This document shows positions 1-64,000 of a DNA stretch of 64,000 nt, piece by piece. The DNA is taken from assembly GCA_024231025.1 (NCBI GenBank), contig JAAEQW010000312.1:3238-67237 (forward strand). Reading direction: 5' to 3'. Source of the stretch: Candidatus Omnitrophota bacterium (lineage in GTDB: Bacteria > Omnitrophota > Gorgyraeia > Duberdicusellales > 4484-171). The translations under genes were made by a program, and so were the position numbers. Each line of letters opens with the position of its first letter. The stretch's first letter is position 1. The notes under the pieces are model-generated. The model was not told where the DNA came from. It ran no database searches and saw only the letters and a program-made list of their open reading frames with translations.

Positions 1-741
1 TCCCTCTAATGGAACCAACGGCCGCAAATCCGGAGGAATAACCGGCAAGAGATCAAGGACCATCCACTCCGGCTTATTGTCAGAACGCCGTAGATCCTCT
101 ACAATTCCAATTCTTTTAAGCAGGCGCTTATTAGCAGATGCCTTTCCTTTAGCAATCTCAATACGCAAATTCTTACCTACTTTCACCAAATCGACTCTCT
201 TTAGAAGTTCCTTTACCGCAGGTGCACCAATGCCAATTTTTAAATCACTGCCATATTCTTTTAAAGCTTTGCGATACTCATCTTCGTTAAGAAGTTGTTT
301 CTCCTTAAACGGAGAAGAGCCCGGATCAATTACAATATGCTCTTCATAATAAACAACCTTTTCAAGCTCCTTAACGCTCATATCCAAAACCGCACCAATT
401 CGTGAGCTAACAACTTTAAAAAACCAAATATGTGTTACCGGAGCCGCTAAGTCAATGTGCGCCATCCGTTGGCGTCGCACCGAAGAGTGTATTACTTCAA
501 CACCGCAACGATCACACCGTGTACCCTTAAATTTAACACCTTTTAATTTTCCGCAGTGACACTCCCAATCTTTAGTTGGACCAAAAATTCTTTCACAAAA
601 AAGACCATCTTTTTCCGGCTTTAAAGTGCGATAATTTAAAGTTTCTGCCTTCTTTATTTCACCAGAAGACCAGCTTTTCATTACCCCAGGAGAAGCCAAT
701 TTTATGCTTATGCGATCAAAAAAACTTACTTCTTCAACCAT
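1..741 (-). CDS. rpoC: DNA-directed RNA polymerase subunit beta' (N-terminal part, gene runs off window start)
   Basis: Reverse-strand translation from ATG at 741 gives MVEEVSFFDRISIKLASPGVMKSWSSGEIKK...CHCGK...CDRCGVEV, the classic RpoC N-terminus with zinc-binding cysteines. It lies immediately downstream of rpoB. Confidence 0.9.
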   Translation of the reverse strand, partial: MVEEVSFFDRISIKLASPGVMKSWSSGEIKKAETLNYRTLKPEKDGLFCERIFGPTKDWECHCGKLKGVKFKGTRCDRCGVEVIHSSVRRQRMAHIDLAAPVTHIWFFKVVSSRIGAVLDMSVKELEKVVYYEEHIVIDPGSSPFKEKQLLNEDEYRKALKEYGSDLKIGIGAPAVKELLKRVDLVKVGKNLRIEIAKGKASANKRLLKRIGIVEDLRRSDNKPEWMVLDLLPVIPPDLRPLVPLEG

Positions 742-752
742 TAACCACTCCT

Positions 753-3700
753 TTATTTTTTCTCTTTTTCGGCCCTGACATCCAAACCAAGACCTTGCAA
801 TTCTTTAACTAAAACATTAAAAGATTCAGGCACTGAAGGTCTGAACTTCTGTTCACCCCTTACAATCGCCTCATATATGCGCGTTCTACCATCTACGTCA
901 TCACTCTTTACGGTAAGCATCTCTTGTAAACAAAATGCAGCACCATAAGCTTCCAAGGCCCAAACTTCCATTTCACCAAACCGCTGACCACCAAATTGAG
1001 CTTTTCCGCCCAAAGGTTGCTGGGTAATTAGTGAATATGGGCCAATTGCCCGAGCATGAATCTTATCATCAACCATGTGTACAAGTTTCATAATGTACAT
1101 ATATCCAACGCCAACTTTCTGCTCAAAACGTTTACCAGTTTGACCATCGAAAAGCACTACCTTTCCATCATCAGAAAGACCTGATTCTTTCAAAAGGTTC
1201 TTAACCTCAGTCTCAGTTGCTCCATCGAACACTGGCGATACCGCTCTAGCACCTAATCGTCGCGCTGCCCACCCTAAGTGCATTTCCAAAAGCTGCCCAA
1301 CATTCATTCGTGAGGGAACCCCTAAAGGATTAAGCAAAACGTCTACCGGAGTTCCATCTTCTAAATAAGGCATATCCTCTTCCGGTAACACTTTAGAAAT
1401 TACACCCTTATTTCCGTGACGTCCAGAAAGTTTATCACCCATAGAAATCTTTCTTTTCATCGCAACAAAAACAACCACTCTTTTTAAAACTCCAGTTGGA
1501 AGTTCGTCGCCTTTGCGAATTTTTGCAATTTCTAGCTCTCGCTCCATCACCAAATCCCTGAGGCGTTCATCATAAATATCAACCATCGCCTTTGCTTCAT
1601 CATTCTCTTCGCAATCACGAACAGTAATTTTGCTTTCACTTTTACCTAATATAGCTGAAAGGCGTCTACTTTTTTCGCTTTTTAAAATTTCTTCCTCTTC
1701 TTCATAGTATTTTTCAATTTCGCGTAATTTTTTAAGCTCTTCGGTTTTTTCTTTCTTCGACTTTCTTCCCCTGTCTTTACGCTGAAAAACCTCTACATTC
1801 ATTATTACGCCATATACTCCTGGGGGAACGCGCAGTGATGTGTCCTTTACATCGGCTGCTTTTTCGCCAAAAATGGCACGCAAAAGTCTTTCTTCAGGAG
1901 AAAGTTCCTTTTCAGTCTTTGGCGTTACCCGTCCAACTAGAATATCATCAGGCATAATCTCAGCACCAATACGAACCACTCCAGTATCATCTAAATTCTT
2001 TAGCGTTTCTTCGCTAACATTAGGAATATCACGTGTAATCTCTTCATTTCCAAGGCGTGTTTCTCGAGCATCAATTTCAAATTTTTCAACATGGATTGAA
2101 GTAAGAATATCGTCTTTAACTAATCTTTCGCTTATAACAATCGCATCTTCAAAATTGTATCCACGCCAAGGCATGAAAGCAACAAGCAAATTTGTTCCAA
2201 GAGCCAACTCACCATGCTGAGTTGCCATACCTTCAGCAATGATCTGTCCCTTTTTGATGTCTTCACCAACATCAACCAACGGACGCTGATTAACACTAGT
2301 GTCGGCGTTGGAACGCTCAAAAGTCTTTAATTTATAAACAAAACTTCCAATCTTGATGTGCCCTGCGTCAACTTCAATAACCTTGCCCGCCTCCTTAGCG
2401 ATAACAACGGTTCCGCTATCACGCACAATTTTTTCTTCGATCCCTGTACAAACCAATGGCCCCTCCGGAAAAAGAAGTGGCACAGATTGACGCTGCATGT
2501 TAGATCCCATAAGAGCCCGATTAGCATCATCATGTTCAAGAAAAGGAATCAAAGTTGCTGAAACAGAAATAATTTGCTGTGGCGAAACATCCATAAACTC
2601 AATATCTTTGGTCTTCAACTTTGGAAACTTACCTTTATATCGAGCATAAATTTCTTTATCTTTTATTTTTCCATCATCTCCAATATTTGGAGTAACTTGG
2701 GCTATCGCACTATTTTCTTCCTCATCGCTAGAAAAATATTCCGCTTTATCAGAAACAATTCCTTTCTCCACCCTACGATAAGGAGTAGTAAGAAAACCCA
2801 ACGGATTAACCTTTACATAAGTGGTTAGAGAAGAAAGAAGTCCAATATTCGCTCCTTCTGGTGTTTCAATTGGACAAATTCTACCGTAATGAGTAGGATG
2901 AACGTCTCGCACTTCAAAACCAGCTCTTTCTCTGGATAATCCACCGGGACCCATCGCCGACAATCTCCTCTTATGAGTCATTTCGGCTAAAGGATTTGTT
3001 TGATCCATAAACTGTGAAAGCGGTGAACGACCAAAGAAATCCTGAATCTGCGTAGAAAACGCGCGAGAATTAATAAGATGCTGAATTGAAAAATCACTGT
3101 TGGAAGAAACTAACGAATATCTTTCAAGAAAAGTTCTCTCAACGCGTAGCAACCCAACCCGCACTTGGTGTTGCAGTAATTCGCCAATTAATTTCACTCG
3201 TCTATTAGACAAATGATCAATATCATCGGTATCTCTTTTACCAGCTTTAACTTCCAGTAAATTCTTTACAATTGAGATAATTGTTGGTAGATCTATAACT
3301 CTCTTTGTCAAAGGCAAATTCATACCAAGCTTTTTGTTAAGTAAATACCTACCAACTCTCCCTAAATCATAACGGCGCCCATCTAAAAACATTCTACGAA
3401 AAACTTCTTTAGCCGCCTCTAATGTAATCGGTTCAGTGGGTCGCATTTTTTTATAAAAATCAAGAAATGCTTCTTCGGTGCTGGTTGTTGAATCTTTCTT
3501 GATTGTGTTTACCAGTTCAGGGTAAGGTTTATCAGAAAAATGATTATAGATGCTATCGGTACTAGATAGACCCATAATCCTTAAAACCATTGTCGCAGGA
3601 AAAGTTTTCCTTCGATCAATAATGGCTGTTATGGTATCGTTAATGTCTGTTCTAAATTCAAGCCAATAACCACGATAAGGTATGATGCGTGCAAAATAAA

Positions 3701-4175
3701 TTCGTTTACCAGTAGGATGAAGATCCTCTTCAAAAAACACTCCCGGAGAACGCTGTAGCTGATTAACAATACTTCTCTCATCGCCATTAATAATAAAGGA
3801 TGCTACATCAGTCATCAATGGCACATCACCTAAATAAATTTCTTGCTCTCTGATGTCCTTCTCCGGACCAACCAATCTAACACGAACCCTTAAGGGTGCA
3901 GCATAGCTTTGGGATCTTCTTACGCACTCTTCTACGCTATAACGCGAACGCCCTATAGCATAAGAAAGAAATTCTAACCGATACTGCTTGTCAGGGCTTT
4001 CCATTGGAAAAACTTCTTCCATGACCTCCTGTAGACCGACCCTTTTTCTTTTTTCCGGTAAGACATCGGCTTGCAGAAACTCTTTAAAAGAGTGCAGCTG
4101 ATGATCAAGAAGATGGGGCATCGAATGATGACTCTTCTTAACCTTCGCGAAAGATAGTTTTTTTATTTTTTTCAA
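753..4175 (-). CDS. rpoB: DNA-directed RNA polymerase subunit beta
   Basis: 1140 aa ORF with hallmark RpoB segments (FGEMEVWALEAYGAA, GRHGNKGVISKV, NVGQLLE). Conserved rpoB-rpoC order. Confidence 0.95.
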   Translation of the reverse strand: MKKIKKLSFAKVKKSHHSMPHLLDHQLHSFKEFLQADVLPEKRKRVGLQEVMEEVFPMESPDKQYRLEFLSYAIGRSRYSVEECVRRSQSYAAPLRVRVRLVGPEKDIREQEIYLGDVPLMTDVASFIINGDERSIVNQLQRSPGVFFEEDLHPTGKRIYFARIIPYRGYWLEFRTDINDTITAIIDRRKTFPATMVLRIMGLSSTDSIYNHFSDKPYPELVNTIKKDSTTSTEEAFLDFYKKMRPTEPITLEAAKEVFRRMFLDGRRYDLGRVGRYLLNKKLGMNLPLTKRVIDLPTIISIVKNLLEVKAGKRDTDDIDHLSNRRVKLIGELLQHQVRVGLLRVERTFLERYSLVSSNSDFSIQHLINSRAFSTQIQDFFGRSPLSQFMDQTNPLAEMTHKRRLSAMGPGGLSRERAGFEVRDVHPTHYGRICPIETPEGANIGLLSSLTTYVKVNPLGFLTTPYRRVEKGIVSDKAEYFSSDEEENSAIAQVTPNIGDDGKIKDKEIYARYKGKFPKLKTKDIEFMDVSPQQIISVSATLIPFLEHDDANRALMGSNMQRQSVPLLFPEGPLVCTGIEEKIVRDSGTVVIAKEAGKVIEVDAGHIKIGSFVYKLKTFERSNADTSVNQRPLVDVGEDIKKGQIIAEGMATQHGELALGTNLLVAFMPWRGYNFEDAIVISERLVKDDILTSIHVEKFEIDARETRLGNEEITRDIPNVSEETLKNLDDTGVVRIGAEIMPDDILVGRVTPKTEKELSPEERLLRAIFGEKAADVKDTSLRVPPGVYGVIMNVEVFQRKDRGRKSKKEKTEELKKLREIEKYYEEEEEILKSEKSRRLSAILGKSESKITVRDCEENDEAKAMVDIYDERLRDLVMERELEIAKIRKGDELPTGVLKRVVVFVAMKRKISMGDKLSGRHGNKGVISKVLPEEDMPYLEDGTPVDVLLNPLGVPSRMNVGQLLEMHLGWAARRLGARAVSPVFDGATETEVKNLLKESGLSDDGKVVLFDGQTGKRFEQKVGVGYMYIMKLVHMVDDKIHARAIGPYSLITQQPLGGKAQFGGQRFGEMEVWALEAYGAAFCLQEMLTVKSDDVDGRTRIYEAIVRGEQKFRPSVPESFNVLVKELQGLGLDVRAEKEKK

Positions 4176-4335
4176 ATTATCCCCCTAATATATCATCAAG
4201 CACAAACTGGGTTATACCTGATTTCAAGAATTACTAATAGACCGCAAAAACTAAATTGCCGATCATTGCAATCTTTTCTCTAACCTATACAACCAAAGCA
4301 CCTTACTGTATTGTTAATCGTAGGATGTCTAAGGG

Positions 4336-4710
4336 TTACTTCAACTCAACGCTTGCTCCAGCAGCCTCAAGTTTCTTTTTGATTTCTTCGGCTTCTTCCT
4401 TACCAACATTTTCCTTAACTGGCTTCGGAGCAGAATCAACCAACCCTTTAGCTTCTTTCAGACCAAGTTCAGTAATTACTCGAACTTCTTTAATTACTGC
4501 TATTTTGTTTGCGCCCGCACCGGTTAGAACAACTGAAAAAGAAGTTTTTTCCTCGACCTCTTCTTCTGCGCCTGCACCGCCGGCTGCTACAGCAGCAACG
4601 GGTGCGCTAGCTGAAACACCAAACTTTTCTTCACAAGCCTTTACTAATTCCGAAAGCTCTAAAACTGTCATTCCCTCCAATATGCCCATCATTTCTTCTA
4701 CTTTTGACAT
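4336..4710 (-). CDS. rplL: 50S ribosomal protein L7/L12
   Basis: 124 aa, Ala/Glu-rich hinge and C-terminal domain [12 protein letters not shown]. Confidence 0.93.
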
Positions 4711-4774
4711 AACGCCCTCCTAATTTGATCTTTGATTATCTAATTCCTAAAAAACTCGCGCTCTTAAGCATCCT

Positions 4775-5302
4775 TTAGTCTTTCTTTTTTTTAATTTCTT
4801 CCACTGTCCAAACAAACTTTAAAATAACTTGATTCATTGCGGCCATAAAACCCGTTAATGGAGAAGCAATCCCACCTAAGGCTTGCGCTAAAAGCACTTC
4901 CTTAGAAGGAAGTTTAGCTAATGCTGTCATCTCCTTAGAATCAACTTTTTTACTCTTTAAAAACCCACCTTTGATCTCTAAGCGCTCATTCTCTTTTGCA
5001 AAATCAACCAACGTCTTACACGCCCCAACAACATCCTCATCACGAACAAATATAACGCCGGTCTCTTTGCCTAAAAGAGTAGCAGTCTCATCAAAACCTA
5101 AATCGTTAAACGCCTTTTCAAACAATGAGTTCTTTGCAACAAAAACCCTTGCACCAGCTTTTCTCAAATCATTGCGCACTGCACTAAGGGAAGATGCCTT
5201 AACCTTATTGAAATTAATAAAAAAACAAGCATTCGCCCCATCGGCCTTCTCTTTTATTTCCCCAACTATCTGCTCTCTTACTACCAAACCTAAGCTTTTC
5301 AT
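4775..5302 (-). CDS. rplJ: 50S ribosomal protein L10
   Basis: 175 aa, position between rplA and rplL, L10-like sequence. Confidence 0.9.
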   Translation of the reverse strand: MKSLGLVVREQIVGEIKEKADGANACFFINFNKVKASSLSAVRNDLRKAGARVFVAKNSLFEKAFNDLGFDETATLLGKETGVIFVRDEDVVGACKTLVDFAKENERLEIKGGFLKSKKVDSKEMTALAKLPSKEVLLAQALGGIASPLTGFMAAMNQVILKFVWTVEEIKKKKD

Positions 5303-5979
5303 AATAACACCTTCACTGATGGCCCCATCGTGCTAGAGAGAAAAATATTCCTCATCAAATCACCTTTTGCCGATGGTGGCTTTGCGGCATTCAACGCACC
5401 AATGAAAGCATTTATGTTTTCAATTAATGCGTCTTTGGTAAACGAAAGTTTACCTAAGCCAGCATGGATACAACCGAACTTATCCATACGAAAATCTATC
5501 TTACCTCTTTTTGCTTCTTTAATTGCTAAGGTTACATTCGGAGTTACTGATCCTGTCTTCGGAGAAGGCATGAGCCCTCGAGGACCAAGCACTCTTCCCA
5601 TTTTACTCACTTCTTTCATCATCGATGGGGTTGCAATACAATAATCAAATTCGAACCAACCCTCTTTTACGATCTTATCAATTATTTCGCTTGACCCTAT
5701 ATAATCGGCCCCTGCTTCCTTAGCTTCATTTTCTTGATCCGGTTCACAAAAAACCAATACCTTGACTTTCTTACCGATACCATTGGGAAGAACAATCGAG
5801 CCTCTTACCATCTGATCCGACTGCTTAGGGTCAACACTTAATTGACAACTAAACTCCAAAGTTTCATCAAACTTAGCAACCGGCATGCTCTTTAAAGCAT
5901 CAACCGCTGTCTCGACTGAAAAACTCTTATCTTTACCCGCCAATTTTTCTGAGTCTTTATATCTCTTGCTACTTTTCAT
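5299..5979 (-). CDS. rplA: 50S ribosomal protein L1
   Basis: 226 aa, L1 motifs (GPRGLMPSPKTGTV), 4-nt overlap with rplJ. Confidence 0.92.
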   Translation of the reverse strand: MKSSKRYKDSEKLAGKDKSFSVETAVDALKSMPVAKFDETLEFSCQLSVDPKQSDQMVRGSIVLPNGIGKKVKVLVFCEPDQENEAKEAGADYIGSSEIIDKIVKEGWFEFDYCIATPSMMKEVSKMGRVLGPRGLMPSPKTGSVTPNVTLAIKEAKRGKIDFRMDKFGCIHAGLGKLSFTKDALIENINAFIGALNAAKPPSAKGDLMRNIFLSSTMGPSVKVLL

Positions 5980-6015
5980 AACAACCTCATTTCGCCCCGT
6001 AAGGTGCTTACAGGA

Positions 6016-6453
6016 TTATTCCTTAACTTTTATTCCGCAACTACGCGCGGTACCAGCAATAATCTTTGCCGCCATTTCAATATCTACAGTATTCAAATCC
6101 GGCATTTTTTCTTTCGCGATCTCTAAAACCTGCTCTTTTGTGATTTCCCCAATAATTTCCTTGCCAGCTTGTCCGCTAGCTTTGGCCAAATTAGCAGCTC
6201 TTTTAATAAGCACTGCCGCTGGCGGCGTTTTCACTATAAAATCAAATGACTTATCATCATAGACACTGATTACAACCGGAAGAATAACGCCTTCTTTCTG
6301 CTTTGTGGCTTCATTAAAAGCTTTGCAAAACTGCATAATATTAACACCATGCTGACCCAAAGCCGGACCAACTGGCGGCGCAGGATTCGCACTTCCTGCA
6401 GGAATTTGTAATTTTATCAGATTAGCTGGTTTTTTCTTTTTTCTCTTTGCCAT
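6016..6453 (-). CDS. rplK: 50S ribosomal protein L11
   Basis: 145 aa, L11 N-terminal motif [30 protein letters not shown]. Confidence 0.95.
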
Positions 6454-6515
6454 GACTGCCTCTTTCCTTGCAATTTACAAGGGACGTGATAAATCTTGCC
6501 CCTACGCGCAATTTA

Positions 6516-7043
6516 TTAAATTTTTTCTACCTGCCAAAATTCCAGCTCCACAGGAGTAGTTCTGCCGAAGATAGAAACGCTCACTTTTAACTTTCCTTTT
6601 TCAGGGTAAATTTCATCAACAAGACCATTGAAATTAATGAATGGTCCCTCGATAACTCGCACGCTTTCGTTTTTCTCAAAATTAACTTTTGGTGCAGGCT
6701 TAGCCTTACTTTCTTCAGCCCTGCAGAGTATCGTGTCAACCTCATCCTGAGAAACAGGTGACGGCTTACGCTTTGGTCCAATGAAAGTTGTAATGCCTGG
6801 TGTCTTTCTTACAAAAAGCCACGTATCATCATTCATTTCCATATAGATGAGAATATAGCCCGGAAAAAATTTACGTTCTAAGACACGTTTTTTGCCAAGC
6901 TTCACTTCGGTAACTTGCTCTTTAGGAATAACGACTTTTTCAATTAATTCCTGATTACCCTGAGCCTTTATACGAGCATCAAGGTTAGCTTTTGATTTTT
7001 CTTCAGCGCCACTTAACGTGTGTAGAATGTACCACTGTTTCAT
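6516..7043 (-). CDS. nusG: transcription termination/antitermination factor NusG
   Basis: 175 aa, NGN domain (WYILHTLSGAE) and KOW motif (GPFINFNGLVDEI), located between secE and rplK. Confidence 0.92.
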   Translation of the reverse strand: MKQWYILHTLSGAEEKSKANLDARIKAQGNQELIEKVVIPKEQVTEVKLGKKRVLERKFFPGYILIYMEMNDDTWLFVRKTPGITTFIGPKRKPSPVSQDEVDTILCRAEESKAKPAPKVNFEKNESVRVIEGPFINFNGLVDEIYPEKGKLKVSVSIFGRTTPVELEFWQVEKI

Positions 7044-7045
7044 GC

Positions 7046-7240
7046 TTACTTTAATAAGAATTGCACCAGCTTAGAAAATCCTAAATCAATACTGGCTATA
7101 TAGATTGTTAAAAACGTTGACATCACAACCACAAGGATTACCGCGCTAATCAACTCACGCCGAGATGACCAATGCACTTTTTTCAGCTCTTCATGAACTT
7201 CTTTAAAAAATTTCGGGATTTTTTTTAATTTTTTAATCAT
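7046..7240 (-). CDS. secE: preprotein translocase subunit SecE
   Basis: 64 aa single-TM protein (ELKKVHWSSRRELISAVILVVVMSTFLTIYI) immediately upstream of nusG. Confidence 0.85.
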   Translation of the reverse strand: MIKKLKKIPKFFKEVHEELKKVHWSSRRELISAVILVVVMSTFLTIYIASIDLGFSKLVQFLLK

Positions 7241-7268
7241 TTTCTTTCCTATATATGGTTTTAATAAC

Positions 7269-7341
7269 CAGGCGAGGTAGGAATCGAACCTACAACCCTC
7301 GGTTTTGGAGACCGATGCTCTGCCAATTGAGCCACTCGCCT
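7269..7341 (-). tRNA. tRNA-Trp (anticodon CCA)
   Basis: Reverse complement AGGCGAGTGGCTCAATTGGCAGAGCATCGGTCTCCAAAACCGAGGGTTGTAGGTTCGATTCCTACCTCGCCTG has cloverleaf arms, anticodon loop CTCCAAA and T-loop GGTTCGATTCC. Canonical position between secE and rpmG. Confidence 0.9.
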
Positions 7342-7409
7342 ACCAAGTCATAAGTGATAAGTCATAAGCAGTAAAGCAAGCTACAACTTACGACTAAACA
7401 AATTACGAT

Positions 7410-7562
7410 CTAAACCTTCGCTTCTTTGTGAACTATATATTTACGGCAAAAGCGACAAAATTTATTAACTTCCATTTTTTCAGGATGCTTTCTTTTATTC
7501 TTCGTAGAAAAATAATTTTTCCTTTTACACTCGCCACACCGTAATGCAATTAATTCTCTCAT
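7410..7562 (-). CDS. rpmG: 50S ribosomal protein L33
   Basis: Unlisted 50 aa ORF MRELIALRCGECKRKNYFSTKNKRKHPEKMEVNKFCRFCRKYIVHKEAKV with the zinc-ribbon C-x2-C...C-x2-C of L33. Expected location upstream of secE. Confidence 0.85.
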   Translation of the reverse strand: MRELIALRCGECKRKNYFSTKNKRKHPEKMEVNKFCRFCRKYIVHKEAKV

Positions 7563-7693
7563 AATAGGTTAGATAAAGTATAGTAGAAAGAGGTTACAGA
7601 TCCCCCTCCCCACTCATTGTGAGTATTTTGTTTTCCCCTTAATTATTTACATTGTCCGCAACCAGAAACAAATGGCTTCTGCGATAATTAATT

Positions 7694-7766
7694 AGCCTGG
7701 AACGGGAATTGAACCCATGACCTCATCGTTACCAACGATGTGCTCTACCAACTGAGCTATCCAGGC
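7694..7766 (-). tRNA. tRNA-Thr (anticodon GGT)
   Basis: Reverse complement GCCTGGATAGCTCAGTTGGTAGAGCACATCGTTGGTAACGATGAGGTCATGGGTTCAATTCCCGTTCCAGGC, anticodon loop TTGGTAA, 73 nt. Confidence 0.9.
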
Positions 7767-7941
7767 ACCTGATAATGCACACCGTTCTATCAACTAAACT
7801 ATTCAGACGATCATCGTTCAAACACGCATACCGGAAACAGACTGTATAATGATACTATAAAGCCTTTCTTTGTCAAGAAAAAAAATGATTTTTTTTTGAA
7901 AAAAATCGCTGCCCAGAAAGGGACTAACTTCTCATAGATGT

Positions 7942-9987
7942 TCAGGTAGGCCTGAGCCCTACAATGGTTTTAAATTCTTCCTCGTTGACTATGGGAATAT
8001 TCAATTTTTTAGCCTTCGCGTGCTTCGATCCTGGATTTTTACCCACGACTAAGTAATCAACATTTTTACTAATACTCGTTGTACATTTACCGGCTTTCGC
8101 CTCAACCGCTGCTTTTGCATTAGAACGAGAAAAATCAATAAGCTCACCAGTAAAAACAAATACTTTTCCTTTTAAATCGTTGTCGATAATTGTTTTCTCT
8201 GCGGCAACAAGTTTTAATCCCAATTTAGAAAAAAGTTGAATCATTTTTTTTATTTTTGTGGATGAAAAAAATTCCACTATTGAAGCAGCCATAACTGGGC
8301 CGATCTCATCAATGACCTCGAGCTCATTTTTATTCAACCCAAAAAACTTATCAATACTTTTAAATCGATTAGCAAGCAACATGGCAGCTCTCTCACCAAC
8401 ATGTTTTATCCCTAAACCATAGAGAACCTTCGACAACGGCTGTTCTTTACTTTTCTTAATTGCCCTAACTAAATTGTCTGCTCGTTTTTCCTTAAAAAGA
8501 GGCAGCTTTAAAAAATCTGCCTTTTCCAATTTATAAATATCAACAATTTGACCGACCATGCCAATATCCACCAAAGCATCAACTACGCTTTTGCCCATTC
8601 CTTCAATGTCCATTGCCCCACGAGAAGCAAAATGCCATAATGAACGTTTTATTTGAGCTGGACAATCAGGATTAGGACAATAAATGTAAACCCCATAAAA
8701 ACTCTTATCCTTGCCAAGACAAGTATTATCACTTTTTTCTTTTACGCTTAAAGTCTTACAAATCGGACACCTCCGAGGAGCCACAAATTTTACTTCTTTA
8801 CCGGTGCGCTTTGACGTTATCACTTTAACTATCTTAGGAATAACATCGCCCGAACGCTGCAGTAATATTGTATCCCCAATGCGCACATCGAGACGATTAA
8901 CCTCATCAAAGTTGTGCAACGTAGCCCGAGATATCATAACCCCCGCACATTCCACCGGCGTAAGATTCGCAACCGGAGTAAGAATGCCGGTTCTGCCTAC
9001 TTGAATCGATACGCTTACCACTTTCGTGGTGGTTTGATGAGCAGGAAATTTATAAGCTACTGCCCAGCGAGGCGATTTCGATGTAGCCCCCAATTCTTTC
9101 TGTTGATTAAAATCATTTACCTTAACTACCACTCCATCAACTTCATAATCTAAATTATCACGCCGCGTTTGCCAATAAAGACAATACTCTATTACCTCTT
9201 GTATGTTTCTACACACCTTATTCGCCGGATTAACACGCAAGCCCCATGTTTTTATCTTATTCAGAAAATCATTTTGCTTGGCGAAACCGCCGCCCTGCAT
9301 CCATCCAAAAGAATGCATAAAACAATTTAAATTTCTTTCAGGTAAAGACGAACTATCTAAAAGTTTTAAGGATCCGCTTGTAGCATTTCTTGGATTTGCG
9401 AACGGAGGGTCTCCACGCTTACTTCTTTGTCGGTTAAGATTGTTGAAATCAGTTTTCTGCATATATATTTCTCCACGAACCTCAAAAAATTTCGATAGAC
9501 TATCGCCACGAAGTTTTAAAGGAATTGATTTAATCGCACGAATGTTTGCAGTTACATCTTCACCAATTTGACCATCACCTCTGGTAGCACCCAAAATGAG
9601 TGCTCCGTCTTGATAAGTTAGCGAACAACTAACGCCATCAATCTTAAGTTCAACCATATACTCAAACGCCACATCACGCTTTATAGCCCGCTTTATTCTG
9701 CTTTCCCACTCTTTTAGCTCATCTATCGAATAAGTGTTATCTAGTGAGAGCATCTTCTCGCGATGGCTCACGGTAGAAAACCCTTCCAAAACTCCACCGG
9801 AAACTCTCTGCGTAGGAGAGTCATTAGTGATAAATTCCGGATGCTTCTCTTCTAAAGATTGAAGATTTTTGAAAAGTTCGTCATATTCTTTATCAGAAAT
9901 TTCCGGATCACTAATAACATAATAGCGCCAATCGTGATGCCGAATCGATTCCCGCAGTTTTTGTATTTGTTTTTCTACACTATTCAT
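7942..9987 (-). CDS. ligA: NAD-dependent DNA ligase
   Basis: 681 aa, adenylation motif KIDGVSCSLTY (KxDG), Zn-finger cysteines, HhH and C-terminal BRCT region. Confidence 0.93.
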   Translation of the reverse strand: MNSVEKQIQKLRESIRHHDWRYYVISDPEISDKEYDELFKNLQSLEEKHPEFITNDSPTQRVSGGVLEGFSTVSHREKMLSLDNTYSIDELKEWESRIKRAIKRDVAFEYMVELKIDGVSCSLTYQDGALILGATRGDGQIGEDVTANIRAIKSIPLKLRGDSLSKFFEVRGEIYMQKTDFNNLNRQRSKRGDPPFANPRNATSGSLKLLDSSSLPERNLNCFMHSFGWMQGGGFAKQNDFLNKIKTWGLRVNPANKVCRNIQEVIEYCLYWQTRRDNLDYEVDGVVVKVNDFNQQKELGATSKSPRWAVAYKFPAHQTTTKVVSVSIQVGRTGILTPVANLTPVECAGVMISRATLHNFDEVNRLDVRIGDTILLQRSGDVIPKIVKVITSKRTGKEVKFVAPRRCPICKTLSVKEKSDNTCLGKDKSFYGVYIYCPNPDCPAQIKRSLWHFASRGAMDIEGMGKSVVDALVDIGMVGQIVDIYKLEKADFLKLPLFKEKRADNLVRAIKKSKEQPLSKVLYGLGIKHVGERAAMLLANRFKSIDKFFGLNKNELEVIDEIGPVMAASIVEFFSSTKIKKMIQLFSKLGLKLVAAEKTIIDNDLKGKVFVFTGELIDFSRSNAKAAVEAKAGKCTTSISKNVDYLVVGKNPGSKHAKAKKLNIPIVNEEEFKTIVGLRPT

Positions 9988-9989
9988 AA

Positions 9990-10265
9990 TTAAAACAAAA
10001 TCCGAAAATCATCAAGATCACTTAATAAATCCTGCTCATTAACAGAGCAATCAACTATACCTCTACCAAAAACATCTTTTAGATCCTGCAAAAAAACCGC
10101 TAACTTCTTTTGCTCTCCTTTGGCGATAGCCTCAACTCTTCCATCGGGCAAATTTTTTACCCAACCCTTTATGCGATAACGATTAGCCAAATCACGTGTA
10201 GTAAAACGAAAACCAACCCCCTGAACGGCACCGGCAAAAAATATATGATAACACTTATCCATCAT
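9990..10265 (-). CDS. acyP: acylphosphatase
   Basis: Internal Met start ([45 protein letters not shown]) gives about 91 aa matching the acylphosphatase signature VQGVGFR...GWV.N..DG.V. The longer upstream extension in the ORF track is probably not translated. Confidence 0.8.
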
Positions 10266-11196
10266 CAAACTTTTCCTCGGTTTGCATTCGTTGCCCACAA
10301 GCAAAGGAATAAGCATCCATTTCCTTCTTGCCATCCGGCTGCAACCGTTGCACCCGCAGGACCTTATCACCAGTTGCAATATCTATACCATCTTTACTAA
10401 TCTTTACTATTGTTGCCGGTTGGCAATTAGGCGATTGATCAACCAATGCAGTTCGCATAATTTTTATTGTCTTTCCTTTATAGTATGTATAAGCAGATGG
10501 CCAACCCAAGGTAGCTCTAACGAGATTTCTTATCTCCAGCGCACTCCGGCCCCAATTGATCTTACCATCTTTTTTCTCTAGTTTAGCGGCAAAAGAAATA
10601 TTACCTTTTTGAGGTATCAGCTTCGCAGTTCCATCATTCACCGCAGAAATCGATTCATCAAGAAGCAAAGCACCTTCCCTAGCTAATTTAAGCGTCATAG
10701 AGGCTACATCATCTGTATCGGTGATTAAAACTTCTTTTTGACTAATAATATCTCCGCTATCTGTGCCTGTTTCTATCTTAAAAATGCTAACCCCAGTTAC
10801 TTTATCTCCATTGCAGATAGCATAACTTATCGGTGCTGCACCGCGATAACAAGGCAAGAGTGATGGATGCACCCCTAAGGATATCTTCTTAGAAAGCGAA
10901 AACACAACAGATGGTAAAATTTTTCCATAATCAGCAATAATAATAAAATCGGCATTTTCATCCTTTATTCTGCCAACTACATTATCATCTTTTAAACTAT
11001 GCGGCTTAATGCATGTTATATTATTTTTTTCAGCAAAATTAGAAATCTCTGTGGCAGTAATTTTCAAGCCACGACCTTTGGGGCGATTAGGCTGGGTCAC
11101 AATTAAAGATGGGGTTAAACCTCTTAAATGTAGCGTTTCTAAAACTACACGCGAAAATATATCACTGCCAAAATATATAAATTTCACTCGATTCAA
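10255..11196 (-). CDS. fmt: methionyl-tRNA formyltransferase
   Basis: 313 aa, formyltransferase N domain (IIFFGSDIFS-like start, [14 protein letters not shown]) and C-terminal domain. Confidence 0.9.
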
Positions 11197-11203
11197 CCTC
11201 CAA

Positions 11204-12988
11204 TTATCTTATAATAACAGCAATCTTCATGCCCGAAGCTTTAATCGTTTGAAGTTGCTGCTCAATGACATCACGCAAGCCGCTATCCTTTTTCGATCGC
11301 ACAACAAGTGCGTAGCGGTAATAATCTCTTAATTTAAACGGGTACTCTTTAAGTGGGCCATAAACATTTAAGCCATTTTTCTCCAGCTTATTATATAACT
11401 GCTGTGCCCTTTTTAAAAGCAGCATTTCATTTTTAAAACGTAGAACAATCTTTACGACCAATCCAAATGGCGGCAAAGATAATTCCTCACGCAAGAGTAA
11501 TTCTTTATCATAAAATTCACTCCAATCATTTGAAATAGTATCAAACAGATAATGTTCCTTGTTACGGGTAAAAATATATATCTTGTCATTAAAAAACAAA
11601 GAAAGTTTTTTAAAATATACGCCGGCATTAAAAGTTGCATCGTAATTAAGTTGAGAAAGAAAAGAATCTCCATCCAAAACAAAACCAAGATCAAACTTCT
11701 CCTTTTTATAGAGGGTGCTCAATATTTTAGATGTAGAAAGAACAAACTGGGTATTTTCCGTTCGCTGGTCCCATGATGCTATATTGACATCGGTGAAGGT
11801 ACGCCTCAACATTCCTTCGAGACGCTGAATACCAAGCCCAGAAGACTTTACATATCCGCGGTTGCACTGATTGCATATTTTAGGCAAGCTATGCTTACGC
11901 CCGCAAAAAGAACAAATACCAAGCTCCTGACCAGCCAAAAGTCGCAAAAAAGTCGAACAGCGATCGCATTTGAATATATGTCCACACGAAGAACACAAAA
12001 TCACTCTTCCAAGACCAGAGCGCTGCCAAAAAATAACCACACGTTTCTTAGCAGTAATGGCCTTAGTTAATAAGGCTATCAGCAACGGACTAATTAGCTT
12101 TGTTTTTTTATATTGGCCAACACCAACAACTTCGATGTTGCTGGCAGACTCGCTTATACCCTTTAGTTTTACCTTTCCATCCTTTATTTTCTTGTAAGTC
12201 AAAAGCGATGGAAAATCAGCGCTCAAGATCAAATCAATTTTTTTTATTTTTGATAACAAAAATGCAACATCCAGCAAATTATAAAATGGCTTTTCTTCTT
12301 GAGAATAGGACGAATTGTTTTCATCTTCAACAACAAGCAAAGATAAGTCGCTAGGGTAATAAAAAACAGAGACCCTTGTTCCTAAGATAATTGTGTTTTT
12401 CCGGCTATCTTTCCAACTTGAAAACATTTGCTTTTCACTTTGCCGACTATAAATGGTTTTCACTCTGCCGGGAAAATCACGCTCAATTAGTGCTTGCGCC
12501 TGCTTAAGATAGGTAACCTGGGGAAAACAGATAAGCACTGAACCCTCGCAAAGCTTATCGCTGACAATACTTTTCCAAGCATTATACCTTTCAGCAAAGT
12601 TGTCTTGCTTAACAAAAATTTGGCAACCGCCACTTTTTTTCTCTAATTTTGAAGACAAGTCCAAATCCAAATTATGTGGCTTTTTCAAATACGTTGGAAG
12701 AAACATAAATAATAATTCACCCAAACTGTAAGGGTAATGTTTCTTTAACACCATGGCAAAATTTAAATGATCGTCATCTAAAATCGGTACATTGTCAAGA
12801 ATCTTTAGAATTGGCTTTAGCCTGAATTTTCCTGCGTTATCAGCTAAATTAACAACTACCCCTACTCTTTTACGTCGATTAAAATCAACTAAAACCCGCA
12901 TTCCGCGTTTTACATTAAACCCGGGCGGAATAAGATAGTCAAATTGCAGATCTTTTGCAATTGGAAAAACAATTTTAAGTATTTTCAT
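11204..12988 (-). CDS. priA: primosomal protein N' (PriA) homolog with degenerate Walker A / DEEH motifs
   Basis: 594 aa. The Cys-rich zinc region CSSCGH..CDRCS...CSFCG...CNQC is intact and co-linear with PriA. Where GxTGSGKT is expected the sequence reads VKQDNFAER, and the DEEH box reads VEDENNSSY. Confidence 0.7.
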   Translation of the reverse strand: MKILKIVFPIAKDLQFDYLIPPGFNVKRGMRVLVDFNRRKRVGVVVNLADNAGKFRLKPILKILDNVPILDDDHLNFAMVLKKHYPYSLGELLFMFLPTYLKKPHNLDLDLSSKLEKKSGGCQIFVKQDNFAERYNAWKSIVSDKLCEGSVLICFPQVTYLKQAQALIERDFPGRVKTIYSRQSEKQMFSSWKDSRKNTIILGTRVSVFYYPSDLSLLVVEDENNSSYSQEEKPFYNLLDVAFLLSKIKKIDLILSADFPSLLTYKKIKDGKVKLKGISESASNIEVVGVGQYKKTKLISPLLIALLTKAITAKKRVVIFWQRSGLGRVILCSSCGHIFKCDRCSTFLRLLAGQELGICSFCGRKHSLPKICNQCNRGYVKSSGLGIQRLEGMLRRTFTDVNIASWDQRTENTQFVLSTSKILSTLYKKEKFDLGFVLDGDSFLSQLNYDATFNAGVYFKKLSLFFNDKIYIFTRNKEHYLFDTISNDWSEFYDKELLLREELSLPPFGLVVKIVLRFKNEMLLLKRAQQLYNKLEKNGLNVYGPLKEYPFKLRDYYRYALVVRSKKDSGLRDVIEQQLQTIKASGMKIAVIIR

Positions 12989-14036
12989 TAATTAATTCGT
13001 CTATTTTGCACTTAAGTTTCGGACGTATATCGCATAAATTCAGAGGATAATGTTTTGCTAAATCACTGCCTTTTTCTACGAAATATTCTATCGCTTCGAT
13101 CAACTCTAAAGCGCTTTTGGTGCGCTTTCCGACACCACAATTTATAGCAATTTCCATATTACCTTCTTCTTGCCCGGGAATAAAATGCGTAAATACAAAT
13201 GTTTTTTTCTTGCAGACTCCTTCAAAAACAGTGGTCCCGCCAGGCTTTGTAATAATGACAGAGCTTAAGTGTGTTAACTCCCAGATATCCTCATAAAAAG
13301 AAAACATCCTAACCGATGGATTATCCAACTTCTCTAAATATGTTTTTAACCTCTTATTGCGCCCATAAATAACAAAAAAATTATATTTGTTAGACAGCTT
13401 ACTAAGTACTTTCTTAATAAACGGAAAATTGCCGCTAATTGAGGAGACAAATAAAACACAGGGCCTTTGATCAACTGAAAATTTATTGCGCAAGTCACTA
13501 GAGATAAGTTCTTTAAAAAATCCCTCCCTAACAGATGTGTAGCCAGAAATAATTTTGTTCTCGCTAACTCCTTGATTGATTAAATCATTCTTTGTTTCAG
13601 TGAAAGAAGCAAAATAACAATCAACACAAGGATGCACCCATAACGGATACACCTTGGTATCAGTTAAAATAACTATTAGTTTAAAGTTTAACTCACTTTT
13701 AAGCGATGCTAATAAAGGCGCAATAAAAAAATGAGTCGTAACAATCACTTTGGGTTTAGATTCTCTTATATACTTGAAAATAGAGAAAAATATTAAACTG
13801 TTAAGCTTGTTTACGACACGCCCGATCACCTGACTGCGTCCAGATGCAAGAATAAGGTTCCACAACCATATCATATGCTGCGTAAGAAAAAGATACCCGG
13901 TAAAAAATATTTTCTTAAGCACTCCGGGGCAAAACTCTAAAAGATCCTTACATGGCGCCTGTAAAGAATCTTTGAGGCATTCAGCAGCCCGCTTGTGACC
14001 TTCGCCAAAACTAGCATGGATAAGTAGAGTTTTCAT
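12975..14036 (-). CDS. GT28-family glycosyltransferase (MGDG-synthase / UgtP-like diacylglycerol glycosyltransferase)
   Basis: 353 aa; N-terminus MKTLLIHASFGEGHKRAAECL is typical of MGDG-synthase-like enzymes, with a C-terminal GT-B nucleotide-sugar half. Confidence 0.6.
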   Translation of the reverse strand: MKTLLIHASFGEGHKRAAECLKDSLQAPCKDLLEFCPGVLKKIFFTGYLFLTQHMIWLWNLILASGRSQVIGRVVNKLNSLIFFSIFKYIRESKPKVIVTTHFFIAPLLASLKSELNFKLIVILTDTKVYPLWVHPCVDCYFASFTETKNDLINQGVSENKIISGYTSVREGFFKELISSDLRNKFSVDQRPCVLFVSSISGNFPFIKKVLSKLSNKYNFFVIYGRNKRLKTYLEKLDNPSVRMFSFYEDIWELTHLSSVIITKPGGTTVFEGVCKKKTFVFTHFIPGQEEGNMEIAINCGVGKRTKSALELIEAIEYFVEKGSDLAKHYPLNLCDIRPKLKCKIDELINENT

Positions 14037-14038
14037 TT

Positions 14039-14632
14039 TCAGCCGCGGTGCTCACATAAATAGTAAGCTGCTAAGAGGAGATTATCAAAAACATAATCTG
14101 GTTCAAACTCCCAATTTTCTCGATTAGAGATTTTCTCTTTACCGGAAAGAACTAAAACTGATTTTGCTCCAAATGCGCGCGCTGCCTTCATGTCCGTAAA
14201 TGTATCCCCTACAAAAAAAGAAATTTTTGGATCTAAGTTAAACTCCGATACAATATTATGAAGAAGTCCGGGTTTTGGTTTTCGGCAAGTGCAATTATCA
14301 TCGTTAATATGCGTACAATAACGTACTGCATCAACGAAAGCATTGTTTTTCTTTAAACCTTTTATCATGCAACCGGTAATACCATCTAAGTCTTTTTGAG
14401 AATAAAGCCCTTTGGACACTCCTGCCTGGTTAGATACAACGTAAATCTTAAAACCATTTTCATTAAGCTTACGAATTCCCTGAATACTACCTGGTAAAAA
14501 CTCGAACTCTTTTTTACTGGTTACATACCGAGTATCACCTGGATACTTATTAATTACTCCGTCACGGTCAAGAAAGATTATTTTCATATTTTTTATCGTA
14601 ACATTGATTAGGCTATTTGCAAGGGTAATCAC
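14039..14632 (-). CDS. gmhB: HAD-IIIA phosphatase, D,D-heptose 1,7-bisphosphate phosphatase (GmhB)-like
   Basis: 197 aa, motif I IIFLDRDGVIN and GmhB/HisB-N-like downstream motifs (VSNQAGVSKG, CRKPKPGL, FVGD). Confidence 0.65.
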   Translation of the reverse strand: MITLANSLINVTIKNMKIIFLDRDGVINKYPGDTRYVTSKKEFEFLPGSIQGIRKLNENGFKIYVVSNQAGVSKGLYSQKDLDGITGCMIKGLKKNNAFVDAVRYCTHINDDNCTCRKPKPGLLHNIVSEFNLDPKISFFVGDTFTDMKAARAFGAKSVLVLSGKEKISNRENWEFEPDYVFDNLLLAAYYLCEHRG

Positions 14633-14671
14633 AGAATAACAAAAACGTCCCTTATGACGTTTCGTTATTCT

Positions 14672-15370
14672 CTAGCCCAAAGCCTTCAATATCTTAGCTC
14701 TATCAACGACAATGTACTCACCAGGACCTAAAACACCTAACAGGAGCTTTCCTATTCTTACCCTCTTAAGGGATTTTACACCAAAATTAAGACCCCTGAA
14801 TAACCGTCTTAGGTGCCGCTTCTTACCCTCAGCAACAACAACCGAACACTTACTTTCATATTCAGTTTGTTTAATGATTTTTATTCGCTTAACTCTTAAT
14901 AGGTCACCTTCGTTAGTGACACCCGCAATTGCCTTTGCGCAATCATTGGTAGTAAATCTACCTCTTACTGTTAGAACGTACTCCTTTTCTGTAACAAATT
15001 TCGGATGAGTCAACTCAAAACAAAGATCACCATCATTTGTGAGAATAAGAAGACCGGTAGAGTTTTTGTCTAGCCTGCCAACGGGATACAAACTTTTAAA
15101 TTTATTCTCAAGAAAATCAATTACTGTTTTATCAGCAAATTTGTCTTTTCTGGTTGTGGTTACCCCCTTTGGCTTATTAAAAATAATGTAAATTTTATCT
15201 TTACGATCAACCACCTTACCATTGACTAAAACTTTGTCACTTTCAGCAACTCTAAAAAACGGCTCTTTCACCACTTTGCCGTTTACACTAACTTTTCCTT
15301 GCTGGATTAAAAGATCCGCACCTCGTCGAGAAGCAAATCCACTTTTAGCTATGAATAAACTAAGTCGCAT
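14672..15370 (-). CDS. rRNA pseudouridine synthase (RsuA/RluB family)
   Basis: 232 aa, N-terminal S4 domain and catalytic motif PVGRLDKNSTGLLILTNDG. Confidence 0.85.
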   Translation of the reverse strand: MRLSLFIAKSGFASRRGADLLIQQGKVSVNGKVVKEPFFRVAESDKVLVNGKVVDRKDKIYIIFNKPKGVTTTRKDKFADKTVIDFLENKFKSLYPVGRLDKNSTGLLILTNDGDLCFELTHPKFVTEKEYVLTVRGRFTTNDCAKAIAGVTNEGDLLRVKRIKIIKQTEYESKCSVVVAEGKKRHLRRLFRGLNFGVKSLKRVRIGKLLLGVLGPGEYIVVDRAKILKALG

Positions 15371-16646
15371 ATGTTACCCCTTCACTAACCTTTTCAATGC
15401 AAACAGGAATTATTTCACCCAAAGGATAAGTCCCGTTTTTCTGAACCCTCAAATAGTTTTGAGTATAGCCACACACGTAACCGTCTTTTTGCTCTTCAAC
15501 AACCATATTCAGTGTTTTTGCAATAAATCGTTTTCTGTATTCTAATGAGAATTCTTTTGATAACTCATTTAAAACGCCGTAGCGTTCTTTATTTTTTGCG
15601 TAATCGGTCATTTTTAAATCTGAAAATGGGGTTTTCTCTCTTGGAGAAAATGTAAAAATGTGCATCCGCATGGGCTTTACCTGCTTTAGGAAGTCCACTG
15701 TATTAGAAAATGTTGCCTCATCCTCTGCGGGAAAACCAACCATAATATCGCAACTAATCGCGATATCAGGAGAAATCTTTCTAGCCTTATTTATTACGTC
15801 TAGGTACAGCTCTGTTGTTTCTTTTTTGTTCATTGCTTTAAGAATTTTATTGTCACAACTTTGAAATGGAAGATGAAGATGTGGGCAAAGCTTTGGATTA
15901 TTTAAGAAACTAAGTAACCGGTCATTTATTAATATTGGCTCCAAAGAACTTAGTCGCAAGCGTCCGACGTTTAATTCTAAAGTGCTATCTAGAAGATCAA
16001 CCAACGAAGAACCAAAATCACGACCATAAAGCCCCAGGTTAACCCCGCATAAAACTATCTCCCGATGTAAACTAGAAAGCCTCTTAACCTCTCTAAGGAC
16101 ATCATCAAGCTTGCGGCTACGTGATCGACCTCGTATATGAGGTATTTTACAAAACGAACAAAAATGATCACAACCATCCTGCACCTTAACAAACGCTCGC
16201 TGATTAGAAAAACTATTGACTTTGAGCGACCAAATACTTTTTTGGTCAGATTGACGATTTAGCACTATATCCACTAATGAATATTTGTCGTCCTGACTAA
16301 TTAGATAGTCAAAACCAAGGCCTTCTAAAGATGACTGATTAATCTGGACTAAACATCCGCAGATTGCTATCTTTGCGCTTGAATTCTCTTTCCTGATTTT
16401 TGATACCAATTCTTTTGATTTACTATCCGCACGAGCAGTGACACTGCAGCTATTAATTACGTATAGATCTGCAATGCCATCAGTAATAGTGCATCCGGCA
16501 TCAGTAAATTGCTCAATTAAAGCTTGGCTTTCGTATTGGTTTACCTTACAGCCGAGAGTATAGAATTTGATCCTCCTACACCCTTCGGGCTTCGAAGGAC
16601 AGGCTTTAATTGGCTTGTTTGAATTTTGTTCTGATTCTTTTGACAT
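15360..16646 (-). CDS. mtaB: tRNA methylthiotransferase (MiaB/MtaB/RimO family radical SAM)
   Basis: MTTase N domain (FYTLGCKVNQYES), radical SAM CDHFCSFCKIP and TRAM-like C-terminus. Start placed at ATG 16646 (MSKESEQNSNKP...); the track's upstream start is a TTG. Confidence 0.85.
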   Translation of the reverse strand: MSKESEQNSNKPIKACPSKPEGCRRIKFYTLGCKVNQYESQALIEQFTDAGCTITDGIADLYVINSCSVTARADSKSKELVSKIRKENSSAKIAICGCLVQINQSSLEGLGFDYLISQDDKYSLVDIVLNRQSDQKSIWSLKVNSFSNQRAFVKVQDGCDHFCSFCKIPHIRGRSRSRKLDDVLREVKRLSSLHREIVLCGVNLGLYGRDFGSSLVDLLDSTLELNVGRLRLSSLEPILINDRLLSFLNNPKLCPHLHLPFQSCDNKILKAMNKKETTELYLDVINKARKISPDIAISCDIMVGFPAEDEATFSNTVDFLKQVKPMRMHIFTFSPREKTPFSDLKMTDYAKNKERYGVLNELSKEFSLEYRKRFIAKTLNMVVEEQKDGYVCGYTQNYLRVQKNGTYPLGEIIPVCIEKVSEGVTYAT

Positions 16647-16734
16647 ATTGTTTCCGTTGTTTAGCAAGTCCTTACGGTTCTAGTAAATTGTTGTGATATT
16701 ATAACAAAATAAACCTATTTGGAAAGAAATTATC

Positions 16735-16925
16735 TGGCGGCAGGGAAAGATATTAAGGGTTCCCTTCCCTTTTTAGGAGGATGAGGCAAGCGCATCCCGT
16801 AAAAACACTTCACGTTAACGGGACAGGCGCCGGAAGCAACGGATACGCCTCTGGCGTAGCAGTCTGACGACTGCGCTTGCCGAGGGAGGAATTTTGTCTC
16901 TCCTCTGTTATAATTACGATTTTCA
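16735..16925. ncRNA. GC-rich structured non-coding element, candidate ncRNA of unknown class
   Basis: A ~190 nt stretch much more GC-rich than its surroundings. Nested complementary segments: GGAGGAGAG/CTCATCCTCC, GGCAAGCGCA/TGCGCTTGCC (10 bp), ACGCC/GGCGT, TCCCGT/ACGGGA. Plus-strand hairpin GGGAAAG...CCTTCCC followed by TTTTT at 16745-16775. No credible protein; the listed 70 aa ORF is low-complexity. Confidence 0.35.
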
Positions 16926-16956
16926 CTGAAAATAACAAACAAATATTATCTATTTC

Positions 16957-17073
16957 TTAATAGGCGCCAGTATAATCTCTGCACACATCATCCTGAACCT
17001 CAACTACAAACAAACTTACAAAACAAGCAAACACAAAACATAAAATTCCCAAAAATACAACCTTTCTCATCAT
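16957..17073 (-). CDS. small hydrophobic peptide (38 aa), translationally coupled to upstream TPR gene
   Basis: Unlisted ORF MMRKVVFLGILCFVFACFVSLFVVEVQDDVCRDYTGAY. Strong SD AAGGAGAGC overlaps the stop codon of the 17081..18727 gene. Confidence 0.35.
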   Translation of the reverse strand: MMRKVVFLGILCFVFACFVSLFVVEVQDDVCRDYTGAY

Positions 17074-17080
17074 GCTCTCC

Positions 17081-18727
17081 TTAATGCTCTTTTACATCAA
17101 ATATGCCGTCATCAATATAATCATTTAAAGAAACAATTTCTATCTGCCAATCTTGAGTTAAATGTGCTGTATCCTGAATAAAACCTTTTCTTTTTCCCCG
17201 TAACGGAAAATGCAACCCTTCAACCTCCTGCACCGATTTAATAACAGTTTCTGTCGCTAAATCTTCTTTTCGTCCACTCCCAAACACTCCACGCCAATAC
17301 TCACGTTCCATAACTATGAGATTAAATTTAGTATCAATTAAAAACTCTATTCTTACTATTGGTGGCCAATTGTCCTCTTGTGTTTCATTATAGTTAGCAG
17401 TTACCAAATAAAGGCTGGAATTATGTTCAGTATATAAGTCTTTCAACTCTTCAGGGATATTCTCTATTCTTTTAATCCCGCTCAGACGTAATTTTCTAGA
17501 TTCGATATAACCTTCGATGTCTAATTTACGTAGACTCATAAGATAATCAACAGCTCCAGGTTGCATATCATAGGGATCATCCACCTTGTTAGTTCTGCCG
17601 TCAACCATATATAGTTTATTTTCGGTAAAAATACTTATAGCGCGCCTAGTAATGGTCTTTAAATAAAAAGGGCTTTTATAATAGGCCTCTTCAAGCGTTT
17701 CGCTCGTGCTCCCGGAAACTTTCTTATAATGTATTGTTTGAATCCTACCCATGTCATCATTGCAGGTCTTCACTAGTCCGTTTAATGTTTTATCGCTATC
17801 TGAAAGCTGATAAAGGGACGATCGTGATAAGTCATAATTTTCTAGCCTCTTAACTGCCTTATTTTTATATTTTAGTTTCTCGTCTTGTGAGATTCCGTCA
17901 TATAATAGGATTAATTCTGTATCTTCGCCGCTAATAAGCTGCTTCATCATCTCCTTCTGAGATTCACCTCTCTCTAGGACTCTCACTCCAAGCTCAGCAG
18001 CATCATAGTGACCAATAGTTTTTCTCAAAAATTCTAAATATTGCTGATCCTGAGCAATCTCCGAAGATAATTCAAAAGTTTTTTCTAAATGATACATTAT
18101 CCGCAAACATAACTCCTCGGAAAAATACTTCTGCTGTCCAATCTCATTATAACAATCAACTAAGCGATAATGTATTTTTGATAAGTCATTATTCAAAGTT
18201 TGGCGGCCGATTATTTCAGGGTTAGCTAGCATGATATTGATTGCATCTGAAAAATATTTGGTAGCATCAAGGTAACGTTTCTTGTTGTAACAATATTCAC
18301 CCAACCAATAATTAATCTCTGGGTGATTTGGATATTGAGTGTATTTCTCCTGGAGAATCGCTAAGCCCTGTTCAATGTTATCAATCCTCCAATAGTCCAA
18401 TACAACAGCAATCGCCTCTTCTATTTCTCTCATTTCTCTTTGGCTGAAACTGGCTTGTTTCATTGTGCTACTGCTAGAAACCGATCTTTGGGAAATATCT
18501 GTATAATGCCCTATGTCCTGTTCTGTACTTCCTTCTACATAATCAATGTCATCCAAATAATATGTCAAAAGCACGCCATGGATATTAGCCTTTATAAAAT
18601 CTACATTTCTTTCAATAATTTCTCCCTCTACCTTTTTCCCATCCTTTAGATGAATAGTGGCGCAGAAACAAACACTGACAGAAGAACTTGTAATAAATAA
18701 AATCAAAATAAGTATTTTCAAAAACAT
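17081..18727 (-). CDS. secreted TPR-repeat protein with conserved N-terminal beta-rich domain (paralog of 21930..23234)
   Basis: 548 aa, signal peptide MFLKILILILFITSSSVSVCFC. N-domain IHLKDGKKVEGEIIERNVDFIKANIHGVLLTYYLDDIDYVEG, then TPR-like helices. Confidence 0.6.
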   Translation of the reverse strand: MFLKILILILFITSSSVSVCFCATIHLKDGKKVEGEIIERNVDFIKANIHGVLLTYYLDDIDYVEGSTEQDIGHYTDISQRSVSSSSTMKQASFSQREMREIEEAIAVVLDYWRIDNIEQGLAILQEKYTQYPNHPEINYWLGEYCYNKKRYLDATKYFSDAINIMLANPEIIGRQTLNNDLSKIHYRLVDCYNEIGQQKYFSEELCLRIMYHLEKTFELSSEIAQDQQYLEFLRKTIGHYDAAELGVRVLERGESQKEMMKQLISGEDTELILLYDGISQDEKLKYKNKAVKRLENYDLSRSSLYQLSDSDKTLNGLVKTCNDDMGRIQTIHYKKVSGSTSETLEEAYYKSPFYLKTITRRAISIFTENKLYMVDGRTNKVDDPYDMQPGAVDYLMSLRKLDIEGYIESRKLRLSGIKRIENIPEELKDLYTEHNSSLYLVTANYNETQEDNWPPIVRIEFLIDTKFNLIVMEREYWRGVFGSGRKEDLATETVIKSVQEVEGLHFPLRGKRKGFIQDTAHLTQDWQIEIVSLNDYIDDGIFDVKEH

Positions 18728-18766
18728 AATTACTCCCTGAATTTTCGGCTTACGGTTTAACCAAGA

Positions 18767-21121
18767 TTATAGAGAATCTTCCATACCTGCAATCTCGACC
18801 CTCTTAACTTCGGCATTAAAATCACACCTTAATTTTTTTACTTGAGGGTGTTCTAGGGAATATTTGGTTAAAGGTCTCAACAAGACATCCTGTATTGCCC
18901 GATTTAAAAACCGCCCTCCATACTCTACACTAAACCCCTGAGTGATTATATAATTATAAATATCTTCAGAAATTATAATCTCTTTCCCTTTTTCTTTAAG
19001 TCTACCTATTACTTGGTCTATCTTTTGTTTAGCGATTTTTTTAATTACCTCCTCGGAAAGAAAATTAAAATAAAGTATATCGTCTAAACGATTAAGGAAC
19101 TCGGGAGCAAAAAATTTCTTGATTTCCGGCTCGATCTGTACTTTTATATAAGATTGTATCTTGTCAGGATCAATGTTTTTGATATCACTTTCCTTAAGAT
19201 TCTTTACACCTAAATTAGATGTCATAATTATTGTTGCAAAGCTAAATGAAACAGTTTCCCCCTTGGCATCTGTTAATCTTCCATCATCGAACATCTGCAA
19301 AAACAACCTTAAAACATCGGGGTGTGATTTTTCTACCTCATCAAACAAAATAACAGAATAAGGGTTTGCCTTAACAACATTTGTCAATACACCGCCCTCT
19401 TCGCTACCTTGATAACCAGGTGGAGAACCAATCAATTTTGATGCATTATGCTTTTCCATAAATTCAGACATATCAAACCTAAGCAACTGACTTTCGCTGC
19501 CCAGTAATGACTCAGCCAAAGCCTTAGCTAGTTCTGTCTTTCCTGTACCGGTAGAACCAACTATTAAGAAAACACCATCGGGTCGTTGTGGCTTAATATC
19601 CATCTCGTACTTGGTAAGCTGAATAACATCGACTATCCTTCTAATTGCTTCATCCTGACCGTGCACTTTTTTCTTTAGTTTATCTTCTAAATCTAAAAAT
19701 ATCTTTTCCTGAGAAAAAAGAATCTGATTTACCGGAATCCTCATAACATCAGATACAATCTGAGCTATCACATTAGCATCAACATTTTTTCCATCTACCT
19801 CAGATAACGAAACCCTACTTGCAGCCCTGTCTAAAAGAGATAATGCCTTACCCGGCAAACACCTATCTTTAATATACTTTGACGAGATATCAATAGCCGC
19901 TTCTACCGCGTCATTGTCAATTGGAACCTGGTGATATTCACTATATTTTCCTGCTGCATTTTGTAAAATTTTATGAACCGTAGCTATATTTGGCTCATCT
20001 ATTCGTATAACTTCAAAACCTCTAGCTAAAGATGTATCTTTTTCAACTTGTTTTTGATAATCACTTATAGTAGTTGTCCCAATACAACATAGTTGACCTC
20101 GCAATAAAGCTGGCTTAAAAAGATTGGCTGCGCTTGATACACCTTCACCACCTGCCCCAATCATCTGATGTATATCAGAAAGAAAAAGTATTATATTCTC
20201 ATCATCCTTACATTCTTCTAATATTTTCTGAATCCGTTCTTCAAACTGTCCTCGTAATGTAGTTCCAGCGATTAATCCTCCTAAATTAATTTCGATAATC
20301 TTCTTACTCTTTAAACGTTCGGATGCTTTACCCTTCACTATCCTATCCGCTAAACCATCCACGATGGCAGTTTTACCAACCCCTGGCTGACCTATTAAAA
20401 TTACATTATTTTGCCCTTGCCTCAAAAGAACTTCTTCAACCGCGGTAATCTCCTTCTCTCTTCCTACAATTTCAGTAAACTTACCATCCTCGGCTAACAA
20501 ATTTAGGTTACTGCCGTATTTATCTAAAGTTTTTTCCCTAAAATTAGAAAAAGACTTATATGGTTTCGCTTGTTCACACTTCTGAGCTTCTCGAATAGCT
20601 TCTTTCTCAAAGAAGCTCATCGAACTGTCAATTTTTCTATTTTCCATTATGGCGTCAACATGCTTAATGATACGTGCAAACTCAACAAGACATTCCTGCT
20701 TTATGCCAAAAGTATCCTCAAATAATTTCAACACACCGTTATACTTATCTCGATACTTAAATATCGCTCTTAAAATATGCTCCTCACACACCACTACAGA
20801 ATCGCTATCTTTGGCTTCTTTTTCTACATGTTTGAAAAAGATCTCCTCTTTCTTCCAATTTTCTTCTGTAGGCTCATCTTCCTTTGTGTCGTAAATATAA
20901 CCATGTAGTAAGTTTTTCACGGCGGGTGTACATAAAGAAAAACGCCTAGATAACATAATATAGAAAAGATGTTTTAAATCAGCAAAAGCCAAAAAAGTTA
21001 GTTCATAGTTAACTGGTGGATCAACGTGACTAAAAGCTGGTGATAACTTCCTAGCTTTATTAACAATCGTCTCCGCTCCTTTATTAAACTGCATCTCTGT
21101 ACCCTTAACGAAGAATTTCAT
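18767..21121 (-). CDS. ClpA/ClpC-like double-ring AAA+ ATPase (no M-domain, no obvious ClpP-docking IGF/IGL loop)
   Basis: 784 aa. Clp_N-like repeats, D1 Walker A GQPGVGKTA, D2 Walker A GSTGTGKTE, D2 motifs GYQGSEEGGVLT and ILFDEVEKSHPDV...DDGRLTD. D1-D2 spacing is ClpA-like. Confidence 0.7.
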   Translation of the reverse strand: MKFFVKGTEMQFNKGAETIVNKARKLSPAFSHVDPPVNYELTFLAFADLKHLFYIMLSRRFSLCTPAVKNLLHGYIYDTKEDEPTEENWKKEEIFFKHVEKEAKDSDSVVVCEEHILRAIFKYRDKYNGVLKLFEDTFGIKQECLVEFARIIKHVDAIMENRKIDSSMSFFEKEAIREAQKCEQAKPYKSFSNFREKTLDKYGSNLNLLAEDGKFTEIVGREKEITAVEEVLLRQGQNNVILIGQPGVGKTAIVDGLADRIVKGKASERLKSKKIIEINLGGLIAGTTLRGQFEERIQKILEECKDDENIILFLSDIHQMIGAGGEGVSSAANLFKPALLRGQLCCIGTTTISDYQKQVEKDTSLARGFEVIRIDEPNIATVHKILQNAAGKYSEYHQVPIDNDAVEAAIDISSKYIKDRCLPGKALSLLDRAASRVSLSEVDGKNVDANVIAQIVSDVMRIPVNQILFSQEKIFLDLEDKLKKKVHGQDEAIRRIVDVIQLTKYEMDIKPQRPDGVFLIVGSTGTGKTELAKALAESLLGSESQLLRFDMSEFMEKHNASKLIGSPPGYQGSEEGGVLTNVVKANPYSVILFDEVEKSHPDVLRLFLQMFDDGRLTDAKGETVSFSFATIIMTSNLGVKNLKESDIKNIDPDKIQSYIKVQIEPEIKKFFAPEFLNRLDDILYFNFLSEEVIKKIAKQKIDQVIGRLKEKGKEIIISEDIYNYIITQGFSVEYGGRFLNRAIQDVLLRPLTKYSLEHPQVKKLRCDFNAEVKRVEIAGMEDSL

Positions 21122-21169
21122 TCTACCTCACTTTCAAGATATCTTTTCATAAATGGAAAAACACGCATT

Positions 21170-21880
21170 TTAATCCTTTAGTAATTCTTGAGGTACAAAT
21201 TCTTCGATTAATTCTTTCTGAGAAACTGCAGGAGTTGTATATGCTCCGCCTAAATCATAAAGTAAGTTTTCTGCTTCATCATGCTTAAATTCTCTAGCCA
21301 AAGTAACTGCGGTGGCATTATTTTTATCTTTAAAATGTAATTTTGCTCCTTCAGAAAATAGCAATTTAATAACGTCCGTAAAACCTAGACATGCTGCTTC
21401 CATGATAGCAGTTCTCCCGTATTTATTTTGTTTGTTAATATCAACCCCCGCAAAAACAATTAACTTAATGATTTCCAAATTATTCTTATAAACAGCCCAA
21501 ATCAAAGGAGTTTTATCATTATTATCTTCTATACCCAAAATAGCACTATTTTTTATCAACAATTTAACCATATCTTCATGTTCCATCATTACAGCAATCG
21601 CAATTGCTGTTCTCCCATCCTCATTCTTAGCATCAACTTTAGCTCCTCTGGAAATCAATAATTCTGCTATCTCAACATTCCCTTCAGCAGCAGCAAACAT
21701 AAGTGGTGTATCATCGTATTTAAATCTTTTGTTTACATCAAACCCACCATCAACTAATTCTTCTATTTTTGAAACTTTCTTAAGCTTAATGCACTTTATA
21801 AATTCACTATCTATAGATTGAGCCAATACATTAAAGAGTATTCCAAAAGAGATTAATGATAGTATAAATAATTTTAGCAT
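21170..21880 (-). CDS. secreted ankyrin-repeat protein
   Basis: 236 aa, signal peptide MLKLFILSLISFGILFNVLAQS, then about five ANK repeats (TPLMFAAAEGNVEIAELLISRGAKVDAKNEDGRTA...). Confidence 0.75.
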   Translation of the reverse strand: MLKLFILSLISFGILFNVLAQSIDSEFIKCIKLKKVSKIEELVDGGFDVNKRFKYDDTPLMFAAAEGNVEIAELLISRGAKVDAKNEDGRTAIAIAVMMEHEDMVKLLIKNSAILGIEDNNDKTPLIWAVYKNNLEIIKLIVFAGVDINKQNKYGRTAIMEAACLGFTDVIKLLFSEGAKLHFKDKNNATAVTLAREFKHDEAENLLYDLGGAYTTPAVSQKELIEEFVPQELLKD

Positions 21881-21929
21881 AAGTCTCCTTATTAAACCTT
21901 ATGTATTATATCCTCATTACCAACCTATT

Positions 21930-23234
21930 TTACCTTCTTTTTTCTGCCTTGTCTAATATAGCTAATACTTCCTTGGCTAGATCCGAAGAAGGATTTATTT
22001 CTAAAGCCTTATAGATGTCATCTTTGGCTTTATTATAGTCCTTGAGATGAGAATACGCCAATGCACGATCAATTAAAGCAACGAATTTAATTTGAAATGA
22101 TCCCAACTTGATAGCTTTTGTGGCATTTTGGACACTTTGCTCAAAATCATTATCCTCATAATTAACCTGTGCTTTAAATGAATACGGTTCAGAATATCTG
22201 GGTTCAATAGAAATAGCTTCATCCAAATCTTCATACGCATCAGCAATATTTCCTTGCTCTGAAAAAACCTTAGCACGATTTAAACAATACAGGGGATTTC
22301 CTGGATCATATTTTTTTGCCTGACTATATAAAATGAGAGCCTTACTATAATCTCCATTAGCAAAAGCAACAAGCCCTTGAGCATTAAACTTCTCAGCTAA
22401 TATGGCATTTCGATCCCCATTTAAAACCCTCAAAAGTAAACCTTCTTTTTTACTCTTTAAAAAATAATGTTCACCTATGCCAAAGCTACGCCCACCTAAT
22501 TGAACAAAATCTCCTTTTCTAATATCAAACCAGTAATAATTCCTATCATTTAATTTAATCAATCCAAATGAATGTGGGCCTAAACTGTTTTCATCCCACT
22601 CCTTGATACCTTCTCCAATTAGTTGCGCTAAAATAAATTCCAACTTTAGAGCCCGCATAAAAATCCATCCTAATTGTGTAAATCCAACACAATTTATTCT
22701 TCTAGTATCAAAAACTTCACGTAAATCGTAAACACCTATATCATAATCAAAGAGTGATAGAAGTTTATCTTGTATGGACTGTGCAATTTCTATCTCCAAA
22801 TCAACAAGATATTTTTTGTTAGATTCCCCCTCTAATGCTTTCCGTAAATGTTTGAGTTTATCATATTTTTTAATCAAATTTAAAGATCTCGCCATATCTA
22901 TAATCTTATCGCTAACTTCAACATCATATCCTAACTCATCAACATATTTTTTAATTGAACTAACGATATGCTCTTCCGACGAAGAAATAAAAGACTGAAC
23001 TACTATATGTTTTCCATCAATGCTCTCAATATCGTCTAAATAATAAGTTAGAGGCAAACCTTCAATATCAATCTTTATACTCTCATTATTTCGCTCAACA
23101 ATTTCCCCTTCTACAACCTGACCGCTTTTAAGCTTGATGGTTTCAGGATAAGCAAGATAACTTGGCAAAATTAACAACAACAAAATATAAACTATTTTTC
23201 TCATTTTCTTCTCTAATAAAATCTGACTACTCAT
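21930..23234 (-). CDS. secreted TPR-repeat protein with conserved N-terminal domain (paralog of 17081..18727)
   Basis: 434 aa, signal peptide. N-domain IKLKSGQVVEGEIVERNNESIKIDIEGLPLTYYLDDIESIDGK, C-terminal TPR repeats. Confidence 0.65.
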   Translation of the reverse strand: MSSQILLEKKMRKIVYILLLLILPSYLAYPETIKLKSGQVVEGEIVERNNESIKIDIEGLPLTYYLDDIESIDGKHIVVQSFISSSEEHIVSSIKKYVDELGYDVEVSDKIIDMARSLNLIKKYDKLKHLRKALEGESNKKYLVDLEIEIAQSIQDKLLSLFDYDIGVYDLREVFDTRRINCVGFTQLGWIFMRALKLEFILAQLIGEGIKEWDENSLGPHSFGLIKLNDRNYYWFDIRKGDFVQLGGRSFGIGEHYFLKSKKEGLLLRVLNGDRNAILAEKFNAQGLVAFANGDYSKALILYSQAKKYDPGNPLYCLNRAKVFSEQGNIADAYEDLDEAISIEPRYSEPYSFKAQVNYEDNDFEQSVQNATKAIKLGSFQIKFVALIDRALAYSHLKDYNKAKDDIYKALEINPSSDLAKEVLAILDKAEKRR

Positions 23235-23284
23235 TAAATATATATCTATTTATTAGTCACAACAATAGAATTACCACCTAGCAG

Positions 23285-23452
23285 CTATTCCCTCCAATCC
23301 TCAATAATCAACCTTTTCCCTACCTTTTTCACAACTACCTTTTGCTTCAACCTCCACCCCAACTCTTCAATATAATCAGTAGGTATGGTTACATAATATG
23401 TGTATCTTCCTGTTTTTGTGATTTTTCGAATTTGTTTCTTTTTGTTTGGCAT
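23285..23452 (-). CDS. AbrB/MazE/SpoVT-family swapped-hairpin DNA-binding protein (55 aa)
   Basis: Unlisted ORF MPNKKKQIRKITKTGRYTYYVTIPTDYIEELGWRLKQKVVVKKVGKRLIIEDWRE, fitting the G..x..V.IP....ELG...GD.V pattern. SD GGGAGG 5-6 nt upstream of ATG. Confidence 0.6.
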   Translation of the reverse strand: MPNKKKQIRKITKTGRYTYYVTIPTDYIEELGWRLKQKVVVKKVGKRLIIEDWRE

Positions 23453-23535
23453 CTTTACCTCCCATAGTACGTTGTATAGTACGTAGTGTTTTCATTGATA
23501 CGTATTATACTACGTATTGCTAATTTCGGCAAGAT
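23453..23535 (-). promoter_or_regulatory. sigma70-like promoter overlapped by TACGTA-type operator repeats upstream of the AbrB-like gene
   Basis: Minus strand: -35 TTGCCG (23527-23532), 17-nt spacer, -10 TATAAT (23504-23509) embedded in TACGTAgTATAATACGTA. The leader carries ACGTACTAT x2. At least four TACGTA/ACGTAC sites lie within 60 bp. Confidence 0.5.
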
Positions 23536-23779
23536 TTTCCTCCAAAAGTCGCTGATTTAAGAATTCTCCGCTCTTTAATGCCTCCTGCGGATCTTCTTCG
23601 CCTTTTACCACTTAGCAGCGCATTAAGATAACTGAAGAAGCGCCTAGCGACTGGGGGTAATGAGCCAAACGGCAGTGAAGGCAAACAGTGTCACCTATCC
23701 CCGCCCAAGCGGGGCGGTACAGGTTATATTATAAGCAGTGGAAGGATATGTTTGAGCGCTCTGTATAATTCTAACCAAA

Positions 23780-23880
23780 GGTCAGCCGAGAGTAAAGAAT
23801 TTGATCCTTCGACTTCGCTCATGACTTCCTTCGGTCGCCCTAAGTGGCTTGTTTGAATTTTGTTTTTTGTTTTCCGGCAT
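23780..23880 (-). pseudogene. duplicated fragment of the mtaB 5' end (start codon + 32 codons), repeat copy B
   Basis: Minus-strand translation MPENKKQNSNKPLRATEGSHERSRRIKFFTLG* parallels MtaB MSKESEQNSNKPIKACPSKPEGCRRIKFYTLGC. DNA shares GGTCAGCCGAGAGTA.AGAATTTGATCC and GGCTTGTTTGAATTTTGTT with 16549-16630. Confidence 0.8.
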
Positions 23881-23972
23881 TTTTCGAATTTACCCCCTTA
23901 GAAAAACATCGAGCGAATACCCCTCACGCACTTGGTCTTCAGCAGATATGCGGATATAGATTGCGATTTTCA

Positions 23973-24422
23973 TCAAAATAAATCTCTCTCGGGATTTTTT
24001 TCTTTAACTAAACTAACTATTTTCTTAATCAAACTGTCAGCTGTTTCTAAACATGCTTCTGCTTCGCTATGAGTAACGTGATTTTTTGATTCATATATAA
24101 AATCGTGCCTTCTCCTTCTCAGTCTATTAAATTTGCTAACCAAGGTATCGTATTCATGGCCCAATAATAATTTCGTAACCTCAATAATCGTCTTATGCGA
24201 TCTTTTTGTTGTCGGCAGATAACCTCTCGAATACATAAGTGCCCGACCAGCTCTAATCATAGCATGATAGGCAATCGCCAATGACCAAGTTAAGTCAATC
24301 TTAAGATTAGCGTCCGCTGTTTTCAAGTCTTTTAATGATCTTTGCAGCTGCTTATTGACCTGTTTAAAGTCGGGCGTTTGCTTCTTTATAAGCTTATCTC
24401 TTAGAAATTTTTCGTAATTCAC
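23973..24422 (-). CDS. hepT: HEPN-domain toxin (HepT-like)
   Basis: 149 aa, Rx4-6H motif in RLRRRRHDFIY. Overlaps and sits downstream of an MNT gene, the canonical mntA-hepT arrangement. Confidence 0.8.
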   Translation of the reverse strand: MNYEKFLRDKLIKKQTPDFKQVNKQLQRSLKDLKTADANLKIDLTWSLAIAYHAMIRAGRALMYSRGYLPTTKRSHKTIIEVTKLLLGHEYDTLVSKFNRLRRRRHDFIYESKNHVTHSEAEACLETADSLIKKIVSLVKEKNPERDLF

Positions 24423-24972
24423 CTTTATCTCCTATAAGCATTATCTTCTTCTCTTTTAGAATACCTAAAATAAATGGCTCCTCTTCCTTAATCTCTTGAG
24501 CAAACTCTTTCAATTTATAAAACTTATAATTTATCTCCCTTTGCAGTTTCTCTTCTAATTTATCTAACTTTTTGATTAGCTGACTCTCGTCTGGATTACC
24601 AATAATCATAAGATCTATATCGGAAAGGTAGTTCTCTTTACCTTTAGCGTAAGAACCATAAATAAAAGCAACCTTTATGCCCTTAAGCTCTTCTAGTTTT
24701 GCCCTCAGGCTCGCCTCCACGCCGACAGTTTTAAAAGTAATGCTCTTTAGCTCCTTATAAAGAGGGTAACTCTTATTCACCTTAAAATACCTAGCGTTTG
24801 CTTTATGTTCGCTGTTTAAAACACCTTCGCATACTAAATTATTAATGGTCCGTTGAAATACACCCGGCTTTTTGCCTAAAATCCTACCTACCTCCTGCAT
24901 ATAAAAAGATTTCTCAGGATTAGTAAAAAATAACCTTAGTAATTCTGCCCTATTTTTTGTCAGTGGTTTCAT
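24394..24972 (-). CDS. mntA: minimal nucleotidyltransferase antitoxin (MntA-like) with N-terminal wHTH
   Basis: 192 aa, nucleotidyltransferase motif VAFIYGSYAKGKENYLSDIDLMIIG (GS..x..DxD), N-terminal winged-helix region, 29-nt overlap with the HEPN gene. Confidence 0.8.
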   Translation of the reverse strand: MKPLTKNRAELLRLFFTNPEKSFYMQEVGRILGKKPGVFQRTINNLVCEGVLNSEHKANARYFKVNKSYPLYKELKSITFKTVGVEASLRAKLEELKGIKVAFIYGSYAKGKENYLSDIDLMIIGNPDESQLIKKLDKLEEKLQREINYKFYKLKEFAQEIKEEEPFILGILKEKKIMLIGDKGELRKISKR

Positions 24973-25121
24973 GAATACCCCCTCTCATATCTATTACGCA
25001 TATAATTGTATGCAATTTGCATATGCCTGTCAAGATAATTCTTCCTTTCAAATGGTATACCACAAATGCATTTTTGTAGCTATGGGTAACAATTAATTAT
25101 GCTGCATTAGGGTTAAAAAAA

Positions 25122-25186
25122 GGGTCAGCCGAGAGTATAGAATTTGACCCTCCTACGCACTGTTGGCTTCGAAGGACAGGCTTTAA
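25122..25186 (-). pseudogene. duplicated fragment of the mtaB 5' end, repeat copy C
   Basis: Minus-strand translation IKACPSKPTVRRRVKFYTLG* matches MtaB residues PIKACPSKPEGCRRIKFYTLGC. DNA shares GGGTCAGCCGAGAGTATAGAATTTGA.CCTCCTAC and CTTCGAAGGACAGGCTTTAAT with 16549-16612. Abuts the rsmE stop codon. Confidence 0.8.
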
Positions 25187-25894
25187 TCATCTTAATAAAT
25201 CCTTAATTAATCCGACACAAAATATTGCCGCTGTCTCAACTCTTAGAACATTATCTGAAACATTAACAGCCGCGAAGTCATTTTTCGTAAACGCATCTTT
25301 TTCATCAATTGAAAAACCACCCTCCGGACCAACAGCAACAAAAAAGGTTTTAGCATCGCTCCTGACTGCCTTCTTCAGCACTACACCATCTAAATCAGCA
25401 TAAATCTTTGCATCAGAATCAATATTAATTAAATCATCGAATTTAAAAACATTATCTAGCTTAGGAATCCAAAGACGTCCTGATTGCCGAGAAGCATCAA
25501 TAATAATTGAACGCCAGCGATCAAGTTTTTTTGATGAAATTTTAGCGCTCGCTGTCCGTTGACAAATAAACGGTATAAGCCGGTTCACACCAAGCTCAGT
25601 TGCTTTTTGCAAAATAAAATCTATTTTACCTTCTCTGATCAATGGAAATCCCAAAGTAATTTCAATTAAATTCTGGTCTTCGTTTCTTAGAGAGATCTCT
25701 TTTTTTAAAGTTATTGTTGATTTAGCAACAGATTCTATTCGACACCCATACTCTTTTCCCTGTCCATCAAAAACAAGTAACTCATCGTCAACTTTAAGAC
25801 GCAAAACATGCCTTATCTTATGCACTATTTTACCATCGTCAACTTTTATAGAGTTAGCAATTTTCTCCGGCTTAATGTAAATTCTTTCTTTCAT
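25187..25894 (-). CDS. rsmE: 16S rRNA (uracil1498-N3)-methyltransferase
   Basis: 235 aa, RsmE PUA-like N domain and SPOUT C domain (LIREGKIDFILQKATELGVNRLIPF). Confidence 0.85.
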   Translation of the reverse strand: MKERIYIKPEKIANSIKVDDGKIVHKIRHVLRLKVDDELLVFDGQGKEYGCRIESVAKSTITLKKEISLRNEDQNLIEITLGFPLIREGKIDFILQKATELGVNRLIPFICQRTASAKISSKKLDRWRSIIIDASRQSGRLWIPKLDNVFKFDDLINIDSDAKIYADLDGVVLKKAVRSDAKTFFVAVGPEGGFSIDEKDAFTKNDFAAVNVSDNVLRVETAAIFCVGLIKDLLR

Positions 25895-25899
25895 TGTAA

Positions 25900-27351
25900 T
25901 TATTCAGAGTCATTTTCGCCAAAAACAATCGCAGAAAATTTGTAAAGGTCCGCATCGCTACTCTTATAAGCGGTAGGAGGCAATCCAGCCTTCTGGCAAG
26001 TGTGTTCTAGGAATGCTTCTCTTTCCCAACCCCATTCAATGGGCACCTGAGGAAGAAGTAAGCCAGAAGAAAACCCCTTGCGGATCATCAACCCGTGCTT
26101 ACCGACTTTTATTTCTTCGATGTCTTTCACTTTAGTAAAAGGGGTTAGCACTGATATTTCAATCTCAATATCCTCTAACTCCTCGAAAGTTACTCTGGGA
26201 AACCGCGAATCATTAAGTGCAGCGTCTATTGCCTGCTTTGAGATTACCTCATAAAGCGGAATGTCAGCCACAATTCGCCCAATACACCCCCGCAATTGTC
26301 CGTCTTTATTGAGAGTAACAAATGCGCCTCGCTTCTGGGTAATATTACCGGTAATTGACTCAAATTTCGGTATTTTTTTACCCCTCAAATGCGCTTGCAG
26401 TGTTGTGCGGGCGATATTAATTAAAATTTGCTTTTCGTTATCGGATAAACTATACTCGTCCATATTATCCTCCATTTTAGCACATGCTAATGCGCTAAGA
26501 TAACCAACGACCTTATTTTTTTCACTGCTAACATCCCCTGAATTTGCGTATTTTAAAATTTTGATTTCTCCCCCTTTAGCATTCACATAGCGAAGAAGAG
26601 TAACAATCGGCACTAAGCCACAAGCTCTTCCTCCGGCATATGATCGCTGACGCCAAAGAGTCTGAGCATCTTGTGCACCAATTAATTCTATCGTATCTAC
26701 ATCGATTTTTTTTGCATCATTGTATTTATGAAAATGCGAAAGATCACTTGATGCGATGATAGCTATTTTTTTTTCTTTCGAAAGCTTCACCAGCGCAGAA
26801 ACAAGCTCACCCATTTGATCGTAGGTAATGTCACCAAAAACTATTGGAACAATTTTTATCGGACCAAAAGTTTTAAACAAAAACGGAAGCTGAACCTCTA
26901 ATGAGTGCTCACCAGAAAAGTATTTCTCCTCCAAAGAAACACACTCCAGCAAAGAAAGTTTTTTTGCGATATCACCATCAACAGGCAAATTTCCTAATGG
27001 AGTTTGGAAGGACCCTGATGGATAAATGCTCACTCCGCTAAATAAATATTTATGGCTGGGACCTAAGAGAACAATAACATCAAAATCTTCATTTTTAAGC
27101 GCTTTAAAACCGTACCCCGCAACTGATCCAGAAAAAATATAACCAGCATGAGGTGAAATTATACCAAGAATTTCACCGCTAACAGGCGCTTTGGGCGCCG
27201 CCTCTAAAAACGAAGAAACTGTTTGATCTAGCTCTTTCGAATCTCGCGGATAAAATGATCCTGCTACATCGGCTTTTTTCACCTTTTGACAGAGGCCTGT
27301 CGAGGAAAAAACAACAGATGCACTTAACAATAAAAATAATACTTTACGCAT
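25900..27351 (-). CDS. Memo-family (AmmeMemoRadiSam system protein B-like) fused to AMMECR1 domain, with N-terminal signal-peptide-like segment
   Basis: 483 aa. Memo motif GSFYP...ISPHAGYIFSGSVAGYGF. C-terminal AMMECR1 motif GAFVTLNKDGQLRGCIGRI. N-terminus MRKVLFLLLSASVVFSSTGLC. Confidence 0.75.
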   Translation of the reverse strand: MRKVLFLLLSASVVFSSTGLCQKVKKADVAGSFYPRDSKELDQTVSSFLEAAPKAPVSGEILGIISPHAGYIFSGSVAGYGFKALKNEDFDVIVLLGPSHKYLFSGVSIYPSGSFQTPLGNLPVDGDIAKKLSLLECVSLEEKYFSGEHSLEVQLPFLFKTFGPIKIVPIVFGDITYDQMGELVSALVKLSKEKKIAIIASSDLSHFHKYNDAKKIDVDTIELIGAQDAQTLWRQRSYAGGRACGLVPIVTLLRYVNAKGGEIKILKYANSGDVSSEKNKVVGYLSALACAKMEDNMDEYSLSDNEKQILINIARTTLQAHLRGKKIPKFESITGNITQKRGAFVTLNKDGQLRGCIGRIVADIPLYEVISKQAIDAALNDSRFPRVTFEELEDIEIEISVLTPFTKVKDIEEIKVGKHGLMIRKGFSSGLLLPQVPIEWGWEREAFLEHTCQKAGLPPTAYKSSDADLYKFSAIVFGENDSE

Positions 27352-27384
27352 TGCGACACCTTCCTGCGTTAGTAAAGCTGGCGT

Positions 27385-27460
27385 TGGTGGACCGAAGCGG
27401 AGTCGAACCGCCGACCTCCTCGTTGCGAACGAGGCGTTCTCCCAACTGAACTACCGGCCC
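27385..27460 (-). tRNA. tRNA-Ala (anticodon CGC)
   Basis: Reverse complement GGGCCGGTAGTTCAGTTGGGAGAACGCCTCGTTCGCAACGAGGAGGTCGGCGGTTCGACTCCGCTTCGGTCCACCA has a G3:U70 pair (Ala identity), anticodon loop TTCGCAA, encoded CCA. Confidence 0.9.
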
Positions 27461-27462
27461 AT

Positions 27463-27592
27463 AAAATTTACGAAGTAAATTTTAGAGCATTGGAGCATTC
27501 GATCATTAGAGCATTAGAAAAATGCAACAATGCGGTCAAATGTTCTAATGTTCACATTTAAAATAACCCGTAAAATTTACGAAGTAAATTTT
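27463..27592. repeat. two copies of a 21-bp AT palindrome (AAAATTTACGAAGTAAATTTT) plus GC hairpin GTCCCGAAACTTCGGGAC
   Basis: Copies at 27463-27483 and 27572-27592; AGAGCATT repeated three times between them; GTCCCGAA/TTCGGGAC hairpin at about 27596-27613. Confidence 0.6.
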
Positions 27593-27666
27593 AAAGTCCC
27601 GAAACTTCGGGACGATCTATTGCTCAATTGTTCTATTTTCACTCTACCAAATCATCTAAATAAAAA

Positions 27667-27716
27667 GGGACGGACACCTTTTTAAAATCTTTTCACAGAA
27701 AAGTGTCTGTCCCCTT
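27667..27716 (-). terminator. rho-independent terminator of the pilX-like/exbBD operon (bidirectional-looking)
   Basis: GGGACGGACAC...GTGTCTGTCCC 11-bp stem (one G:U), followed by TTTTTA on the minus strand right after the stop codon at 27717. Confidence 0.65.
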
Positions 27717-28040
27717 TTAATAATTTACATCAATCGTAAGTGTATCCGTACCATCAACCCCCGTACCAGAAGTTCGACTAGCGTTTACTGGGATTCCCGC
27801 ACCGTAGCCAAGAACTCCCGAACCAAACGTATTCAAATTAGATGTAGTATCACTTCGTCGCAACGTTTCTAGATTATGGACCATTCCTGCTTGGGCAGCA
27901 AAAAAAGCCCGCAACCTTTTTATCTTATGTTCAGCAATACGCGACTCCTGAGTCATAAGGGATAATGCAGCAACAACCAAGGTAGAAACCACCAACAACA
28001 CACCTAAAACGGTAATTAAAACCATCGCCTTGCGCTGCAT
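27717..28040 (-). CDS. PilX_N-like / pseudopilin-like membrane-anchored protein
   Basis: Start at internal Met (MQRKAMVLITVLGVLLVVSTLVVAALSLMTQESRIAEHKIKRLRAFFAAQAGM). An N-terminal TM helix followed by ...E.R.A.N...A..AEAG resembles PilX N-domains. Gly/Thr-rich C-terminus. Confidence 0.45.
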   Translation of the reverse strand: MQRKAMVLITVLGVLLVVSTLVVAALSLMTQESRIAEHKIKRLRAFFAAQAGMVHNLETLRRSDTTSNLNTFGSGVLGYGAGIPVNASRTSGTGVDGTDTLTIDVNY

Positions 28041-28042
28041 AA

Positions 28043-28255
28043 TTAATTTGCGATTGTTTCTCTTAGGGAGATCGTGTAAGTATCGGCTTCGATCAAGACT
28101 TTTACATGCCCCTCTCTGGCTAGCCATCCCAAACTCATAAGAACCATCTCCCGCGGTTTATCTATATCCTCAACAAGACAAGCGAGTGTTATCTCGCCTC
28201 TCTTGTCCAATACGTGCCAAATCTCCCCAGCAATAATTCCGATTTCAGTAATCAT
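28043..28255 (-). CDS. small winged-helix protein (DUF2582-like)
   Basis: 70 aa MITEIGIIAGEIWHVLDKRGEITLACLVEDIDKPREMVLMSLGWLAREGHVKV, matching my recollection of the DUF2582 wHTH family (IG.IAG.IW..L...GE.....L......A.GWLARE.K). Confidence 0.5.
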   Translation of the reverse strand: MITEIGIIAGEIWHVLDKRGEITLACLVEDIDKPREMVLMSLGWLAREGHVKVLIEADTYTISLRETIAN

Positions 28256-28382
28256 TATTAAAATTGTAACACCCGCCTTATCCTTGTCCAGATAAATTTA
28301 CCCCTCAGGCAATTACCCAACCCATTAATGCATTCATAAACACGTAAAATACCCTTTAAATTAAGGAATAATTGCCATATTT

Positions 28383-28781
28383 TCATTCTGCGTAAGTAGT
28401 AGCAATTCCTATTTTTTCTACCCCGGATTTCTTGCAAATATCCCAAATTCCAACAACTCCTCCAACGCTGGCGTCTCTATCGGCTTTTATAAAAATTGAA
28501 CTATATTTGTCTTTAGCCATTACGGCTCCTACTTCCTCTAGAGTTCTAGGCTCACCTTGAAAATAAATTATATCCTCACTCGATACAACAATTGTCAAAG
28601 TCCGCGCGTTAACTTCTTCTGATGTAATTGCCTTAGGTAGTTTTATATTAATTCCCGGTATAACGATAAAACTGGATGTAAGCATAAAAAATATCAGAAG
28701 CAGGAAAACACAATCAATGAGCGGAGCAATGTCAATTTGGCACAATCCCGCCTCAACTTTAACTCGTTTTTTAAACCTCAC
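28383..28781 (-). CDS. exbD: biopolymer transport protein ExbD/TolR
   Basis: 132 aa, N-terminal TM plus periplasmic domain (DIAPLIDCVFLLLIFFMLTSSF...). Confidence 0.85.
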   Translation of the reverse strand: MRFKKRVKVEAGLCQIDIAPLIDCVFLLLIFFMLTSSFIVIPGINIKLPKAITSEEVNARTLTIVVSSEDIIYFQGEPRTLEEVGAVMAKDKYSSIFIKADRDASVGGVVGIWDICKKSGVEKIGIATTYAE

Positions 28782-29412
28782 CGGAATACCTTCGTTGAGA
28801 CAGTGCCTCTAATAATTCGGTCGCGCCTCTTTCGGTGTCTAAAACAGCCATATTTACGCGATGAACAAAGTAATTATAAGCAATATATGTGGGTATTGCT
28901 ACACACAGCCCCACAACTGTGGTAAGTAAAGCTTCCCATATTCCTCCTGCTAAATCTGAAGGGTTAACCAAACCAACACTCGCGGCTTTTTGCTCAATAA
29001 CATAAAAACATTTAACTAACCCCACAACCGTTCCTAAAAGGCCCAAAAGAGGAGAAATGTGAGCAATTGTACCTAAAAAATTAAGATTTTTTTCCAGTTT
29101 TGGTATTTCATAAAGTGATGCATCCTCCATCGCTTCTTTTATGATCTCTTTTGGCGCATCACAGCGAAACAAACCCGCTTTTACGATGTTGGTTACGTGA
29201 AAGGGTTTCGCTTTGCAAATATTAATTGCTTCAGTAATTCGATTTTTTTTAACAGCTTCTAATATTTTTGGCATAATCGAGGATGTCACGGATCGGTTAC
29301 TCGTGCTAAAAAAATAAAAAAACATGCGCTCCAGCATAATTGCCAGTGAAAAAAACGAACACGCCCCTATTGGCACCATCAGCCAACCACCTCTTGCAAT
29401 CAAATCCCACAT
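28771..29412 (-). CDS. exbB: MotA/TolQ/ExbB proton-channel protein
   Basis: 213 aa, three TM helices with conserved TolQ/ExbB C-terminal region (LGLLGTVVGLVKCF). Confidence 0.85.
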   Translation of the reverse strand: MWDLIARGGWLMVPIGACSFFSLAIMLERMFFYFFSTSNRSVTSSIMPKILEAVKKNRITEAINICKAKPFHVTNIVKAGLFRCDAPKEIIKEAMEDASLYEIPKLEKNLNFLGTIAHISPLLGLLGTVVGLVKCFYVIEQKAASVGLVNPSDLAGGIWEALLTTVVGLCVAIPTYIAYNYFVHRVNMAVLDTERGATELLEALSQRRYSGEV

Positions 29413-29454
29413 ATTACCTCCTCAATAATTATCCGATTCTGTCAAAATTACAAG

Positions 29455-29600
29455 ACACAAGCTACAAACAAATCCCCCGCCTGCCGGCGGGCAGGCAATT
29501 CCAAATGTTCAAAATATCAAACAAAATAAGACATTATTGTTTTGATCATTTGGTTTTTGGTAATTGAAAATTGTTTGTGGTTTGAAATTTGTCATTTGTA
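29455..29600. repeat. intergenic repeat family R2, degenerate copy with GC hairpin CGCCTGCCGGCGGGCAGGC
   Basis: ACAAGACACAAG...CCCGCCTGCCGGCGGGCAGGCAA...GGTAATTGAAAATTGTTTGTGGTTTGAAATTTGT shares the hairpin and flank motifs with 42163-42268 and 44333-44473. Confidence 0.6.
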
Positions 29601-29670
29601 ATTTCATTTTTTTATAAGATCTTGACGCTATAAATTACCAATATATTGCACATCACCTATCAAATTAACA

Positions 29671-30591
29671 TTATTTAAAGGTTTCGTCTGCCCCTCTAAT
29701 CAAACCGGAAGGAATAGTAATACCTAAAAACTTGGCAGTTTTCAAGTTTAATACATAACCCACTTTGCGCGGTGAAGCAATCGCTATTTTACCGGCGTCT
29801 TTACCGTCTAAAACCTTACCAATCAGCTCACCAGTCTGCTTACCAACATCCTTATAATCATAAGTATAACTTACCAGCGCTCCTGCCTTAACAAGATATG
29901 GAGTGAAACCTATCGCTGGAATTTTATTTTTCAACGTAAAATTCAAAATAAGCGGCAAAGTATCTTTCGTGCAAACTTTAGAATCAGTCATAATCCAAAG
30001 AGAATCAATTTTACCAACTAAAGTGCGCAAGGTTTTGGGTACTTGTGTAGAAACAGCTACCTCAACGGCCACTATTTCTATGCCTAATGAACTCGCAATT
30101 TTTTTAGCATCAGCAATCATCGCAGCGCTTCCAGGACTATACATAACACCTACTTTCTTTATACTCGGTGCTATCCTCTTAAATAGTTCTAATTGAGGTT
30201 TTGCAGCAATGTCTAAAGATGCACCAGTTATATTTTGACCAGAAGGGCCAAGATTGCTAATAATTTTAGATTTCACTGCACCCAAAATCATTGTAAATAC
30301 TATTGGTGTGTCTGTTATAGCGTTCTTAACCTTTCTTGTCGCATTTGTACCAACAGGGCAAATAACATCATACTTCTTAGCCTTGAGTTTGTTTAAAAAT
30401 TCAGGATCTTTATAATCATAAATATCAGCCGTAATTCCATAACCACTGGTGAGAAGATACTTTTTAGCGGTATCTACAGCCTCGGTAAAAGTAGGTATTT
30501 TCGCATTAGAAATAAATGCTATATTTTCAGCATAACCCCTAACACAGAAAAAACACAAAAATAAAATTAATAATTTCGTACACTTTCTCAT
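29671..30591 (-). CDS. periplasmic substrate-binding protein of the uncharacterised ABC-type transport / signalling family (COG2984-like)
   Basis: 306 aa, signal peptide, type-I periplasmic binding fold. Immediately downstream of and co-directional with the MCP gene. Confidence 0.55.
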   Translation of the reverse strand: MRKCTKLLILFLCFFCVRGYAENIAFISNAKIPTFTEAVDTAKKYLLTSGYGITADIYDYKDPEFLNKLKAKKYDVICPVGTNATRKVKNAITDTPIVFTMILGAVKSKIISNLGPSGQNITGASLDIAAKPQLELFKRIAPSIKKVGVMYSPGSAAMIADAKKIASSLGIEIVAVEVAVSTQVPKTLRTLVGKIDSLWIMTDSKVCTKDTLPLILNFTLKNKIPAIGFTPYLVKAGALVSYTYDYKDVGKQTGELIGKVLDGKDAGKIAIASPRKVGYVLNLKTAKFLGITIPSGLIRGADETFK

Positions 30592-30600
30592 AATATTCTT

Positions 30601-32439
30601 CTATAACTTAAACTTAGCCGATGAATCTCTCAAGTTCTCGGCAATCTTCTTTAAATTTTCAATTGAAGCTGATATCTCTTCAAAAGTAGCAACCTGTTCT
30701 TCAGTTGAAGCACTTGCTTCTTCTGCATTCGCAGTGGTTTCTTCAAAAGATGCAGCAATGCCTTCAACCTGGGAGGCAATATCTTTTGCCGCCTTAGTAA
30801 TATCTTTAAAACTCTTTCCGGCCTCATGACTAACATTAGTCGATTCACCAACCTCTGTTGCTACTGTTTCAACAGCAGTAACCACCCGGGTCGTCTCAAC
30901 CTGCACTTCACGAATTAATTGAGCAATTTCACCGGCGCTATGCGCACTACCTTCGGCAAGTTTTCTAACCTCACCGGCAACAACAGCAAAACCTCTACCA
31001 GCTTCTCCAGCACGAGCAGCTTCAATTGTCGCGTTTAGAGATAGTAAATTAGTCTGATCCGCAACTTTAGTTATGTAATTAATAATGTCACCAATTTGCA
31101 TTGAGCACTTACCCAAATTATTAATTAACTCCACAGTTTGAAAAGCGCTCTCTTTGGAATGTGAAACCTTATCGATAACAATACTAATCGTTTCATCACC
31201 AGCCTGAGCAAGAGCCGATGTTCTCTGAGCAACCGAAGCTACAGCTTGAGTCGCGCTTGAAATCTTTGTAATTGAACTAGATATCTGGTTAACATTTGAA
31301 GCCATCTGAGATACTGTTTCACTAGACGCCGTAGAAAGAGAAGCCATTTCATTAGCACGAGAATGGATTTGGCCACTTGAATCTTGAATTTGTGAAATTA
31401 GGTCTTTTAGTCCCATGATCATCGTCGATAAGGCATTACCAAAAACATCATTCGTTGAGCGAGGTTTTACTTCAGCGGTTAAATTACCTTGGGCAACTAA
31501 TTGAGCAATTTTTGCCATATCCCTCAGATAAGTAACCATTTCCTTAAAAGCTTCCCCTAATTCATCCTTATCGGAACGGGGGTGTATTTCAACATTCAAA
31601 TCGCCCTGAGAAATTGACAAAGCATGACCAGTGGTTTCACCCAAATAACCTACCATTTGATTAAAGGCAGTAGCAAAATCACCGATTTCATCATGAGTTT
31701 TAATCTTGACTGGATCTTGCGATTCTCCACGGCAAATTCTTTGCATCTTTGTAATAATCTGCTTCAGAGGACTCAACATTCGATGCGACATAATAATAAT
31801 CGCACCTATGCCAAGTAGCGCTATAAGTATAGTAACAAGAAAAATATTTCTTTTTATTTCCTGCAGTTCCCCGCCAATTCGAACTGTTGACATAGTTACC
31901 TGAATAATGCCGATATCTTCCTGTGTGAATTCGGTAGCGGATAATTCTTCTTCGGGCTCTTCTTCACCAAAACCCATCATCGCCTCAAAGCCGCCCATTT
32001 CTTCAGCTGGTGCGGTCTGGGCTATTTTACTAACAACCGGAATAGATATGATAATTGTACTTTCCCCGATGTATTGAATCATTTTACCGGCTAAGCCATT
32101 CTCTTCGACAGAGCTTTCAACTATTGATCCAGCCTTATCCTCAAGACTATGAGCCAAAATTCTGCCATCTTTGGTGATAATCGCCACTTTAGTCACATCT
32201 TTTTCGGTCATCGCCCCTTCTACAAACCCCTTAAGGCTCGAAATATCCTCAGCTAGAATGCTAAATTGACAGTTACTAGCAATCCCATGGGCAACGGTTT
32301 GGCCTCGTTCTTCTAAAGCAGCTAAAAGTAAGGTGCGTTGACGCTCAATCAAATAGTAGCTGAATACCGAGGCCATAATAATTATTAGGACCGCGGTATA
32401 GATAATTAACTTATATTGTAAACCAATTCGTATTTTCAT
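30601..32439 (-). CDS. methyl-accepting chemotaxis protein with periplasmic sensor and HAMP domains
   Basis: 612 aa, two TM segments, HAMP, MCP signalling domain ([34 protein letters not shown]). Confidence 0.85.
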
Positions 32440-32566
32440 AATTCCTCCTTATTATATGTAACTTTATAGTTTAAAGACATAAATATTCTATATAAATTAA
32501 GGATGATTGTCAATTAAACTAACAACAATGATTCAGTGATAAGAATTAAGAATTAAAGATTACGTA

Positions 32567-32720
32567 GGGGCACAGCACGCTGTGCCCCCTTTATTGTTTT
32601 CATTATCGTTAATCCAATTTATGGGATTATTGATAATATATTTACGGATTTTAATTGCGGATTTGGTAACGAGGTATTATTTAATGAAATTGTCCACAAG
32701 GGCACAGCACGCTGTGCCCC
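32567..32720. terminator. pair of identical 22-bp GC palindromic hairpins (GGGGCACAGCACGCTGTGCCCC) 112 bp apart
   Basis: Copies at 32567-32588 (followed by CTTTATTGTTTTC on plus) and 32700-32720 (immediately 3' of the 32743..35157 gene on minus). Confidence 0.5.
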
Positions 32721-32742
32721 TACTTACAACTAAACCAACGGT

Positions 32743-35157
32743 CTATGGTCTTAGGTGTTTTATTTTTTCTTTGGCGATTTTCGCTTCTTTTGTACCGAGC
32801 TTAATTATTTCTCGATAAATTCTCTCTGCCTCTTTATTCTGATTTTGCTTTTCATGAATACGTGCAATACGAAAATACGATTTAACTTTAAAATCATTAT
32901 CGCTAGATGTACTAATTATTTTAAGATACTGTTTTATCGCTTCCTGCTCATTACTCACTTTCTCTAGGCAACTCGCCAAAGCAAAAATTACATTCGATGA
33001 ATCGTTGCCATTTTCTATTACTCGATTAAAAAGCTTTATTGCTTTGTCGTATTCTTTTTCTTGTTTATAAATATGTGCCTTATCTAATAAGGCCAGTAGA
33101 ACAATCGACGCGTCAGTTGCAATTAACTCATCATAAATTTTTATTGCTGCTTGCGTTTCCCCTTCGAGCTTATTTATTTTGGCCAAATACAGCCTCGCCT
33201 TTAGAAAGAAATCCGTGTCATGTTCAGTCACTTTGCTTAAATATCTGCGAGCCTCATTTAAATTTCCTTTTCGCCAATAAAGATGGCCCAAAGAAAAAAG
33301 CGCTTCGCCTCTTAATTGAGAATTTTTAAAATTCCCTAAGGCAATCTTGTAATGCTTAACAGCTTTTTTATAATTTTCCTCCATTTCATATAAATCACCT
33401 AAATACAGTGCCACTAACCCACTATACTCAGACCGAGGAAAGCTGCGTAAAAAGCCTTTCCATGTTTTTTTTGCCTCATTAAATAACGATAAGTTAAAAT
33501 AAGCATTTCCTAAGTCGATGCGAACCAACATAGCAATTTCTTTATCTTGGGCTACTCGCCCTTTAAGCATTTTTACTGTTTTTTTAAAAATATCTACCGC
33601 GCTACTGTAATCTTTTTGATTAAAGAAACATTTTCCATAAAGATAATACACACTTACCAGAAGACTATCGTCAGAAAATTTTTCCGTAAAATCTTTCAAC
33701 AAAATCCCTGCTTGAGCATATTCTTCACGACTGAAATACACCATTGCCAAATAGTACTGCGTTTGGGGTATAAGTTTTGAATTAGGGAAATTTTTCTTTA
33801 GATTTTCGAAAGTGAGTGCTGCTCTATCGAATTTCTTTGTTTTAAGAAAAATATTACCAACTTGGAATTGAATATAATCAGCATAGATCGTCTTTGAGTC
33901 AGATTTTAATATCCTGTTATAAATATCCAACGCGGCCTTGTATTCTTTTGCCTCTTGATAAGCATCAGCAATCTGAATTTGCGAACTTATTTTGACTACA
34001 GAATTATCGGTGTATTCTAAGATATTTTTGAATTCCGTTATTGCCCTTTTAAATTCGCCGTTTTTAAGATAGCACCAAGCTAAACCATAATAAGCACTGT
34101 TGGTAGTCTCCGCACGTTCAGAAGTAGAAAATTCCTCGATTACATATGCATACATCGAAAGAGAATCGTTAATGCGGCCCATTTCGTATAAAACATCAGC
34201 TTTTTTTAAATAAACTGCTGCTTTAAATTCACTGTTTTTAAATTTTTTTAGAAATGATTCCAACAGGCCTAACGCTTTAACGTATTGCTTTGTTTTAAAA
34301 TAATATATTGCCTCAGCCAAAAGGCGAAGCTCATTGCTCTTTATGCCGTTGATTCTTATCTTAGCTTGCTTTTTTTGCCCATTAGCTAAGAATGTAAGCA
34401 TCATGTTGTGATGGATTGAATCATTACGACTGCCATCGCCTACACTCAATGCCTTGTGATACCAAGCTAAAGCTTTATCAAAGTTCTGCCCGAGGCGATT
34501 GCTTTCGGCGATATAATAATAAATCTTCCCTTTAAGCGGCCCAAAGGGATATTTTCTTATATAATCTTGCCCCAAGGCCTCCATCGCAGAATAATTGCCA
34601 TTTTTAAAGTATATTGGTAACAGCTTGGTGTAAGAATTTTTGCTAATCTCCTCATCGGATGTATTTTTGATTATTTTCTCAAAAATTGTTTCTGCTTTTT
34701 TACTTTGCCCAAGCTCATAAAAGTTGCTGGCAGATAAGTAGTTGGCTAGCGATATAAATTTTGATTGAGGGTATTTCTCTAGGACTTTTTCGGAGAACTT
34801 AAGTGATTCTTCATACTCTTTCTTTTTGAAATAAACTTGTGAAAACCAACAATAAATCTCATCTAAAATAGTTTCTGATTTGCGATTACTAGCAACATCA
34901 CTAAGAATGCTTAGCGCCTTGGAATAATCTTTCTTAAAATAATGGGATTTAGCAAGATACAATTTTGCTTGTGATGTTTTTTCGCTTTCTGGAAAACTTT
35001 CTATAAAGCGCTCAAACAAAGACACTCCGGCTTCATAAAAACCATCAGAAAACGCTTCAGATGCAAGAAGAAAGCTCTCATCTTCTTTATTTGAAGAAAA
35101 AACAGAACTAGCCAATAATAAAAAAAATATAAATTGTATTAGAAATTTCTTTAACAT
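32743..35157 (-). CDS. large secreted TPR-repeat protein
   Basis: 804 aa, signal peptide, more than 15 TPR-like repeats. Confidence 0.7.
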   Translation of the reverse strand: MLKKFLIQFIFFLLLASSVFSSNKEDESFLLASEAFSDGFYEAGVSLFERFIESFPESEKTSQAKLYLAKSHYFKKDYSKALSILSDVASNRKSETILDEIYCWFSQVYFKKKEYEESLKFSEKVLEKYPQSKFISLANYLSASNFYELGQSKKAETIFEKIIKNTSDEEISKNSYTKLLPIYFKNGNYSAMEALGQDYIRKYPFGPLKGKIYYYIAESNRLGQNFDKALAWYHKALSVGDGSRNDSIHHNMMLTFLANGQKKQAKIRINGIKSNELRLLAEAIYYFKTKQYVKALGLLESFLKKFKNSEFKAAVYLKKADVLYEMGRINDSLSMYAYVIEEFSTSERAETTNSAYYGLAWCYLKNGEFKRAITEFKNILEYTDNSVVKISSQIQIADAYQEAKEYKAALDIYNRILKSDSKTIYADYIQFQVGNIFLKTKKFDRAALTFENLKKNFPNSKLIPQTQYYLAMVYFSREEYAQAGILLKDFTEKFSDDSLLVSVYYLYGKCFFNQKDYSSAVDIFKKTVKMLKGRVAQDKEIAMLVRIDLGNAYFNLSLFNEAKKTWKGFLRSFPRSEYSGLVALYLGDLYEMEENYKKAVKHYKIALGNFKNSQLRGEALFSLGHLYWRKGNLNEARRYLSKVTEHDTDFFLKARLYLAKINKLEGETQAAIKIYDELIATDASIVLLALLDKAHIYKQEKEYDKAIKLFNRVIENGNDSSNVIFALASCLEKVSNEQEAIKQYLKIISTSSDNDFKVKSYFRIARIHEKQNQNKEAERIYREIIKLGTKEAKIAKEKIKHLRP

Positions 35158-37946
35158 TTCTTTAGTTTGCTTTTTAAAAACTGACCGGTGTACGAAGCTT
35201 TACATCTAACGATTTCCTCCGGCGAACCGCTCACAACAAGCTTACCCCCGCACTCGCCCCCTCCGGGTCCTAAATCAACTACGTAATCTGAACATTTTAT
35301 TACATCAAGATTATGCTCGATAACTAAAAGTGTATTTTTTTTGTCTACTAACCTTTGCAAAACTGAAAGAAGTTTTTTAACATCCTCAAAATGAAGCCCG
35401 GTAGTCGGCTCATCAAGAATATAAAGAGTTTTGCCGGTAGCTCTTTTCCTTAGTTGTGAAGCAAGCTTAATACGTTGCGCTTCACCACCGGATAAAGTTG
35501 TAGCAGATTGGCCCAAGGCAATATAGCCAAGTCCAACATCACATAGTGTTTGTAAAATATTTCGTATTTTAGGGAAATTTTCAAATAAATCAAAAGCGAA
35601 ATCAACACTCATGCCAAGAACATCCGAAATGTTCTTTCCTTTAAATTTAACCTCCATAGTCTGCTTGTTAAACCTGGCGCCATTGCAAATCTGACAATTA
35701 ACATGTACGTCCGGAAGAAAGTGCATTTCAATTTTTTTGGTTCCATCACCACAACACGATTCGCACCGGCCACCTGATACATTAAAACTAAATCGTGCCG
35801 GCTTATATCCACGCCTGCGGGATTCAGGCAGCTGACTAAATAGCTCTCTTATGTAAGTGAACATTCCAGTATAAGTTGCCGGATTGGAACGCGGAGTTCT
35901 GCCAATCGGTGATTGGTCAACGATTACAACCTTATCGATTAAATCAATACCTTTTACTGAAGTATGTTTTCCGGGTTTAATTTTCGAATCATAAATATTT
36001 CTTGCTAAAGCTTTATAAAGTATGTCCTCTACTAATGTTGACTTTCCCGAACCTGACACTCCAGTTACGCAAACAAAATTCCCCAAAGGAATAGTCACAT
36101 TTATATTTTTTAAATTATGTTCTTTTGCTCCTCTAATAATTAGCGATGTTTTTTTGTTTTGCGGTCTTCTTTTGCTGGGAAGATTTATTTTTTCCTTACC
36201 AGTTAAATACTTAGACGTAAGAGTTTTAGCTTTCAAAACATCTTTTCTGTTTCCTGAATAAACTATCTCCCCACCTTTAGTACCCGCCCCGGGCCCCAGA
36301 TCGATGATCCAGTCAGCAATCTTTATCATCTGTTCATCATGTTCAACAACGATAACCGTATTGCCTAAATTTTTTAAATCAACTAAAGTCTTGATTAATT
36401 TTTTATCATCTCGAGGATGAAGACCAATGGTTGGTTCATCAAGAATATAAATAACACCACTCAATGATGATCCCACTTGAGTAGCAAGCCTAATACGCTG
36501 CACTTCACCACCGGAAAGAGTAGAGCTAAACCGATCCAAAGAAAGATAATTTAAGCCTACATCGATACAAAATTTAAGACGTTTTTTAATTTCTTTTATA
36601 ACGTGATGAGCAATCTTTTCTTCATGCGCACTTAAATGCAGCTTTGAGAAAAATTTGAAGGCTCGTTCAATATCCATCGTCACTACATCCCAAATGGATT
36701 TGCCACCAACGTATACTGTTAAACTCTCTTTTCTAAGCCGGGCCCCTTTACATTGAGGACACGGTAATTTTGACATATATTTAGCAATTTGCTCTCGGCG
36801 ATAATCACTATCAGTTGTGCGAAACAAGCGCTCTGAATTTGGAATAACTCCTTCATATGGCCTACCCCAAACATGAATTTGATCACTCCCGTAAAGAATG
36901 TCTTTTTGGTTTTTCTTAGATAAGCGACAAAATGGAGTATCAATTGAAATATCAAGCTCCCTGGCAACTTGACGCAATAATGCCCGATAATACATAGTGT
37001 AGCCGCGCGAACCAGTTCGCCAAATTTGGATTACACCTTCTTTTAGCGAACGGTTCTTATCCGCAATAATTAAGTCAGAATCTAACTCTAATTTTGTACC
37101 CAATCCGTTACAGGCAGAACATGCCCCGTAAGGAGAATTAAAAGAAAACATCCGTGGTGTAAGCTCGCTTAAGGAAATTCCGCACTCAGAACAACTTAGG
37201 CGACTATTAAAAAGTTTTTCGCTGGAGCCGGTTTCATCACAAACCAATACTAAACCATCTGAATATTTTAAAGCAGTTTCAATTGAATCCGAAATTCGTT
37301 TCTTATATTCCCGAGAAACTTTTATCCGATCAACAACGATCTCAATATTATGCGTTTTATATTTAGCAAGCTTAATTTCTTCCTGTAAGTCATATATATT
37401 ACCGTTAACTCGAACGCGGACGAACCCTTCCTTCAAAAGACGGCTAAATAGTGCTTGGTACTGACCTTTTTTACCTTTTACAATGGGTGATAAGATATAA
37501 ATCTTATGATTTTTAGGCATAGTCAATACTTTATCAATGATCTCCTGGGAACTCTGTTTGTGTATTGGCTTTAAGCATTTATAGCAATGAGGGCGCCCGA
37601 TACGGGCAAAAAGCAAACGCAAATAATCATAAATTTCAGTTTGAGTAGCAACAATCGAACGCGGAGACCCCCCTGCGGTGCGCTGCTCGATAGCAATTGC
37701 CGGAGATAAACCTTCAATATGCTCAACATCAGGTTTTTGGAGTTGTTGAAGAAACTGACGAGCATAGCTCGATAAACTTTCCACATAGCGGCGCTGACCC
37801 TCGGCAAAAATTGTATCAAAGGCAAGCGATGATTTGCCCGAGCCTGAAAGCCCGGTGATAACGGTGAGTTTATTTTTGGGAATTTTTACATTGATGTTCT
37901 TTAAATTATGCTCCTTGGCGCCTTGAATAACAATGTAATCATTCAT
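35151..37946 (-). CDS. uvrA: excinuclease ABC subunit A
   Basis: 931 aa, two ABC ATPase modules ([25 protein letters not shown]), zinc fingers, LSGGE signatures. Confidence 0.95.
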
Positions 37947-37948
37947 TT

Positions 37949-38758
37949 TTAGTTTCCTATTTTCAACGAAGAAAAAATCTTTTTCAGCATATACTGTGCC
38001 GAAAGTATAGCAAGGGTGCTGGTTTTAGGATTAACTGACGACGGAACATTCGCCACTTCAACGCAAATTTTTGCCTCTTTAGCATTAATTTCTATGCGAT
38101 GAGTATTTCTTTTTATTTTGGGATCAGCCTTAATGCAAACATTAACTTTACTGAAATTTGACACCAAAAGCAAGATTGCGGCAACATTTATATTTTTTGG
38201 AAAATGTTTTATCGCTTCGTTAACACTGCCATTGAATACAACTTTTTCTTTTTTCAAATTATTTAAATCTATTTTTTTATTCTTTAGATAGTCCGCGCCG
38301 ATCAATCCCTTTGGCGGTTTAGATGTAATCAGCGATATATCCTTTATATTGGCAACGCTTAGCGCACCTAAGCCATCGACCCCGCAAATCGCACCAGAAG
38401 GTATGTAAATATTGATTCCACACGCATCGGCTTTCTTGATTAACGCCTTATTCTCGATTAATGCTCCAACGCTTAAAATCATGACGTCTTTTTTATATTT
38501 GATCGCCTTAGCCAAAGTGAGCTTTGCCGCCTCTTTTGATGCCACCTCAACAATTAAATCAGCGCTCTTAATAAGGTCATCAAGCCCTAGAACTTTCGGA
38601 TGCGCTTTAAGTTTCTTTTTAAGAACGCATGCCTTTTCTGAATCAACATCACAAATCGCATAAATAAAAACTTTATCCTTTAGATTTTTGTCAACGAAAC
38701 AAGCTACCCCTGTGCCAATTCCTCCACAGCCAACAATACCAATTTTTGTTTTTTTCAT
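37949..38758 (-). CDS. nadX: L-aspartate dehydrogenase
   Basis: 269 aa, Rossmann IGIVGCGGIG plus segments PSGAICGVDGL, TSKPPKGL, VVFNGSVNEAIKHFPKNINVA, NVPSSVNPKTS co-linear with Thermotoga-type NadX as I recall it. Confidence 0.75.
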   Translation of the reverse strand: MKKTKIGIVGCGGIGTGVACFVDKNLKDKVFIYAICDVDSEKACVLKKKLKAHPKVLGLDDLIKSADLIVEVASKEAAKLTLAKAIKYKKDVMILSVGALIENKALIKKADACGINIYIPSGAICGVDGLGALSVANIKDISLITSKPPKGLIGADYLKNKKIDLNNLKKEKVVFNGSVNEAIKHFPKNINVAAILLLVSNFSKVNVCIKADPKIKRNTHRIEINAKEAKICVEVANVPSSVNPKTSTLAILSAQYMLKKIFSSLKIGN

Positions 38759-38777
38759 TTTGCTCTCCTGTTGTTGA

Positions 38778-39608
38778 TCATATTATTACGTTATCAATTA
38801 GACGAGTTTTTCCAATGTAAACCGCAATCGCAACTAATACCTTAGCCTCTACCTTTTTTATTTCCTGTAAATTGATAACATCAACTATTTTTACATAATC
38901 AATTTTGGCATTTTTTTTGGAAACAATTATTCTTTTCATCTCGGCAATGATTTTTTTAGGATCGCGAATGCCTCCTTTTACTAGAATTTTGGCTTGCTTC
39001 AAACTGGAATATAAGACTGCTGCGTCAGCGCGTTCTTTTTTGTTTAGGTACTGATTGCGCGAACTCATGGCTAAGCCGTCAACCTCTCTGACTATTGGTA
39101 AAACTTTTATTTTCAGGTCAAAATTCAAATCACGCACCATTTTTTTTATAATGCATGCCTGTTGATAATCCTTCTGACCAAAATAAGCAACATCGGCGCT
39201 AACGATATTAAAGAGCTTAGCAACAATTGTGCAGACACCTCCAAAATGATCCGGACGCGAATGTCCACACAAAACAGCACTTAGACCTTTGGGGTAAATA
39301 TAGGTTGAAAAATTATCCGGATAAATTTCTTTCGCCGATGGGCAAAAAATGACATCAACTTTTTCGCTCTTCAAGAGTTTTTTATCTTTTGCGAAATCTT
39401 TAGGGTATTTACTATAATCCTCACCAGGTCCAAACTGGGTAGGATTAACAAAAATGCTAACCACAACAAATCCGCACTCACGGCGACTGCGGCGCACCAA
39501 AGAAAGATGCCCTTGATGCAATGCACCCATTGTGGGTATAAAACCTACTGTTTTTTTGTTTTTACTGAGAATTTGCCTTAACTTTTGAGTAGTTTTTACA
39601 ACAATCAT
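38778..39608 (-). CDS. panC: pantoate--beta-alanine ligase
   Basis: 276 aa, PTMGALHQGHLSL HIGH-like motif, typical PanC length. Confidence 0.9.
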   Translation of the reverse strand: MIVVKTTQKLRQILSKNKKTVGFIPTMGALHQGHLSLVRRSRRECGFVVVSIFVNPTQFGPGEDYSKYPKDFAKDKKLLKSEKVDVIFCPSAKEIYPDNFSTYIYPKGLSAVLCGHSRPDHFGGVCTIVAKLFNIVSADVAYFGQKDYQQACIIKKMVRDLNFDLKIKVLPIVREVDGLAMSSRNQYLNKKERADAAVLYSSLKQAKILVKGGIRDPKKIIAEMKRIIVSKKNAKIDYVKIVDVINLQEIKKVEAKVLVAIAVYIGKTRLIDNVII

Positions 39609-40041
39609 TTAGGAGTTTGCTAATTTTTGGTTCTATTTCACGTAACGGAATCATCACAAAATCACGCTCAGCCATTCTAGGATGAGGAACTTTCAAGTTC
39701 GAATGATTGATTATTGTATCACCGTATAAAAGAATGTCCAAGTCAATTGTTCGAGGCCCATTTTTGATTAGCCGCTTACGCCCCAATCTTGCTTCAACGC
39801 TCTGCAAATAGCTTAATAAATCACCAGCAGATAAGGTTGTATTGATTTTGATAGCACCGTTTAGAAATTTGTTTTGCGGCGGTCCGCCTTGCGGTTCGCT
39901 TTCAATCAGGCGAGAGACTTTAACAATATCTATCTCTTTATTCTCTTCTAAAAACCTTAGCGCGCTAGCAATATTCTTATTGCGATCACCTAGGTTAGAG
40001 CCAACTCCAATAAAAACCTTTACGCATTCTTCCATCATCAA
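39562..40041 (-). CDS. folK: 2-amino-4-hydroxy-6-hydroxymethyldihydropteridine pyrophosphokinase
   Basis: 159 aa, HPPK motifs (VFIGVGSNLGDR, GPRTIDLDIL). Confidence 0.88.
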   Translation of the reverse strand: MMMEECVKVFIGVGSNLGDRNKNIASALRFLEENKEIDIVKVSRLIESEPQGGPPQNKFLNGAIKINTTLSAGDLLSYLQSVEARLGRKRLIKNGPRTIDLDILLYGDTIINHSNLKVPHPRMAERDFVMIPLREIEPKISKLLNDCCKNYSKVKANSQ

Positions 40042-40103
40042 TTAAATCATTTCTCACTTCCCACCCGAGGCGAACAAGCAAGATCTGACCCCGTTATTCT
40101 CTT

Positions 40104-40586
40104 TCAAGGGCTGACTCTGTTATCTTCGAAGTCCTCCAGTAAAGAAGAAACTTTCCCTAAACGCTTATCTATTTCCTTATCAATAAAATAATCTGGATCT
40201 TGACGCATTCTTTTTAACTCGATTATTCTCTTTTCTAGATTGCTGATCTTACTGTCTAAATTAGAGATTTTATTTTCATTTTTTATGTATTTCTTTATAA
40301 ATGGACGTAGTTGAGATTTCGCAACGTCATAAGGAATAGATTTCCTGTGATATTTAGCAACTATCTCGGATATCTGACCTCGAAGCTTTTTTCGCTCTAA
40401 AACTTTTTGATATTTATCTGGATTTTGTTTTTTTAGTGCTTCAAGATGCTTCTTTTCAATATCCTCAGCTTGTTGTTTCATCGCTCTAAACATTTTATTG
40501 GTATCAGATGTGCCAGTTGCTTGAGGGAAACAAACTGTGCAATAGCACGAGCAAAACACTAAAATAAAAAATGCTATTTTTGCCAT
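40104..40586 (-). CDS. secreted coiled-coil protein of unknown function
   Basis: 160 aa, signal peptide, Lys/Glu-rich helical repeats. Confidence 0.45.
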   Translation of the reverse strand: MAKIAFFILVFCSCYCTVCFPQATGTSDTNKMFRAMKQQAEDIEKKHLEALKKQNPDKYQKVLERKKLRGQISEIVAKYHRKSIPYDVAKSQLRPFIKKYIKNENKISNLDSKISNLEKRIIELKRMRQDPDYFIDKEIDKRLGKVSSLLEDFEDNRVSP

Positions 40587-40616
40587 ATCAATCTACCTTT
40601 CTTTTAGGATACCAGT

Positions 40617-42107
40617 TCAACGCTCTAACATTTTTAGCCTTTTCTCAATACTTGCTATACTCCTTCTTAACTCTTCATTCTCGGTCTCTAATCTTCCTAT
40701 TTCCTTATCTTTTTCAACTTTTAATTCTTGAATCGCTTCAGCCAAAATTGGAGTAAGCATGCCATAATCAAGACCATAATAACTCACTTCATCATTGGGG
40801 AAATCAACTACTTCCGGAATTATTTTCTTTACGTCTTGGGCTATAAAACCAATATTTTTTCCAACACCATCGTCCAATGATTTCCACTCAAAAGCAACCC
40901 CCTCTAAGGCAAGAGTTTTCTTTAAGCTATTCTTTATTGGTGTAATATTCTTTTTTTGCCTCCTGTCGGAAGGATAAGTTATTGCCACCACGCGAATTGG
41001 TTTATCTGTCCTCAAGCCATAATTTGATCCAGCAATCCAAGTAGTTGTAGCACCACCAGCAAGATTAGTCCAATCGAACCTTCCTCCATAAGCAGTACCT
41101 ATCCCAAGAATGCCTGTAAGACCATACCCAACAACACCAGTTGTAGGACCATACCCAATAACACCTTTATCGTTATTGCCAAGACCTGTAACACCGGCAG
41201 TATCACCAACGCCTGAAACGCCAGCCGCAATACCAGTTCCCATAATAGCGACATTATCAGTCGAAACAACATGGAGTTTACATCCTGGATCGGATTTATT
41301 AATACCGACATCGCCATCACCAGTTATCCTCATGCTTTCAGCACCATTAGTAGCAAACCTAAGTGGTCGATCACCATAAGACCACACCCCCGCACTAGCA
41401 TTGCTAGAATAAAAGTCTACATAATCAAAACCACTACGTTGGAGTCTTATATCAGCAGTAGCACCATTTCGTACAATGTGTAATTCTTGACCAGGAGTTA
41501 TTGTTCCAATACCAACATTACCGTTTCCTCTATTTATTGTTAGTGCAGCCACGCCAACAGCGCTATTGCTATGGCGCATTATGTTAAAAGAAAAATTAGT
41601 CAAACCGGTCATATTCGCTCCAGGAAATATTGCACTATTATTACTCTCATAAACAAGAGAAAAGCCATCTCTTCGATTATCATCTTCTTTAAAAAATATT
41701 CTTGAGCTTGTTCTGTCTGAGCTAGTACGATAAGTATGAAACTCCAGCCCTTCAGTATCACTAGCAGAAGCATATAAATTAAAATTAGCACCTTGAGGAA
41801 CGTTACTAATAGGACCAGTGGCAGTTAGTACCGCACTATCCACACCTCTAACGTGGAGTTGCGCGCTAGGAGCCGTTAGACCAATACCAGCCCTTCCCTC
41901 TACCACTAAGTCCGCATCATTGTTTATTGTTCCGCCCCAATCATTTTGGTTCTCATCAAAATAGGTATCTCCAATAGCCATCTTTTTGGAACGCAGCTCG
42001 TTGTAAACACCATACGGTGCCGGATAATAAGTTGTAATTGTCAGAGTTTCAGCAAATAAAATAATCGGCACGCATAAAAGGACTAAACATAAAAACATTT
42101 TTTTCAT
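40617..42107 (-). CDS. secreted phage-tail-fibre-like protein with C-terminal intramolecular chaperone (peptidase S74-like) domain and terminal coiled coil
   Basis: 496 aa, signal peptide. Repeated VGIGT..P...LHV beta-helix motifs and a Gly-rich stretch. C-terminal SDRRQKKNITPI...LEGVAFEW...GFIAQDV...P..V matches the self-cleaving chaperone-of-endosialidase signature SD.R.K.NI. Confidence 0.65.
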   Translation of the reverse strand: MKKMFLCLVLLCVPIILFAETLTITTYYPAPYGVYNELRSKKMAIGDTYFDENQNDWGGTINNDADLVVEGRAGIGLTAPSAQLHVRGVDSAVLTATGPISNVPQGANFNLYASASDTEGLEFHTYRTSSDRTSSRIFFKEDDNRRDGFSLVYESNNSAIFPGANMTGLTNFSFNIMRHSNSAVGVAALTINRGNGNVGIGTITPGQELHIVRNGATADIRLQRSGFDYVDFYSSNASAGVWSYGDRPLRFATNGAESMRITGDGDVGINKSDPGCKLHVVSTDNVAIMGTGIAAGVSGVGDTAGVTGLGNNDKGVIGYGPTTGVVGYGLTGILGIGTAYGGRFDWTNLAGGATTTWIAGSNYGLRTDKPIRVVAITYPSDRRQKKNITPIKNSLKKTLALEGVAFEWKSLDDGVGKNIGFIAQDVKKIIPEVVDFPNDEVSYYGLDYGMLTPILAEAIQELKVEKDKEIGRLETENEELRRSIASIEKRLKMLER

Positions 42108-42162
42108 AACTACCTCCTAAAATTACAATCTAAAGTCGCTTAAGAATCACACAGCAATAATC

Positions 42163-42268
42163 AAGATACAAGACACAATAACCAAACAATGACCAATAAC
42201 CAAATTCAAATAACCAAGCGGTTTGGTAATTGAATATTGAAATTTGTTTGTATCTTGTAACTTGTATC
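42163..42268. repeat. intergenic repeat family R2, copy b
   Basis: CAAGATACAAGACACAATAACCAAACAATGACCAATAACCAAATTCAAATAACCAAGCGGTTTGGTAATTGAATATTGAAATTTGT...TTGTATCTTGTAACTTGTATCTTG is virtually identical to the reverse complement of 44333-44473. Confidence 0.8.
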
Positions 42269-42370
42269 TTGTTTCTTATATCCCTATCTTTTTCGCCACC
42301 TTATTTATACCATTAAATCAACTTATAATCAAGTTGCGTAATCGGTCAAAAACTCTTATTTCATAAGAGA

Positions 42371-43522
42371 TTATAACAAATTAATCGCCTCTTTAAGGCA
42401 CTTTACATCCACCGTAAGCGCAAAGCGAATATACCCTTCACCGTACTTACCAAATCCTAATCCCGGAGTGGCAACAATACCCTTTTTCATGAGCTCTTTC
42501 GCGAAATCTATTGAAGACTTATTACCTTTGGGTAATTTCGCCCAAACATAAAACGTGCTATCGGCGTGTATATCCTTAAATCCTTTTGCCCGTAAACCTT
42601 TTACAAAGACATCTCTTCTGTTTTTAATAGTTTTTCTCAAACGATTAACATAATCGGCCTCATTAGAAAGAGCATAAGCCGCGGCATCTTGAACCGCGCT
42701 GAATATTCCTGAATCAAGGTTAGCCTTTACTTTCGCCAGCCCTTTAATCAGCTCGCTACCTCCACATGCCCATCCAACACGAAAACCAGTCATGCAAAAT
42801 GTTTTAGAATGTGAATGAAACCCAACCGCCACCTCTTTAGCGCCTTTCACCTCAAAAATACTGTGCGGCTTCTTATCAAAATAAACTTCCGAGTAGGCAT
42901 TGTCATAAGCAATAATAATTCCATACTTTGCACAAAATTTAACCACCTTGCGTAAAAAACTTAGTGGCGCAATCGCAGTTGTCGGATTATTAGGATAATT
43001 TAGGTAAATAAGCTTTGCTTTATTTCTTACTTTAAGAGGAATCTTATCTAAATCAGGAAGAAAGTTGTTTTCAGCTAAAAGCGGCACTTCATATGCATTA
43101 GCACCGGCAAAAAGTGCAGCGCTTCGATACCCCGGATATCCGGGCGAAGGAATTAAAACATAATCCCCTGGATTAACAAACCCTAGCGGAAAATGCACCA
43201 ATCCTTCTTTTGAACCAATAAGCGGTAGAATTTCGCTATCGACATCTAAAGAAACATTAAATCTTTTTTTAAACCAACTTTTAATTGTTTTTTTGAATTC
43301 CGGCTTACCCTGATCAAGCGCATACTTCTGATTAGCCTTAATTTTTGCTGAATCATACAGAACCTTATTCACCTGCTTCGGCGCCAATATGTCTGGATCA
43401 CCAATACTTAAGTCAATAAAGTTAACTTTCTTTTTCCTTAATTCACCCTTTTTTCTGTCGATTTCTGCGAATAAATACGGCGGTAAATCTTGCAATCTCT
43501 TCGACCATTGAAACTTTCCCAT
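42371..43522 (-). CDS. dapL: PLP-dependent aminotransferase, probably LL-diaminopimelate aminotransferase (DapL-type)
   Basis: 383 aa class-I aminotransferase (SHSKTFCMTGFRVGW lysine region), N-terminal LPPYLFAEID reminiscent of DapL, adjacent to dapB. Confidence 0.55.
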   Translation of the reverse strand: MGKFQWSKRLQDLPPYLFAEIDRKKGELRKKKVNFIDLSIGDPDILAPKQVNKVLYDSAKIKANQKYALDQGKPEFKKTIKSWFKKRFNVSLDVDSEILPLIGSKEGLVHFPLGFVNPGDYVLIPSPGYPGYRSAALFAGANAYEVPLLAENNFLPDLDKIPLKVRNKAKLIYLNYPNNPTTAIAPLSFLRKVVKFCAKYGIIIAYDNAYSEVYFDKKPHSIFEVKGAKEVAVGFHSHSKTFCMTGFRVGWACGGSELIKGLAKVKANLDSGIFSAVQDAAAYALSNEADYVNRLRKTIKNRRDVFVKGLRAKGFKDIHADSTFYVWAKLPKGNKSSIDFAKELMKKGIVATPGLGFGKYGEGYIRFALTVDVKCLKEAINLL

Positions 43523-43574
43523 AATACTCCTTTCCTAAAACCACGTTACCTTTGGGGTTTGGTAACGGGGTTAA

Positions 43575-44291
43575 TTAATTTGAATCGAATAGAACGTTTT
43601 GCATTGAATATAATCCAGGTTGCTTGTTGATAAGCCATTTTGCCGCTGTAATTGCGCCTTTGGCAAAAATATCGCGTGTTTTTGCTGAGTGAAAAAGTTC
43701 GATTTTATCAACATCACTTTCAAAAGTAACTTTATGATCTCCGATTATCTCTCCTTCTCTAATTGCTGAAATATCAGGGGTTCTTATGCTAAAGCCCTGA
43801 TCGTTTATAACTTGGGCAATCTTTTTTGCCGTTCCCGACGGAGAATCTTTTTTGTGAATATGATGAGCTTCTTCAATCGCAACGCTATATCCAGAAAGCG
43901 CAGCGGCTGCGTCTTTCAATAGTTTAAAAAGTATGTTTACCCCAACGCTCATGTTTGGCGAATAAACAATGGGTATACTTTTTGCCGCCTGCTCAATCAT
44001 TGTGCCTTCATCAGTTTTAAGTCCGGTTGTACCAATAACAACCGGAACTTTGTACTTAACGAAATAATCTAAATGATCTAAAGTTGCCTGAGGTGAAGTA
44101 AACTCAATAAAACATTCGCATTTTTCTACGTCTTTAAGGTCACAAGTAATCGCTATGCCTTGTGACTTTCCTACATCAGGATGGTCAGCGCTTTCCAGAC
44201 CTACAACAACATCGCAAGAAGGGTCCTCATTAGCTAAATGAAGAATTCTCATTCCCATTTTACCGCATACACCGCTTATTCCTAACTTCAT
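43575..44291 (-). CDS. dapB: 4-hydroxy-tetrahydrodipicolinate reductase
   Basis: 238 aa, N-terminal GxxGxxG (GISGVCGKMG), conserved EAHHIHKKDSPSGTA motif. Confidence 0.9.
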   Translation of the reverse strand: MKLGISGVCGKMGMRILHLANEDPSCDVVVGLESADHPDVGKSQGIAITCDLKDVEKCECFIEFTSPQATLDHLDYFVKYKVPVVIGTTGLKTDEGTMIEQAAKSIPIVYSPNMSVGVNILFKLLKDAAAALSGYSVAIEEAHHIHKKDSPSGTAKKIAQVINDQGFSIRTPDISAIREGEIIGDHKVTFESDVDKIELFHSAKTRDIFAKGAITAAKWLINKQPGLYSMQNVLFDSN

Positions 44292-44332
44292 TATTATCCT
44301 CCTGGTACAATATGTTTGTTAAATAATTAAGT

Positions 44333-44473
44333 TACAAGATACAAGTTACAAGATACCCGCCTGCCGGCGGGCAGGCAAACAAATTACAAATTTCAATATT
44401 CAATTACCAAACCGCTTGGTTATTTGAATTTGGTTATTGGTCATTGTTTGGTTATTGTGTCTTGTGTCTTGGT
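44333..44473. repeat. intergenic repeat family R2, copy c (inverted relative to copy b, carries the GC hairpin insertion)
   Basis: Reverse complement matches 42163-42268 nearly base for base, plus inserted CCCGCCTGCCGGCGGGCAGGC hairpin segment. Confidence 0.8.
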
Positions 44474-44490
44474 TATTTTTATATCGCTTC

Positions 44491-46281
44491 TCACTGCATA
44501 TTATTATTTTTCAGTATTGCTACTCCAAATTCATTACTCGTAAATGGAAACGGTCCGATTACTTTTTCGGATGAATAATTTTTCATTATCCACTTAAAAA
44601 GATCCGTTCCATAGTCAAGACCAAAACGAGACGCCCCATGTTCAGATGTAATGCGCTGAACAATAACAACGTAGTCAGCACTAGATTTGATAAAATCTCC
44701 AATAACATCTTTTTCATCAACAATCGAAAAAAGTGCAGGCGTAAACGACACATGTCGCATGGGATTCATGCGCTTGGAAAGATAATTTATTCCTGCACCT
44801 TCTGGAACAACTACCACTGTAGCATCTCTTGGTGTATTTTTCAATAAATATACTATCGCACTTAGCGTGCGAAAATTAAGCATATCTTCCTGTACCGTAA
44901 CAACATTATCGCCATCGCGCATAACCAAATTTCTACTTAAATATAAACTATGCGATACTCTCCACCAGGAAAGCGCACTCATCGCACAGATAAAAATCAG
45001 CACGAACGAAAAAAATCTTCTAGGAACATCAGGGAAATACCGCTTTAAAATAACATCAAAACCCTTAAAGAAAAATATATAATAAGCCGCCAAGGAAATC
45101 GGCACTAAGTAAAATCCATAATGATGTGCGGTAATATGGAAAATAACTCGAATTAACAAAGCTAGTGACACCAAGCACAACGCGAATAACACCATCCACT
45201 TCGGATGGTTTAGGCGAAAAATCCCGATCAGAGAAACAACTGCACCAATAATCAAAAAGATCTGCATTGGTAAAAACTGAAAGCTTCTCACCGCAATAAC
45301 GCCCATTACCTGCTCAATAACAACAAAACCTATTAAAACTAACGGTAAAAGAAAATAGAATGCCTTTCGCCCACAAGAAAAAAAAGGCGTAATCCAGCAA
45401 GTAAATAATGCCAACGCTATAAATACTATATAGAAAATAAACGATTGGGCTATGTTAGCGCAACTATTTTTGAAATCCGTCAAACCCATTATTTCAGCCA
45501 CAAACGAACTATTTTTTGTAGCAAGAATATGATCGATGATCGCCTCTTTAAATCCGCTAAAACTACCGGTAAAAATCATAAATACCGAATAACCCACTAA
45601 AGCAAAAATTATTGGCGCAAACAGAATAAAAACGATTTTCCACTCTTTTCTATTCTTGATAGCATATACCAACCCTGAAATTAAAAAAGCTCCCCAAACC
45701 AATAGCGGCAAAAGAATACGGCAGGAAAAAGCAAAAAACATAAAAATGGCCCACGCAAAAAGATAATTTTTTCTTTGAGTTAATAAGAACTTTAAGAAAA
45801 AATATAGCGCATAAATGGTAAATACGATAAAGGTAGTTGAGGCAAAACTATACGGTAATATAAAATTAAAGATGCCGTGGTAACAATATTGCCCGAAAGC
45901 AAAAACAAAGAGAAAATTAACTACAAGAACCGTTGAGACAACCCTATCCAGAAACAATCGTGATATCCTATAAAGAGCTACCGAAAAAGCCAACGTTAAA
46001 ATAATCCCATAAAAAACAAAAACCGCCAAATGATTGCCAAGTAAACCTACAAATGCCGCCAAAAGATACGGCGGCAGAATACCATATTCATATAAGATGT
46101 CACGGTACAAAACCGAACCATTAAGTATTTTTGTTGCTATTAGTGGATCACGGAAGGTATCAACTAAAATATTACCCCATCGCGAGAAAGAAACCGAAAA
46201 AAGATAAATAAAAGACTGCAAAATTATAATCGGCGGCAATATTCTGGGACTTACTTTAACCTCTTTACTGAAAAAACTCAT
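44491..46281 (-). CDS. polytopic membrane protein, putative GT-C-fold glycosyltransferase (ArnT/PMT/oligosaccharyltransferase-like architecture)
   Basis: 596 aa, about 12 predicted TM helices, soluble ~150 aa C-terminal domain; first gene-side neighbour of the sugar cluster. Confidence 0.4.
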   Translation of the reverse strand: MSFFSKEVKVSPRILPPIIILQSFIYLFSVSFSRWGNILVDTFRDPLIATKILNGSVLYRDILYEYGILPPYLLAAFVGLLGNHLAVFVFYGIILTLAFSVALYRISRLFLDRVVSTVLVVNFLFVFAFGQYCYHGIFNFILPYSFASTTFIVFTIYALYFFLKFLLTQRKNYLFAWAIFMFFAFSCRILLPLLVWGAFLISGLVYAIKNRKEWKIVFILFAPIIFALVGYSVFMIFTGSFSGFKEAIIDHILATKNSSFVAEIMGLTDFKNSCANIAQSFIFYIVFIALALFTCWITPFFSCGRKAFYFLLPLVLIGFVVIEQVMGVIAVRSFQFLPMQIFLIIGAVVSLIGIFRLNHPKWMVLFALCLVSLALLIRVIFHITAHHYGFYLVPISLAAYYIFFFKGFDVILKRYFPDVPRRFFSFVLIFICAMSALSWWRVSHSLYLSRNLVMRDGDNVVTVQEDMLNFRTLSAIVYLLKNTPRDATVVVVPEGAGINYLSKRMNPMRHVSFTPALFSIVDEKDVIGDFIKSSADYVVIVQRITSEHGASRFGLDYGTDLFKWIMKNYSSEKVIGPFPFTSNEFGVAILKNNNMQ

Positions 46282-47288
46282 AAAACATCATTAACGCATT
46301 CGTCCTGATTGTAAAAAATAATTTGGCTGCCTAAATTTTCAAATCGAAACGGCACATACAAAAGAGGTTTCAATTTTTCTTTTATTTTTTCACGCAGTTC
46401 GGGTTTTGAGAAAATCAGCATAAATCCTCCACCTCCGGCACCAAGCAGTTTCCCCCCCAATGCCCCGGCACTCAACGCGGTACTATACGCCTGGTCAACA
46501 TCAGAATTAGTAATTTTTTGCGTTAAGGTGCGTTTTATTTTCCAGTTTTCATCAAGAAGCTTTCCAAATTCATCAAGGCTCGTGGCGTCATCGGCTAAAG
46601 CATTAATAGCGTGTTCGGTCATTTGCATCAGGCGCTTAAGCGAGCTGGTGTTATTAGGAATATTCTCGATCTGTTCTTTCGCCAAAACAGATGCCCGGCG
46701 CGGAAAGCCAACAAAAAACAACATTAAATGCTTTTGCAGTTCAGCCAATTTATTAGCATTCATAATCAGCGGCTCCACTTCAAAACCTTGTTGTTTATTA
46801 AACGTTACCTTATTAAAACCGCCAAAAGAAGCAATTGTTTGATCTTGAGAGCCAACACTTTCGCCAATCAAATTCTGCTCAACGTGTATCGCGTCTTTTG
46901 CAAGTTGACGGCGAGTAATCATTTTGCCCCGCAAAGCATAAAGCGCTTGCAAAAGGCCAACTGAAAATGACGAACTCGAACCGAGCCCGCTCATTGCCGG
47001 TAAATCGGCATTATGCTGCACCTCTACTCCGCGATCAATTTTTAGAAATTTTAAACATTCTCGCACAGAAGGATGTTTTATTTGATCAATCGTTTCAGTT
47101 TCTTCGCGCACGCTATAACGAATTCTAAATTTATAATCAAAAAAAGGAGGTAAATAGCGGCAAGTGATATATCCGTACTTATCAATTGAAGTAGTTAGCA
47201 CAACACCTCCGTGCTCATTGTACCAATCGGGATAATCGGTACCACCGCCAAAAAATGACACTCTAAAAGGGGTTCTAACAATAATCAT
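46278..47288 (-). CDS. GHMP-family sugar kinase (D-glycero-D-manno-heptose 7-phosphate kinase HddA-like)
   Basis: 336 aa, N-terminus IVRTPFRVSFFGGGTDYPDW and GHMP ATP-binding loop PAMSGLGSSSSF. Confidence 0.65.
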   Translation of the reverse strand: MIIVRTPFRVSFFGGGTDYPDWYNEHGGVVLTTSIDKYGYITCRYLPPFFDYKFRIRYSVREETETIDQIKHPSVRECLKFLKIDRGVEVQHNADLPAMSGLGSSSSFSVGLLQALYALRGKMITRRQLAKDAIHVEQNLIGESVGSQDQTIASFGGFNKVTFNKQQGFEVEPLIMNANKLAELQKHLMLFFVGFPRRASVLAKEQIENIPNNTSSLKRLMQMTEHAINALADDATSLDEFGKLLDENWKIKRTLTQKITNSDVDQAYSTALSAGALGGKLLGAGGGGFMLIFSKPELREKIKEKLKPLLYVPFRFENLGSQIIFYNQDECVNDVL

Positions 47289-47529
47289 ACATCTTCTCCT
47301 GATATAGATTTATTAAAAATAACTAATAGCTAAAAACGAAAAACTTAAAACCATATCTCAAAACTTAAAATTTCTCCGAAAATTCTTGAAATCCATCAAG
47401 ACCTTAACCGTTTTTAACTTTACGCTATGGTTTTACGGTTTACGCTCTCAGTTTCACGTTTTATTACTTAATTGCAAGAAACATCCGGCAAAAAAAGTAA
47501 AAACACTTTTTTACTTCTTATCTCTGTCC

Positions 47530-48927
47530 TCAACGTTTATTACTAATTTTGCGATACTTTTTAGGTAACTTAAAAATCTTATTCATTATATAGTAATTAT
47601 AGAGAATCTGTTTAATTTTTTTGTAAAATTTATTCGGCTTACTATTTTTTATTATAAATAAGCCAAGGTTGTAAAGCGGCCCCTTAAGTTTAGAGACCAA
47701 GCAACCCAAAAGAAAAATATTATAGCGAATGTCCTTTTCTTTCTCACTAAAACAACTTAAAGTTGAACGCCTAACGCATCCGGTCATATCATCGTTATAG
47801 TTTGATTTAATGCAGCCGTGTTTAATTGAATAATCATAAAGAGCAGTACCTTTCATCGGCACTGTAGTTGAAAAGTTTGAATAAGTAACTTTGGCCTGCT
47901 TGCTCATCTTTATTGTGTTTAAGTCATCTTCTAAGGTTGACTCCGGCGCAGCAAGCATATAATTTACCCAGGTATTTATTCCATAACTCTGTATCTTTCG
48001 TAAGGTCTCTACAATATTAATCTTACGCATTCGCCTTCCTAATACTTTCTCGCGTATGCGCTCTGAAACACTGTCAACCGAAAGATGCACCGAATAACAC
48101 CCAGCCTGCTTTAATAAGTTAAGAAGTTCATCGTCTACCGTATCCAAACGCAAAAAGCAATTAAATGGCAGGTTGATACGTTTTGCGTATTTTTGGCTGA
48201 ATTCCACAAACCATGAATCAGCCTTCATCGTAAAAAGATCGTCGCCAAACTTAATAAAAGTTGTTCGATAATTATTTTTTACTGACTCGATCTCCCGAAT
48301 AAGATTCTCAACCGGAAACCTGCGCACAATCGCCCCTTTACCTTTATAAAGATCATGGTAGTAATTATTACAGCAGTAAGAACACGTAAAAGGACAGCCC
48401 CTAGTTGCATAAAAAGTTTTCTTTGGTGTGTCTTTTAAAAAAGAATTAGATAAAACCAACTCTCGATCTGGACTAGGTAAAGTTGCCAAATCATCAATCA
48501 ATGGACGCACAGAGTTAGAAGCATTTTTTGTAATTAAGTTGGCAATATCATCAAATGGTTGGTTATTAATTACTCTTTGCAAGAAATCGCTAAACGCGCC
48601 TTCTCCTTCACCAACGCAATAAGCATCAACTCCCGATTCAGAAAAAGTCCAAGGGGAAAACGTCGGATGAGGACCACCCATAATCGATATAAAACTATTG
48701 CTTTCAATCGCTTTTTTATGAGCAGCAACAATATCCGAAAACCCCTGTATATTCACCGAATAAGCAACCACATCAGGTTTAATACGGGCAGCCTCTTTTG
48801 AAAGATCAGACGAATCTAGTGAGCAGAAAAATGTCTCACAATTAACGTTCTTGGCAACCGCCGATAAATAAGAAATCGCGATATGATCGGCAAAATCAAG
48901 TTGGGCAATACAAAATAATACTTTCAT
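47530..48927 (-). CDS. cobalamin-binding (class B) radical SAM enzyme, likely methyltransferase
   Basis: 465 aa, N-terminal B12-binding-like domain, radical SAM cluster motif ATRGCPFTCSYCCN. Confidence 0.75.
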   Translation of the reverse strand: MKVLFCIAQLDFADHIAISYLSAVAKNVNCETFFCSLDSSDLSKEAARIKPDVVAYSVNIQGFSDIVAAHKKAIESNSFISIMGGPHPTFSPWTFSESGVDAYCVGEGEGAFSDFLQRVINNQPFDDIANLITKNASNSVRPLIDDLATLPSPDRELVLSNSFLKDTPKKTFYATRGCPFTCSYCCNNYYHDLYKGKGAIVRRFPVENLIREIESVKNNYRTTFIKFGDDLFTMKADSWFVEFSQKYAKRINLPFNCFLRLDTVDDELLNLLKQAGCYSVHLSVDSVSERIREKVLGRRMRKINIVETLRKIQSYGINTWVNYMLAAPESTLEDDLNTIKMSKQAKVTYSNFSTTVPMKGTALYDYSIKHGCIKSNYNDDMTGCVRRSTLSCFSEKEKDIRYNIFLLGCLVSKLKGPLYNLGLFIIKNSKPNKFYKKIKQILYNYYIMNKIFKLPKKYRKISNKR

Positions 48928-48929
48928 TA

Positions 48930-49646
48930 TTAAAACTTAAGAATTTTGTCTAAAAAAGTAGAGGGCAAATGAAAAAACTCTTCAATTACGATTGAGAGTT
49001 CATTAAAGCCATTTTTGATGATACTTCGGCAACTCTTTCCGCCAATACGCGCGGGCTCATCTCCGCCAATTTCTGCTATCTTTAAACCATACGTAATTGC
49101 ACGAATATATGTTCGCGTTTCAACCGGACGACTTATAATCTTAATGTCAAGACGACTGTGTATATCTTTGCGAAAAGCACGATATATTCCCAAAAGATCG
49201 GTGCATTGCGCCTTAAACAGTGCCCGCACCAGCGCGCTAAACATCCAATTGCCAAAGCCGCTAATCAGAGTGTCGTCTTCACTTTTTGCCCCATCTTTAT
49301 ACCTTGAACAAACCACCATATCGTAGCCCTCTTTCATTTTAGCAATTAGCTGAGGGATTTTTTCCGGCAGGCAATTTCCATCGGGAGTGAAAAGTATAGT
49401 CACATCGCTAGTCACCGCCGCTAATCCTTCTTTATACCCGGCCATAACCCCTTTGCCCTTTTGAATTGTTACCTGATAACCTAAACTTTGAGCATACTCA
49501 ATACTGCCATCGGTTGAAGCACCATCAATAAAAATTATTTCATCCAACCACTCTTTTTTTATCCGCGGCAAAATCACCCTTAAGGCTTCTATTTCATTAA
49601 ACGATAAGATCACCAATGAAAATGTCATAACCTGCTCCGGTACCAT
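48930..49646 (-). CDS. GT2-family glycosyltransferase (dolichol/polyprenol-phosphate sugar synthase-like)
   Basis: 238 aa, GT-A N-terminus LVILSFNEIEALRVILPRI...IDGASTDGS, DxD-type region. Confidence 0.7.
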   Translation of the reverse strand: MVPEQVMTFSLVILSFNEIEALRVILPRIKKEWLDEIIFIDGASTDGSIEYAQSLGYQVTIQKGKGVMAGYKEGLAAVTSDVTILFTPDGNCLPEKIPQLIAKMKEGYDMVVCSRYKDGAKSEDDTLISGFGNWMFSALVRALFKAQCTDLLGIYRAFRKDIHSRLDIKIISRPVETRTYIRAITYGLKIAEIGGDEPARIGGKSCRSIIKNGFNELSIVIEEFFHLPSTFLDKILKF

Positions 49647-50581
49647 TCAATTGTCTTGGCAATTCCATCTTTAAGCGAAGTTTTTGCTTTAAAACCTAGC
49701 TTCTCTGCTTTTGATGTATCGATCAATCTTTTTGAAATCATCGTCGGCTTATCTTTATTAAAAACAATATTTGCTTTGAAACCTTCGACTTCTACAATAA
49801 TATCTAACGCCTGCCTTATTGAAACCGCCGTGGCAGTTGCAATATTTATCGGATCAAAACAGTCAATCTTCTCCATCGCGATAAGCGCACCATCAATGAA
49901 ATCATCAATAAAAATAAGGTCTTTTATGTCGCTGCCATCGCCCCACACCTCAACCGGATCGTGACGTTCAATAACTTTTCGCATCAGTGCCGGCAAGACA
50001 TGTGAGGTTTCCCACGCAAAATCATCAAACGGACCATAAATATTCGCCGGGCGTAAAACAACAACTTTCATTGGATTTTTAATTTTCTCAGCGTACATTC
50101 TGCACAAAACTTCACTAAACTGTTTCATCCACGCAACGCAATAATATTTTTCAAACACATCGCCGAAAACCATCTCTTCTTCTTTAACCGGATGCTCCAG
50201 CGCCGGATAAACAGTATTGCTGCTTATCCACAAAAATTTCTTAACACCCGCCTGATAAGCGCCGTCAAGCAATAGTGTGTTCATAATAATATTTGGAGTA
50301 ACATGCACCAGCGGAGTTTTTGCCATTACCCCCGCACCGGAAGTATTTGCCGCACACATAAAAACATAATCAACACCAGCGGTAACTCGTGCGCAATCAT
50401 CGCTTTTTGTTAGATCACAATTAACAACCTCGATCGCGGCATCGTGTATTTGCAAATCTCGATTGTGCCGAGTCACACGAACACGAGCACCACAATCAAT
50501 TAAACGCTTGGTTAAATTTGTACCAACAAACCCCGCTCCACCGGCAACTAATACTTTTTTATCTTTAAACATCTCCACCAT
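49625..50581 (-). CDS. NAD(P)-dependent epimerase/dehydratase family protein (sugar-nucleotide 4-reductase/epimerase)
   Basis: 318 aa, Rossmann KVLVAGGAGFVGTNL, SDR YxxxK region. Confidence 0.7.
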   Translation of the reverse strand: MVEMFKDKKVLVAGGAGFVGTNLTKRLIDCGARVRVTRHNRDLQIHDAAIEVVNCDLTKSDDCARVTAGVDYVFMCAANTSGAGVMAKTPLVHVTPNIIMNTLLLDGAYQAGVKKFLWISSNTVYPALEHPVKEEEMVFGDVFEKYYCVAWMKQFSEVLCRMYAEKIKNPMKVVVLRPANIYGPFDDFAWETSHVLPALMRKVIERHDPVEVWGDGSDIKDLIFIDDFIDGALIAMEKIDCFDPINIATATAVSIRQALDIIVEVEGFKANIVFNKDKPTMISKRLIDTSKAEKLGFKAKTSLKDGIAKTIEWYRSRL

Positions 50582-51122
50582 CTCTTTTTGAAAGTATTGG
50601 ATTCTCTAGCGGCCAGGTAATATTAAATCTTTTATCGTTCCACGCATAGGTAAATTGACTCTCTCGATTGTAATATGTAGTTTGCTTATAGTGAAAAATC
50701 ACTTTCTCTGTTAAGGCCAAATGAGCGTTGCCATATTTTGGCGGCACTAACACTTGCTGTCGATTGCTCCCAGAAAGCACAAACGACTGCCACTTACCGA
50801 AACTCTCTGATGCGCTATCGCAATTAACTACAACAAAATAAAATTCACCATAAAGGCATGATACAAGCTTATACGTTTTATCGTCGCCGTGAATCCCGCG
50901 TAATACTTTTCTTTTCGAAACTGAAATATCATCCTGAATAAACTCAACATCAATACCGTGCTCTTTATAAAGTCCTTTATTGAAAATTTCAACATAATGA
51001 CCGCGATGATCAACAAAAGCATCCGGCTCGATTAATAGCACTCCATCTAACTCAGTTTTTGATATTTTAATCATCTTTAAAATAATTTTTCTTAAACTTA
51101 TATTCGTCTTGATTTTTAACAA
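50565..51122 (-). CDS. RmlC-like cupin sugar-nucleotide 3,5-epimerase
   Basis: 185 aa dTDP-4-dehydrorhamnose 3,5-epimerase-fold signature (LLIEPDAFVDHRGHYVEIFN...RGIHGDD...). Confidence 0.75.
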   Translation of the reverse strand: MLKIKTNISLRKIILKMIKISKTELDGVLLIEPDAFVDHRGHYVEIFNKGLYKEHGIDVEFIQDDISVSKRKVLRGIHGDDKTYKLVSCLYGEFYFVVVNCDSASESFGKWQSFVLSGSNRQQVLVPPKYGNAHLALTEKVIFHYKQTTYYNRESQFTYAWNDKRFNITWPLENPILSKRDGGDV

Positions 51123-52050
51123 ACCACTCCCAGGTTTGTTTCAATCCATCCAATAGCGACGTAGAAGGTTGATAGCCGATTAGTTTTTGAGCAAGTGAAA
51201 TATCCATAACTCTTTTTGGAAAACCGCCTTTTTTTGATACATCAAACTCATAGTTAAAATCTAAAAAGCTTGCCAGCGCTTGAACCAACTCCTTTATTGA
51301 ATACCCTTTTCCGCTGCCTAAATTAACAAATCCCGACTTTGTGCCATGATATAGTGCCAAAATAACGCCTTCTGCAACATCTCGACTATAGGCAAAATCA
51401 CGAATCGCACTGCCATCACCCCAAACCATTACCGGATCGCACTTATTATATATCTTACTCATTAATGATGGTATAACCATTGCATTGTCTGGATCAAAAT
51501 TGTCACCGGGCCCATAAACGTTGCACGGTCTAACAATTGAGAAATTATTCAAGCCATATTGAATTTGATAAGCTTTTACCTGCAATTCAGCCATACGCTT
51601 GGCCCAACCGGGAAACATGTCCATTGGAGGGCCGGTGGCTTCTTCTTCTTTAAAGACTTCGGCACTGGCATAGGCCCCAATTGAACTTGTATAAACTGTT
51701 TTTTTAACATTGCTAATTCGACAAGCTTCCAAAACGTTTGCATTCAGCATTAAAAGCGGCACAAAAAAGCTTGCGGGCTTATTTCTGGTTACATCGATTG
51801 AACCTTTGATTCCCGCTAAGTGAAAAACAAAATCAAAGTCACGAATCACTTTTTTGCAAAATGAAAAATCGGTTAAATCGCCAATAATATGTTCGACGCA
51901 ATTATTTACCTTTAACTCATCTAAAGAAATAATTACAACGCATGCGCCGCTACCAACAAGGATATCAACAACTTGCCGACCGATTAGCCCGGTACCGCCG
52001 GTAACTAAAACATTTTTGCCTGAAAAACTACTTAAAATTTCTTCTTTCAT
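51067..52050 (-). CDS. NAD(P)-dependent epimerase/dehydratase family protein
   Basis: 327 aa, Rossmann NVLVTGGTGLIG, SDR catalytic YxxxK (YASAEVFKEE region). Confidence 0.7.
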   Translation of the reverse strand: MKEEILSSFSGKNVLVTGGTGLIGRQVVDILVGSGACVVIISLDELKVNNCVEHIIGDLTDFSFCKKVIRDFDFVFHLAGIKGSIDVTRNKPASFFVPLLMLNANVLEACRISNVKKTVYTSSIGAYASAEVFKEEEATGPPMDMFPGWAKRMAELQVKAYQIQYGLNNFSIVRPCNVYGPGDNFDPDNAMVIPSLMSKIYNKCDPVMVWGDGSAIRDFAYSRDVAEGVILALYHGTKSGFVNLGSGKGYSIKELVQALASFLDFNYEFDVSKKGGFPKRVMDISLAQKLIGYQPSTSLLDGLKQTWEWFVKNQDEYKFKKNYFKDD

Positions 52051-52052
52051 TA

Positions 52053-52814
52053 TTACTCAACAATAAAATAAGATACTCGTGAAGCATATAAGCAACGCTT
52101 CAGAGAAATATTGTTCAATCCGAAAACTTCCATTAATGCTTTCGTTTCACCGGGAGAATCATGGTCATTAAGCTCATCAAAACCAATAACACTACCTTTA
52201 ACCAAGCGCGGCTTTATTGCCTCAAGGCAAGCCTTAGTTGGCTCATATAAATCAAAATCAAAATAGGCCAAAGCAACGATTGTTTCAGGATATTCTTTTA
52301 GATAATCAACAATTCCGCCAATCGCATCACCAACAACAAAATCATACTTCTTAATGTGACTTAAGGGATTGTCACCCTCTTGGCAATCCATAATTTGAGT
52401 TAAATACTCAAGATAATTATCGCTAACTCCAACGTTACCGGCTTTAATCATCTCTGAATTACCATCTTCTTTGGCAACGCCAGGAAACCCTTTAAATGTG
52501 TCGAAGCCAATAATTTTTTTATGTCGGTTATATGGCTCATAAATGGCCCGCATTGCTGCAAACAAAGACATATTTTGCCCCCAACGAGTACCGAAATCCA
52601 TAACTACACCTTGCACGTCCACAGCTTGACGATACAAAAAGTCCATAAATAAAATGCGTGACAAGACCTTTGAATTAAGAAATAACCCAAGATTTGGCAT
52701 TATTGCATCATCCGGTAATGGGCTTTTTTTGAAAAGTTCTACAAATTTTTGCCTTACTGTATTTTCGTGTTCACTCGCGTAATTCATTCCGCCATAAGTA
52801 ACCTGCTGTGCCAT
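52053..52814 (-). CDS. TylF/MycF-family SAM-dependent sugar O-methyltransferase
   Basis: 253 aa, motifs GVVMDFGTRWGQ and GFDTFKGFP characteristic of macrocin-O-methyltransferase-like enzymes. Confidence 0.65.
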   Translation of the reverse strand: MAQQVTYGGMNYASEHENTVRQKFVELFKKSPLPDDAIMPNLGLFLNSKVLSRILFMDFLYRQAVDVQGVVMDFGTRWGQNMSLFAAMRAIYEPYNRHKKIIGFDTFKGFPGVAKEDGNSEMIKAGNVGVSDNYLEYLTQIMDCQEGDNPLSHIKKYDFVVGDAIGGIVDYLKEYPETIVALAYFDFDLYEPTKACLEAIKPRLVKGSVIGFDELNDHDSPGETKALMEVFGLNNISLKRCLYASRVSYFIVE

Positions 52815-52824
52815 TGTTCCTCCC

Positions 52825-53748
52825 TTATTTAAAAAAATTATTCGCTTCTTCTTTTATGCTTTCAAAGCCAAGACCGAAATTATCTCTAATAATTTCACGC
52901 CCGCCATACTTATAACAACTTTCATACCCCGCTCTTGCGTTTAAGCCCAATCTTTTTACGGAAATTTTTATATCACAATCGTTAAACAACTCACACACCG
53001 CACTGCCCATCCCTCCGGCAAGAAAATGCTCCTCAAGAGTAATTATTTTTTCAACTCCGTTAATTGCCTCAATAAACGCCTCTCGATTAATTGGTATCTG
53101 AAAAAGATCAATAACGCCATAGTCGCTAGCGGCAATTTCGCAAGCACTATGCACCATTGCCCCAGTTGCAACAATCATTTTGCGCCCTTCTTTAATTTTA
53201 TTTAATCCACTTGAAAAATCAGCTCCCGCTGAATAAACATCATCATGGAAATCCTTATCTAGACGTATATAATTTGTTACGCTGGAATTAGCAGCAATAC
53301 TAACCAAAGAAGCGGCCATGATGTTGTCGGTTGTATTAAGTATATTAATCCCTGGAAAACTGCGCATTATCGCAACATCTTCGATCAAATGATGAGTTGG
53401 GCCATCGCTATGATAACCTAATCCAACCCCCATACCAACAATCGTTATTGGAATTTCATTAATACAGCTATTAACCCTAATCTGCTCAAGACAGCGCAAA
53501 GTAATAAACGGTGCTATCGCATAACAAAAAACTTTCTTACCTTCTTTAGCAAGCCCTGATGCAATAAGAATTGCGTTTTGCTCGGCAATACCAACATTAA
53601 CAAACTGCATAGGTAAATCACGGCGAAATTTATCAAGTGCCGGAGCGCTCATATCGGCCGAAACAATGATGACGTCTCGATCGACTCTTGCTAATTCATA
53701 TACTCGATCAAAAAATACATCGCGTTGTGTTTTATTGGCCATCTTCAT
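52825..53748 (-). CDS. transketolase, C-terminal (pyrimidine-binding) subunit of a split transketolase
   Basis: 307 aa, Pyr plus C-terminal domains (GIAEQNAILIASGLA, ITLEEHFLAGGMGSAV). Confidence 0.8.
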   Translation of the reverse strand: MKMANKTQRDVFFDRVYELARVDRDVIIVSADMSAPALDKFRRDLPMQFVNVGIAEQNAILIASGLAKEGKKVFCYAIAPFITLRCLEQIRVNSCINEIPITIVGMGVGLGYHSDGPTHHLIEDVAIMRSFPGINILNTTDNIMAASLVSIAANSSVTNYIRLDKDFHDDVYSAGADFSSGLNKIKEGRKMIVATGAMVHSACEIAASDYGVIDLFQIPINREAFIEAINGVEKIITLEEHFLAGGMGSAVCELFNDCDIKISVKRLGLNARAGYESCYKYGGREIIRDNFGLGFESIKEEANNFFK

Positions 53749-54640
53749 ACCTCCTCTTTAAGTCGGCAATACATTGGGTAGCGACTTTATTGCCAGGAGC
53801 ACAGCCATGCCATAGCGGATCGTAACACAAACTTTTAACCCCCTTACCCTTAACTGTATCGGCAATAATTACCGTCGGTTTAGCAGAACTATGCGAGCGA
53901 AGCGGTTCAATCGCTGCTAAAATTTCTTCAAAACAATGGCCGTTAATGCGAATGACGCCGAATCCAAATGATTTCCACTTATCTTCCATCGGCTCAAGCG
54001 CAACCAAATCTTCCGTAAAATCAGTAACACACAAGAAGTTTCGATCAACTATCGTAATAAGATTATTAAGATTATTGTGACTGGCAAACATTGCGGTTTC
54101 CCAAATTGAACCCTCATAACACTCACCATCACCTAAAATAGCAAACACATTGTGCAACTCTCTATTCATTTTGGCACTTAAAGCCATGCCCGCAGCTACA
54201 CCATAGCCCTGACCCAACGAACCAACAGTAAGTTCCACCCCAGGCACACTTTTTTGCAAATGTACCGCGAGCTTACCGTCAAGCTTGGTAAAGCCCTTTA
54301 AGTCCGCCTTATCAAAAAACCCAAGATCAGCTAAAATCGTATAAAGCGCAGGACTCGCTTGCCCCTTGCTTAATACTAGCCGATCTCGATTAAAAGAGTC
54401 CGGGCATTTTGCATCAAAGCGCATAAGATCCGCATAATAAAGCGCAACTAAAATGTCAACGCACGAAAGGCAAGACGTAACATGCCCCTTACCGGCGTTA
54501 ATGCACATCTCAAGCATTGCTTTACGGATTTCAAAAGACTTAGCGTAAAGACGACTGTTTTTCTTTTCTTTTCGGTTAAAAAGGCCCTTTAAATTTATTT
54601 TCATAAGTGTAAAAATCCTCTCCCGATAAATCGGTTTCAT
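53732..54640 (-). CDS. transketolase, N-terminal (TPP-binding) subunit of a split transketolase
   Basis: 302 aa (start may be the internal Met near 54604), GKGHVTSCLS and GDGECYEGSIWE TPP-binding motifs. Confidence 0.8.
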   Translation of the reverse strand: MKPIYRERIFTLMKINLKGLFNRKEKKNSRLYAKSFEIRKAMLEMCINAGKGHVTSCLSCVDILVALYYADLMRFDAKCPDSFNRDRLVLSKGQASPALYTILADLGFFDKADLKGFTKLDGKLAVHLQKSVPGVELTVGSLGQGYGVAAGMALSAKMNRELHNVFAILGDGECYEGSIWETAMFASHNNLNNLITIVDRNFLCVTDFTEDLVALEPMEDKWKSFGFGVIRINGHCFEEILAAIEPLRSHSSAKPTVIIADTVKGKGVKSLCYDPLWHGCAPGNKVATQCIADLKRRYEDGQ

Positions 54641-55610
54641 CTATTGCCAATTTTTCTTCGATAGCGCGAATAATATTAACCGCGTTAGGATAAAAACGAT
54701 CCTCCAACGGACGAGCGCACGGACAAGGCGAAAAAGCAAAACCAATTCGCTTAACCGGACTTTTCAAATTATCAAAAGACTTTTCACTAATTACCGCGGC
54801 CAGCTCAGCACCAAAACCGCAATGAACCCAATCGTTATCGGCAACAATGCAATGACCCGTTTTATTTACTGAATCGATGAGTGTTTGTTCGTCTAACGGA
54901 GTTAAGGTAATTGGATCAACTACTTCAACTTCAATGCCTCGTTTTTGTAAAATTTCTGCCGCTTTTATGGCTTCAACATTCATCCATGAAGTCGCGATAA
55001 CGCTAATGTCTTTGCCACAACGCAGGACCTTTGCTTTCCCTAAAGACGATTGATGATCATTAATTGGACCGCATATATCATAAAGCCAGCGATGTTCAAA
55101 AATAATAACCGGACTATCATCACGAATCGCCGCAATCAATGTATGTTTTGCATCGTTTGGCGTTGAGGGCATCGCTACCTTTAGCCCCGGAATATGGGCA
55201 AAACACGAATGCATAGATTTGCTATGCTGAAAAGCCTGCCCCCAGCCTCTGCCAATAATTGCTCGTATAACCATCGGTACTTTTAAGGTACCATTAGTCG
55301 CGTATCGATAGCTTGAAACCATGTTTGCCAACTGATTCATTGCAAGAAGCAAAAAATCAACCCGCATATGAGTGTGAATTGGACGCAATCCACACAAAGC
55401 CGCGCCCAATCCAAAGCCAGTCATCGCATCCTCCGATAAAGGCGTGCTAAAGCAGCGCTTTGGCCCAAACTTATCAAGTATTCCTTTTGTGCTACCGAAA
55501 ATGTTTTTATGGTCGGCAACATCAATACCATAAGTAAAAACCGAAGGATCGCGTTCCATCTCGCTAAACAATGCCTCATTTATTGCTTCGCGATAAGTTA
55601 ACTCTCTCAC
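54576..55610 (-). CDS. 2-oxoacid dehydrogenase E1 component beta-subunit homolog (TPP enzyme, transketolase-like Pyr/C domains)
   Basis: 344 aa, E1-beta-like N-terminus MRELTYREAINEALFSEMERDP...GIDVA. Confidence 0.8.
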   Translation of the reverse strand: MRELTYREAINEALFSEMERDPSVFTYGIDVADHKNIFGSTKGILDKFGPKRCFSTPLSEDAMTGFGLGAALCGLRPIHTHMRVDFLLLAMNQLANMVSSYRYATNGTLKVPMVIRAIIGRGWGQAFQHSKSMHSCFAHIPGLKVAMPSTPNDAKHTLIAAIRDDSPVIIFEHRWLYDICGPINDHQSSLGKAKVLRCGKDISVIATSWMNVEAIKAAEILQKRGIEVEVVDPITLTPLDEQTLIDSVNKTGHCIVADNDWVHCGFGAELAAVISEKSFDNLKSPVKRIGFAFSPCPCARPLEDRFYPNAVNIIRAIEEKLAIDETDLSGEDFYTYENKFKGPF

Positions 55611-56539
55611 TATACCACTTCCTTTAGCAAAATGTCATCGCTGGGAAATGGACTTTGCTTTGACTTTTTAATTGATTCCTCCACCTGAATATCGATTTCT
55701 TTTTCGATCAGTTCTGGCGCAGTTATTTTTTTTCTTTGCAACAATATTGGATCTCGCTTCTGCCAACTTTCGAAATCTTCGCGCTTTCGATATCCGGCAT
55801 CGAAATCTTCATTTACACCAACGTGCTCAAGATAGCGATAGTATTTTAAATGAAGAAAACACGGCAACTGCTTTTCATTAGAAAGCTTAATTGCCTCTAG
55901 TGTTAATTTATAAATAACTTCAGCATCGGTAGAATCACTTGATAAAACAACGCAATTAAATTGCGAAACAATATTGGTAATTTTATCATAACCGCAGCGA
56001 CTAGCACTCGGAGTATGGACAGCAAAACCGTTGTCTTCGCAAACAAAAAGAATTGGTAATTTCATAAGGCAGGCAACATTTAGGCTCTCCCAGAATACCC
56101 CTTCATCAATTGCACCATCACCAAAAAACACTGCTGTTTTTTTATTACTATTAGCATACTTATTAGCAAATTCAGCACCGACCGCAACCGGAATAATACT
56201 TGCAACAATTGCCGAAGTCCCCATAACCCCTTTAGACGGCGCACAAAGATGCATTGAACCGCCCTTGCCTTGCAACAAAGCTGATCCTCTGCCATATATT
56301 TCAGCAAAAAAATCATCGCTATTGCCGGTTTTAGCCAAATAAAGAGCGTGCGAACGATAAGTGCCGAACACCTGAGCATTATCGCCTAAAGCAAGGCACA
56401 CACCCGCTGAGATTGCCTCTGCCCCCATCGACATATGCATTGGCGTTTTCATAGCATCATCACCGTAGTCATCGATGATCCTCTGTTCACAACGCCGAAT
56501 TAAATAAAGTTTTTTATAAAGAAGGGTGTTTACGTCCAT
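55610..56539 (-). CDS. 2-oxoacid dehydrogenase E1 component alpha-subunit homolog (TPP-binding)
   Basis: 309 aa, TPP motif GDGAIDEGVFWESLN; no E2/E3 genes nearby. Confidence 0.8.
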   Translation of the reverse strand: MDVNTLLYKKLYLIRRCEQRIIDDYGDDAMKTPMHMSMGAEAISAGVCLALGDNAQVFGTYRSHALYLAKTGNSDDFFAEIYGRGSALLQGKGGSMHLCAPSKGVMGTSAIVASIIPVAVGAEFANKYANSNKKTAVFFGDGAIDEGVFWESLNVACLMKLPILFVCEDNGFAVHTPSASRCGYDKITNIVSQFNCVVLSSDSTDAEVIYKLTLEAIKLSNEKQLPCFLHLKYYRYLEHVGVNEDFDAGYRKREDFESWQKRDPILLQRKKITAPELIEKEIDIQVEESIKKSKQSPFPSDDILLKEVV

Positions 56540-56542
56540 AAA

Positions 56543-57532
56543 CTATTTAACAATGGTTACTGCCTTCCAAGGTGATACTTCTAGTTCCTTTCGCCAAAAT
56601 TGGAGCATGTCTTCGGCAGTTTTCTCGGGAGAAATCTGAGGGCTCCAGCCTGTAATGCTGGTAAATTTGTCAATGCATGGGATTTGTGAAGTAACATCAC
56701 TTGGCCTTAGCAAATTAGGATCAACCTTGATCTCGCACTTTACTTTAGCATGGGCCAATAACATATCTAAAACTTCGCCAACTTTCATAGTTCTGTTGCC
56801 ACCAATATTATAAACATCTCCTGCCGTACACTTATTAACCAAAAGCCAATAGGCCTTTACCGCGTCTCTAACGTCGCAAATCGTTCTTACTGAATCTAGA
56901 TTGCCAACAGAAATAACCGGATCCTTTAATTTTAGCTCTGAGGCAGCAATTTGTTTGGCAAAAAATGATGCAAAAAATACATCACCCCTGCGCGGTCCGG
57001 TATGCGTAAACATTCTAGTTCTAATTGTTTTTAATTTATGAGTTAGCCAATACTGCAAAGCAATCATGTCCTCGCCCACTTTACTTACTGCATACGGTGA
57101 TGCCGGACGAAATGGACAATCTTCAGTTATTGGCACGTTTTCCTTTGCTACCTGGCCGTACACTTCCGAAGATGAACACACATGAATGATCGGATCAATT
57201 CCGTTGATGCGCACAGCCTCTAAGAGGTTTGTTGTGCCGATAACATTAGTCCAAAGGGTTTGCGTCGGTGCGTTAAAACTACTTAGCACATAGCTTTGTG
57301 CGGCCAAATGAAAAATTACATCAGGTTTGATCGCATCAATTTGACGAATAAGCGAACCCAAATCACTTAAATCGGCATCAAAAAGATTAATTTTATCATA
57401 TACCTGCGATAAATTTTCACGATTACTGCGCCAACGACAAAGCCCAAAAATCTCATGATCACCTAATGACAGCAAATACTCTGCCAAATGGCTCCCAACA
57501 AATCCAGTTACACCGGTTATCAGAATTTTCAT
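56543..57532 (-). CDS. NDP-sugar 4,6-dehydratase (GDP-mannose/GDP-heptose 4,6-dehydratase Gmd/DmhA-like)
   Basis: 329 aa, Rossmann ILITGVTGFVGSHL, NVIGTTNLLEAVR, and Gmd-like FTHTGPRRGDVF..SFFAKQI segment (compare NHESPRRGETFVTRKI). Confidence 0.65.
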   Translation of the reverse strand: MKILITGVTGFVGSHLAEYLLSLGDHEIFGLCRWRSNRENLSQVYDKINLFDADLSDLGSLIRQIDAIKPDVIFHLAAQSYVLSSFNAPTQTLWTNVIGTTNLLEAVRINGIDPIIHVCSSSEVYGQVAKENVPITEDCPFRPASPYAVSKVGEDMIALQYWLTHKLKTIRTRMFTHTGPRRGDVFFASFFAKQIAASELKLKDPVISVGNLDSVRTICDVRDAVKAYWLLVNKCTAGDVYNIGGNRTMKVGEVLDMLLAHAKVKCEIKVDPNLLRPSDVTSQIPCIDKFTSITGWSPQISPEKTAEDMLQFWRKELEVSPWKAVTIVK

Positions 57533-58407
57533 AGCAGTTTATATCTCTTTAGTATTTTCTTAAAACTAGCAAGATTATTCGCGCTCATCTTATAAAGCGG
57601 CAAGCGCATGTTAAGCTCGATTAATCCCATTAGTGACATCGCGGTTTTAACCGGAATTGGATTAGTCTCCATAAACAAAGCCTTGATTAAGTCATACAAA
57701 TGCAATTGCATTTTTTTAGCTTTTTCGACATCTCCATTTAAATAAGCATGAATCATTGATGCGTTTTCCTTAGGCACAATATTTGCGGAAACCGAAATCA
57801 CACCACGACAACCAATTGACATTAAAGGGATCGTTACTTCATCACAACCAGAAATAAGCAAGAACTTGCTATCTACTCGGCTCATAAGTTTAGTGGCTTG
57901 ATCAAGCGATCCGCTTGCCTCTTTTATACCAATTATGTTTTTACATGATTTATATGCACGCGCAACAGTTTCCGGTAAAATGTTGCTTCCCGTTCTTGAT
58001 GGAACATTGTAAATAATAATTGGAATTGAAACCCGCGATGCAATCTTTTTAAAATGCTGGTAAAGCCCTTCTTGAGTGGGCTTATTGTAGTAAGGCGTAA
58101 TCACCAATGCTGCATCGGCTTTTACCTTTTTTGCATGCAAAGTTAAATCCAGCGCCTCTTTTGTTGAATTAGAGCCCGCTCCGGCAATAATCGGCACTCT
58201 CCCTCTTGCCTCCTCTACTGCAATCTGAACAAGATACTTATGCTCTGAATGAGAAAGCGTCGCGCTCTCGCCGGTTGTTCCGCAAACCAATATTGCATCA
58301 GTTTTATTTTTAATCTGCCAATTAATCAAAAAACGTACCTTCTCTTCGTTAATGTCTCCATTTTTTTTCATCGGCGTAACTAGCGCAACCATACTTCCTT
58401 TTAGCAT
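57529..58407 (-). CDS. dapA: 4-hydroxy-tetrahydrodipicolinate synthase
   Basis: 292 aa DapA signature (GTTGESATLS, active-site Lys region), 4-nt overlap with upstream dehydratase gene. Confidence 0.92.
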   Translation of the reverse strand: MLKGSMVALVTPMKKNGDINEEKVRFLINWQIKNKTDAILVCGTTGESATLSHSEHKYLVQIAVEEARGRVPIIAGAGSNSTKEALDLTLHAKKVKADAALVITPYYNKPTQEGLYQHFKKIASRVSIPIIIYNVPSRTGSNILPETVARAYKSCKNIIGIKEASGSLDQATKLMSRVDSKFLLISGCDEVTIPLMSIGCRGVISVSANIVPKENASMIHAYLNGDVEKAKKMQLHLYDLIKALFMETNPIPVKTAMSLMGLIELNMRLPLYKMSANNLASFKKILKRYKLL

Positions 58408-59207
58408 AAGATCTCTCCTTTGTATATTTGTGATGCCTTACCACCTAACCAAACACTATTTTGCTGTTTATCAAAATACACGGTAATTGTTTCACCGCTT
58501 TTATTTTTAACCCTAACTTTGAATTTAGCATCTTTGCTTGTGAAAAAACGACTTGAAATAATTGCCGAAGCAACCATCCCCGTACCACAGGCAAGAGTTT
58601 CCGCTTCGACTCCGCGTTCATAAGTGCGCAACTCGATTGAATTTGGCCCGGTAAGTTCCACAAAATTCACGTTCACTCCGGCTGGAGCAAATTTCTTATG
58701 AAAGCGAATCTCACGCCCAATCGCGTTAACATCTATACTGGCAAGGGCCTGCACTAAAACAACAGCGTGAGGAACACCAGTGTTGATAAAATTAACCTTT
58801 AGGCCACGGGAATACACCTTTAAAGGTATGTTATGCTTTTCACCAAATGGATTTGGCAATTTTACTTTAACACCGCGATCCACCTTTTCCGACTCAACAA
58901 TACCGGCAATAGTGTCGAAGTGAATAATTTTTTTGTCGGTTATGTTTTTTCGTGCCCATAACACAACACATCGGGCACCATTGCCGCACATTTCAGCTTC
59001 ACTACCGTCGGAATTAAAAATTCGCATCTTAAATAAAGCTTTCATTGAAGATTCGATCACCAATAGTCCATCGGCCCCAACCCCAAGATGGCGCTGGCAA
59101 TATTTCTTAGCAAATTGTTTATAATTTATTCCTTTGCTTTTTCTTGCATCGAGAAGAATAAAATCATTGCCTGACGCCTGAACTTTGCAAAACGCTACTT
59201 TTTTCAT
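58401..59207 (-). CDS. dapF: diaminopimelate epimerase
   Basis: 268 aa, catalytic Cys motifs (MCGNGARC, LACGTG). Confidence 0.9.
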   Translation of the reverse strand: MKKVAFCKVQASGNDFILLDARKSKGINYKQFAKKYCQRHLGVGADGLLVIESSMKALFKMRIFNSDGSEAEMCGNGARCVVLWARKNITDKKIIHFDTIAGIVESEKVDRGVKVKLPNPFGEKHNIPLKVYSRGLKVNFINTGVPHAVVLVQALASIDVNAIGREIRFHKKFAPAGVNVNFVELTGPNSIELRTYERGVEAETLACGTGMVASAIISSRFFTSKDAKFKVRVKNKSGETITVYFDKQQNSVWLGGKASQIYKGEILC

Positions 59208-60445
59208 ATGATTTCCTTTTGAATTAAATCTTTATAGCTCTCTCTTTTTCTGATAATCCTTGCCTCTTTGCCGTTGACTAGAACCTCTGCGGCTCTTGGG
59301 CGAGAATTATAATTTGAACTCATCGCAAAGCCATACGCCCCGGCTCCCAAAACTGCTATATAATCATTTTCACCAACGTCTAACGCGCGCGCCTTACCAA
59401 GGAAATCACCACTTTCGCAAACCGGGCCAACTATATCAGACAACTTACTGCTTTTATATTTGACTTTTTTCACCGGTAGAATTGTATGATATGCTTCATA
59501 TAACGACGGCCTAAGCAAGTCATTCATTGCTGCATCGACAATTACAAATCGCTTAAATGGAGTTTCTTTTATATAAGTAGTTTTGGCAATCAATGCACCG
59601 GCATTACCAACTATAAAACGTCCCGGCTCTAAAACAATTTTGAGCCCACTTTTTTTAAGCAATGGAATAACTTTTTTAGCAAAATCACTCGCGGTTTGAG
59701 GCGTTTCTTTGTTGTAAATTATTCCAAGCCCTCCACCAATATTTAAATGCTCTAAGATTATCCCTTTGCCACGCAACACATCAATAAGCTTGTTTACTCG
59801 TTTAATTGCGGCAATAAACGGTGACGATTTAGTAATTTGCGAACCAATATGAATGTGAATGCCAACAATTTTTAAATTGGGATATTTAGCGCCATTTAAG
59901 AAAATGTTGCGCACCGTTGCGATGTCCATGCCGAATTTTGTATCTTTTTTACCCGTTGTGATGTAATCGTGGGTCATAGCTTCAACATCAGGGTTAACCC
60001 GAAGGGCAACTTTAACATTTTTATGCATCGATGCGGCTATCGCGTTTATTCGAGCGAGCTCAGGAGAAGATTCAACATTAAACATAAGTATTCCGTAATT
60101 GATTGCCTCTTTTATCTCCTTAGTGGTTTTACCAACCGAAGCATAAACAATTTTCTTACCCGAGCAAACAACCTTTTGCGCACGATACAGCTCTCCACCG
60201 GAAACAATATCCAGCCCCGATCCATCCTTAACCAAAACTTTAAGGATCGCAAGGTTGGAATTCGCCTTAACGGAATAACAAATCAAGGGATTAAGCGCAG
60301 TAAAAGCTTTTTTTATTTTACGAAAATGATCCAACAGTGTGGCTTGGCTGTAAACATAAAGAGGCGTGGCAAATTTATTTGCCAAATCAGAAACCAACAT
60401 TTCTTCACAGTACAAATCGTTTTTTTTGTAGTTAAAATAATGCAT
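59204..60445 (-). CDS. lysA: diaminopimelate decarboxylase
   Basis: 413 aa fold-III PLP decarboxylase (YSVKANSNLAIL, GGGLGI). Confidence 0.9.
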   Translation of the reverse strand: MHYFNYKKNDLYCEEMLVSDLANKFATPLYVYSQATLLDHFRKIKKAFTALNPLICYSVKANSNLAILKVLVKDGSGLDIVSGGELYRAQKVVCSGKKIVYASVGKTTKEIKEAINYGILMFNVESSPELARINAIAASMHKNVKVALRVNPDVEAMTHDYITTGKKDTKFGMDIATVRNIFLNGAKYPNLKIVGIHIHIGSQITKSSPFIAAIKRVNKLIDVLRGKGIILEHLNIGGGLGIIYNKETPQTASDFAKKVIPLLKKSGLKIVLEPGRFIVGNAGALIAKTTYIKETPFKRFVIVDAAMNDLLRPSLYEAYHTILPVKKVKYKSSKLSDIVGPVCESGDFLGKARALDVGENDYIAVLGAGAYGFAMSSNYNSRPRAAEVLVNGKEARIIRKRESYKDLIQKEII

Positions 60446-60446
60446 A

Positions 60447-61811
60447 TTAATGTAGTTTTAATTTTGGAATCTTACTTTTTGCGGTTTTCTTAGACAAAAC
60501 CGCATATTTTGGATTCATCACTTTGGTTAATATTTTTTTATTTAAATCCTTGTGGAAAGTTGAAAGAAGCTTATCAGAAATATTCTGAATTTTTACTTTT
60601 TTCTCTTCAGAGTGACGAATAAGCTTGCCTACAATATCATGGGCATCTTTAAAGGCAACACCTTTCTTCATCACAAGAAACTCGGCAATCTCGGTTGCAT
60701 AAAGATGCTCGTCTTTTAAGGCGTTATCAATGTTGTCTTTTTTGAGTTTAAGTTTTTTGATAAACTTTGCCATAATCGTAAGTTCATCTTTTACGGTTTC
60801 GACCGAAGCAAAAAGAGGCTCTTTATCAAGCTGCATATCGCGATTATAAGCAAGAGGCAACCCTTTCATTGTGGTTAACACCGAAAACAGACTACCGTAG
60901 ACCTTGCCGGTGCTGCCACGAACAAGCTCAAGAAAATCAGCATTCTTTTTGTGTGGCATCAGCGAAGATCCCGTACAAAACTCTTCCGGTAAATCAAGAT
61001 AATCAAATTCTCTTGTTGAATACATAATCATATCTTCAGACATACGTGATAAGTGCATTTGGATAATTGCCAATATACTTAAAAATTCAATCACAAAATC
61101 CCGGCTTGAGACGTGATCCATTGGGCTTGATAACTCTCCAAAATGTTTTCTAATTACACCGGATATTGATATTGCACGACGGTAGTAGTCGGGGCTCAAT
61201 GGACTCCCGGCAAGTGCGCCAGCACCAATATGAATCTTGAGTCCTTCTTCAAACTTAACTAACCGATCATAGTCACGCATCAGCATTTGCCCATAAGCCA
61301 AAATATAGTCGCTAAAATATACTACCTGGGCGCGCTGAGTGTGAGTATAACCAATAAAATATCGTTTTTCGTAATCCTGAGATTTTTTAAATATTTCTTC
61401 AAGCAAATTACTCAACAATTTAATTGTTTCAATATATTGAGTTAAAACGTACATCTTTTCATCAAAAACAACCTGATCATTGCGTGAACGCAAAGTGTGC
61501 AGCTTTAGGGCCGCTTTTCCGGCTTTTTCTTTCACTTTGTTTTGGATATCGCTATGAATATCTTCACATTCGGGGTCAAATTTAAACTTGCCCTTTTTTA
61601 TTTGAGAAAGAATCTCGCGTAACGCCCCAACAAGCGCATCCTCTTCGTCCTTACTTAAAATTTCTGCTGCGGCAAGCGCCCCAACATGAATTAAAGAGTG
61701 ATACACATCATATTCAGCAAGCTTATGATCGTAATTAATAGATTTTTGAAACTCAAAGAAATCTTTATCAATCTCTTTTTTAAAACGTCCACCCCACATT
61801 TTTTTATCCAT
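60447..61811 (-). CDS. argH: argininosuccinate lyase
   Basis: 454 aa fumarase/aspartase-family lyase signature (GSSLMPHKKNAD). Confidence 0.92.
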   Translation of the reverse strand: MDKKMWGGRFKKEIDKDFFEFQKSINYDHKLAEYDVYHSLIHVGALAAAEILSKDEEDALVGALREILSQIKKGKFKFDPECEDIHSDIQNKVKEKAGKAALKLHTLRSRNDQVVFDEKMYVLTQYIETIKLLSNLLEEIFKKSQDYEKRYFIGYTHTQRAQVVYFSDYILAYGQMLMRDYDRLVKFEEGLKIHIGAGALAGSPLSPDYYRRAISISGVIRKHFGELSSPMDHVSSRDFVIEFLSILAIIQMHLSRMSEDMIMYSTREFDYLDLPEEFCTGSSLMPHKKNADFLELVRGSTGKVYGSLFSVLTTMKGLPLAYNRDMQLDKEPLFASVETVKDELTIMAKFIKKLKLKKDNIDNALKDEHLYATEIAEFLVMKKGVAFKDAHDIVGKLIRHSEEKKVKIQNISDKLLSTFHKDLNKKILTKVMNPKYAVLSKKTAKSKIPKLKLH

Positions 61812-61814
61812 AAA

Positions 61815-62990
61815 TTATCTCCTTTGTGCGTATGGCATTGCGAATATATCAATGAACCCTTTAGCGTCATCACGATTAAACTCATCCTTAGCGCCATAAG
61901 TTGCTAGTTCTTTGCGATAGAGAGAGTTTTTAGAGCATCGTTTTGATATTAGAATATTTCCTTTATAAAGTTTCAAGGTTATTTTACCGGTCACTGGTTT
62001 TTGCGTACTATTAACAAAAGAATCAAGACTCATCTTTAATTTAGAAAACCATAGCCCCTGGTAAAGGAGTTGCGAATAGCGCAATGCGACAATCTCTTTA
62101 AAATAAATCACGTCCTTATCAAGCACTACAGATTCAAGCTCTTTGTGCGCTTTAATCAAAATCCAAGCCGCCGGAGCCTCATAAACTTCACGAGATTTTA
62201 TACCGACGGTGCGATCCTCAACCAAATCACTGCGACCAATGCAGTGCTTGCCTCCGATTTTATTTAATTTTTCAATCATCGAAAGAAAATCCATTTTCTT
62301 ATTATTAAGCGCAACCGGCACACCACTGGTAAATTCGATTGTTACGCTCTCTGCTTTGTTGGGTGCTTTAGCCAGGCTTTGAGTGAAAATATATGGATCT
62401 TCTTTGGGCTCGTTTTCTAAATCCTCTAAAATACCGGCCTCGATGCTAACACCCCAAATGTTCTTATCAATGCTGTAAATTTTTTCTTTAGTTGTTTTAA
62501 TCGGCAGCCGTTTATTTTTTGCATATTCTATTTCCGACTCACGTGAGGTTAACTCCCACTCACGCAGTGGTGCAATAATCTTTAATTTTGGATTAAGCAT
62601 TTTCACCGCAACATCGATTCGCACCTGATCATTGCCTTTGGCAGTACAGCCATGGGCAACGAAACTTGCTTTTTCTTTGCGAGCAACATCAACTAAGTGT
62701 TTGGCAATTAAAGGGCGTCCCAACGCAGTTGATAGAACATACTTGTCCTCATAAATTGCTCCTGCTTTTAATGCTGGCAGAATGTAGTCTTTGGCAAATT
62801 CTTTTTGCAAGTCTAAAACATAAATTTTTGATGCACCTGTTTTTTTTGCCCGCTTGTGTAAATCCTGTGGTGAAAATTCACTACCTAAATTCGCTGAAAA
62901 ACATACAACATCGTAACCGCGCTCCTTCAACCAAGGAATACAACACGTAGTGTCTAAGCCGCCGGAATAAGCCAATATAACTTTTTTCAT
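61815..62990 (-). CDS. argG: argininosuccinate synthase
   Basis: 391 aa, PP-loop AYSGGLDTT. Confidence 0.93.
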   Translation of the reverse strand: MKKVILAYSGGLDTTCCIPWLKERGYDVVCFSANLGSEFSPQDLHKRAKKTGASKIYVLDLQKEFAKDYILPALKAGAIYEDKYVLSTALGRPLIAKHLVDVARKEKASFVAHGCTAKGNDQVRIDVAVKMLNPKLKIIAPLREWELTSRESEIEYAKNKRLPIKTTKEKIYSIDKNIWGVSIEAGILEDLENEPKEDPYIFTQSLAKAPNKAESVTIEFTSGVPVALNNKKMDFLSMIEKLNKIGGKHCIGRSDLVEDRTVGIKSREVYEAPAAWILIKAHKELESVVLDKDVIYFKEIVALRYSQLLYQGLWFSKLKMSLDSFVNSTQKPVTGKITLKLYKGNILISKRCSKNSLYRKELATYGAKDEFNRDDAKGFIDIFAMPYAQRR

Positions 62991-63002
62991 TTTTATTCTC
63001 CT

Positions 63003-63932
63003 TTATTTATGACGGGTCTGACCCCGTAGAATAAGTGAAGCGAATATCGCTTTTGCAGCATATAGGCGATTTTCTGCCTGAGTAAACACAACCGATTGCT
63101 TTCCATCTAAAACACTGTCGGTGATCTCCTCGCCGCGATGAGCAGGAAGGCAATGCATCACAATGCAATTCTTTTTGGCTGTTTTAAGAAGATTGTCATT
63201 TACCTGAAAACCGCCAAAAGCTTTTTTGCGTTTGCTTCTTTGCGCCTCGTCACCCATTGAAACCCAAACATCTGTGTATAAAACATCTGCATCTTTTGCA
63301 GCTTGTTTTGGATTATTTACGATTGTAATATTACCTTTCATTTGAGAGTTAGATGCAATATCCTTAAACACTTTAGTCGAAGGCATATACCCCTTAGGAG
63401 ACGCAATATGCAAATCTCCTCCTAAAATTGCCAAAGCGTACATAAGTGAATGACAAACATTATTGCCATCGCCAATATAGGCAACTTTTATTTTTTTAAT
63501 ATTTTTTTTATACTCATTAATTGTTAGCACATCAGCTAAAACCTGCGACGGATGCAGAATGTCGCTTAGCCCATTTACTACCGGAACCGACGAATATTTT
63601 GCAAACTCAACAATATCGGAGTGATGAAACGTCCGCATTACAACTCCATCCAAATAACGCGACATCGTGCGTGATGCATCGCAAATACGTTCACGTTTGC
63701 CAAGGCGAACCTCATCAGGAGAGTAATAAATAACATTGGCCCCTAACTGCATCGCGCCAACGCAAAAGGCGGTTTTTGTGCGCAGAGAAGGTTTCTGAAA
63801 TAAAATCCCTACCGTCTTGCCTTTTAAAACCTTCGTATACTTGAGATGATTAATCTTCATGTCGTAAGAAAGCTTAACCATTGCGTTAATTTGTTTGGCT
63901 GTAAAATCTTTTAACTCTATAAAATGATTCAT
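63003..63932 (-). CDS. argF: ornithine carbamoyltransferase
   Basis: 309 aa, carbamoyl-phosphate-binding S.RT region, HCLPAHRGEE. Confidence 0.9.
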   Translation of the reverse strand: MNHFIELKDFTAKQINAMVKLSYDMKINHLKYTKVLKGKTVGILFQKPSLRTKTAFCVGAMQLGANVIYYSPDEVRLGKRERICDASRTMSRYLDGVVMRTFHHSDIVEFAKYSSVPVVNGLSDILHPSQVLADVLTINEYKKNIKKIKVAYIGDGNNVCHSLMYALAILGGDLHIASPKGYMPSTKVFKDIASNSQMKGNITIVNNPKQAAKDADVLYTDVWVSMGDEAQRSKRKKAFGGFQVNDNLLKTAKKNCIVMHCLPAHRGEEITDSVLDGKQSVVFTQAENRLYAAKAIFASLILRGQTRHK

Positions 63933-64000
63933 TTTTTTCCAACCTCTTTAAATATTTCCTCTAAAATTTTAAGGCCGCTGTCTATCTCGGATTTATTAAC
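63929..64000 (-). CDS. argD: C-terminal end of an upstream gene, probably acetylornithine aminotransferase (runs off window end)
   Basis: Minus-strand tail ...VNKSEIDSGLKILEEIFKEVGKK* ending in TGA that overlaps the argF ATG (ATGA). Position in an arg cluster. Confidence 0.4.
   Translation of the reverse strand, partial: VNKSEIDSGLKILEEIFKEVGKK

Follow-up and report, generated by a model that had tools for sequence, protein, structure and literature searches.

Gene content and organization of the locus

Within the 64-kb stretch of Candidatus Omnitrophota DNA analyzed here (the window), ORF calling places four open reading frames, A, B, C and D, on the minus strand at exactly 17081-23234, the interval delimited by the first-pass annotation (Table 1). 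Housekeeping genes flank this cluster. The tight spacing attributed to it is borne out, since the gaps between consecutive genes measure 39-49 nt; those bounding the cluster measure 738 and 413 nt and each contains a small ORF. The common orientation of the four genes, once taken as a further sign of a module, is uninformative because every plausible gene of the window lies on the minus strand.

Table 1. Coordinates of the genes and domains of the locus, and the basis of each assignment.
Feature	Position (nt)	Strand	Basis
38-aa hydrophobic small ORF (MMRKVVFLGILCFVFACFVSLFVVEVQDDVCRDYTGAY)	16957..17073	-	read from sequence
Gene D, 548 aa	17081..18727	-	ORF
N-domain of D, residues 23-66	18530..18661	-	match to A; family profile 104 bits
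Gene C, 784 aa: predicted cytoplasmic class-I Hsp100 with putative divergent Clp_N, degenerate D1 and intact D2	18767..21121	-	ORF, Pfam
Gene B, 236 aa: signal peptide and about five ankyrin repeats	21170..21880	-	ORF, Pfam
Gene A, 434 aa as listed	21930..23234	-	ORF
A, TPR array, residues 263-433	21936..22448	-	Pfam and AF2
A, central region, residues 76-262	22449..23009	-	AF2 layout
N-domain of A, residues 31-75	23010..23144	-	BLASTP against D, AF2
55-aa AbrB/MazE-like small ORF, upstream of A	23285..23452	-	read from sequence

Shine-Dalgarno sites precede B (a strong AAGGAG), C, D and the 38-aa ORF. None is found ahead of Met1 of A and a weak one lies ahead of Met11, which is probably the true start (nt 23204). 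No convincing terminator was found within the cluster, and neither flanking gap contains an Rfam match. The run of genes is probably co-transcribed, as its tight packing suggests, and this leaves room for a functional link peculiar to the lineage. The small ORFs on either side may extend the transcription unit. The 38-aa ORF begins 8 nt past the stop codon of D behind an AAGGAG Shine-Dalgarno site; its product is hydrophobic (Kyte-Doolittle mean 3.08), has no Pfam match and may be the final gene of the run. The 55-aa ORF, preceded by GGAGG, resembles MazE_antitoxin below the Pfam cutoff (E 1.1e-3, 19.3 bits against 24.7) and may be the first gene. A promoter-like sequence, TTGCCG-17-TATAAT, lies at 23532-23504, in a region where such matches are no more numerous than expected by chance.

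Base composition sets two of the genes apart. Among the 54 genes of the window, B has the lowest GC content (0.315, GC3 z -3.1) and A the next lowest (0.325, GC3 z -2.3); C and D do not stand out.

Three of the four products, A, B and D, look Sec-exported. Their signal peptides were judged heuristically, from hydrophobicity and from position within a protein family: the 12-residue Kyte-Doolittle means of their N-termini reach 2.7-3.1 against 0.06 for C, the hydrophobic N-terminus of B ends in VLA|QS, and an 'A|ETI' junction recurs throughout the family of N-terminal domains to which A and D belong. The ATPase C is predicted to be cytoplasmic because it has no signal peptide. The description of B as an ankyrin protein carrying a signal peptide agrees with this hydrophobic N-terminus and with ankyrin matches well above the Pfam cutoffs (Ank_2, 121.7 bits, 1.9e-35; Ank, 104.1 bits, 1.3e-30).

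A divergent Hsp100 ATPase

Gene C had been described as a ClpA-like ATPase composed of Clp-N, D1 and D2. Both AAA+ modules are indeed recognized by Pfam (AAA_2, 2.1e-57). A Clp_N domain is absent from the Pfam matches even at E<=10 and is suggested by profile-profile alignment only, in which the N-termini of the clade of C align with Clp_N of ClpC/ClpB (hhalign 88%, E 2.8e-6, 139 collinear columns). D1 is degenerate: its Walker A motif is present (residues 244-251), its pore segment (285-296) reads TLR where the other aligned proteins have KYR, and its Walker B segment (310-319) has LSDI in place of the IDE[VILM] found in every one of the 108 sequences that do not belong to the clade. Among the 120 best Clp hits, the 'DE' of this motif is missing in the clade of C only. 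D2 is intact, with Walker A at 522-529, a GYQG pore motif within 565-573 and Walker B at 590-598.

Comparison with characterized Hsp100 proteins places C in none of their families. Like ClpA, it comprises a putative N-domain, D1 and D2 in about 780 aa without a middle domain, but it differs from ClpA in lacking the D1 Walker B motif, the D1 pore tyrosine and the IG[LF]-type loop that docks ClpP. No [ILVFM]G[FLIM] loop follows MTSNLG in C (residues 638-656), whereas such a loop is present in 100 of the 108 sequences that fall outside the clade. This missing loop and a score of 577.6 bits for the ClpA equivalog TIGR02639, whose cutoff is 993.15, speak against the label 'ClpA-like'. The ClpP loop is likewise absent from ClpB/Hsp104 and ClpV (TssH), and C scores about as well against these two models (TIGR03346 ClpB, 597.6 bits; TIGR03345 ClpV, 568.8), but again below their cutoffs (1232.1 and 884.95) and without their coiled-coil M-domain: between D1 and D2 the clade of C has 17 residues, compared with 60-79 in ClpC and about 120-130 in ClpB. 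No type VI secretion (T6SS) gene was found beside C in the region of the window examined or at five loci carrying its orthologs.

In human CLPB/Skd3, one polypeptide carries both ankyrin repeats and a single AAA+ module of the D2 type. The locus recalls this arrangement, in that ankyrin repeats occur together with an Hsp100 that would effectively be driven by D2 alone, and the D2 region of C matches PDB entries 7ttr and 7us2; here, however, the ankyrin repeats lie on a separate protein with a signal peptide, B, and the orthologs of C have no ankyrin neighbor. A Skd3-like pairing was rejected as a mechanism because B appears to be exported and the two genes do not stay adjacent in related sequences, which leaves a resemblance only.

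Since D1 has lost the Walker B acidic pair and the pore tyrosine, C would be driven by D2 alone, and, lacking a ClpP loop, it is expected to thread substrates as a stand-alone ATPase. Judged from these motifs, C should be an unfoldase or holdase that works in the cytoplasm independently of ClpP and DnaK, with the D2 ring as its sole drive. Nothing ties its function to A, B or D. The interest of C lies in its small clade, from which the ClpP loop, the M-domain, the acidic pair of the D1 Walker B motif and the D1 pore tyrosine have all been lost. The clade thereby offers a natural test of the capacities left to a class-I Hsp100 when D2 is its only active ring.

A widespread family of N-terminal domains

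The alignment of A with D confirms the segment that the two proteins were said to share: 26 of 48 residues are identical (54%; BLASTP E 2e-12), directly after a signal-peptide-like N-terminus. The description of A and D as paralogs holds for this N-domain and fails for the rest of the two proteins. By regular expression and HMM, they hold the only copies in the window.

Beyond the window, a profile search retrieved at least 1,753 protein clusters at E<=1e-3, of which 471 at E<=1e-10. The domain almost always occupies residues ~20-70 and is followed by varied C-terminal domains. Of the 150 best-scoring sequences (147 top hits together with A, D and P0002), 138 have its start at residue 10-29; in D it starts at residue 23, and in A at residue 31, or 21 when counted from Met11. 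The family is thus large, and its members occupy the mature N-terminus, just behind the signal peptide, in many proteins that are not otherwise related. About one-third of its best-scoring members bear TPR arrays (TPR_8 matches 48 of the 149 aligned members), and the few members whose source is named belong to Omnitrophota. The domain is modular: P0002 combines it with an unrelated C-terminus, and P0004 corresponds to the body of D without it (33% identity over 78% of D). Second copies occur in tandem further inside P0125, P0127, P0140 and P0204.

The domain had been presented as novel. It has no name in Pfam, in which no model covers it in any of the 149 aligned members, but it belongs to a widespread family that has a relative in NCBIfam, NF047433 ('Lepto_7_Nterm'), built on Leptospira LA_0442/LA_0875 and found also at the N-termini of PTPDL and LB_137 proteins. 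NF047433 matches all 149 aligned members (best E 2.6e-17) at the same position, where the signal peptide gives way to the first strands of the domain; modeling these together, it covers just part of the domain, and the scores of A, D and ten further members stay below its 43-bit cutoff. A reaches 28.9 bits (E 6.8e-7) and D 18.4, both under the cutoff with significant E-values. Of the ten further members, eight score 29.9-40.9 bits and two, P0133 and P0002, give no match at E<=1e-6. To our knowledge, NCBIfam records no function for NF047433, and a literature search on LA_0442, PTPDL or LB_137 returned nothing relevant.

Conservation of the neighborhood and alternative readings of the locus

Orthologs of C, 44-62% identical to it, were examined on five other contigs, several of them short (L002, L003, L004/5, L086 and the contig of P0013), and no ankyrin, TPR or N-domain gene was found at these loci. 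No Clp or ankyrin gene was found at the N-domain loci L001, L088/89, L090, L091, L095 and L096, and the other genes of the cluster are missing from the loci of an A homolog (L091) and a D homolog (P0004). Among about nine N-domain loci, only L087 has ankyrin neighbors: an N-domain-TPR gene is followed there by two ankyrin genes with signal peptides, one of which encodes a 219-aa protein with the architecture of B, collinear with it and 32% identical over 194 aa, a level of identity ordinary for any pair of ankyrin proteins. Co-occurrence of the N-domain with Clp and ankyrin genes had been proposed earlier as a check on the module; it is not conserved at the loci examined.

Other searches contributed little. 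A search of genome contigs with C and the pattern FDMSEFME, which is too generic, returned at least 80 loci; these are of no use for synteny because they encode ordinary ClpC/ClpB proteins at 36-42% identity. A search of metagenome contigs with a single N-domain sequence yielded at least five short loci. A comparison of the window with L002 was dropped, the two having in common only a pseudouridine synthase at 33% identity, with dissimilar NTase and HEPN pairs.

We consider it reasonably likely that the locus, part of an Omnitrophota MAG, is a run of genes specific to its lineage and not a conserved multigene system. In it, three repeat proteins that appear to be Sec-exported adjoin an Hsp100-type ATPase that, in related sequences, stands alone in varied neighborhoods.

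A much less probable reading takes genes A and B as a small mobile pair. Their exported products, an N-domain protein with TPRs and a putative peptidase-like region and a secreted ankyrin protein, would act jointly beyond the cytoplasm, perhaps on a host or prey cell, and C and D would be unrelated neighbors. That A and B are the two genes of lowest GC content hints that they travel as a pair, but low GC may also stem from the kinds of amino acids that repeat proteins use. The adjacency of N-domain-TPR and ankyrin genes recurs at L087, but this is a single locus, the resemblance of its ankyrin protein to B is of the ordinary level given above, and the full-length A homolog at L091 has no ankyrin neighbor. 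Such a unit would suit the host-dependent or predatory lifestyles that genome surveys propose for Omnitrophota (PMC10066038). The Omnitrophota papers checked contained nothing on ankyrin, TPR or Clp proteins.

The functional module suggested by the first-pass annotation, in which all four genes would form one envelope or host-interaction system with C as the dedicated unfoldase of the exported TPR and ankyrin proteins, appears improbable. The close spacing within larger bounding gaps favors it, and the shared strand adds nothing in a one-stranded window. Against it, C carries no signal peptide and would be separated in the cytoplasm from its supposed clients, its orthologs occur alone in five different neighborhoods, and homologs of A and D are found without C. 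The 'secretome island with a dedicated unfoldase' thus has no importance as such, because no such system is there.

An anti-phage defense locus pairing an AAA+ ATPase with ankyrin/TPR sensors was rejected as very improbable: PADLOC matches (PDC-M72A, 9e-37, for B; PDC-M37B, 1.8e-32, and DolB, 3.7e-28, for C) are confined to generic ankyrin repeats and to the D2 AAA module, no match falls on A or D, three of the four proteins look exported, at odds with phage sensing in the cytoplasm, and the neighborhood is not conserved.

Predicted fold and possible role of the shared domain

Structure prediction had been proposed as a check on the shared segment, and AF2 returns a confident fold for it, a five-stranded barrel (pLDDT 96-97 within full-length A and 91.7 for the domain alone). 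Its best structural matches in the PDB are Hfq cores (Foldseek TM 0.77-0.82, rmsd 0.6-0.9 A over 42-43 residues). On these models, the element shared by A and D is an independently folding Sm/SH3-like small beta-barrel of ~45 residues. With Sm, LSm and Hfq proteins its predicted structure has in common the bent five-stranded barrel, and its opening I-x-L-K-x-G-x-x-V-x-G-x-I resembles the Sm1 motif. It differs from them in lacking their N-terminal helix and in being apparently exported where they are cytoplasmic, and at the sequence level no significant match to them is obtained (E 0.54 for Edc3 LSm, about 1 for SmD1).

It is hardly credible that the segment merely prolongs the signal peptide or lipobox in this lineage and does not fold by itself: it does abut the signal peptide, and NF047433 joins the two in one model, but five strands are confidently predicted, they closely match Sm/Hfq barrels, tandem copies occur inside four proteins and there is no canonical lipobox. 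The first-pass annotation had named two findings that would count against it, a shared segment without a fold and neighbors not conserved together. The segment is predicted to fold, and the neighbors are indeed not conserved, except at L087.

Given its position, conservation and fold, the barrel is most likely a docking or oligomerization handle. This role is suggested because the domain is far better conserved than the regions attached to it and keeps a fixed position. After export, it would serve as a handle common to its carrier proteins, docking or oligomerizing them in the envelope through a shared partner or through edge-to-edge strand pairing of the Sm kind. A more specific proposal, which we put forward tentatively and regard as unlikely, is that the barrel serves outside the cytoplasm as an Sm-like module for assembly or sorting and, as a secondary point, that the clade of C represents a new D2-only class of Hsp100 that has neither a ClpP partner nor a coupling to DnaK. 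If so, exported proteins with near-identical barrels, such as A, D and the many others encoded per genome, would form joint rings through pairing of their edge strands or share an envelope receptor. This would be a previously undescribed means by which Omnitrophota, and more distantly Leptospira, organize or anchor their exported proteins.

Whatever its exact role, the family is large, very well conserved, confidently folded and a marker of exported proteins, and it is described by just a partial NCBIfam model. A proper model of the barrel would improve the annotation of exported proteins in this uncultured and possibly host-dependent phylum and give a handle on how they are anchored or assembled.

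Regions downstream of the barrel

If the barrel is a common handle, specific function would come from the variable C-terminal parts: TPR arrays, a putative Cys-His-Asp region in A and the C-terminal domain of D. Both proteins had been said to diverge into TPR arrays after the shared segment. This is correct for the C-terminus of A, where TPRs score above the Pfam cutoffs over residues 270-430 (TPR_1, 61.4 bits against 27.8; TPR_2, 60.3 against 27; TPR_8) and AF2 predicts helical hairpins (pLDDT 88-96). It omits the region of ~190 aa without TPRs that precedes them, and the repeats of D are all below threshold.

A proceeds from its signal peptide and small beta-barrel to a helical region with putative Cys, His and Asp residues, and then to the TPRs. 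It is a near-orphan: a sequence search recovers A itself and P0002, and its sole full-length homolog, at L091, is 27% identical. In the central region, helices span residues 85-161, residues 163-261 are predicted with pLDDT <50, and there is no Pfam match at E<=10 and no PDB match in a profile search. Cys182, His221 and Asp237 are all kept in the L091 homolog. In the low-confidence part of the AF2 model (pLDDT <50), Cys182 lies just ahead of a helix (184-206), and His221 and Asp237 lie at the edges of two strands (223-229 and 232-237). Such a layout, a Cys before a helix and His and Asp at strand edges, followed by TPRs, recalls proteins that combine a cysteine peptidase with TPRs and transglutaminase-like Cys-His-Asp cores, but NCBIfam NF033920 (PA2778 family, cysteine peptidase and TPR) matches the TPR part of A only (E 0.015). 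A peptidase-like triad is, at this stage, a hypothesis only.

D is organized differently, with a Ser-rich linker after the signal peptide and N-domain, then a weak CpoB-like TPR segment, a conserved helical region and a C-terminal domain. Its sub-threshold TPR scores are 17.1 for TPR_16 (cutoff 32.7), 15.9 for TPR_2 (27) and 15.3 for TPR_19 (25). A PDB profile search with D and its homolog returned a weak match to the TPRs of CpoB alone, and the C-terminal domain drew no match. By eye, the pattern 'YKSP(D/F)(K/Y)LK...DG/P..KV' of D and its homolog appears LolA-like.

The gene run and its setting

The four ORFs reported by the first-pass annotation, namely A (a barrel and TPR protein), B (an ankyrin protein), C (an Hsp100 ATPase) and D (a barrel protein with a weak TPR signal), were all recovered at exactly the coordinates it had assigned to them. 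They are separated by 39-49 nt and are probably co-transcribed. The gaps bounding the run measure 738 and 413 nt and each contains a small ORF. The flanking genes are of the housekeeping type (PriA, glycosyltransferase, HAD phosphatase, pseudouridine synthase, radical-SAM methylthiotransferase, RsmE, Memo-AMMECR1), and a HEPN/nucleotidyltransferase pair is also found among them. This initial observation is largely correct. The reading of the four genes as one functional module served by its own unfoldase lacks support: their neighbourhood is not conserved, and on the five other contigs compared the orthologues of C stand alone. The run is best read as a lineage-specific series of exported repeat proteins located beside an unusual Hsp100 gene, which in related sequences occurs on its own. 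The common orientation of the four genes is genuine but carries no information, since every plausible gene of the 64-kb window lies on the minus strand. GC skew is negative throughout positions 1-64000 and the cumulative skew declines steadily to -6.0.

Features of the A-D run and its immediate surroundings
Feature	Position	Strand	Description
A	21930-23234	minus	ORF, 434 aa
B	21170-21880	minus	ORF, 236 aa
C	18767-21121	minus	ORF, 784 aa
D	17081-18727	minus	ORF, 548 aa
55-aa ORF	23285-23452	minus	AbrB/MazE-like; just upstream of A; GGAGG Shine-Dalgarno site; promoter-like site further upstream
38-aa ORF	16957-17073	minus	hydrophobic; begins 8 nt past the D stop; strong AAGGAG Shine-Dalgarno site
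HEPN and nucleotidyltransferase genes	23973-24972	minus	overlapping; upstream of the run; toxin-antitoxin type
GC-rich segment	16735-16915	minus	flanked by the 38-aa ORF and the gene of the radical-SAM methylthiotransferase

Shine-Dalgarno sites precede B, C and D. In A, such a site is absent before Met1 and a weak one precedes Met11, so that translation probably starts at nt 23204 (Met11). The N-termini of A, B and D are strongly hydrophobic; that of C is not.

A widespread N-terminal barrel

The N-terminal segment shared by A and D is real. The alignment of the two proteins spans 48 residues at 54% identity (E 2e-12), their similarity is confined to this segment, and regex and HMM scans found it in the window in these two copies only. 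AlphaFold2 models this N-domain as five strands, with a pLDDT of 96-97 inside full-length A and of 91.7 when the domain is modelled by itself. Among Foldseek matches in the PDB, Hfq cores rank first (query-normalised TM 0.77-0.82, rmsd 0.6-0.9 Å, 42-43 residues) and a de novo SH3-type barrel is also encountered. The sequence profile of the domain retrieves the same kinds of barrels weakly from PDB chains (7uwy, E 0.019; Edc3 LSm and SmD1, E 0.5-1). On account of these predicted strands, structural matches and weak profile matches, the N-domain is modelled as an Sm/SH3-like small beta-barrel; the likeness is structural, sequence matches to Sm-type chains being weak, and the N-terminal helix of the Sm fold is missing. 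The alternative of a signal-peptide extension devoid of fold is rejected in view of the five confident strands and the Hfq-core match.

A three-sequence profile compared with 1.84 billion cluster representatives identified 1,753 proteins carrying the domain (E<=1e-3), of which 471 have E<=1e-10. Two of ten clusters looked up were organism-named, both from Omnitrophota. The domain occurs on proteins of 57 to 674 aa, a few of which contain a second copy further inside. Its start falls between residues 10 and 29 in 138 of the 150 sequences that score best, a set made up of the 147 top hits, A, D and the homologue P0002; the typical start in the family is an 'A|ETI' junction behind a hydrophobic leader. 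About one third of the 149 aligned members carry TPR repeats. No Pfam family covering the domain was found for these members. All 149 match NCBIfam NF047433 ('Lepto_7_Nterm', the LA_0442/LA_0875 N-terminal domain), and most also match two further families, PTPDL and LB_137, in their N-terminal parts. The domain had been presented as novel; it indeed has no Pfam model but is neither rare nor without named relatives. NF047433 scores are 28.9 bits for A and 18.4 bits for D, against a cutoff of 43 bits; of ten further members, eight score 30-41 bits, two have no match at E<=1e-6 and none reaches the cutoff. The NF047433 model itself extends over the signal peptide and first strands only. From its lack of a Pfam model, its sub-cutoff scores and this partial model, we infer that the N-domain is widespread, unmodelled and related to a domain that has a name but has yet to be characterised.

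Comparison of homologues shows that the domain is modular: P0002 joins it to an unrelated C-terminus, and P0004 has the body of D (33% identity) and a signal peptide without the barrel. In view of its fixed position, its fold and a conservation far above that of the carrier proteins, the barrel is most likely a common handle by which exported proteins would dock or oligomerise. The family, which has no proper curated model, is a by-product worth recording.

A and D outside the shared barrel

A and D had been described as paralogous TPR proteins. This holds for the common barrel only, because D has merely a sub-threshold, weakly CpoB-like TPR signal and a C-terminal domain to which Pfam, NCBIfam and PDB profile searches assigned no fold or family. 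In A, the barrel is followed by helices (85-161), a poorly modelled stretch and confident TPRs (263-433; Pfam, AlphaFold2). The only full-length homologue of A found (locus L091, 1524-2969; 27% identity, E 6e-34) keeps Cys182, His221 and Asp237. In the model of A, Cys182 lies just before helix 184-206 while His221 and Asp237 occupy the edges of the following strands, with a pLDDT <50 in this region, for which Pfam and PDB sequence searches were empty. This layout resembles that of papain- or transglutaminase-like cores, and the central region of A is hypothesised to be a putative core of this type.

Many of the TPR proteins at such loci (L087 11125-13523, L090 106-2224, L091 1524-2969) share a recurring C-terminal motif, approximately 'AW.DVHKAE.LG....PEFL..LKKASGR..', which is probably NCBIfam NF047558 (TPR_END_plus). 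Locus L090 contains two N-domain-TPR paralogues in tandem.

An Hsp100 clade with a degenerate D1

C possesses D1 and D2 AAA+ modules (Pfam), and its scores against the ClpB, ClpA and ClpV equivalog models all stay under the respective cutoffs. With P0005-P0015 and P0017 (44-62% identity) it makes up a small clade of proteins of about 770-790 aa. No Pfam Clp_N match was found in this clade; by profile-profile comparison, its N-termini can be aligned with the Clp_N double repeat over 139 columns (E 2.8e-6, 88% probability). Several differences emerged when the 120 best hits, 108 of them from outside the clade, were aligned. The D1 Walker B is [LFV][SPA][DS][IVF] in the clade (LSDI in C itself) and IDE[VILM] in all 108 others, the loss of the Walker-B pair being confined to the clade. 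The D1 pore loop is TLR instead of KYR-type, and the segment between D1 and D2 counts 17 residues, against the 60-130 residues of the M-domain elsewhere. The ClpP-docking [ILVFM]G[FLIM] loop, found in 100 of the 108 others, is absent; the designation of C as ClpA-like therefore fails on its defining functional feature. D2 is intact (Walker A, Walker B and GYQG pore loop). Judging from these motifs, C should be a ClpP- and DnaK-independent machine driven by D2. This clade with a degenerate D1 also deserves to be recorded.

In the more distant Omnitrophota Hsp100 P0016 (760 aa, 39% identity to C), the M-domain, ClpP loop and D1 pore tyrosine are likewise missing, but the D1 Walker B is canonical (IDEI) and Pfam detects Clp_N. 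It may be an intermediate between ordinary Hsp100s and the C clade.

Neighbourhood conservation

Orthologues of C were compared on five other contigs (L002, L003, L004/L005, L086 and that of P0013). None has ankyrin, TPR or N-domain neighbours and the surrounding genes are unrelated, which argues against a conserved functional module. Likewise, no Clp or ankyrin neighbours were found for P0004, for the A homologue in L091 or at the N-domain loci L001, L088/89, L090, L095 and L096. The sole exception is L087. An N-domain-TPR gene there is followed first by the gene of an ANK+TPR protein and then by that of a 219-aa ankyrin protein; both products have a signal peptide, and the second is collinear with B (32% identity over 194 aa).

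This repeated adjacency, together with base composition, keeps alive the weaker hypothesis of an exported two-gene unit, made up of A and B, that was inserted beside a resident Hsp100 gene. A and B have the lowest GC of the 54 window genes (0.325 and 0.315; mean 0.381, sd 0.026) and GC3 z-scores of -2.3 and -3.1, C and D being ordinary; this low GC could result from separate acquisition or from repeat-protein composition. A PADLOC search of the run for defence systems returned generic ankyrin and AAA matches only.

In L086, the C orthologue adjoins an ORF of >1,714 aa on the opposite strand (1-4982), cut by the contig end, which fits published reports of giant genes in Omnitrophota.

Small elements around the run

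The 55-aa ORF matches MazE_antitoxin weakly (Pfam, E 1.1e-3). The Pfam search with the 38-aa ORF was empty; the ORF listing was restricted to >= 60 aa and thus omits it. Directly downstream of the closest orthologue of C, L002 carries another gene pair whose two Pfam domains are those of the HEPN/nucleotidyltransferase genes of the window; BLAST detected no similarity between the proteins of the two pairs. For the GC-rich segment, an Rfam search extended to E<=1 gave no match. It folds with an MFE of -67.3 kcal/mol (z -4.4; 0/200 shuffles as stable) and may represent a structured RNA or leader that is as yet unclassified.

Follow-up and report, generated by a model that had tools for sequence, protein, structure and literature searches.

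Why are rsmE and mtaB separated in this genome of an Omnitrophota bacterium, and why does a toxin–antitoxin (TA) pair lie between them? The window, by which we mean the whole stretch of 64,000 nt (64 kb) that was analyzed, carries the 5′ end of mtaB three times, and an earlier note had read two of these copies as gene fragments left around a mobile TA cassette. We find that 16549–25125 (~8.6 kb) is foreign DNA in the start of mtaB and consists of two degraded mobile modules, one of them with the TA pair. The best explanation, to which we assign a probability of about 0.8, is that elements of one large serine recombinase (LSR) family integrated here twice, in series, and then decayed, leaving the region as their fossil; as part of this explanation, genes for MiaB/MtaB-type methylthiotransferases would be the family's targets, at the conserved T(L/F)GC codons of their start.

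The split gene pair and the copies of the mtaB start

All the genes concerned are on the minus strand. The host site and the three copies, with P and P′ denoting the arms of an element and B and B′ those of its target, comprise the following features.

15360..16548, minus strand: intact body of mtaB (B′ side); Pfam UPF0004 2.6e-19, Radical_SAM 7.3e-21
16549..16646, minus strand: copy A, the present mtaB 5′ end (MSKESEQNSNKPIKACPSKPEGCRRIKFYTLG) and putative module 1 P arm, ending at the probable TG crossover
16698..16725, minus strand: promoter-like site TTTCCA-16-(TG)TATAAT, 10/12 matches, within the right end of module 1 and ~52 nt upstream of the mtaB ATG
23783..23880, minus strand: copy B, putative module 2 P arm and element-borne mimic of the mtaB 5′ end, MPENKKQNSNKPL..RRIKFFTLG and a stop
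25126..25190, minus strand: copy C, probable native mtaB 5′ end left behind; candidate attL, with B arm and TG; reads MIKACPSKPTVRRRVKFYTLG and a stop
25187..25894, minus strand: rsmE, upstream flank of the ancestral rsmE–mtaB pair; Pfam Methyltrans_RNA 1.7e-41 and PUA_4

In a search for repeats, 16549–16610 matched 25126–25187 with 90% and 23783–23844 with 61% identity (family D1), and 16602–16649 matched 23836–23883 with 77–81% (families D2/D3). Allowing one mismatch, we find exactly three occurrences of the 25-nt core GGATCAAATTCTATACTCTCGGCTG in the 64-kb window, against an expectation of zero by chance and none in 100 shuffles; the similarity, on which the earlier note had staked its reading, is clearly above chance. 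The common end of the copies is ...CTCGGCTG, with a sharp boundary at ...GGCTG: in the alignment, all three are identical through ...ACTCTCGGCTG, after which the gene continues with TAAGG and both others with ACC(T/C)TT. The translations of the two nongene copies, MPENKKQNSNKPLRATEGSHERSRRIKFFTLG and (M)IKACPSKPTVRRRVKFYTLG, each ending at a stop, are as the note wrote them, and the repeat search and alignment bear out its claims that near-copies in the same orientation flank the TA pair and that both leave the gene at exactly the same point. The three copies and their sharp TG boundary are observed directly; the crossover most likely took place at this TG, to which the sequence boundaries and a weak dyad point.

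The ATG of copy C (25190–25188) overlaps the TGA stop of rsmE, as ATGA, and the copy lacks the element-type 5′UTR, ATG, and extension found in copies A and B; native MtaB N termini are short in relatives in which rsmE abuts mtaB. Copy B has its ATG and CAAAATTCAAA region in common with both copy A and the P arm of a related LSR locus (L178); its core has 24 of 25 matches and is near-identical to that of the gene, whereas its middle part is only ~40% identical. In copy A, the ATGTCAAAAGAATCA start and the 5′UTR match the P arms of two LSR loci (L169 and L180; MSKES...), and the 62 nt adjoining the crossover share 90% identity with copy C. We read copy C as the native mtaB start and copies A and B as probable element-borne mimics, each with its own ATG and N-terminal extension. 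The idea of duplicated mtaB fragments survives for copy C, in the sense that this piece is native, and gives way to mimicry for copy B and for the present gene start. Similarly, of the mtaB ribosome-binding region said to be present in both copies, copy B has a counterpart, sharing the upstream ATG and extension region, and copy C has none.

The ancestral adjacency of rsmE and mtaB is itself a direct observation. rsmE lies immediately upstream of mtaB in L001, L002, L004, L007, L009, L012, L014, L015, L026, L081–L087, and many Firmicutes, and the unoccupied target, rsmE and then mtaB, is found in the closest relatives (L001 and L081–L084) as well as in many others. As rsmE is directly followed by mtaB in relatives, the whole 8.6 kb between them is an insertion. 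No protein exactly matching the rsmE product is on record. The mtaB product is 57% identical to MtaB of Omnitrophota CP070797.1, and scans with MtaB gave best relatives of 57% and 54% identity in genomes and metagenomes, respectively, with none above 60% to display a polymorphic empty site within the species. In three loci (L005, L041, and L102), 1.9–4.4 kb separate rsmE and mtaB; a search of these inserts for a copy of the mtaB start detected none, and all three were set aside as unrelated, the ORFs of L005 and L041 looking ordinarily chromosomal (TPR membrane protein, glycosyltransferases, and a radical-SAM gene). The empty site had been expected to show rsmE followed by the AbrB/TPR genes; the relatives show rsmE–mtaB instead, and the AbrB, TPR, ankyrin, and ClpB-like genes are cargo. 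The cassette proposed earlier is real, but what was inserted is not the TA cassette alone; it is 16549–25125, with two modules. The island explains the split of a deeply conserved gene pair in the Omnitrophota genome studied, and accounts for the odd N terminus of MtaB and for a TA pair amid pieces of a housekeeping gene.

Two modules and the remnant of a recombinase

The two modules, predicted genes included, are made up as follows.

23783–25125: module 2, with MNT, HEPN, and the first 23 codons of an LSR gene
25120..25125, minus strand: module 2 P′ arm stub ACCCTT, directly after TG, matching the first 6 nt of the conserved arm
24977..25038, minus strand: promoter/operator region of the MNT–HEPN operon; TTGACA-17-TACAAT, 11/12 matches, at 25033–25005
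24394..24972, minus strand: MNT nucleotidyltransferase antitoxin with N-terminal wHTH, 192 aa; Pfam NTP_transf_2 2.2e-10, Polbeta 1.6e-10
23973..24422, minus strand: HEPN toxin, 149 aa; Pfam HEPN 3e-8, PADLOC PDC-M05B 4.8e-15
23905..23973, minus strand: LSR gene stub, first 23 codons MKIAIYIRISAEDQVREGYSLDV and then a deletion; found by tblastn
16549–23782: module 1, with both element arms (P′ and P) and no recombinase
23735..23782, minus strand: module 1 P′ arm, ACCTTTGGTTAGAATTATACAGAGCGCTCAAACATATCC...
23453..23734, minus strand: G+C-rich noncoding stretch, which also follows the P′ arm in related elements
17081..23452, minus strand: module 1 cargo; AbrB/MazE-like protein of 55 aa, TPR protein of 434 aa, ankyrin protein of 236 aa, ClpB-like double AAA+ protein of 784 aa, and a 548-aa protein
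16785..16881, plus strand: small RNA-like motif, GGCAAGCGCA ... GACGACTGCGCTTGCC; a regular expression also finds it in L177 (twice), L178, and L180

The MNT and HEPN genes, located between copies B and C, overlap by 29 nt, and both motifs are intact, as had been noted before: GSx10DID in MNT (GSYAKGKENYLSDID at residue 106) and RLRRRRH at residue 100 of HEPN. MNT matches PADLOC PDC-M05A at 5.8e-53 and has >1300 homologues, all ~192 aa long; HEPN is 82–83% identical to its counterparts of equal length in L166 and L169, and over 62 nt, the promoter/operator region and the stretch upstream of MNT in L169 are 79% identical. With GSx(9-13)DxD, Rx(4-6)H, and adjacent overlapping genes, the pair shows the features that define the MNT–HEPN type VII TA systems and PDC-M05. 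We predict it to be an intact TA; that neither gene was shortened is what one would expect of an addictive or defensive module. It is like MntA–HepT and PDC-M05 in its gene order, MNT and then HEPN, its overlap, its motifs, and its strong PDC-M05 profiles; unlike them, it has an N-terminal wHTH in MNT and fills the cargo slot of an LSR element.

The earlier note had seen no integrase between the repeats, but the 23-codon LSR remnant lies there and is observed directly. Tblastn with six LSRs matches the stub with 57–83% identity (E 1e-5 to 9e-8) and finds no other LSR fragment in 16500–25300 or anywhere in the 64-kb window. The stub begins at the HEPN stop, exactly like the intact LSR in L169, and includes the YIRxS catalytic-serine region; of a complete LSR, with Resolvase, Recombinase, and zinc-ribbon domains, 23 codons remain, and the window therefore holds the remnant of an LSR element, not a functional member. 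The note had called for a tyrosine or serine recombinase, and the stub is of the serine type; for the tyrosine type, the Pfam family Phage_integrase had no match among the island proteins or the called genes of related loci. At the far end of module 2, ACCCTT equals the opening 6 nt of the conserved arm of L169 and L177–L181 (ACCCTTGGTT...), and the remainder of the arm is missing.

At TG, copy B meets the P′ arm of module 1, and this arm aligns over ~45 nt with ACCCTTGGTTnnTTyTTTACAAnnnnTCAAACCnTTCC of L169, L177–L181, and L166. The G+C-rich stretch has a counterpart in L178, matching window positions 23787–23661 with 70% identity over 138 nt (blastn, E 2.4e-10). The cargo, delineated from ORFs and Pfam, gives weak PADLOC candidate matches; its G+C content is 31–37% against 36–42% in the flanks, and its DNA is absent between rsmE and mtaB of relatives. 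The RNA-like motif has a conserved closing stem, and its inner hairpin shows compensatory changes. Rfam had no match in the island, the related loci, the G+C-rich region, or the RNA-like motif, and ARAGORN found no tRNA or tmRNA beside the P′ arms; the P′ side is thus not a known RNA-gene target. Module 1, with P′ and P arms and no LSR, and module 2, with an LSR stub only, are adjacent at copy B, which is the arrangement of recombinase-less cassettes in an accretion array.

Intact relatives of the recombinase

An intact LSR was found at 8 distinct loci (L169 and L175–L181), and at every one of them the recombinase gene abuts a methylthiotransferase (MTTase) gene. In L169, the order MNT–HEPN–LSR (Resolvase, Recombinase, and Zn_ribbon_recom) runs into a UPF0004/radical-SAM gene starting MSKES..., like mtaB of the window; in L166–L168, MNT–HEPN is followed by an LSR pseudogene and then by a P-TG-P′ site in direct order, as at copy B, which fits either an attP or an array junction. 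The target of the intact relatives is a MiaB-type methylthiotransferase gene, and their junction of TG with ACCyTTGG is identical to that of the window; this junction and the ~45-nt P′ arm are conserved between module 1 and the LSR loci, and the 5′UTR, ATG, and extension of the P arm are homologous as well. The homology of P and P′ to intact LSR elements is observed directly, and the junctions have the build of hybrid att sites, with a short shared crossover and element-specific arms on the inner sides.

Equally direct is the evidence for mobility: loci whose MiaB and MiaA share only 39–62% identity have LSRs that are 64–90% identical, which implies horizontal movement of the family. It has at least 773 homologues in Omnitrophota metagenomes (E <1e-40) and is only generically related to phage LSRs, with at most 32% identity. 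Three scans of the IMG/VR viral contigs, with a degenerate junction pattern, the LSR protein, and an attP-like pattern, returned only chance matches, a truncated LSR (L174), or an unrelated LSR; the element is not represented among IMG/VR viruses. As genomic islands go, the one at mtaB is ordinary; the recombinase family of Omnitrophota that left it is widespread but undescribed. The earlier picture, in which a cassette had integrated at an attachment site within the mtaB 5′ end and become stranded, has gained from the rsmE–mtaB adjacency in relatives, the LSR stub, and the intact relatives at a paralogous gene. The family is abundant and moves horizontally in a poorly studied phylum, with a defined target in an essential-pathway gene family; its att arms can be read directly from metagenomes, making it a source of attP/attB pairs for serine-integrase engineering, and the family marks integration hotspots of Omnitrophota that collect defence genes.

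The intact members have a layout differing from that of the window, with the LSR module between perfect inverted repeats of 176–208 bp. Among 10 contigs with the same LSR, none had the module bounded by the inverted repeats in flipped orientation, all sharing one orientation, and no native miaB 5′ remnants were found within 7–10 kb in the intact-element loci. We entertain, as a tentative reading that in its entirety we rather doubt, that the island may be the fossil of an undescribed class of compact (3.6–5 kb) LSR elements of Omnitrophota and neighbouring phyla. Such elements would have one variable slot, to be filled by a defence or TA gene, and a promoter and N-terminus mimic that hijacks the MiaB/MtaB start, regenerates the target, and allows unlimited serial accretion. 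In their intact state, the perfect inverted repeats of 176–208 bp would bound them, one lying against the gene and the other against the conserved P′ arm and structured noncoding region, and the LSR would also flip its own module or need two P-type ends; if true, this would be a mode of action undescribed for serine integrases.

Proposed history and competing readings

Under serial integration and decay, a circular element would carry attP as P-TG-P′, its P arm consisting of a promoter, 5′UTR, ATG, short N-terminal extension, and mimic of the target's first codons, and its P′ arm beginning with ACCyTTGG, owing to which the displaced native fragment would end at once in TGA. Recombination at TG, within the TLGC codons, would leave the native 5′ end joined through TG to P′ on one side, as copy C, and P joined through TG to the gene body on the other, so that mtaB would remain whole, with a start supplied by the element. 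The new junction would still resemble the target, P being a mimic of the native arm, and a second element could enter the regenerated site, yielding the hybrid copy B (module 2 P and module 1 P′) and the present gene start, copy A (module 1 P); we suspect that the two events followed in this order. Later deletions would have taken all but 23 codons of the module 2 LSR, most of the module 2 P′ side, and any module 1 recombinase, and the modules are presumably immobile today unless an LSR is supplied in trans. A target-mimicking arm gives a simple account of how cassette arrays build up at one site.

Some observations count against this explanation. A simple attP × attB model does not predict the inverted-repeat layout of the intact members, and module 2 retains only 6 nt of the P′ consensus. 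All intact members of the family found are at CQMN-type miaB, with none beside KVNQ-type mtaB in 160 mtaB loci. Lastly, the 90% identity of 62 nt of copy A to copy C calls for an extra step: host sequence was captured, or gene conversion took place, as it may have between copies C and A.

The strongest competitor, unlikely in our view, holds that the modules are alive: recombinase-less cassettes with usable att-type sites, moved in trans by an LSR elsewhere in the genome, on the model of tandem SCC-like cassettes (Ccr recombinases) or of CIMEs moved by a resident ICE. CIMEs and accretion arrays are known from ICESt1 and ICESt3. The island is like SCC and CIME in that serial integration at one RNA-modification-gene site regenerates a usable site and builds arrays, and in that some cassettes have no recombinase and carry defence or TA genes. 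The tandem SCC/SCCmec-like cassettes at rlmH (orfX) are moved by Ccr large serine recombinases, which mobilise cassettes without a recombinase of their own (PMC11470126); SCC elements, however, use the rlmH 3′ end in staphylococci, and the island is at the mtaB 5′ end, for which reason the element must also bring a promoter and start codon. That the core is kept to within one mismatch at all three sites, that the module 1 P′ arm still fits the family consensus over ~45 nt, and that the LSR family is so abundant in Omnitrophota metagenomes (773 matches) would all suit mobilization in trans. Yet no LSR lies within the 64-kb window, the module 2 P′ arm is down to 6 nt, making copy C unlikely to work as an attL, and the family LSRs found so far are at miaB-type sites, whose B′ half reads TGyCArATGAA against TGTAAGGTAAAC in mtaB.

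It is far less probable that a different recombinase, such as a tyrosine integrase encoded outside the window, used the 25-nt block as its core, with the LSR stub as unrelated cargo. Integration by tyrosine integrases typically leaves imperfect direct repeats of tens of nucleotides, and the target often has its 5′ end restored, as the dusA islands illustrate (PMC4482086). The dusA-specific genomic islands and prophages described by Farrugia et al. 2015 (PMC4482086) resemble our island in entering the 5′ end of a tRNA-modification gene, which receives a new 5′ end while the original one stays as a remnant at the far side, with imperfect direct repeats flanking; they differ in having tyrosine integrases, a 21-bp semiconserved att site, and Proteobacteria as hosts, and no tyrosine integrase stands beside the replaced 5′ end in our island. 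Against such a recombinase, the LSR stub occupies the place of the intact LSRs beside the P arm, the same junction and arms accompany an LSR in eight other loci, whose called genes have no tyrosine-recombinase Pfam match, and coding mimicry of the conserved TLGC region accounts for the identity block.

Nor do we give much credence to local duplication or Campbell-type homologous recombination of DNA carrying an mtaB 5′ fragment, without any site-specific system: in one locus (L131), two 63-bp, nearly identical copies of the mtaB start do enclose a hicAB-like pair, and this locus looks more homology- or duplication-based, with no recombinase and a repeat that extends 7 nt beyond the TG, but in our island the ~40% identity in the middle of copy B beside its near-identical core is not expected of duplication and drift, and both nongene copies are then followed by the same nongene triplet and by arms shared with LSR loci of other samples. 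Integron cassettes (no attC-like site or G|TT junction was noticed), a Tn7-like or IS insertion (no short target duplication was seen, and the terminal inverted repeats belong to the LSR modules only), and a group II intron were considered and dropped.

Integration by an LSR into such a gene has a close parallel in phage JC1 of Burkholderia (Bcep22-like), which integrates into the rimO 5′ end by a serine recombinase, and in JC1-related prophages, the integrase gene overlaps the target gene (PMC9144972). As in our island, the LSR targets the first codons of a MiaB-family methylthiotransferase gene, and the element brings a new ATG, with the target staying in frame and the conserved N-terminal residues being kept. 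JC1 is a complete phage that targets rimO, with an overlap of 18 bp and its attP located upstream of the integrase gene. Unlike it, the island has mtaB as its target (miaB in the intact relatives), an Omnitrophota host, and no phage genes; in its family, the P arm sits at the LSR gene's 3′ end and contributes an N-terminal extension, and the island itself holds two modules in tandem, with the recombinase lost.

The mtaB starts and the native site

Three segments of the mtaB 5' end were resolved in the window by a repeat search and a three-way alignment:

16646-16549, minus strand: copy A, the first 98 nt of the intact mtaB
23880-23783, minus strand: copy B, a second mtaB start
25190-25126, minus strand: copy C, a short mtaB start

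The repeat search aligned 16549-16610 with 25126-25187 at 90% identity and with 23783-23844 at 61%, and 16602-16649 with 23836-23883 at 77-81%; a 25-nt core, GGATCAAATTCTATACTCTCGGCTG, occurs three times in the window with at most one mismatch and in none of 100 shuffles. The three copies show no differences through ...CTCGGCTG; past this shared boundary, the gene reads TAAGG and both other copies read ACC(T/C)TT, giving a TGA stop at once. The earlier note, made from the sequence alone, had described three such segments, both extra copies leaving the gene at one same point; the searches and the alignment confirm their place, orientation and content, as well as the common point of departure.

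According to ORF calls and Pfam, the relevant genes all lie on the minus strand, here in transcription order:

before rsmE, minus strand: Memo/AMMECR1 gene
25894-25187, minus strand: rsmE, followed by copy C
24972-24394, minus strand: MNT
24422-23973, minus strand: HEPN, followed by copy B
23452-17081, minus strand: five cargo genes (AbrB/MazE-like, TPR, ankyrin, ClpB-like double AAA+ and a 548-aa protein)
last, minus strand: mtaB, intact, opening with copy A

Over the whole window (1-64000), ORFs of at least 110 aa are nearly all on the minus strand, and the few plus-strand ones all overlap minus-strand ORFs. The best matches to MtaB are CP070797.1 (57%) and metagenome contigs (51-54%). By tblastn, mtaB follows rsmE at a distance of 0-60 nt in the closest relatives (L001, L081-L084), as it does in most of the other Omnitrophota loci and in many Firmicutes and Fusobacteria, and the relatives' MtaB starts a few codons ahead of a conserved (K/R)x(F/Y)xT(L/F)GCKVNQ motif. 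The copy C ATG and the rsmE TGA overlap in the window (ATGA), the layout expected of a native start; copy C is thus the original mtaB 5' end, left beside rsmE, and the insertion takes up all of the DNA between 25125 and 16549. Its empty site is rsmE next to mtaB, and not, as predicted earlier, rsmE followed by the AbrB/TPR genes.

The cargo has a G+C content of 31-37%, slightly below the 36-42% of the flanks. The MNT-HEPN pair matches PDC-M05, a candidate system in PADLOC, and both genes are full length, with the motifs intact as the first reading had it; an exact copy of the MNT protein was found on an 81-kb NCBI Omnitrophica MAG contig, and more than 1300 homologues, each about 192 aa, are 70-83% identical. 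Two differing MNT-HEPN pairs stand in tandem, 0.9 kb apart, beside a giant surface-type protein in L170 (8001-10854); the TG-ACC junction is absent from both, so the family occurs outside elements of the kind discussed below too. The 548-aa (17081-18727) and 434-aa (21930-23234) cargo proteins have in common about 60 aa at the N-terminus, a module in which a signal-like segment precedes I.LK.G..VEGEI.ERN..IK..I.G..LTYYLDDI, and the ankyrin and ClpB-like proteins have weak PADLOC candidate matches (PDC-M72A, PDC-M37B/DolB); the four may form one unit of unknown function. Farther off, a 23-nt palindrome, TAAAATTTACGAAGTAAATTTTA, occurs at 27462-27484 and 27571-27593, 109 nt apart, adjoining tRNA-Ala (27385-27460).

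A recombinase remnant and its element family

One of the MNT homologues lies on contig L169. There, a 541-aa large serine recombinase (LSR) comes directly after MNT and HEPN, with no gap; its domains are Resolvase, Recombinase and Zn_ribbon_recom, and its ORF runs into a UPF0004/radical-SAM/TRAM gene; that gene opens MSKESKTYEKSPRKVYIRTFGCQMN, sharing the MSKES start of the window MtaB. Searched by tblastn with this LSR and five relatives, the island gives a sole match, 23973-23905, encoding MKIAIYIRISAEDQVREGYSLDV (18/23 identical to the L169 LSR, catalytic-serine region included). The stub begins at the HEPN stop, exactly as the L169 LSR does, and is followed by a frameshift and a deletion leading into copy B. 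In L166-L168, MNT-HEPN and an LSR pseudogene precede the site MPTKSRTFAQKKPSVYIRTFG, stop, TG-ACCTTCTATAC, and the order is direct, as it is at copy B. The toxin-antitoxin cassette is thus the cargo of an LSR element that has lost its recombinase gene by deletion. The mobile cassette of the earlier note is thereby supported, and extended by the recombinase type, a two-module structure and the true empty site; its statement that no integrase lies between the repeats gives way to the stub. No LSR or MerR-like fragment was detectable in module 1 (16549-23782).

At E below 1e-40, the recombinase has 773 homologues; their sources are Omnitrophota, Aureabacteria, Elusimicrobia and unclassified MAGs, and many are on short contigs. 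At all eight distinct readable loci with an intact LSR (L169, L175-L181), the end of the LSR ORF falls within a UPF0004/radical-SAM gene or 4 nt into it; the gene belongs to the MiaB type (CQMN), and miaA and hflX usually come next. The LSRs are 64-90% identical across loci whose MiaB and MiaA are only 39-62% identical; the recombinase module therefore moves horizontally. Cargo at related loci includes type I R-M, SIR2-HerA, SMC/AAA_21, OLD-like AAA_15, DUF6119, HigB and an M78 peptidase.

We call the sequence upstream of the crossover the P arm. It comprises a 5'UTR, an ATG, a short K/E/S/N-rich extension and codons mimicking xYIRTFG, and terminates in ...TTCGG(C/T/A)TG; the 5'UTR, ATG and extension are present in copies A and B, not in copy C. 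Copies A and B have ATGTCAAAAGAATCA in common with L169 and L180, and CAAAATTCAAA (QNSN) with L178. The non-gene partner across TG, the P' arm, is conserved over about 45 nt (ACCCTTGGTTnnTTyTTTACAAnnnnTCAAACCnTTCCTTTT). The sequence beyond copy B (ACCTTTGGTTAGAATTATACAGAGCGCTCAAACATATCC...) belongs to this arm, with homology to L178 extending to 23661 (70% over 138 nt, E 2.4e-10); beyond copy C, only ACCCTT is left. Directly after the P' arm comes a G+C-rich non-coding stretch of ~300 nt, conserved in this AT-rich element family, with weak covariation for a fold and no match in Rfam, tRNA or tmRNA searches.

Coordinates of element features in the window and at related loci
Window: G+C-rich stretch 23453-23734; small RNA-like motif 16785-16881 (plus strand)
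L169: G+C-rich stretch 740-1050; inverted repeats 1097-1274 / 3945-4121
L175: LSR ORF stop beyond TG 2016-2024
L176: HTH gene 274-456; LSR ORF stop beyond TG 2626-2634
L177: G+C-rich stretch 6420-6730; inverted repeats 6779-6954 / 11497-11672; LSR ORF stop beyond TG 11672-11680; small RNA-like motif 6302-6363, 2750-2816 (minus strand)
L178: G+C-rich stretch 6560-6885; inverted repeats 6932-7108 / 11466-11642; HTH gene 7323-7505; LSR ORF stop beyond TG 11642-11650; small RNA-like motif 6478-6539 (minus strand)
L179: inverted repeats 6590-6797 / 11477-11684; HTH gene 7003-7185
L180: G+C-rich stretch 7130-7505; inverted repeats 7554-7731 / 11477-11654; HTH gene 7900-8082; LSR ORF stop beyond TG 11654-11662; small RNA-like motif 7024-7090 (minus strand)
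L181: G+C-rich stretch 4640-4975; inverted repeats 5024-5201 / 8477-8654; HTH gene 5378-5557

The called LSR ORFs cross the P arm in a different frame, and their stops lie a few nucleotides past TG within miaB, so the recombinase would have one C-terminal tail when integrated and another when excised. Most intact modules are headed by a highly conserved 60-aa MerR/excisionase-like HTH protein (RYNLSEAAKELGLTRQGLYYWIKKGWVTPKRDY..PVFT), a candidate recombination directionality factor that was not found in the window. The small RNA-like motif reads GGCAAGCGCA ... GACGACTGCG(A/C)TTGCC; its closing stem is conserved, its inner hairpin shows compensatory changes, and Rfam gave no match to it.

Successive integrations at mtaB

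An LSR island explains the window locus with a probability that we put at about 0.8. Writing the native site as B-TG-B' and the element site as P-TG-P', copy C would be B-TG-P' of module 2 (23783-25125), copy B the P of module 2 joined through TG to the P' of module 1, and copy A the P of module 1 joined to B'; two successive integrations, the second element entering the P-TG-B' of the first, would produce all three. Such a second entry is plausible since P imitates B over its last 25-30 nt. Inside the core, the sole P-arm difference between the modules lies 14 nt off the boundary, so the exchange must fall within the last 11 nt; the P-TG-P' sequence of L177, inspected by eye, has a weak dyad centred on TG, AC-N4-GG-N4-CC-N4-GT, and serine integrases exchange strands at a 2-bp crossover. 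Together, these points make TG the likely crossover, coinciding with the boundary noticed in the first reading.

With each integration, mtaB would have acquired a new promoter-like site and ATG as well as an N-terminal extension, leaving the conserved TLGC motif and the remaining protein unaltered; a promoter-like site lies upstream of mtaB at 16725-16698 (10/12 matches, extended -10). Module 2 would later have lost LSR codons 24 to the end and most of its P' side, and module 1 any recombinase. In copy A, the 62 nt next to the crossover are 90% identical to the native copy C, with the differences clustered in a 9-nt patch; this would take an extra step, either gene conversion between direct repeats or an earlier capture of host sequence.

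The kind of structure is known from other systems. Burkholderia phage JC1 uses a serine recombinase to enter rimO, third member of the same methylthiotransferase family, at its 5' end, supplying an ATG so that RimO stays in frame (PMC9144972), and rimO is recorded as a target of further integrative elements (PMC4482086; PMC7192596). In dusA islands, the 5' end of a tRNA-modification gene is replaced and the old one kept as a remnant, although these islands, unlike that of the window, use tyrosine integrases (PMC4482086). At rlmH, Ccr serine recombinases build and move SCC-like cassettes in tandem; some of the cassettes lack a recombinase of their own, and many carry defence genes (PMC11470126). 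The window holds a degraded two-module array of this kind, at mtaB in Omnitrophota. A literature search of incomplete coverage found no paper on this LSR family or on serine integrases targeting mtaB/miaB. Taken alone, the locus is a decayed island of an ordinary sort; it points, however, to an abundant, undescribed family of LSR elements with an unusual architecture.

Inverted-repeat modules and two further mtaB loci

Perfect inverted repeats of 176-208 bp bound the LSR module in L177, L178, L179, L180 and L181/L183, and repeats of 88% identity do so in L169. Between them lie the 60-aa HTH gene, a single slot with variable cargo, and the LSR. Every repeat combines the 3' end of the LSR with the P arm, terminating exactly at TG; the right repeat adjoins miaB, and the left, inverted one adjoins the P' arm. 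No native miaB 5' remnant was seen within 7-10 kb of these modules. A simple attP x attB picture does not predict perfect inverted repeats. The module may be invertible: in the window and L166, its parts stand in direct order, and a flip at two TG sites would interconvert the direct and inverted arrangements on the P' side. All 10 contigs that carry the same LSR show a single orientation. Alternatively, two P-type ends may be needed for movement.

Two more cases came from the mtaB loci. In the high-G+C contig L131 (9410-10024), the mtaB ribosome-binding site and 13 initial codons are present as two 63-bp copies, 62/63 identical, with a hicB/hicA-like pair (9495-9948) between them, and a recombinase is absent from this stretch; the repeats extend 7 nt past TG, so this is probably another kind of event. 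In L027, a Bacillota contig without an LSR, 395-1900 holds an MKTVAFYTLG-stop remnant, a TG-ACCGAAC junction and 1.3 kb of cargo with a 263-aa AraC-HTH/GyrI-like gene, followed by mtaB, whose product has a 30-aa N-terminal extension (MEKNNNEKIVQNLNS...); this is the layout of the window in another phylum.

Follow-up and report, generated by a model that had tools for sequence, protein, structure and literature searches.

The locus raises the question of what a protein built like a phage tail fibre is doing among the housekeeping genes of a member of the Omnitrophota, a widespread, uncultured phylum of mostly ultra-small bacteria that are suspected to live off other cells. The gene lies within a 64,000-nucleotide stretch of DNA (the window), encodes 496 residues from an ATG start, and its exact product is already deposited as 'hypothetical protein GY858_07990 [Candidatus Omnitrophica bacterium]'. 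We propose that this protein is a surface fibre of the mosaic adhesive trimer (MAT) type, cellular and not viral, that acts as an adhesin, a reading to which we assign a probability of about 0.72.

All sizeable genes in the window are located on the minus strand. The ORFs that were scanned either are ordinary chromosomal genes (rpoB, ligA, fmt, priA, a ClpB-like ATPase, ExbBD, an MCP, uvrA, aspartate dehydrogenase, panC, folK, a dapL-type aminotransferase, dapB, sugar-nucleotide and glycosyltransferase genes, dapA, dapF, lysA and argH) or have no family match. Scans of ORFs across the window with Pfam or PHROGs identified no structural gene of a phage, tailocin or CIS, in agreement with an earlier note on this DNA, which had described a non-prophage context without flanking phage genes. 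The fibre gene has no paralogue in the window, and its base composition is similar to that of its flanks; the GC content over the gene is 0.42 versus about 0.38, a slight rise that we attribute to the Gly-rich sequence it encodes. The features discussed below are collected in Table 1.

Table 1 Features of the fibre gene, its product and the adjoining sequence (positions in the window)
Feature	Position	Strand	Remarks
160-aa ORF	40104..40586	-	Signal peptide and coiled coil; begins 30 nt after the fibre stop codon
Fibre gene	40617..42107	-	496 aa
Peptidase_S74 / intramolecular chaperone, aa 380-496	40620..40970	-	Helix at aa 448-495; Pfam PF13884, PHROG, AF2, 7dc3
Catalytic motif S380-D-R-R-Q-K385	40953..40970	-	Self-cleavage predicted between P379 and S380
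Beta-rich shaft and tip of the mature fibre, aa 89-379	40971..41843	-	AF2 strands, phmmer, Foldseek
Gly-rich segment, aa 289-345	41073..41243	-	33% Gly, G-x-x-G-V/I repeats; by composition; low pLDDT as monomer
Capping-loop motif 3, aa 265-280 (GDVGINKSDPGCKLHV)	41268..41315	-	Regex, phmmer alignment, MAT loop alignment
Capping-loop motif 2, aa 196-211 (GNVGIGTITPGQELHI)	41475..41522	-	Regex, phmmer alignment, MAT loop alignment
Capping-loop motif 1, aa 71-86 (GRAGIGLTAPSAQLHV)	41850..41897	-	Regex; same motif as in the MAT loop alignment (PMC10769870, Suppl. Fig. 18)
N-terminal module, aa 20-88 (ETLTITTYYPAPYGVYNELRSKKMAIGD...ADLVVEGRAGIGLTAPSAQLHV)	41844..42050	-	~50% identical to dozens of proteins from Omnitrophota
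Signal peptide, aa 1-19 (MKKMFLCLVLLCVPIILFA)	42051..42107	-	Predicted SPase I cut before E20
Shine-Dalgarno sequence AGGAGG	42113..42118	-	5 nt ahead of the ATG; read from the sequence
Imperfect palindromic intergenic repeat ('R2')	42156..42277		Within the 263-nt spacer between the aminotransferase gene and the fibre gene, upstream of the latter

The protein begins with a leader, MKKMFLCLVLLCVPIILFA, that is followed by ETL and in which the n/h/c regions typical of a Sec signal peptide can be made out by inspection. In 45 aligned relatives there is a corresponding hydrophobic leader whose last residue is A or S and which is succeeded by an acidic pair, and a strongly hydrophobic 12-aa window was found in the leader of every one of the 65 scorable family members (Kyte-Doolittle median 2.79, minimum 1.98). 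A leader resembling the signal peptide that had been noticed earlier is thus shared by all scorable relatives, and a leader of this kind throughout the family is a poor fit to the assembly of a phage tail in the cytoplasm. A lipoprotein anchor was considered and rejected: the family contains no conserved Cys or lipobox, and since no Cys is conserved in the leader, the fibre protein is not a lipoprotein.

At the other end of the chain, Pfam Peptidase_S74 (PF13884) matches residues 380–434 with E=6.6e-16 and 58.8 bits against a cut-off of 22, covering profile positions 1–57 of 58. Many PHROG tail-fibre families match the C-terminal third (best E=1e-25) and match the shaft more weakly, and NCBIfam has no model for the protein. 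Together with the SDRRQK motif, these matches uphold the C-terminal S74 signature that the earlier note had read from the sequence and had proposed to check with Pfam and tail-fibre HMMs. Ser380 and Lys385 are each conserved in at least 90% of 60 relatives; the broader pattern S[DE]xxxK occurs in 98 of the 121 relatives that bear an S74 domain, and nearly all of the other 23 retain the Ser with a Lys a few residues on. The fragment that the predicted cut would release has a family median length of 111 aa. In the AF2 model of the protein, residues 380–496 have block-mean pLDDT values of 78–97, with block means of 87–97 for the C-terminal helix (residues 448–495), and the intramolecular chaperone (ICA) of MyRF (7dc3) superposes on this domain with an rmsd of 2.8 Å over 122 columns (Foldseek probability 1.00, TMt 0.63). 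The superposition also shows that a terminal coiled coil, which had been listed as a separate feature, is simply the C-terminal helix of the S74/ICA fold and nothing extra.

Outside the chaperone the models are considerably less certain. The whole-protein AF2 monomer, built from a 60-sequence alignment, has a mean pLDDT of 65.5 and is confident only for residues ~380–496 and some strands of the shaft, and a model of the N-terminal 196 residues alone (58 sequences; mean pLDDT 63.6, pTM 0.36) is too poor for a useful fold search. A Foldseek search of the PDB places the Bdellovibrio fibres Bd2133 (8ond), Bd3182 (8onb, 8ojn, 8onc), Bd1334 (8oml) and Bd2439 (8onf) at the top along with the MyRF ICA, with the phage gp34 and K1F chaperone structures far lower (3GW6, E 0.78). 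In a phmmer search against all PDB sequences, Bd3182 and Bd2133 are the only matches (E about 3e-4), with residues 163–213 and 249–297 aligning to their beta-helix on the pattern '...MRI..G.VGIG...P...LHV'.

These two proteins belong to the MAT family, a kind of fibre with which the predator Bdellovibrio bacteriovorus takes hold of prey; it was defined in this species by Caulton et al. 2024 (PMC10769870), who described 21 trimeric fibres, 13 with an S74 domain and SDxxxK motif and 8 with TNF-like, C-type lectin or novel sandwich tips. The fibres are displayed on the cell surface; Bd3182 is self-cleaved at S782, Bd2439 binds glycans, and one Omnitrophica homologue is listed (PMC10769870). The capping loops of the shaft have the consensus V-G-G/N-pi-x-x-P-x-x-x-L, and their published alignment includes NVGIGATSPSAKLQ, NLGLGTAAPTSALH and RVGINTDRPDEALV of MyRF (PMC10769870). 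The fibre protein carries three copies of the same motif, 'xVGIGxxxPxxxLH' (pattern G-x-[VA]-G-I-[GN]-x3-P-x3-L-H-[VI]), and these, with the Gly-rich segment, account for the recurring VGIGT..P...LHV motifs and G-rich repeats that had been pointed out previously. With the top PDB sequence and fold matches both falling in this published family, the suggestion of the earlier note that the protein may be a domesticated trimeric fibre or adhesin fits well, trimerisation and adhesion being the predicted parts of that description.

The likeness to the S74 subgroup of the Bdellovibrio MATs, such as Bd3182 (PDB 8OJN, 8ONB, 8ONC), covers several points: a signal peptide, directly after it, in the same position, a conserved domain common to all paralogues, a beta-helix shaft with capping loops, and a C-terminal S74 domain with SDxxxK, in a family whose non-S74 paralogues carry TNF/C1q-like and other tips and whose genes are dispersed among housekeeping genes. 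There are also clear differences. The mature chain here is 360 aa in length, whereas those of Bdellovibrio are about 600–1,000 aa; the N-terminal module (N-module) is ~70 aa long and bears a TTYYPxPYGxY signature, whereas the beta-rich Bdellovibrio N-domain is roughly 130 aa, and the two are likened by their position; and the host phylum and lifestyle are different. Phage S74 fibres and spikes, for example the C-terminal domain of K1F endosialidase (3GW6) and T5 pb1 (4UW8), share the S74 domain, the Ser-Lys motif and the C-terminal helix, and in them the chaperone is preceded by a trimeric beta-helix, which is matched here by a beta-rich and presumably trimeric shaft. The phage proteins differ at the N-terminus: theirs lacks a signal peptide and docks to the virion, whereas the fibre protein has a Sec leader and a cell-specific N-module. 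The MyRF ICA (7DC3) is the best-superposing solved structure for residues ~375–496 and likewise has a capping-loop motif ahead of its cleavage site; MyRF itself, however, is a membrane-bound transcription factor of eukaryotes whose DNA-binding domain is freed by cleavage, a function unrelated to that proposed here.

A search of 5.8 billion proteins returned 407 matches, and those with a named source are nearly all from Omnitrophota. Apart from the protein itself, none is more than about 36% identical over any long stretch; dozens are ~50% identical over the first ~90 residues only and have unrelated C-termini. The shared N-module (residues 20–88) has the pattern ETLTITTYYPAPYGVY...AIGD...VVEGxxGIG, and the aligned N-termini read as the leader, then [EQ]-[ED]-[TS]-[LI]-T-[IL]-T-T-Y-Y-P-[AS]-P-[YF]-G-V-Y-x-E-[LM]-R-x-x-R-x-A-I-G-D-x-Y, a variable insert, and A-D-L-V-V-E-G-N-V-G-I-G-T-x-x-P. 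Searches of Pfam and NCBIfam gave no match to the N-module. Many of the 407 proteins are annotated 'tail fiber domain-containing protein', the name that NCBI PGAP gives to members of this same family in Omnitrophota MAGs; the name covers the S74 end only and leaves the shared N-module and the non-S74 paralogues unnamed.

GTDB was scanned with the N-module, one genome per species, which gave more than 599 pattern matches and at least 445 stretches confirmed by tblastn. The 78 loci that were kept come from MAGs titled Omnitrophota, from MAGs with generic PVC names and, in one case, from an 'uncultured bacterium'. They contain 98 N-module ORFs, with tandem arrays of two or three being common, and there are several such genes per genome, e.g. 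at least six in the 1.82-Mb chromosome CP070807. The genes are surrounded by assorted housekeeping genes, and clustering of 736 ORFs from the 78 loci yielded no recurrent neighbour, whether for secretion, anchoring or assembly or of phage-like character. Neither the phylum-specific N-module nor a multi-copy family with exchanged tips had figured in the earlier note.

An exhaustive HMMER search with the 69-aa N-module returned 49,366 matches. The best 150 of these are giant proteins of 1,500–7,900 aa, in which the profile matches up to 63 times, for the most part with its second half only, and the named ones among them belong to Burkholderiales, Taylorbacteria and other unrelated lineages. The second half, 'LVVEGNVGIGTxxPxxxLxV', is therefore a generic fibre repeat, and because the giants match only this loop half, the exhaustive search is uninformative on the specific half. 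Among PDB sequences, the N-module profile matches only the loop repeats of Bd2133 and, by chance, a bacteriocin. Judged by sequence, the family-specific part of the N-module is the TTYYPxPYG half only.

What follows the N-module is a mosaic. Pfam recognizes an S74 tip in 24 of 80 full-length members (30%); single members have a Gp53-like_C, C1q, Peptidase_G2 or ApeC tip, most have a tip without any Pfam match, and other relatives contain YadA-head, collagen, Gp34-trimer or HylP-like segments. How such tips are exchanged is illustrated by two paralogues from one MAG, P0052, which has a C1q tip, and P0058. They are 97% identical over residues 1–91 and unrelated beyond, and the identity stops exactly at GNVGIGTTSP. 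A breakpoint at this position is direct evidence of tip exchange at the conserved loop.

From these data we hypothesize the following course of events. The precursor (computed mass 53.4 kDa) would be exported via Sec, the 19-aa leader seen in the sequence being removed in the process. By homology, three chains would then intertwine into a beta-helical fibre in the periplasm, with the S74 chaperone (residues 380–496) nucleating the trimer and checking its assembly. After trimerisation Ser380, activated by Lys385, is predicted from the motif and its conservation to cut the chain ahead of itself, which would release the 13.4-kDa chaperone and expose the tip of the 37.8-kDa mature chain (residues 20–379). 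The N-module, common to all paralogues, may dock the base of the fibre to a shared cell-surface element, and the variable distal part may bind a ligand carried by another cell or by a particle, plausibly a glycan on the surface of a host or prey; we propose docking and ligand binding because of the analogy to the Bdellovibrio MATs and the suspected host-dependent lifestyle of Omnitrophota. At the level of the family, recombination at the conserved capping-loop motif would swap tips and so create a diversified repertoire of adhesins. Points counted against a MAT-type adhesin are the poor monomer models outside the S74 domain and the lack of a nearby secretion or anchoring partner in the 78 loci, as well as the single copy in the 64-kb window and a mature chain of 360 aa, far below the length of about 1,000 aa typical of Bdellovibrio MATs.

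There is a different reading, in which the protein is a structural fibre of the envelope with no role between cells, serving instead in attachment to mineral or organic particles, as biofilm matrix or as a coat, and in which the changing tips reflect antigenic variation or evasion of phages. Many tips lack a recognisable lectin fold, the link of the family to prey or hosts is drawn by analogy, and the genome encodes chemotaxis (MCP), ExbBD and full biosynthetic pathways, from which it follows that the organism need not be an obligate symbiont. Those tips that can be recognised, however (C1q/TNF-like, Gp53-like, ApeC and YadA head), are typical ligand-binding modules of adhesins, and the closest characterised relatives bind prey glycans, so that we regard a purely structural fibre as unlikely.

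S74 domains were first described on endosialidases, and it is conceivable that the protein is a secreted or surface-bound depolymerase resembling a tailspike, and not primarily an adhesin; a catalytic beta-helix, folded by the S74 domain, would then break down the capsule or wall of host or prey cells. This origin of S74, the hyaluronidase-like segments in some relatives (P0047, PF07212) and weak Foldseek matches to phage hyaluronidases at ranks 20–38 are in keeping with such an enzyme. On the other hand, Pfam, NCBIfam and PHROGs reveal no catalytic domain besides S74 in the fibre protein, its shaft matches the non-enzymatic beta-helix repeats of the MATs, and the 360-aa mature chain is short, which together make a depolymerase quite improbable.

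As for a viral source, BFVD contains 359 viral S74/ICA fibre structures of the same build (E<=1e-3), and the overall build is therefore common in phages as well. A scan of the 2.9 million viral contigs of IMG/VR with the N-module gave 15 loci, all of them essentially the generic loop half, and the YYPxPxG sequence is absent from all 15; the TTYYPxPYG module is therefore cellular. That the protein is a true tail fibre, a relic or cargo of some prophage, tailocin or eCIS, and assembles in the cytoplasm on a baseplate whose genes lie elsewhere, would be in line with these viral structures and with the PHROG tail-fibre matches to its C-terminal third and, more weakly, its shaft, but we consider it very improbable given that no phage or CIS structural gene occurs among the scanned ORFs of the window or recurs near the 78 loci, that the Sec-type leader is conserved in all relatives, that the specific half of the N-module is missing from the viral contigs, and that the composition of the gene resembles its flanks.

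For the cellular, MAT-type adhesin that we favor, the protein type, the architecture and the likely mechanism are already known, as MAT-type fibres with S74 processing have been described and an Omnitrophica example is in print. What is new is that the Omnitrophota family is so large and coherent, that it has a phylum-specific N-module, and that tip swapping shows a clear breakpoint. The family also extends the concept of MATs to another phylum, for which PMC10769870 lists one example and the present loci supply far more. Pili and giant ORFs have been at the centre of the discussion of partner recognition in Omnitrophota (PMC10066038); the fibre family is unmentioned in two genomics papers on Omnitrophota that discuss pili and giant ORFs as possible adhesins, and a literature search found no other paper on it.

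We tentatively raise the possibility that the TTYYPxPYGxY N-module is a phylum-specific docking device, unrelated to the N-domain of the Bdellovibrio MATs, that marks the whole repertoire of host or prey recognition in Omnitrophota. If this were so, the repertoire would comprise hundreds of genes, several per genome, with their tips swapped at the first capping loop, and the set of tips in a genome would predict which cells these uncultured nanobacteria attach to. The family is compact and recognisable by its leader, TTYYPxPYG module and variable tips, and thus offers a concrete list of candidate adhesins for each genome. Such candidates could be expressed, checked for self-processing by S74, and used as labelled probes for finding hosts in environmental samples.

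Two further elements adjoin the fibre gene. The earlier note had given folK and dapL as its neighbours; both are nearby, but the 160-aa ORF of Table 1 intervenes between the fibre gene and folK. This ORF, which has no significant family match in Pfam, PHROGs or NCBIfam, is possibly co-transcribed with the fibre gene. It was considered as a dedicated partner of the fibre and rejected: a homologue adjoins an N-module gene in 1 of the 78 loci (L032), where it sits behind a terminator-like hairpin, and a functional link is not supported. The second element is the palindromic R2 repeat, which had been placed immediately downstream. The repeat is real, but as the fibre gene is on the minus strand it lies on the 5' (upstream) side. 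A role as a regulatory RNA was examined and rejected, as Rfam returned only spurious microRNA-hairpin matches far below threshold and no family. The repeat is an inverted repeat with 55-nt arms and an RNA-fold z of -3.46, and a second copy is present in the window, in inverse orientation, at about 44325–44475.

The N-module, the conserved segment directly after the leader of the fibre protein, is carried by many complete but very short proteins of ~110-145 aa (among matched proteins P0121-P0240), in which leader and module are followed only by a short beta segment at the C-terminus, frequently with the ending '...TVTNGIITxxxC'. These proteins may form a minimal subfamily, or they may be stubs remaining from tip exchange. 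At the other extreme of length, the capping-loop repeat that makes up the second half of the N-module profile occurs in 16-63 copies in giant proteins of 1,500-7,900 aa, found among the best 150 of 49,366 proteins in the profile search (P0241-P0390). The named sources of these giants are Burkholderiales and Candidatus Taylorbacteria, so this repeat is a building block that is widely used in very long fibres.

N-module genes also appear under taxon labels other than Omnitrophota. At least five, on separate contigs, belong to a single MAG, CAZPYY01, titled 'uncultured Planctomycetia bacterium' (loci L002, L005, L008, L020 and L027), which is probably a generic PVC label on an Omnitrophota genome. 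One N-module protein whose tip is a YadA head (P0049) is deposited as 'Candidatus Altiarchaeales archaeon'; either an Omnitrophota contig was mis-binned, or the label hints that Omnitrophota and Altiarchaeales are physically associated.

The 160-aa ORF that follows the fibre gene returned no match in family searches. It has a homologue with 33% identity in another N-module locus (L032, 8034-8597), just 3' of a 638-aa N-module gene from which it is separated by a terminator-like hairpin.

Features in the window and two examples of short N-module proteins elsewhere
Feature	Location	Strand	Remark
548-aa ORF	window 17081-18727	-	
Ankyrin-repeat protein, 236 aa	window 21170-21880	-	near the 548-aa ORF
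HEPN gene (149 aa) overlapping nucleotidyltransferase gene (192 aa)	window 23973-24972	-	
160-aa ORF	window 40104-40586	-	signal peptide and coiled coil; starts 30 nt past fibre stop codon
Palindromic element, copy 1	window 42156-42277		imperfect, intergenic
dapL-type aminotransferase and dapB	window 42371-44291		
Palindromic element, copy 2	window ~44325-44475		imperfect, intergenic
dapA, dapF, lysA, argH	window 57529-61811		
Short N-module protein P0130	chromosome CP070837, 1.55 Mb		
Short N-module protein	L040 5938-6345		

The two copies of the palindromic element, roughly 120-150 nt long and in opposite orientations, share an identical 47-nt core, and the second contains an additional GC-rich palindrome, CCGCCTGCCGGCGGGCAGG. 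On folding the element forms a long hairpin (z=-3.46); an Rfam search matched no family, and the element has the look of a MITE- or REP-like repeat. The genes for lysine and arginine synthesis lie in two separate groups, at 42-44 kb and 57.5-61.8 kb, and the ~13-kb block between them, with its glycosyltransferase, sugar-nucleotide, radical-SAM and transketolase-like genes, resembles an inserted surface-polysaccharide island.

Pfam and PHROG scans of the 548-aa ORF gave no match; ankyrin-repeat proteins, one of which is encoded nearby, are frequently associated with host interaction in symbionts. The overlapping HEPN and nucleotidyltransferase genes are arranged as in a HEPN/MNT toxin-antitoxin pair.
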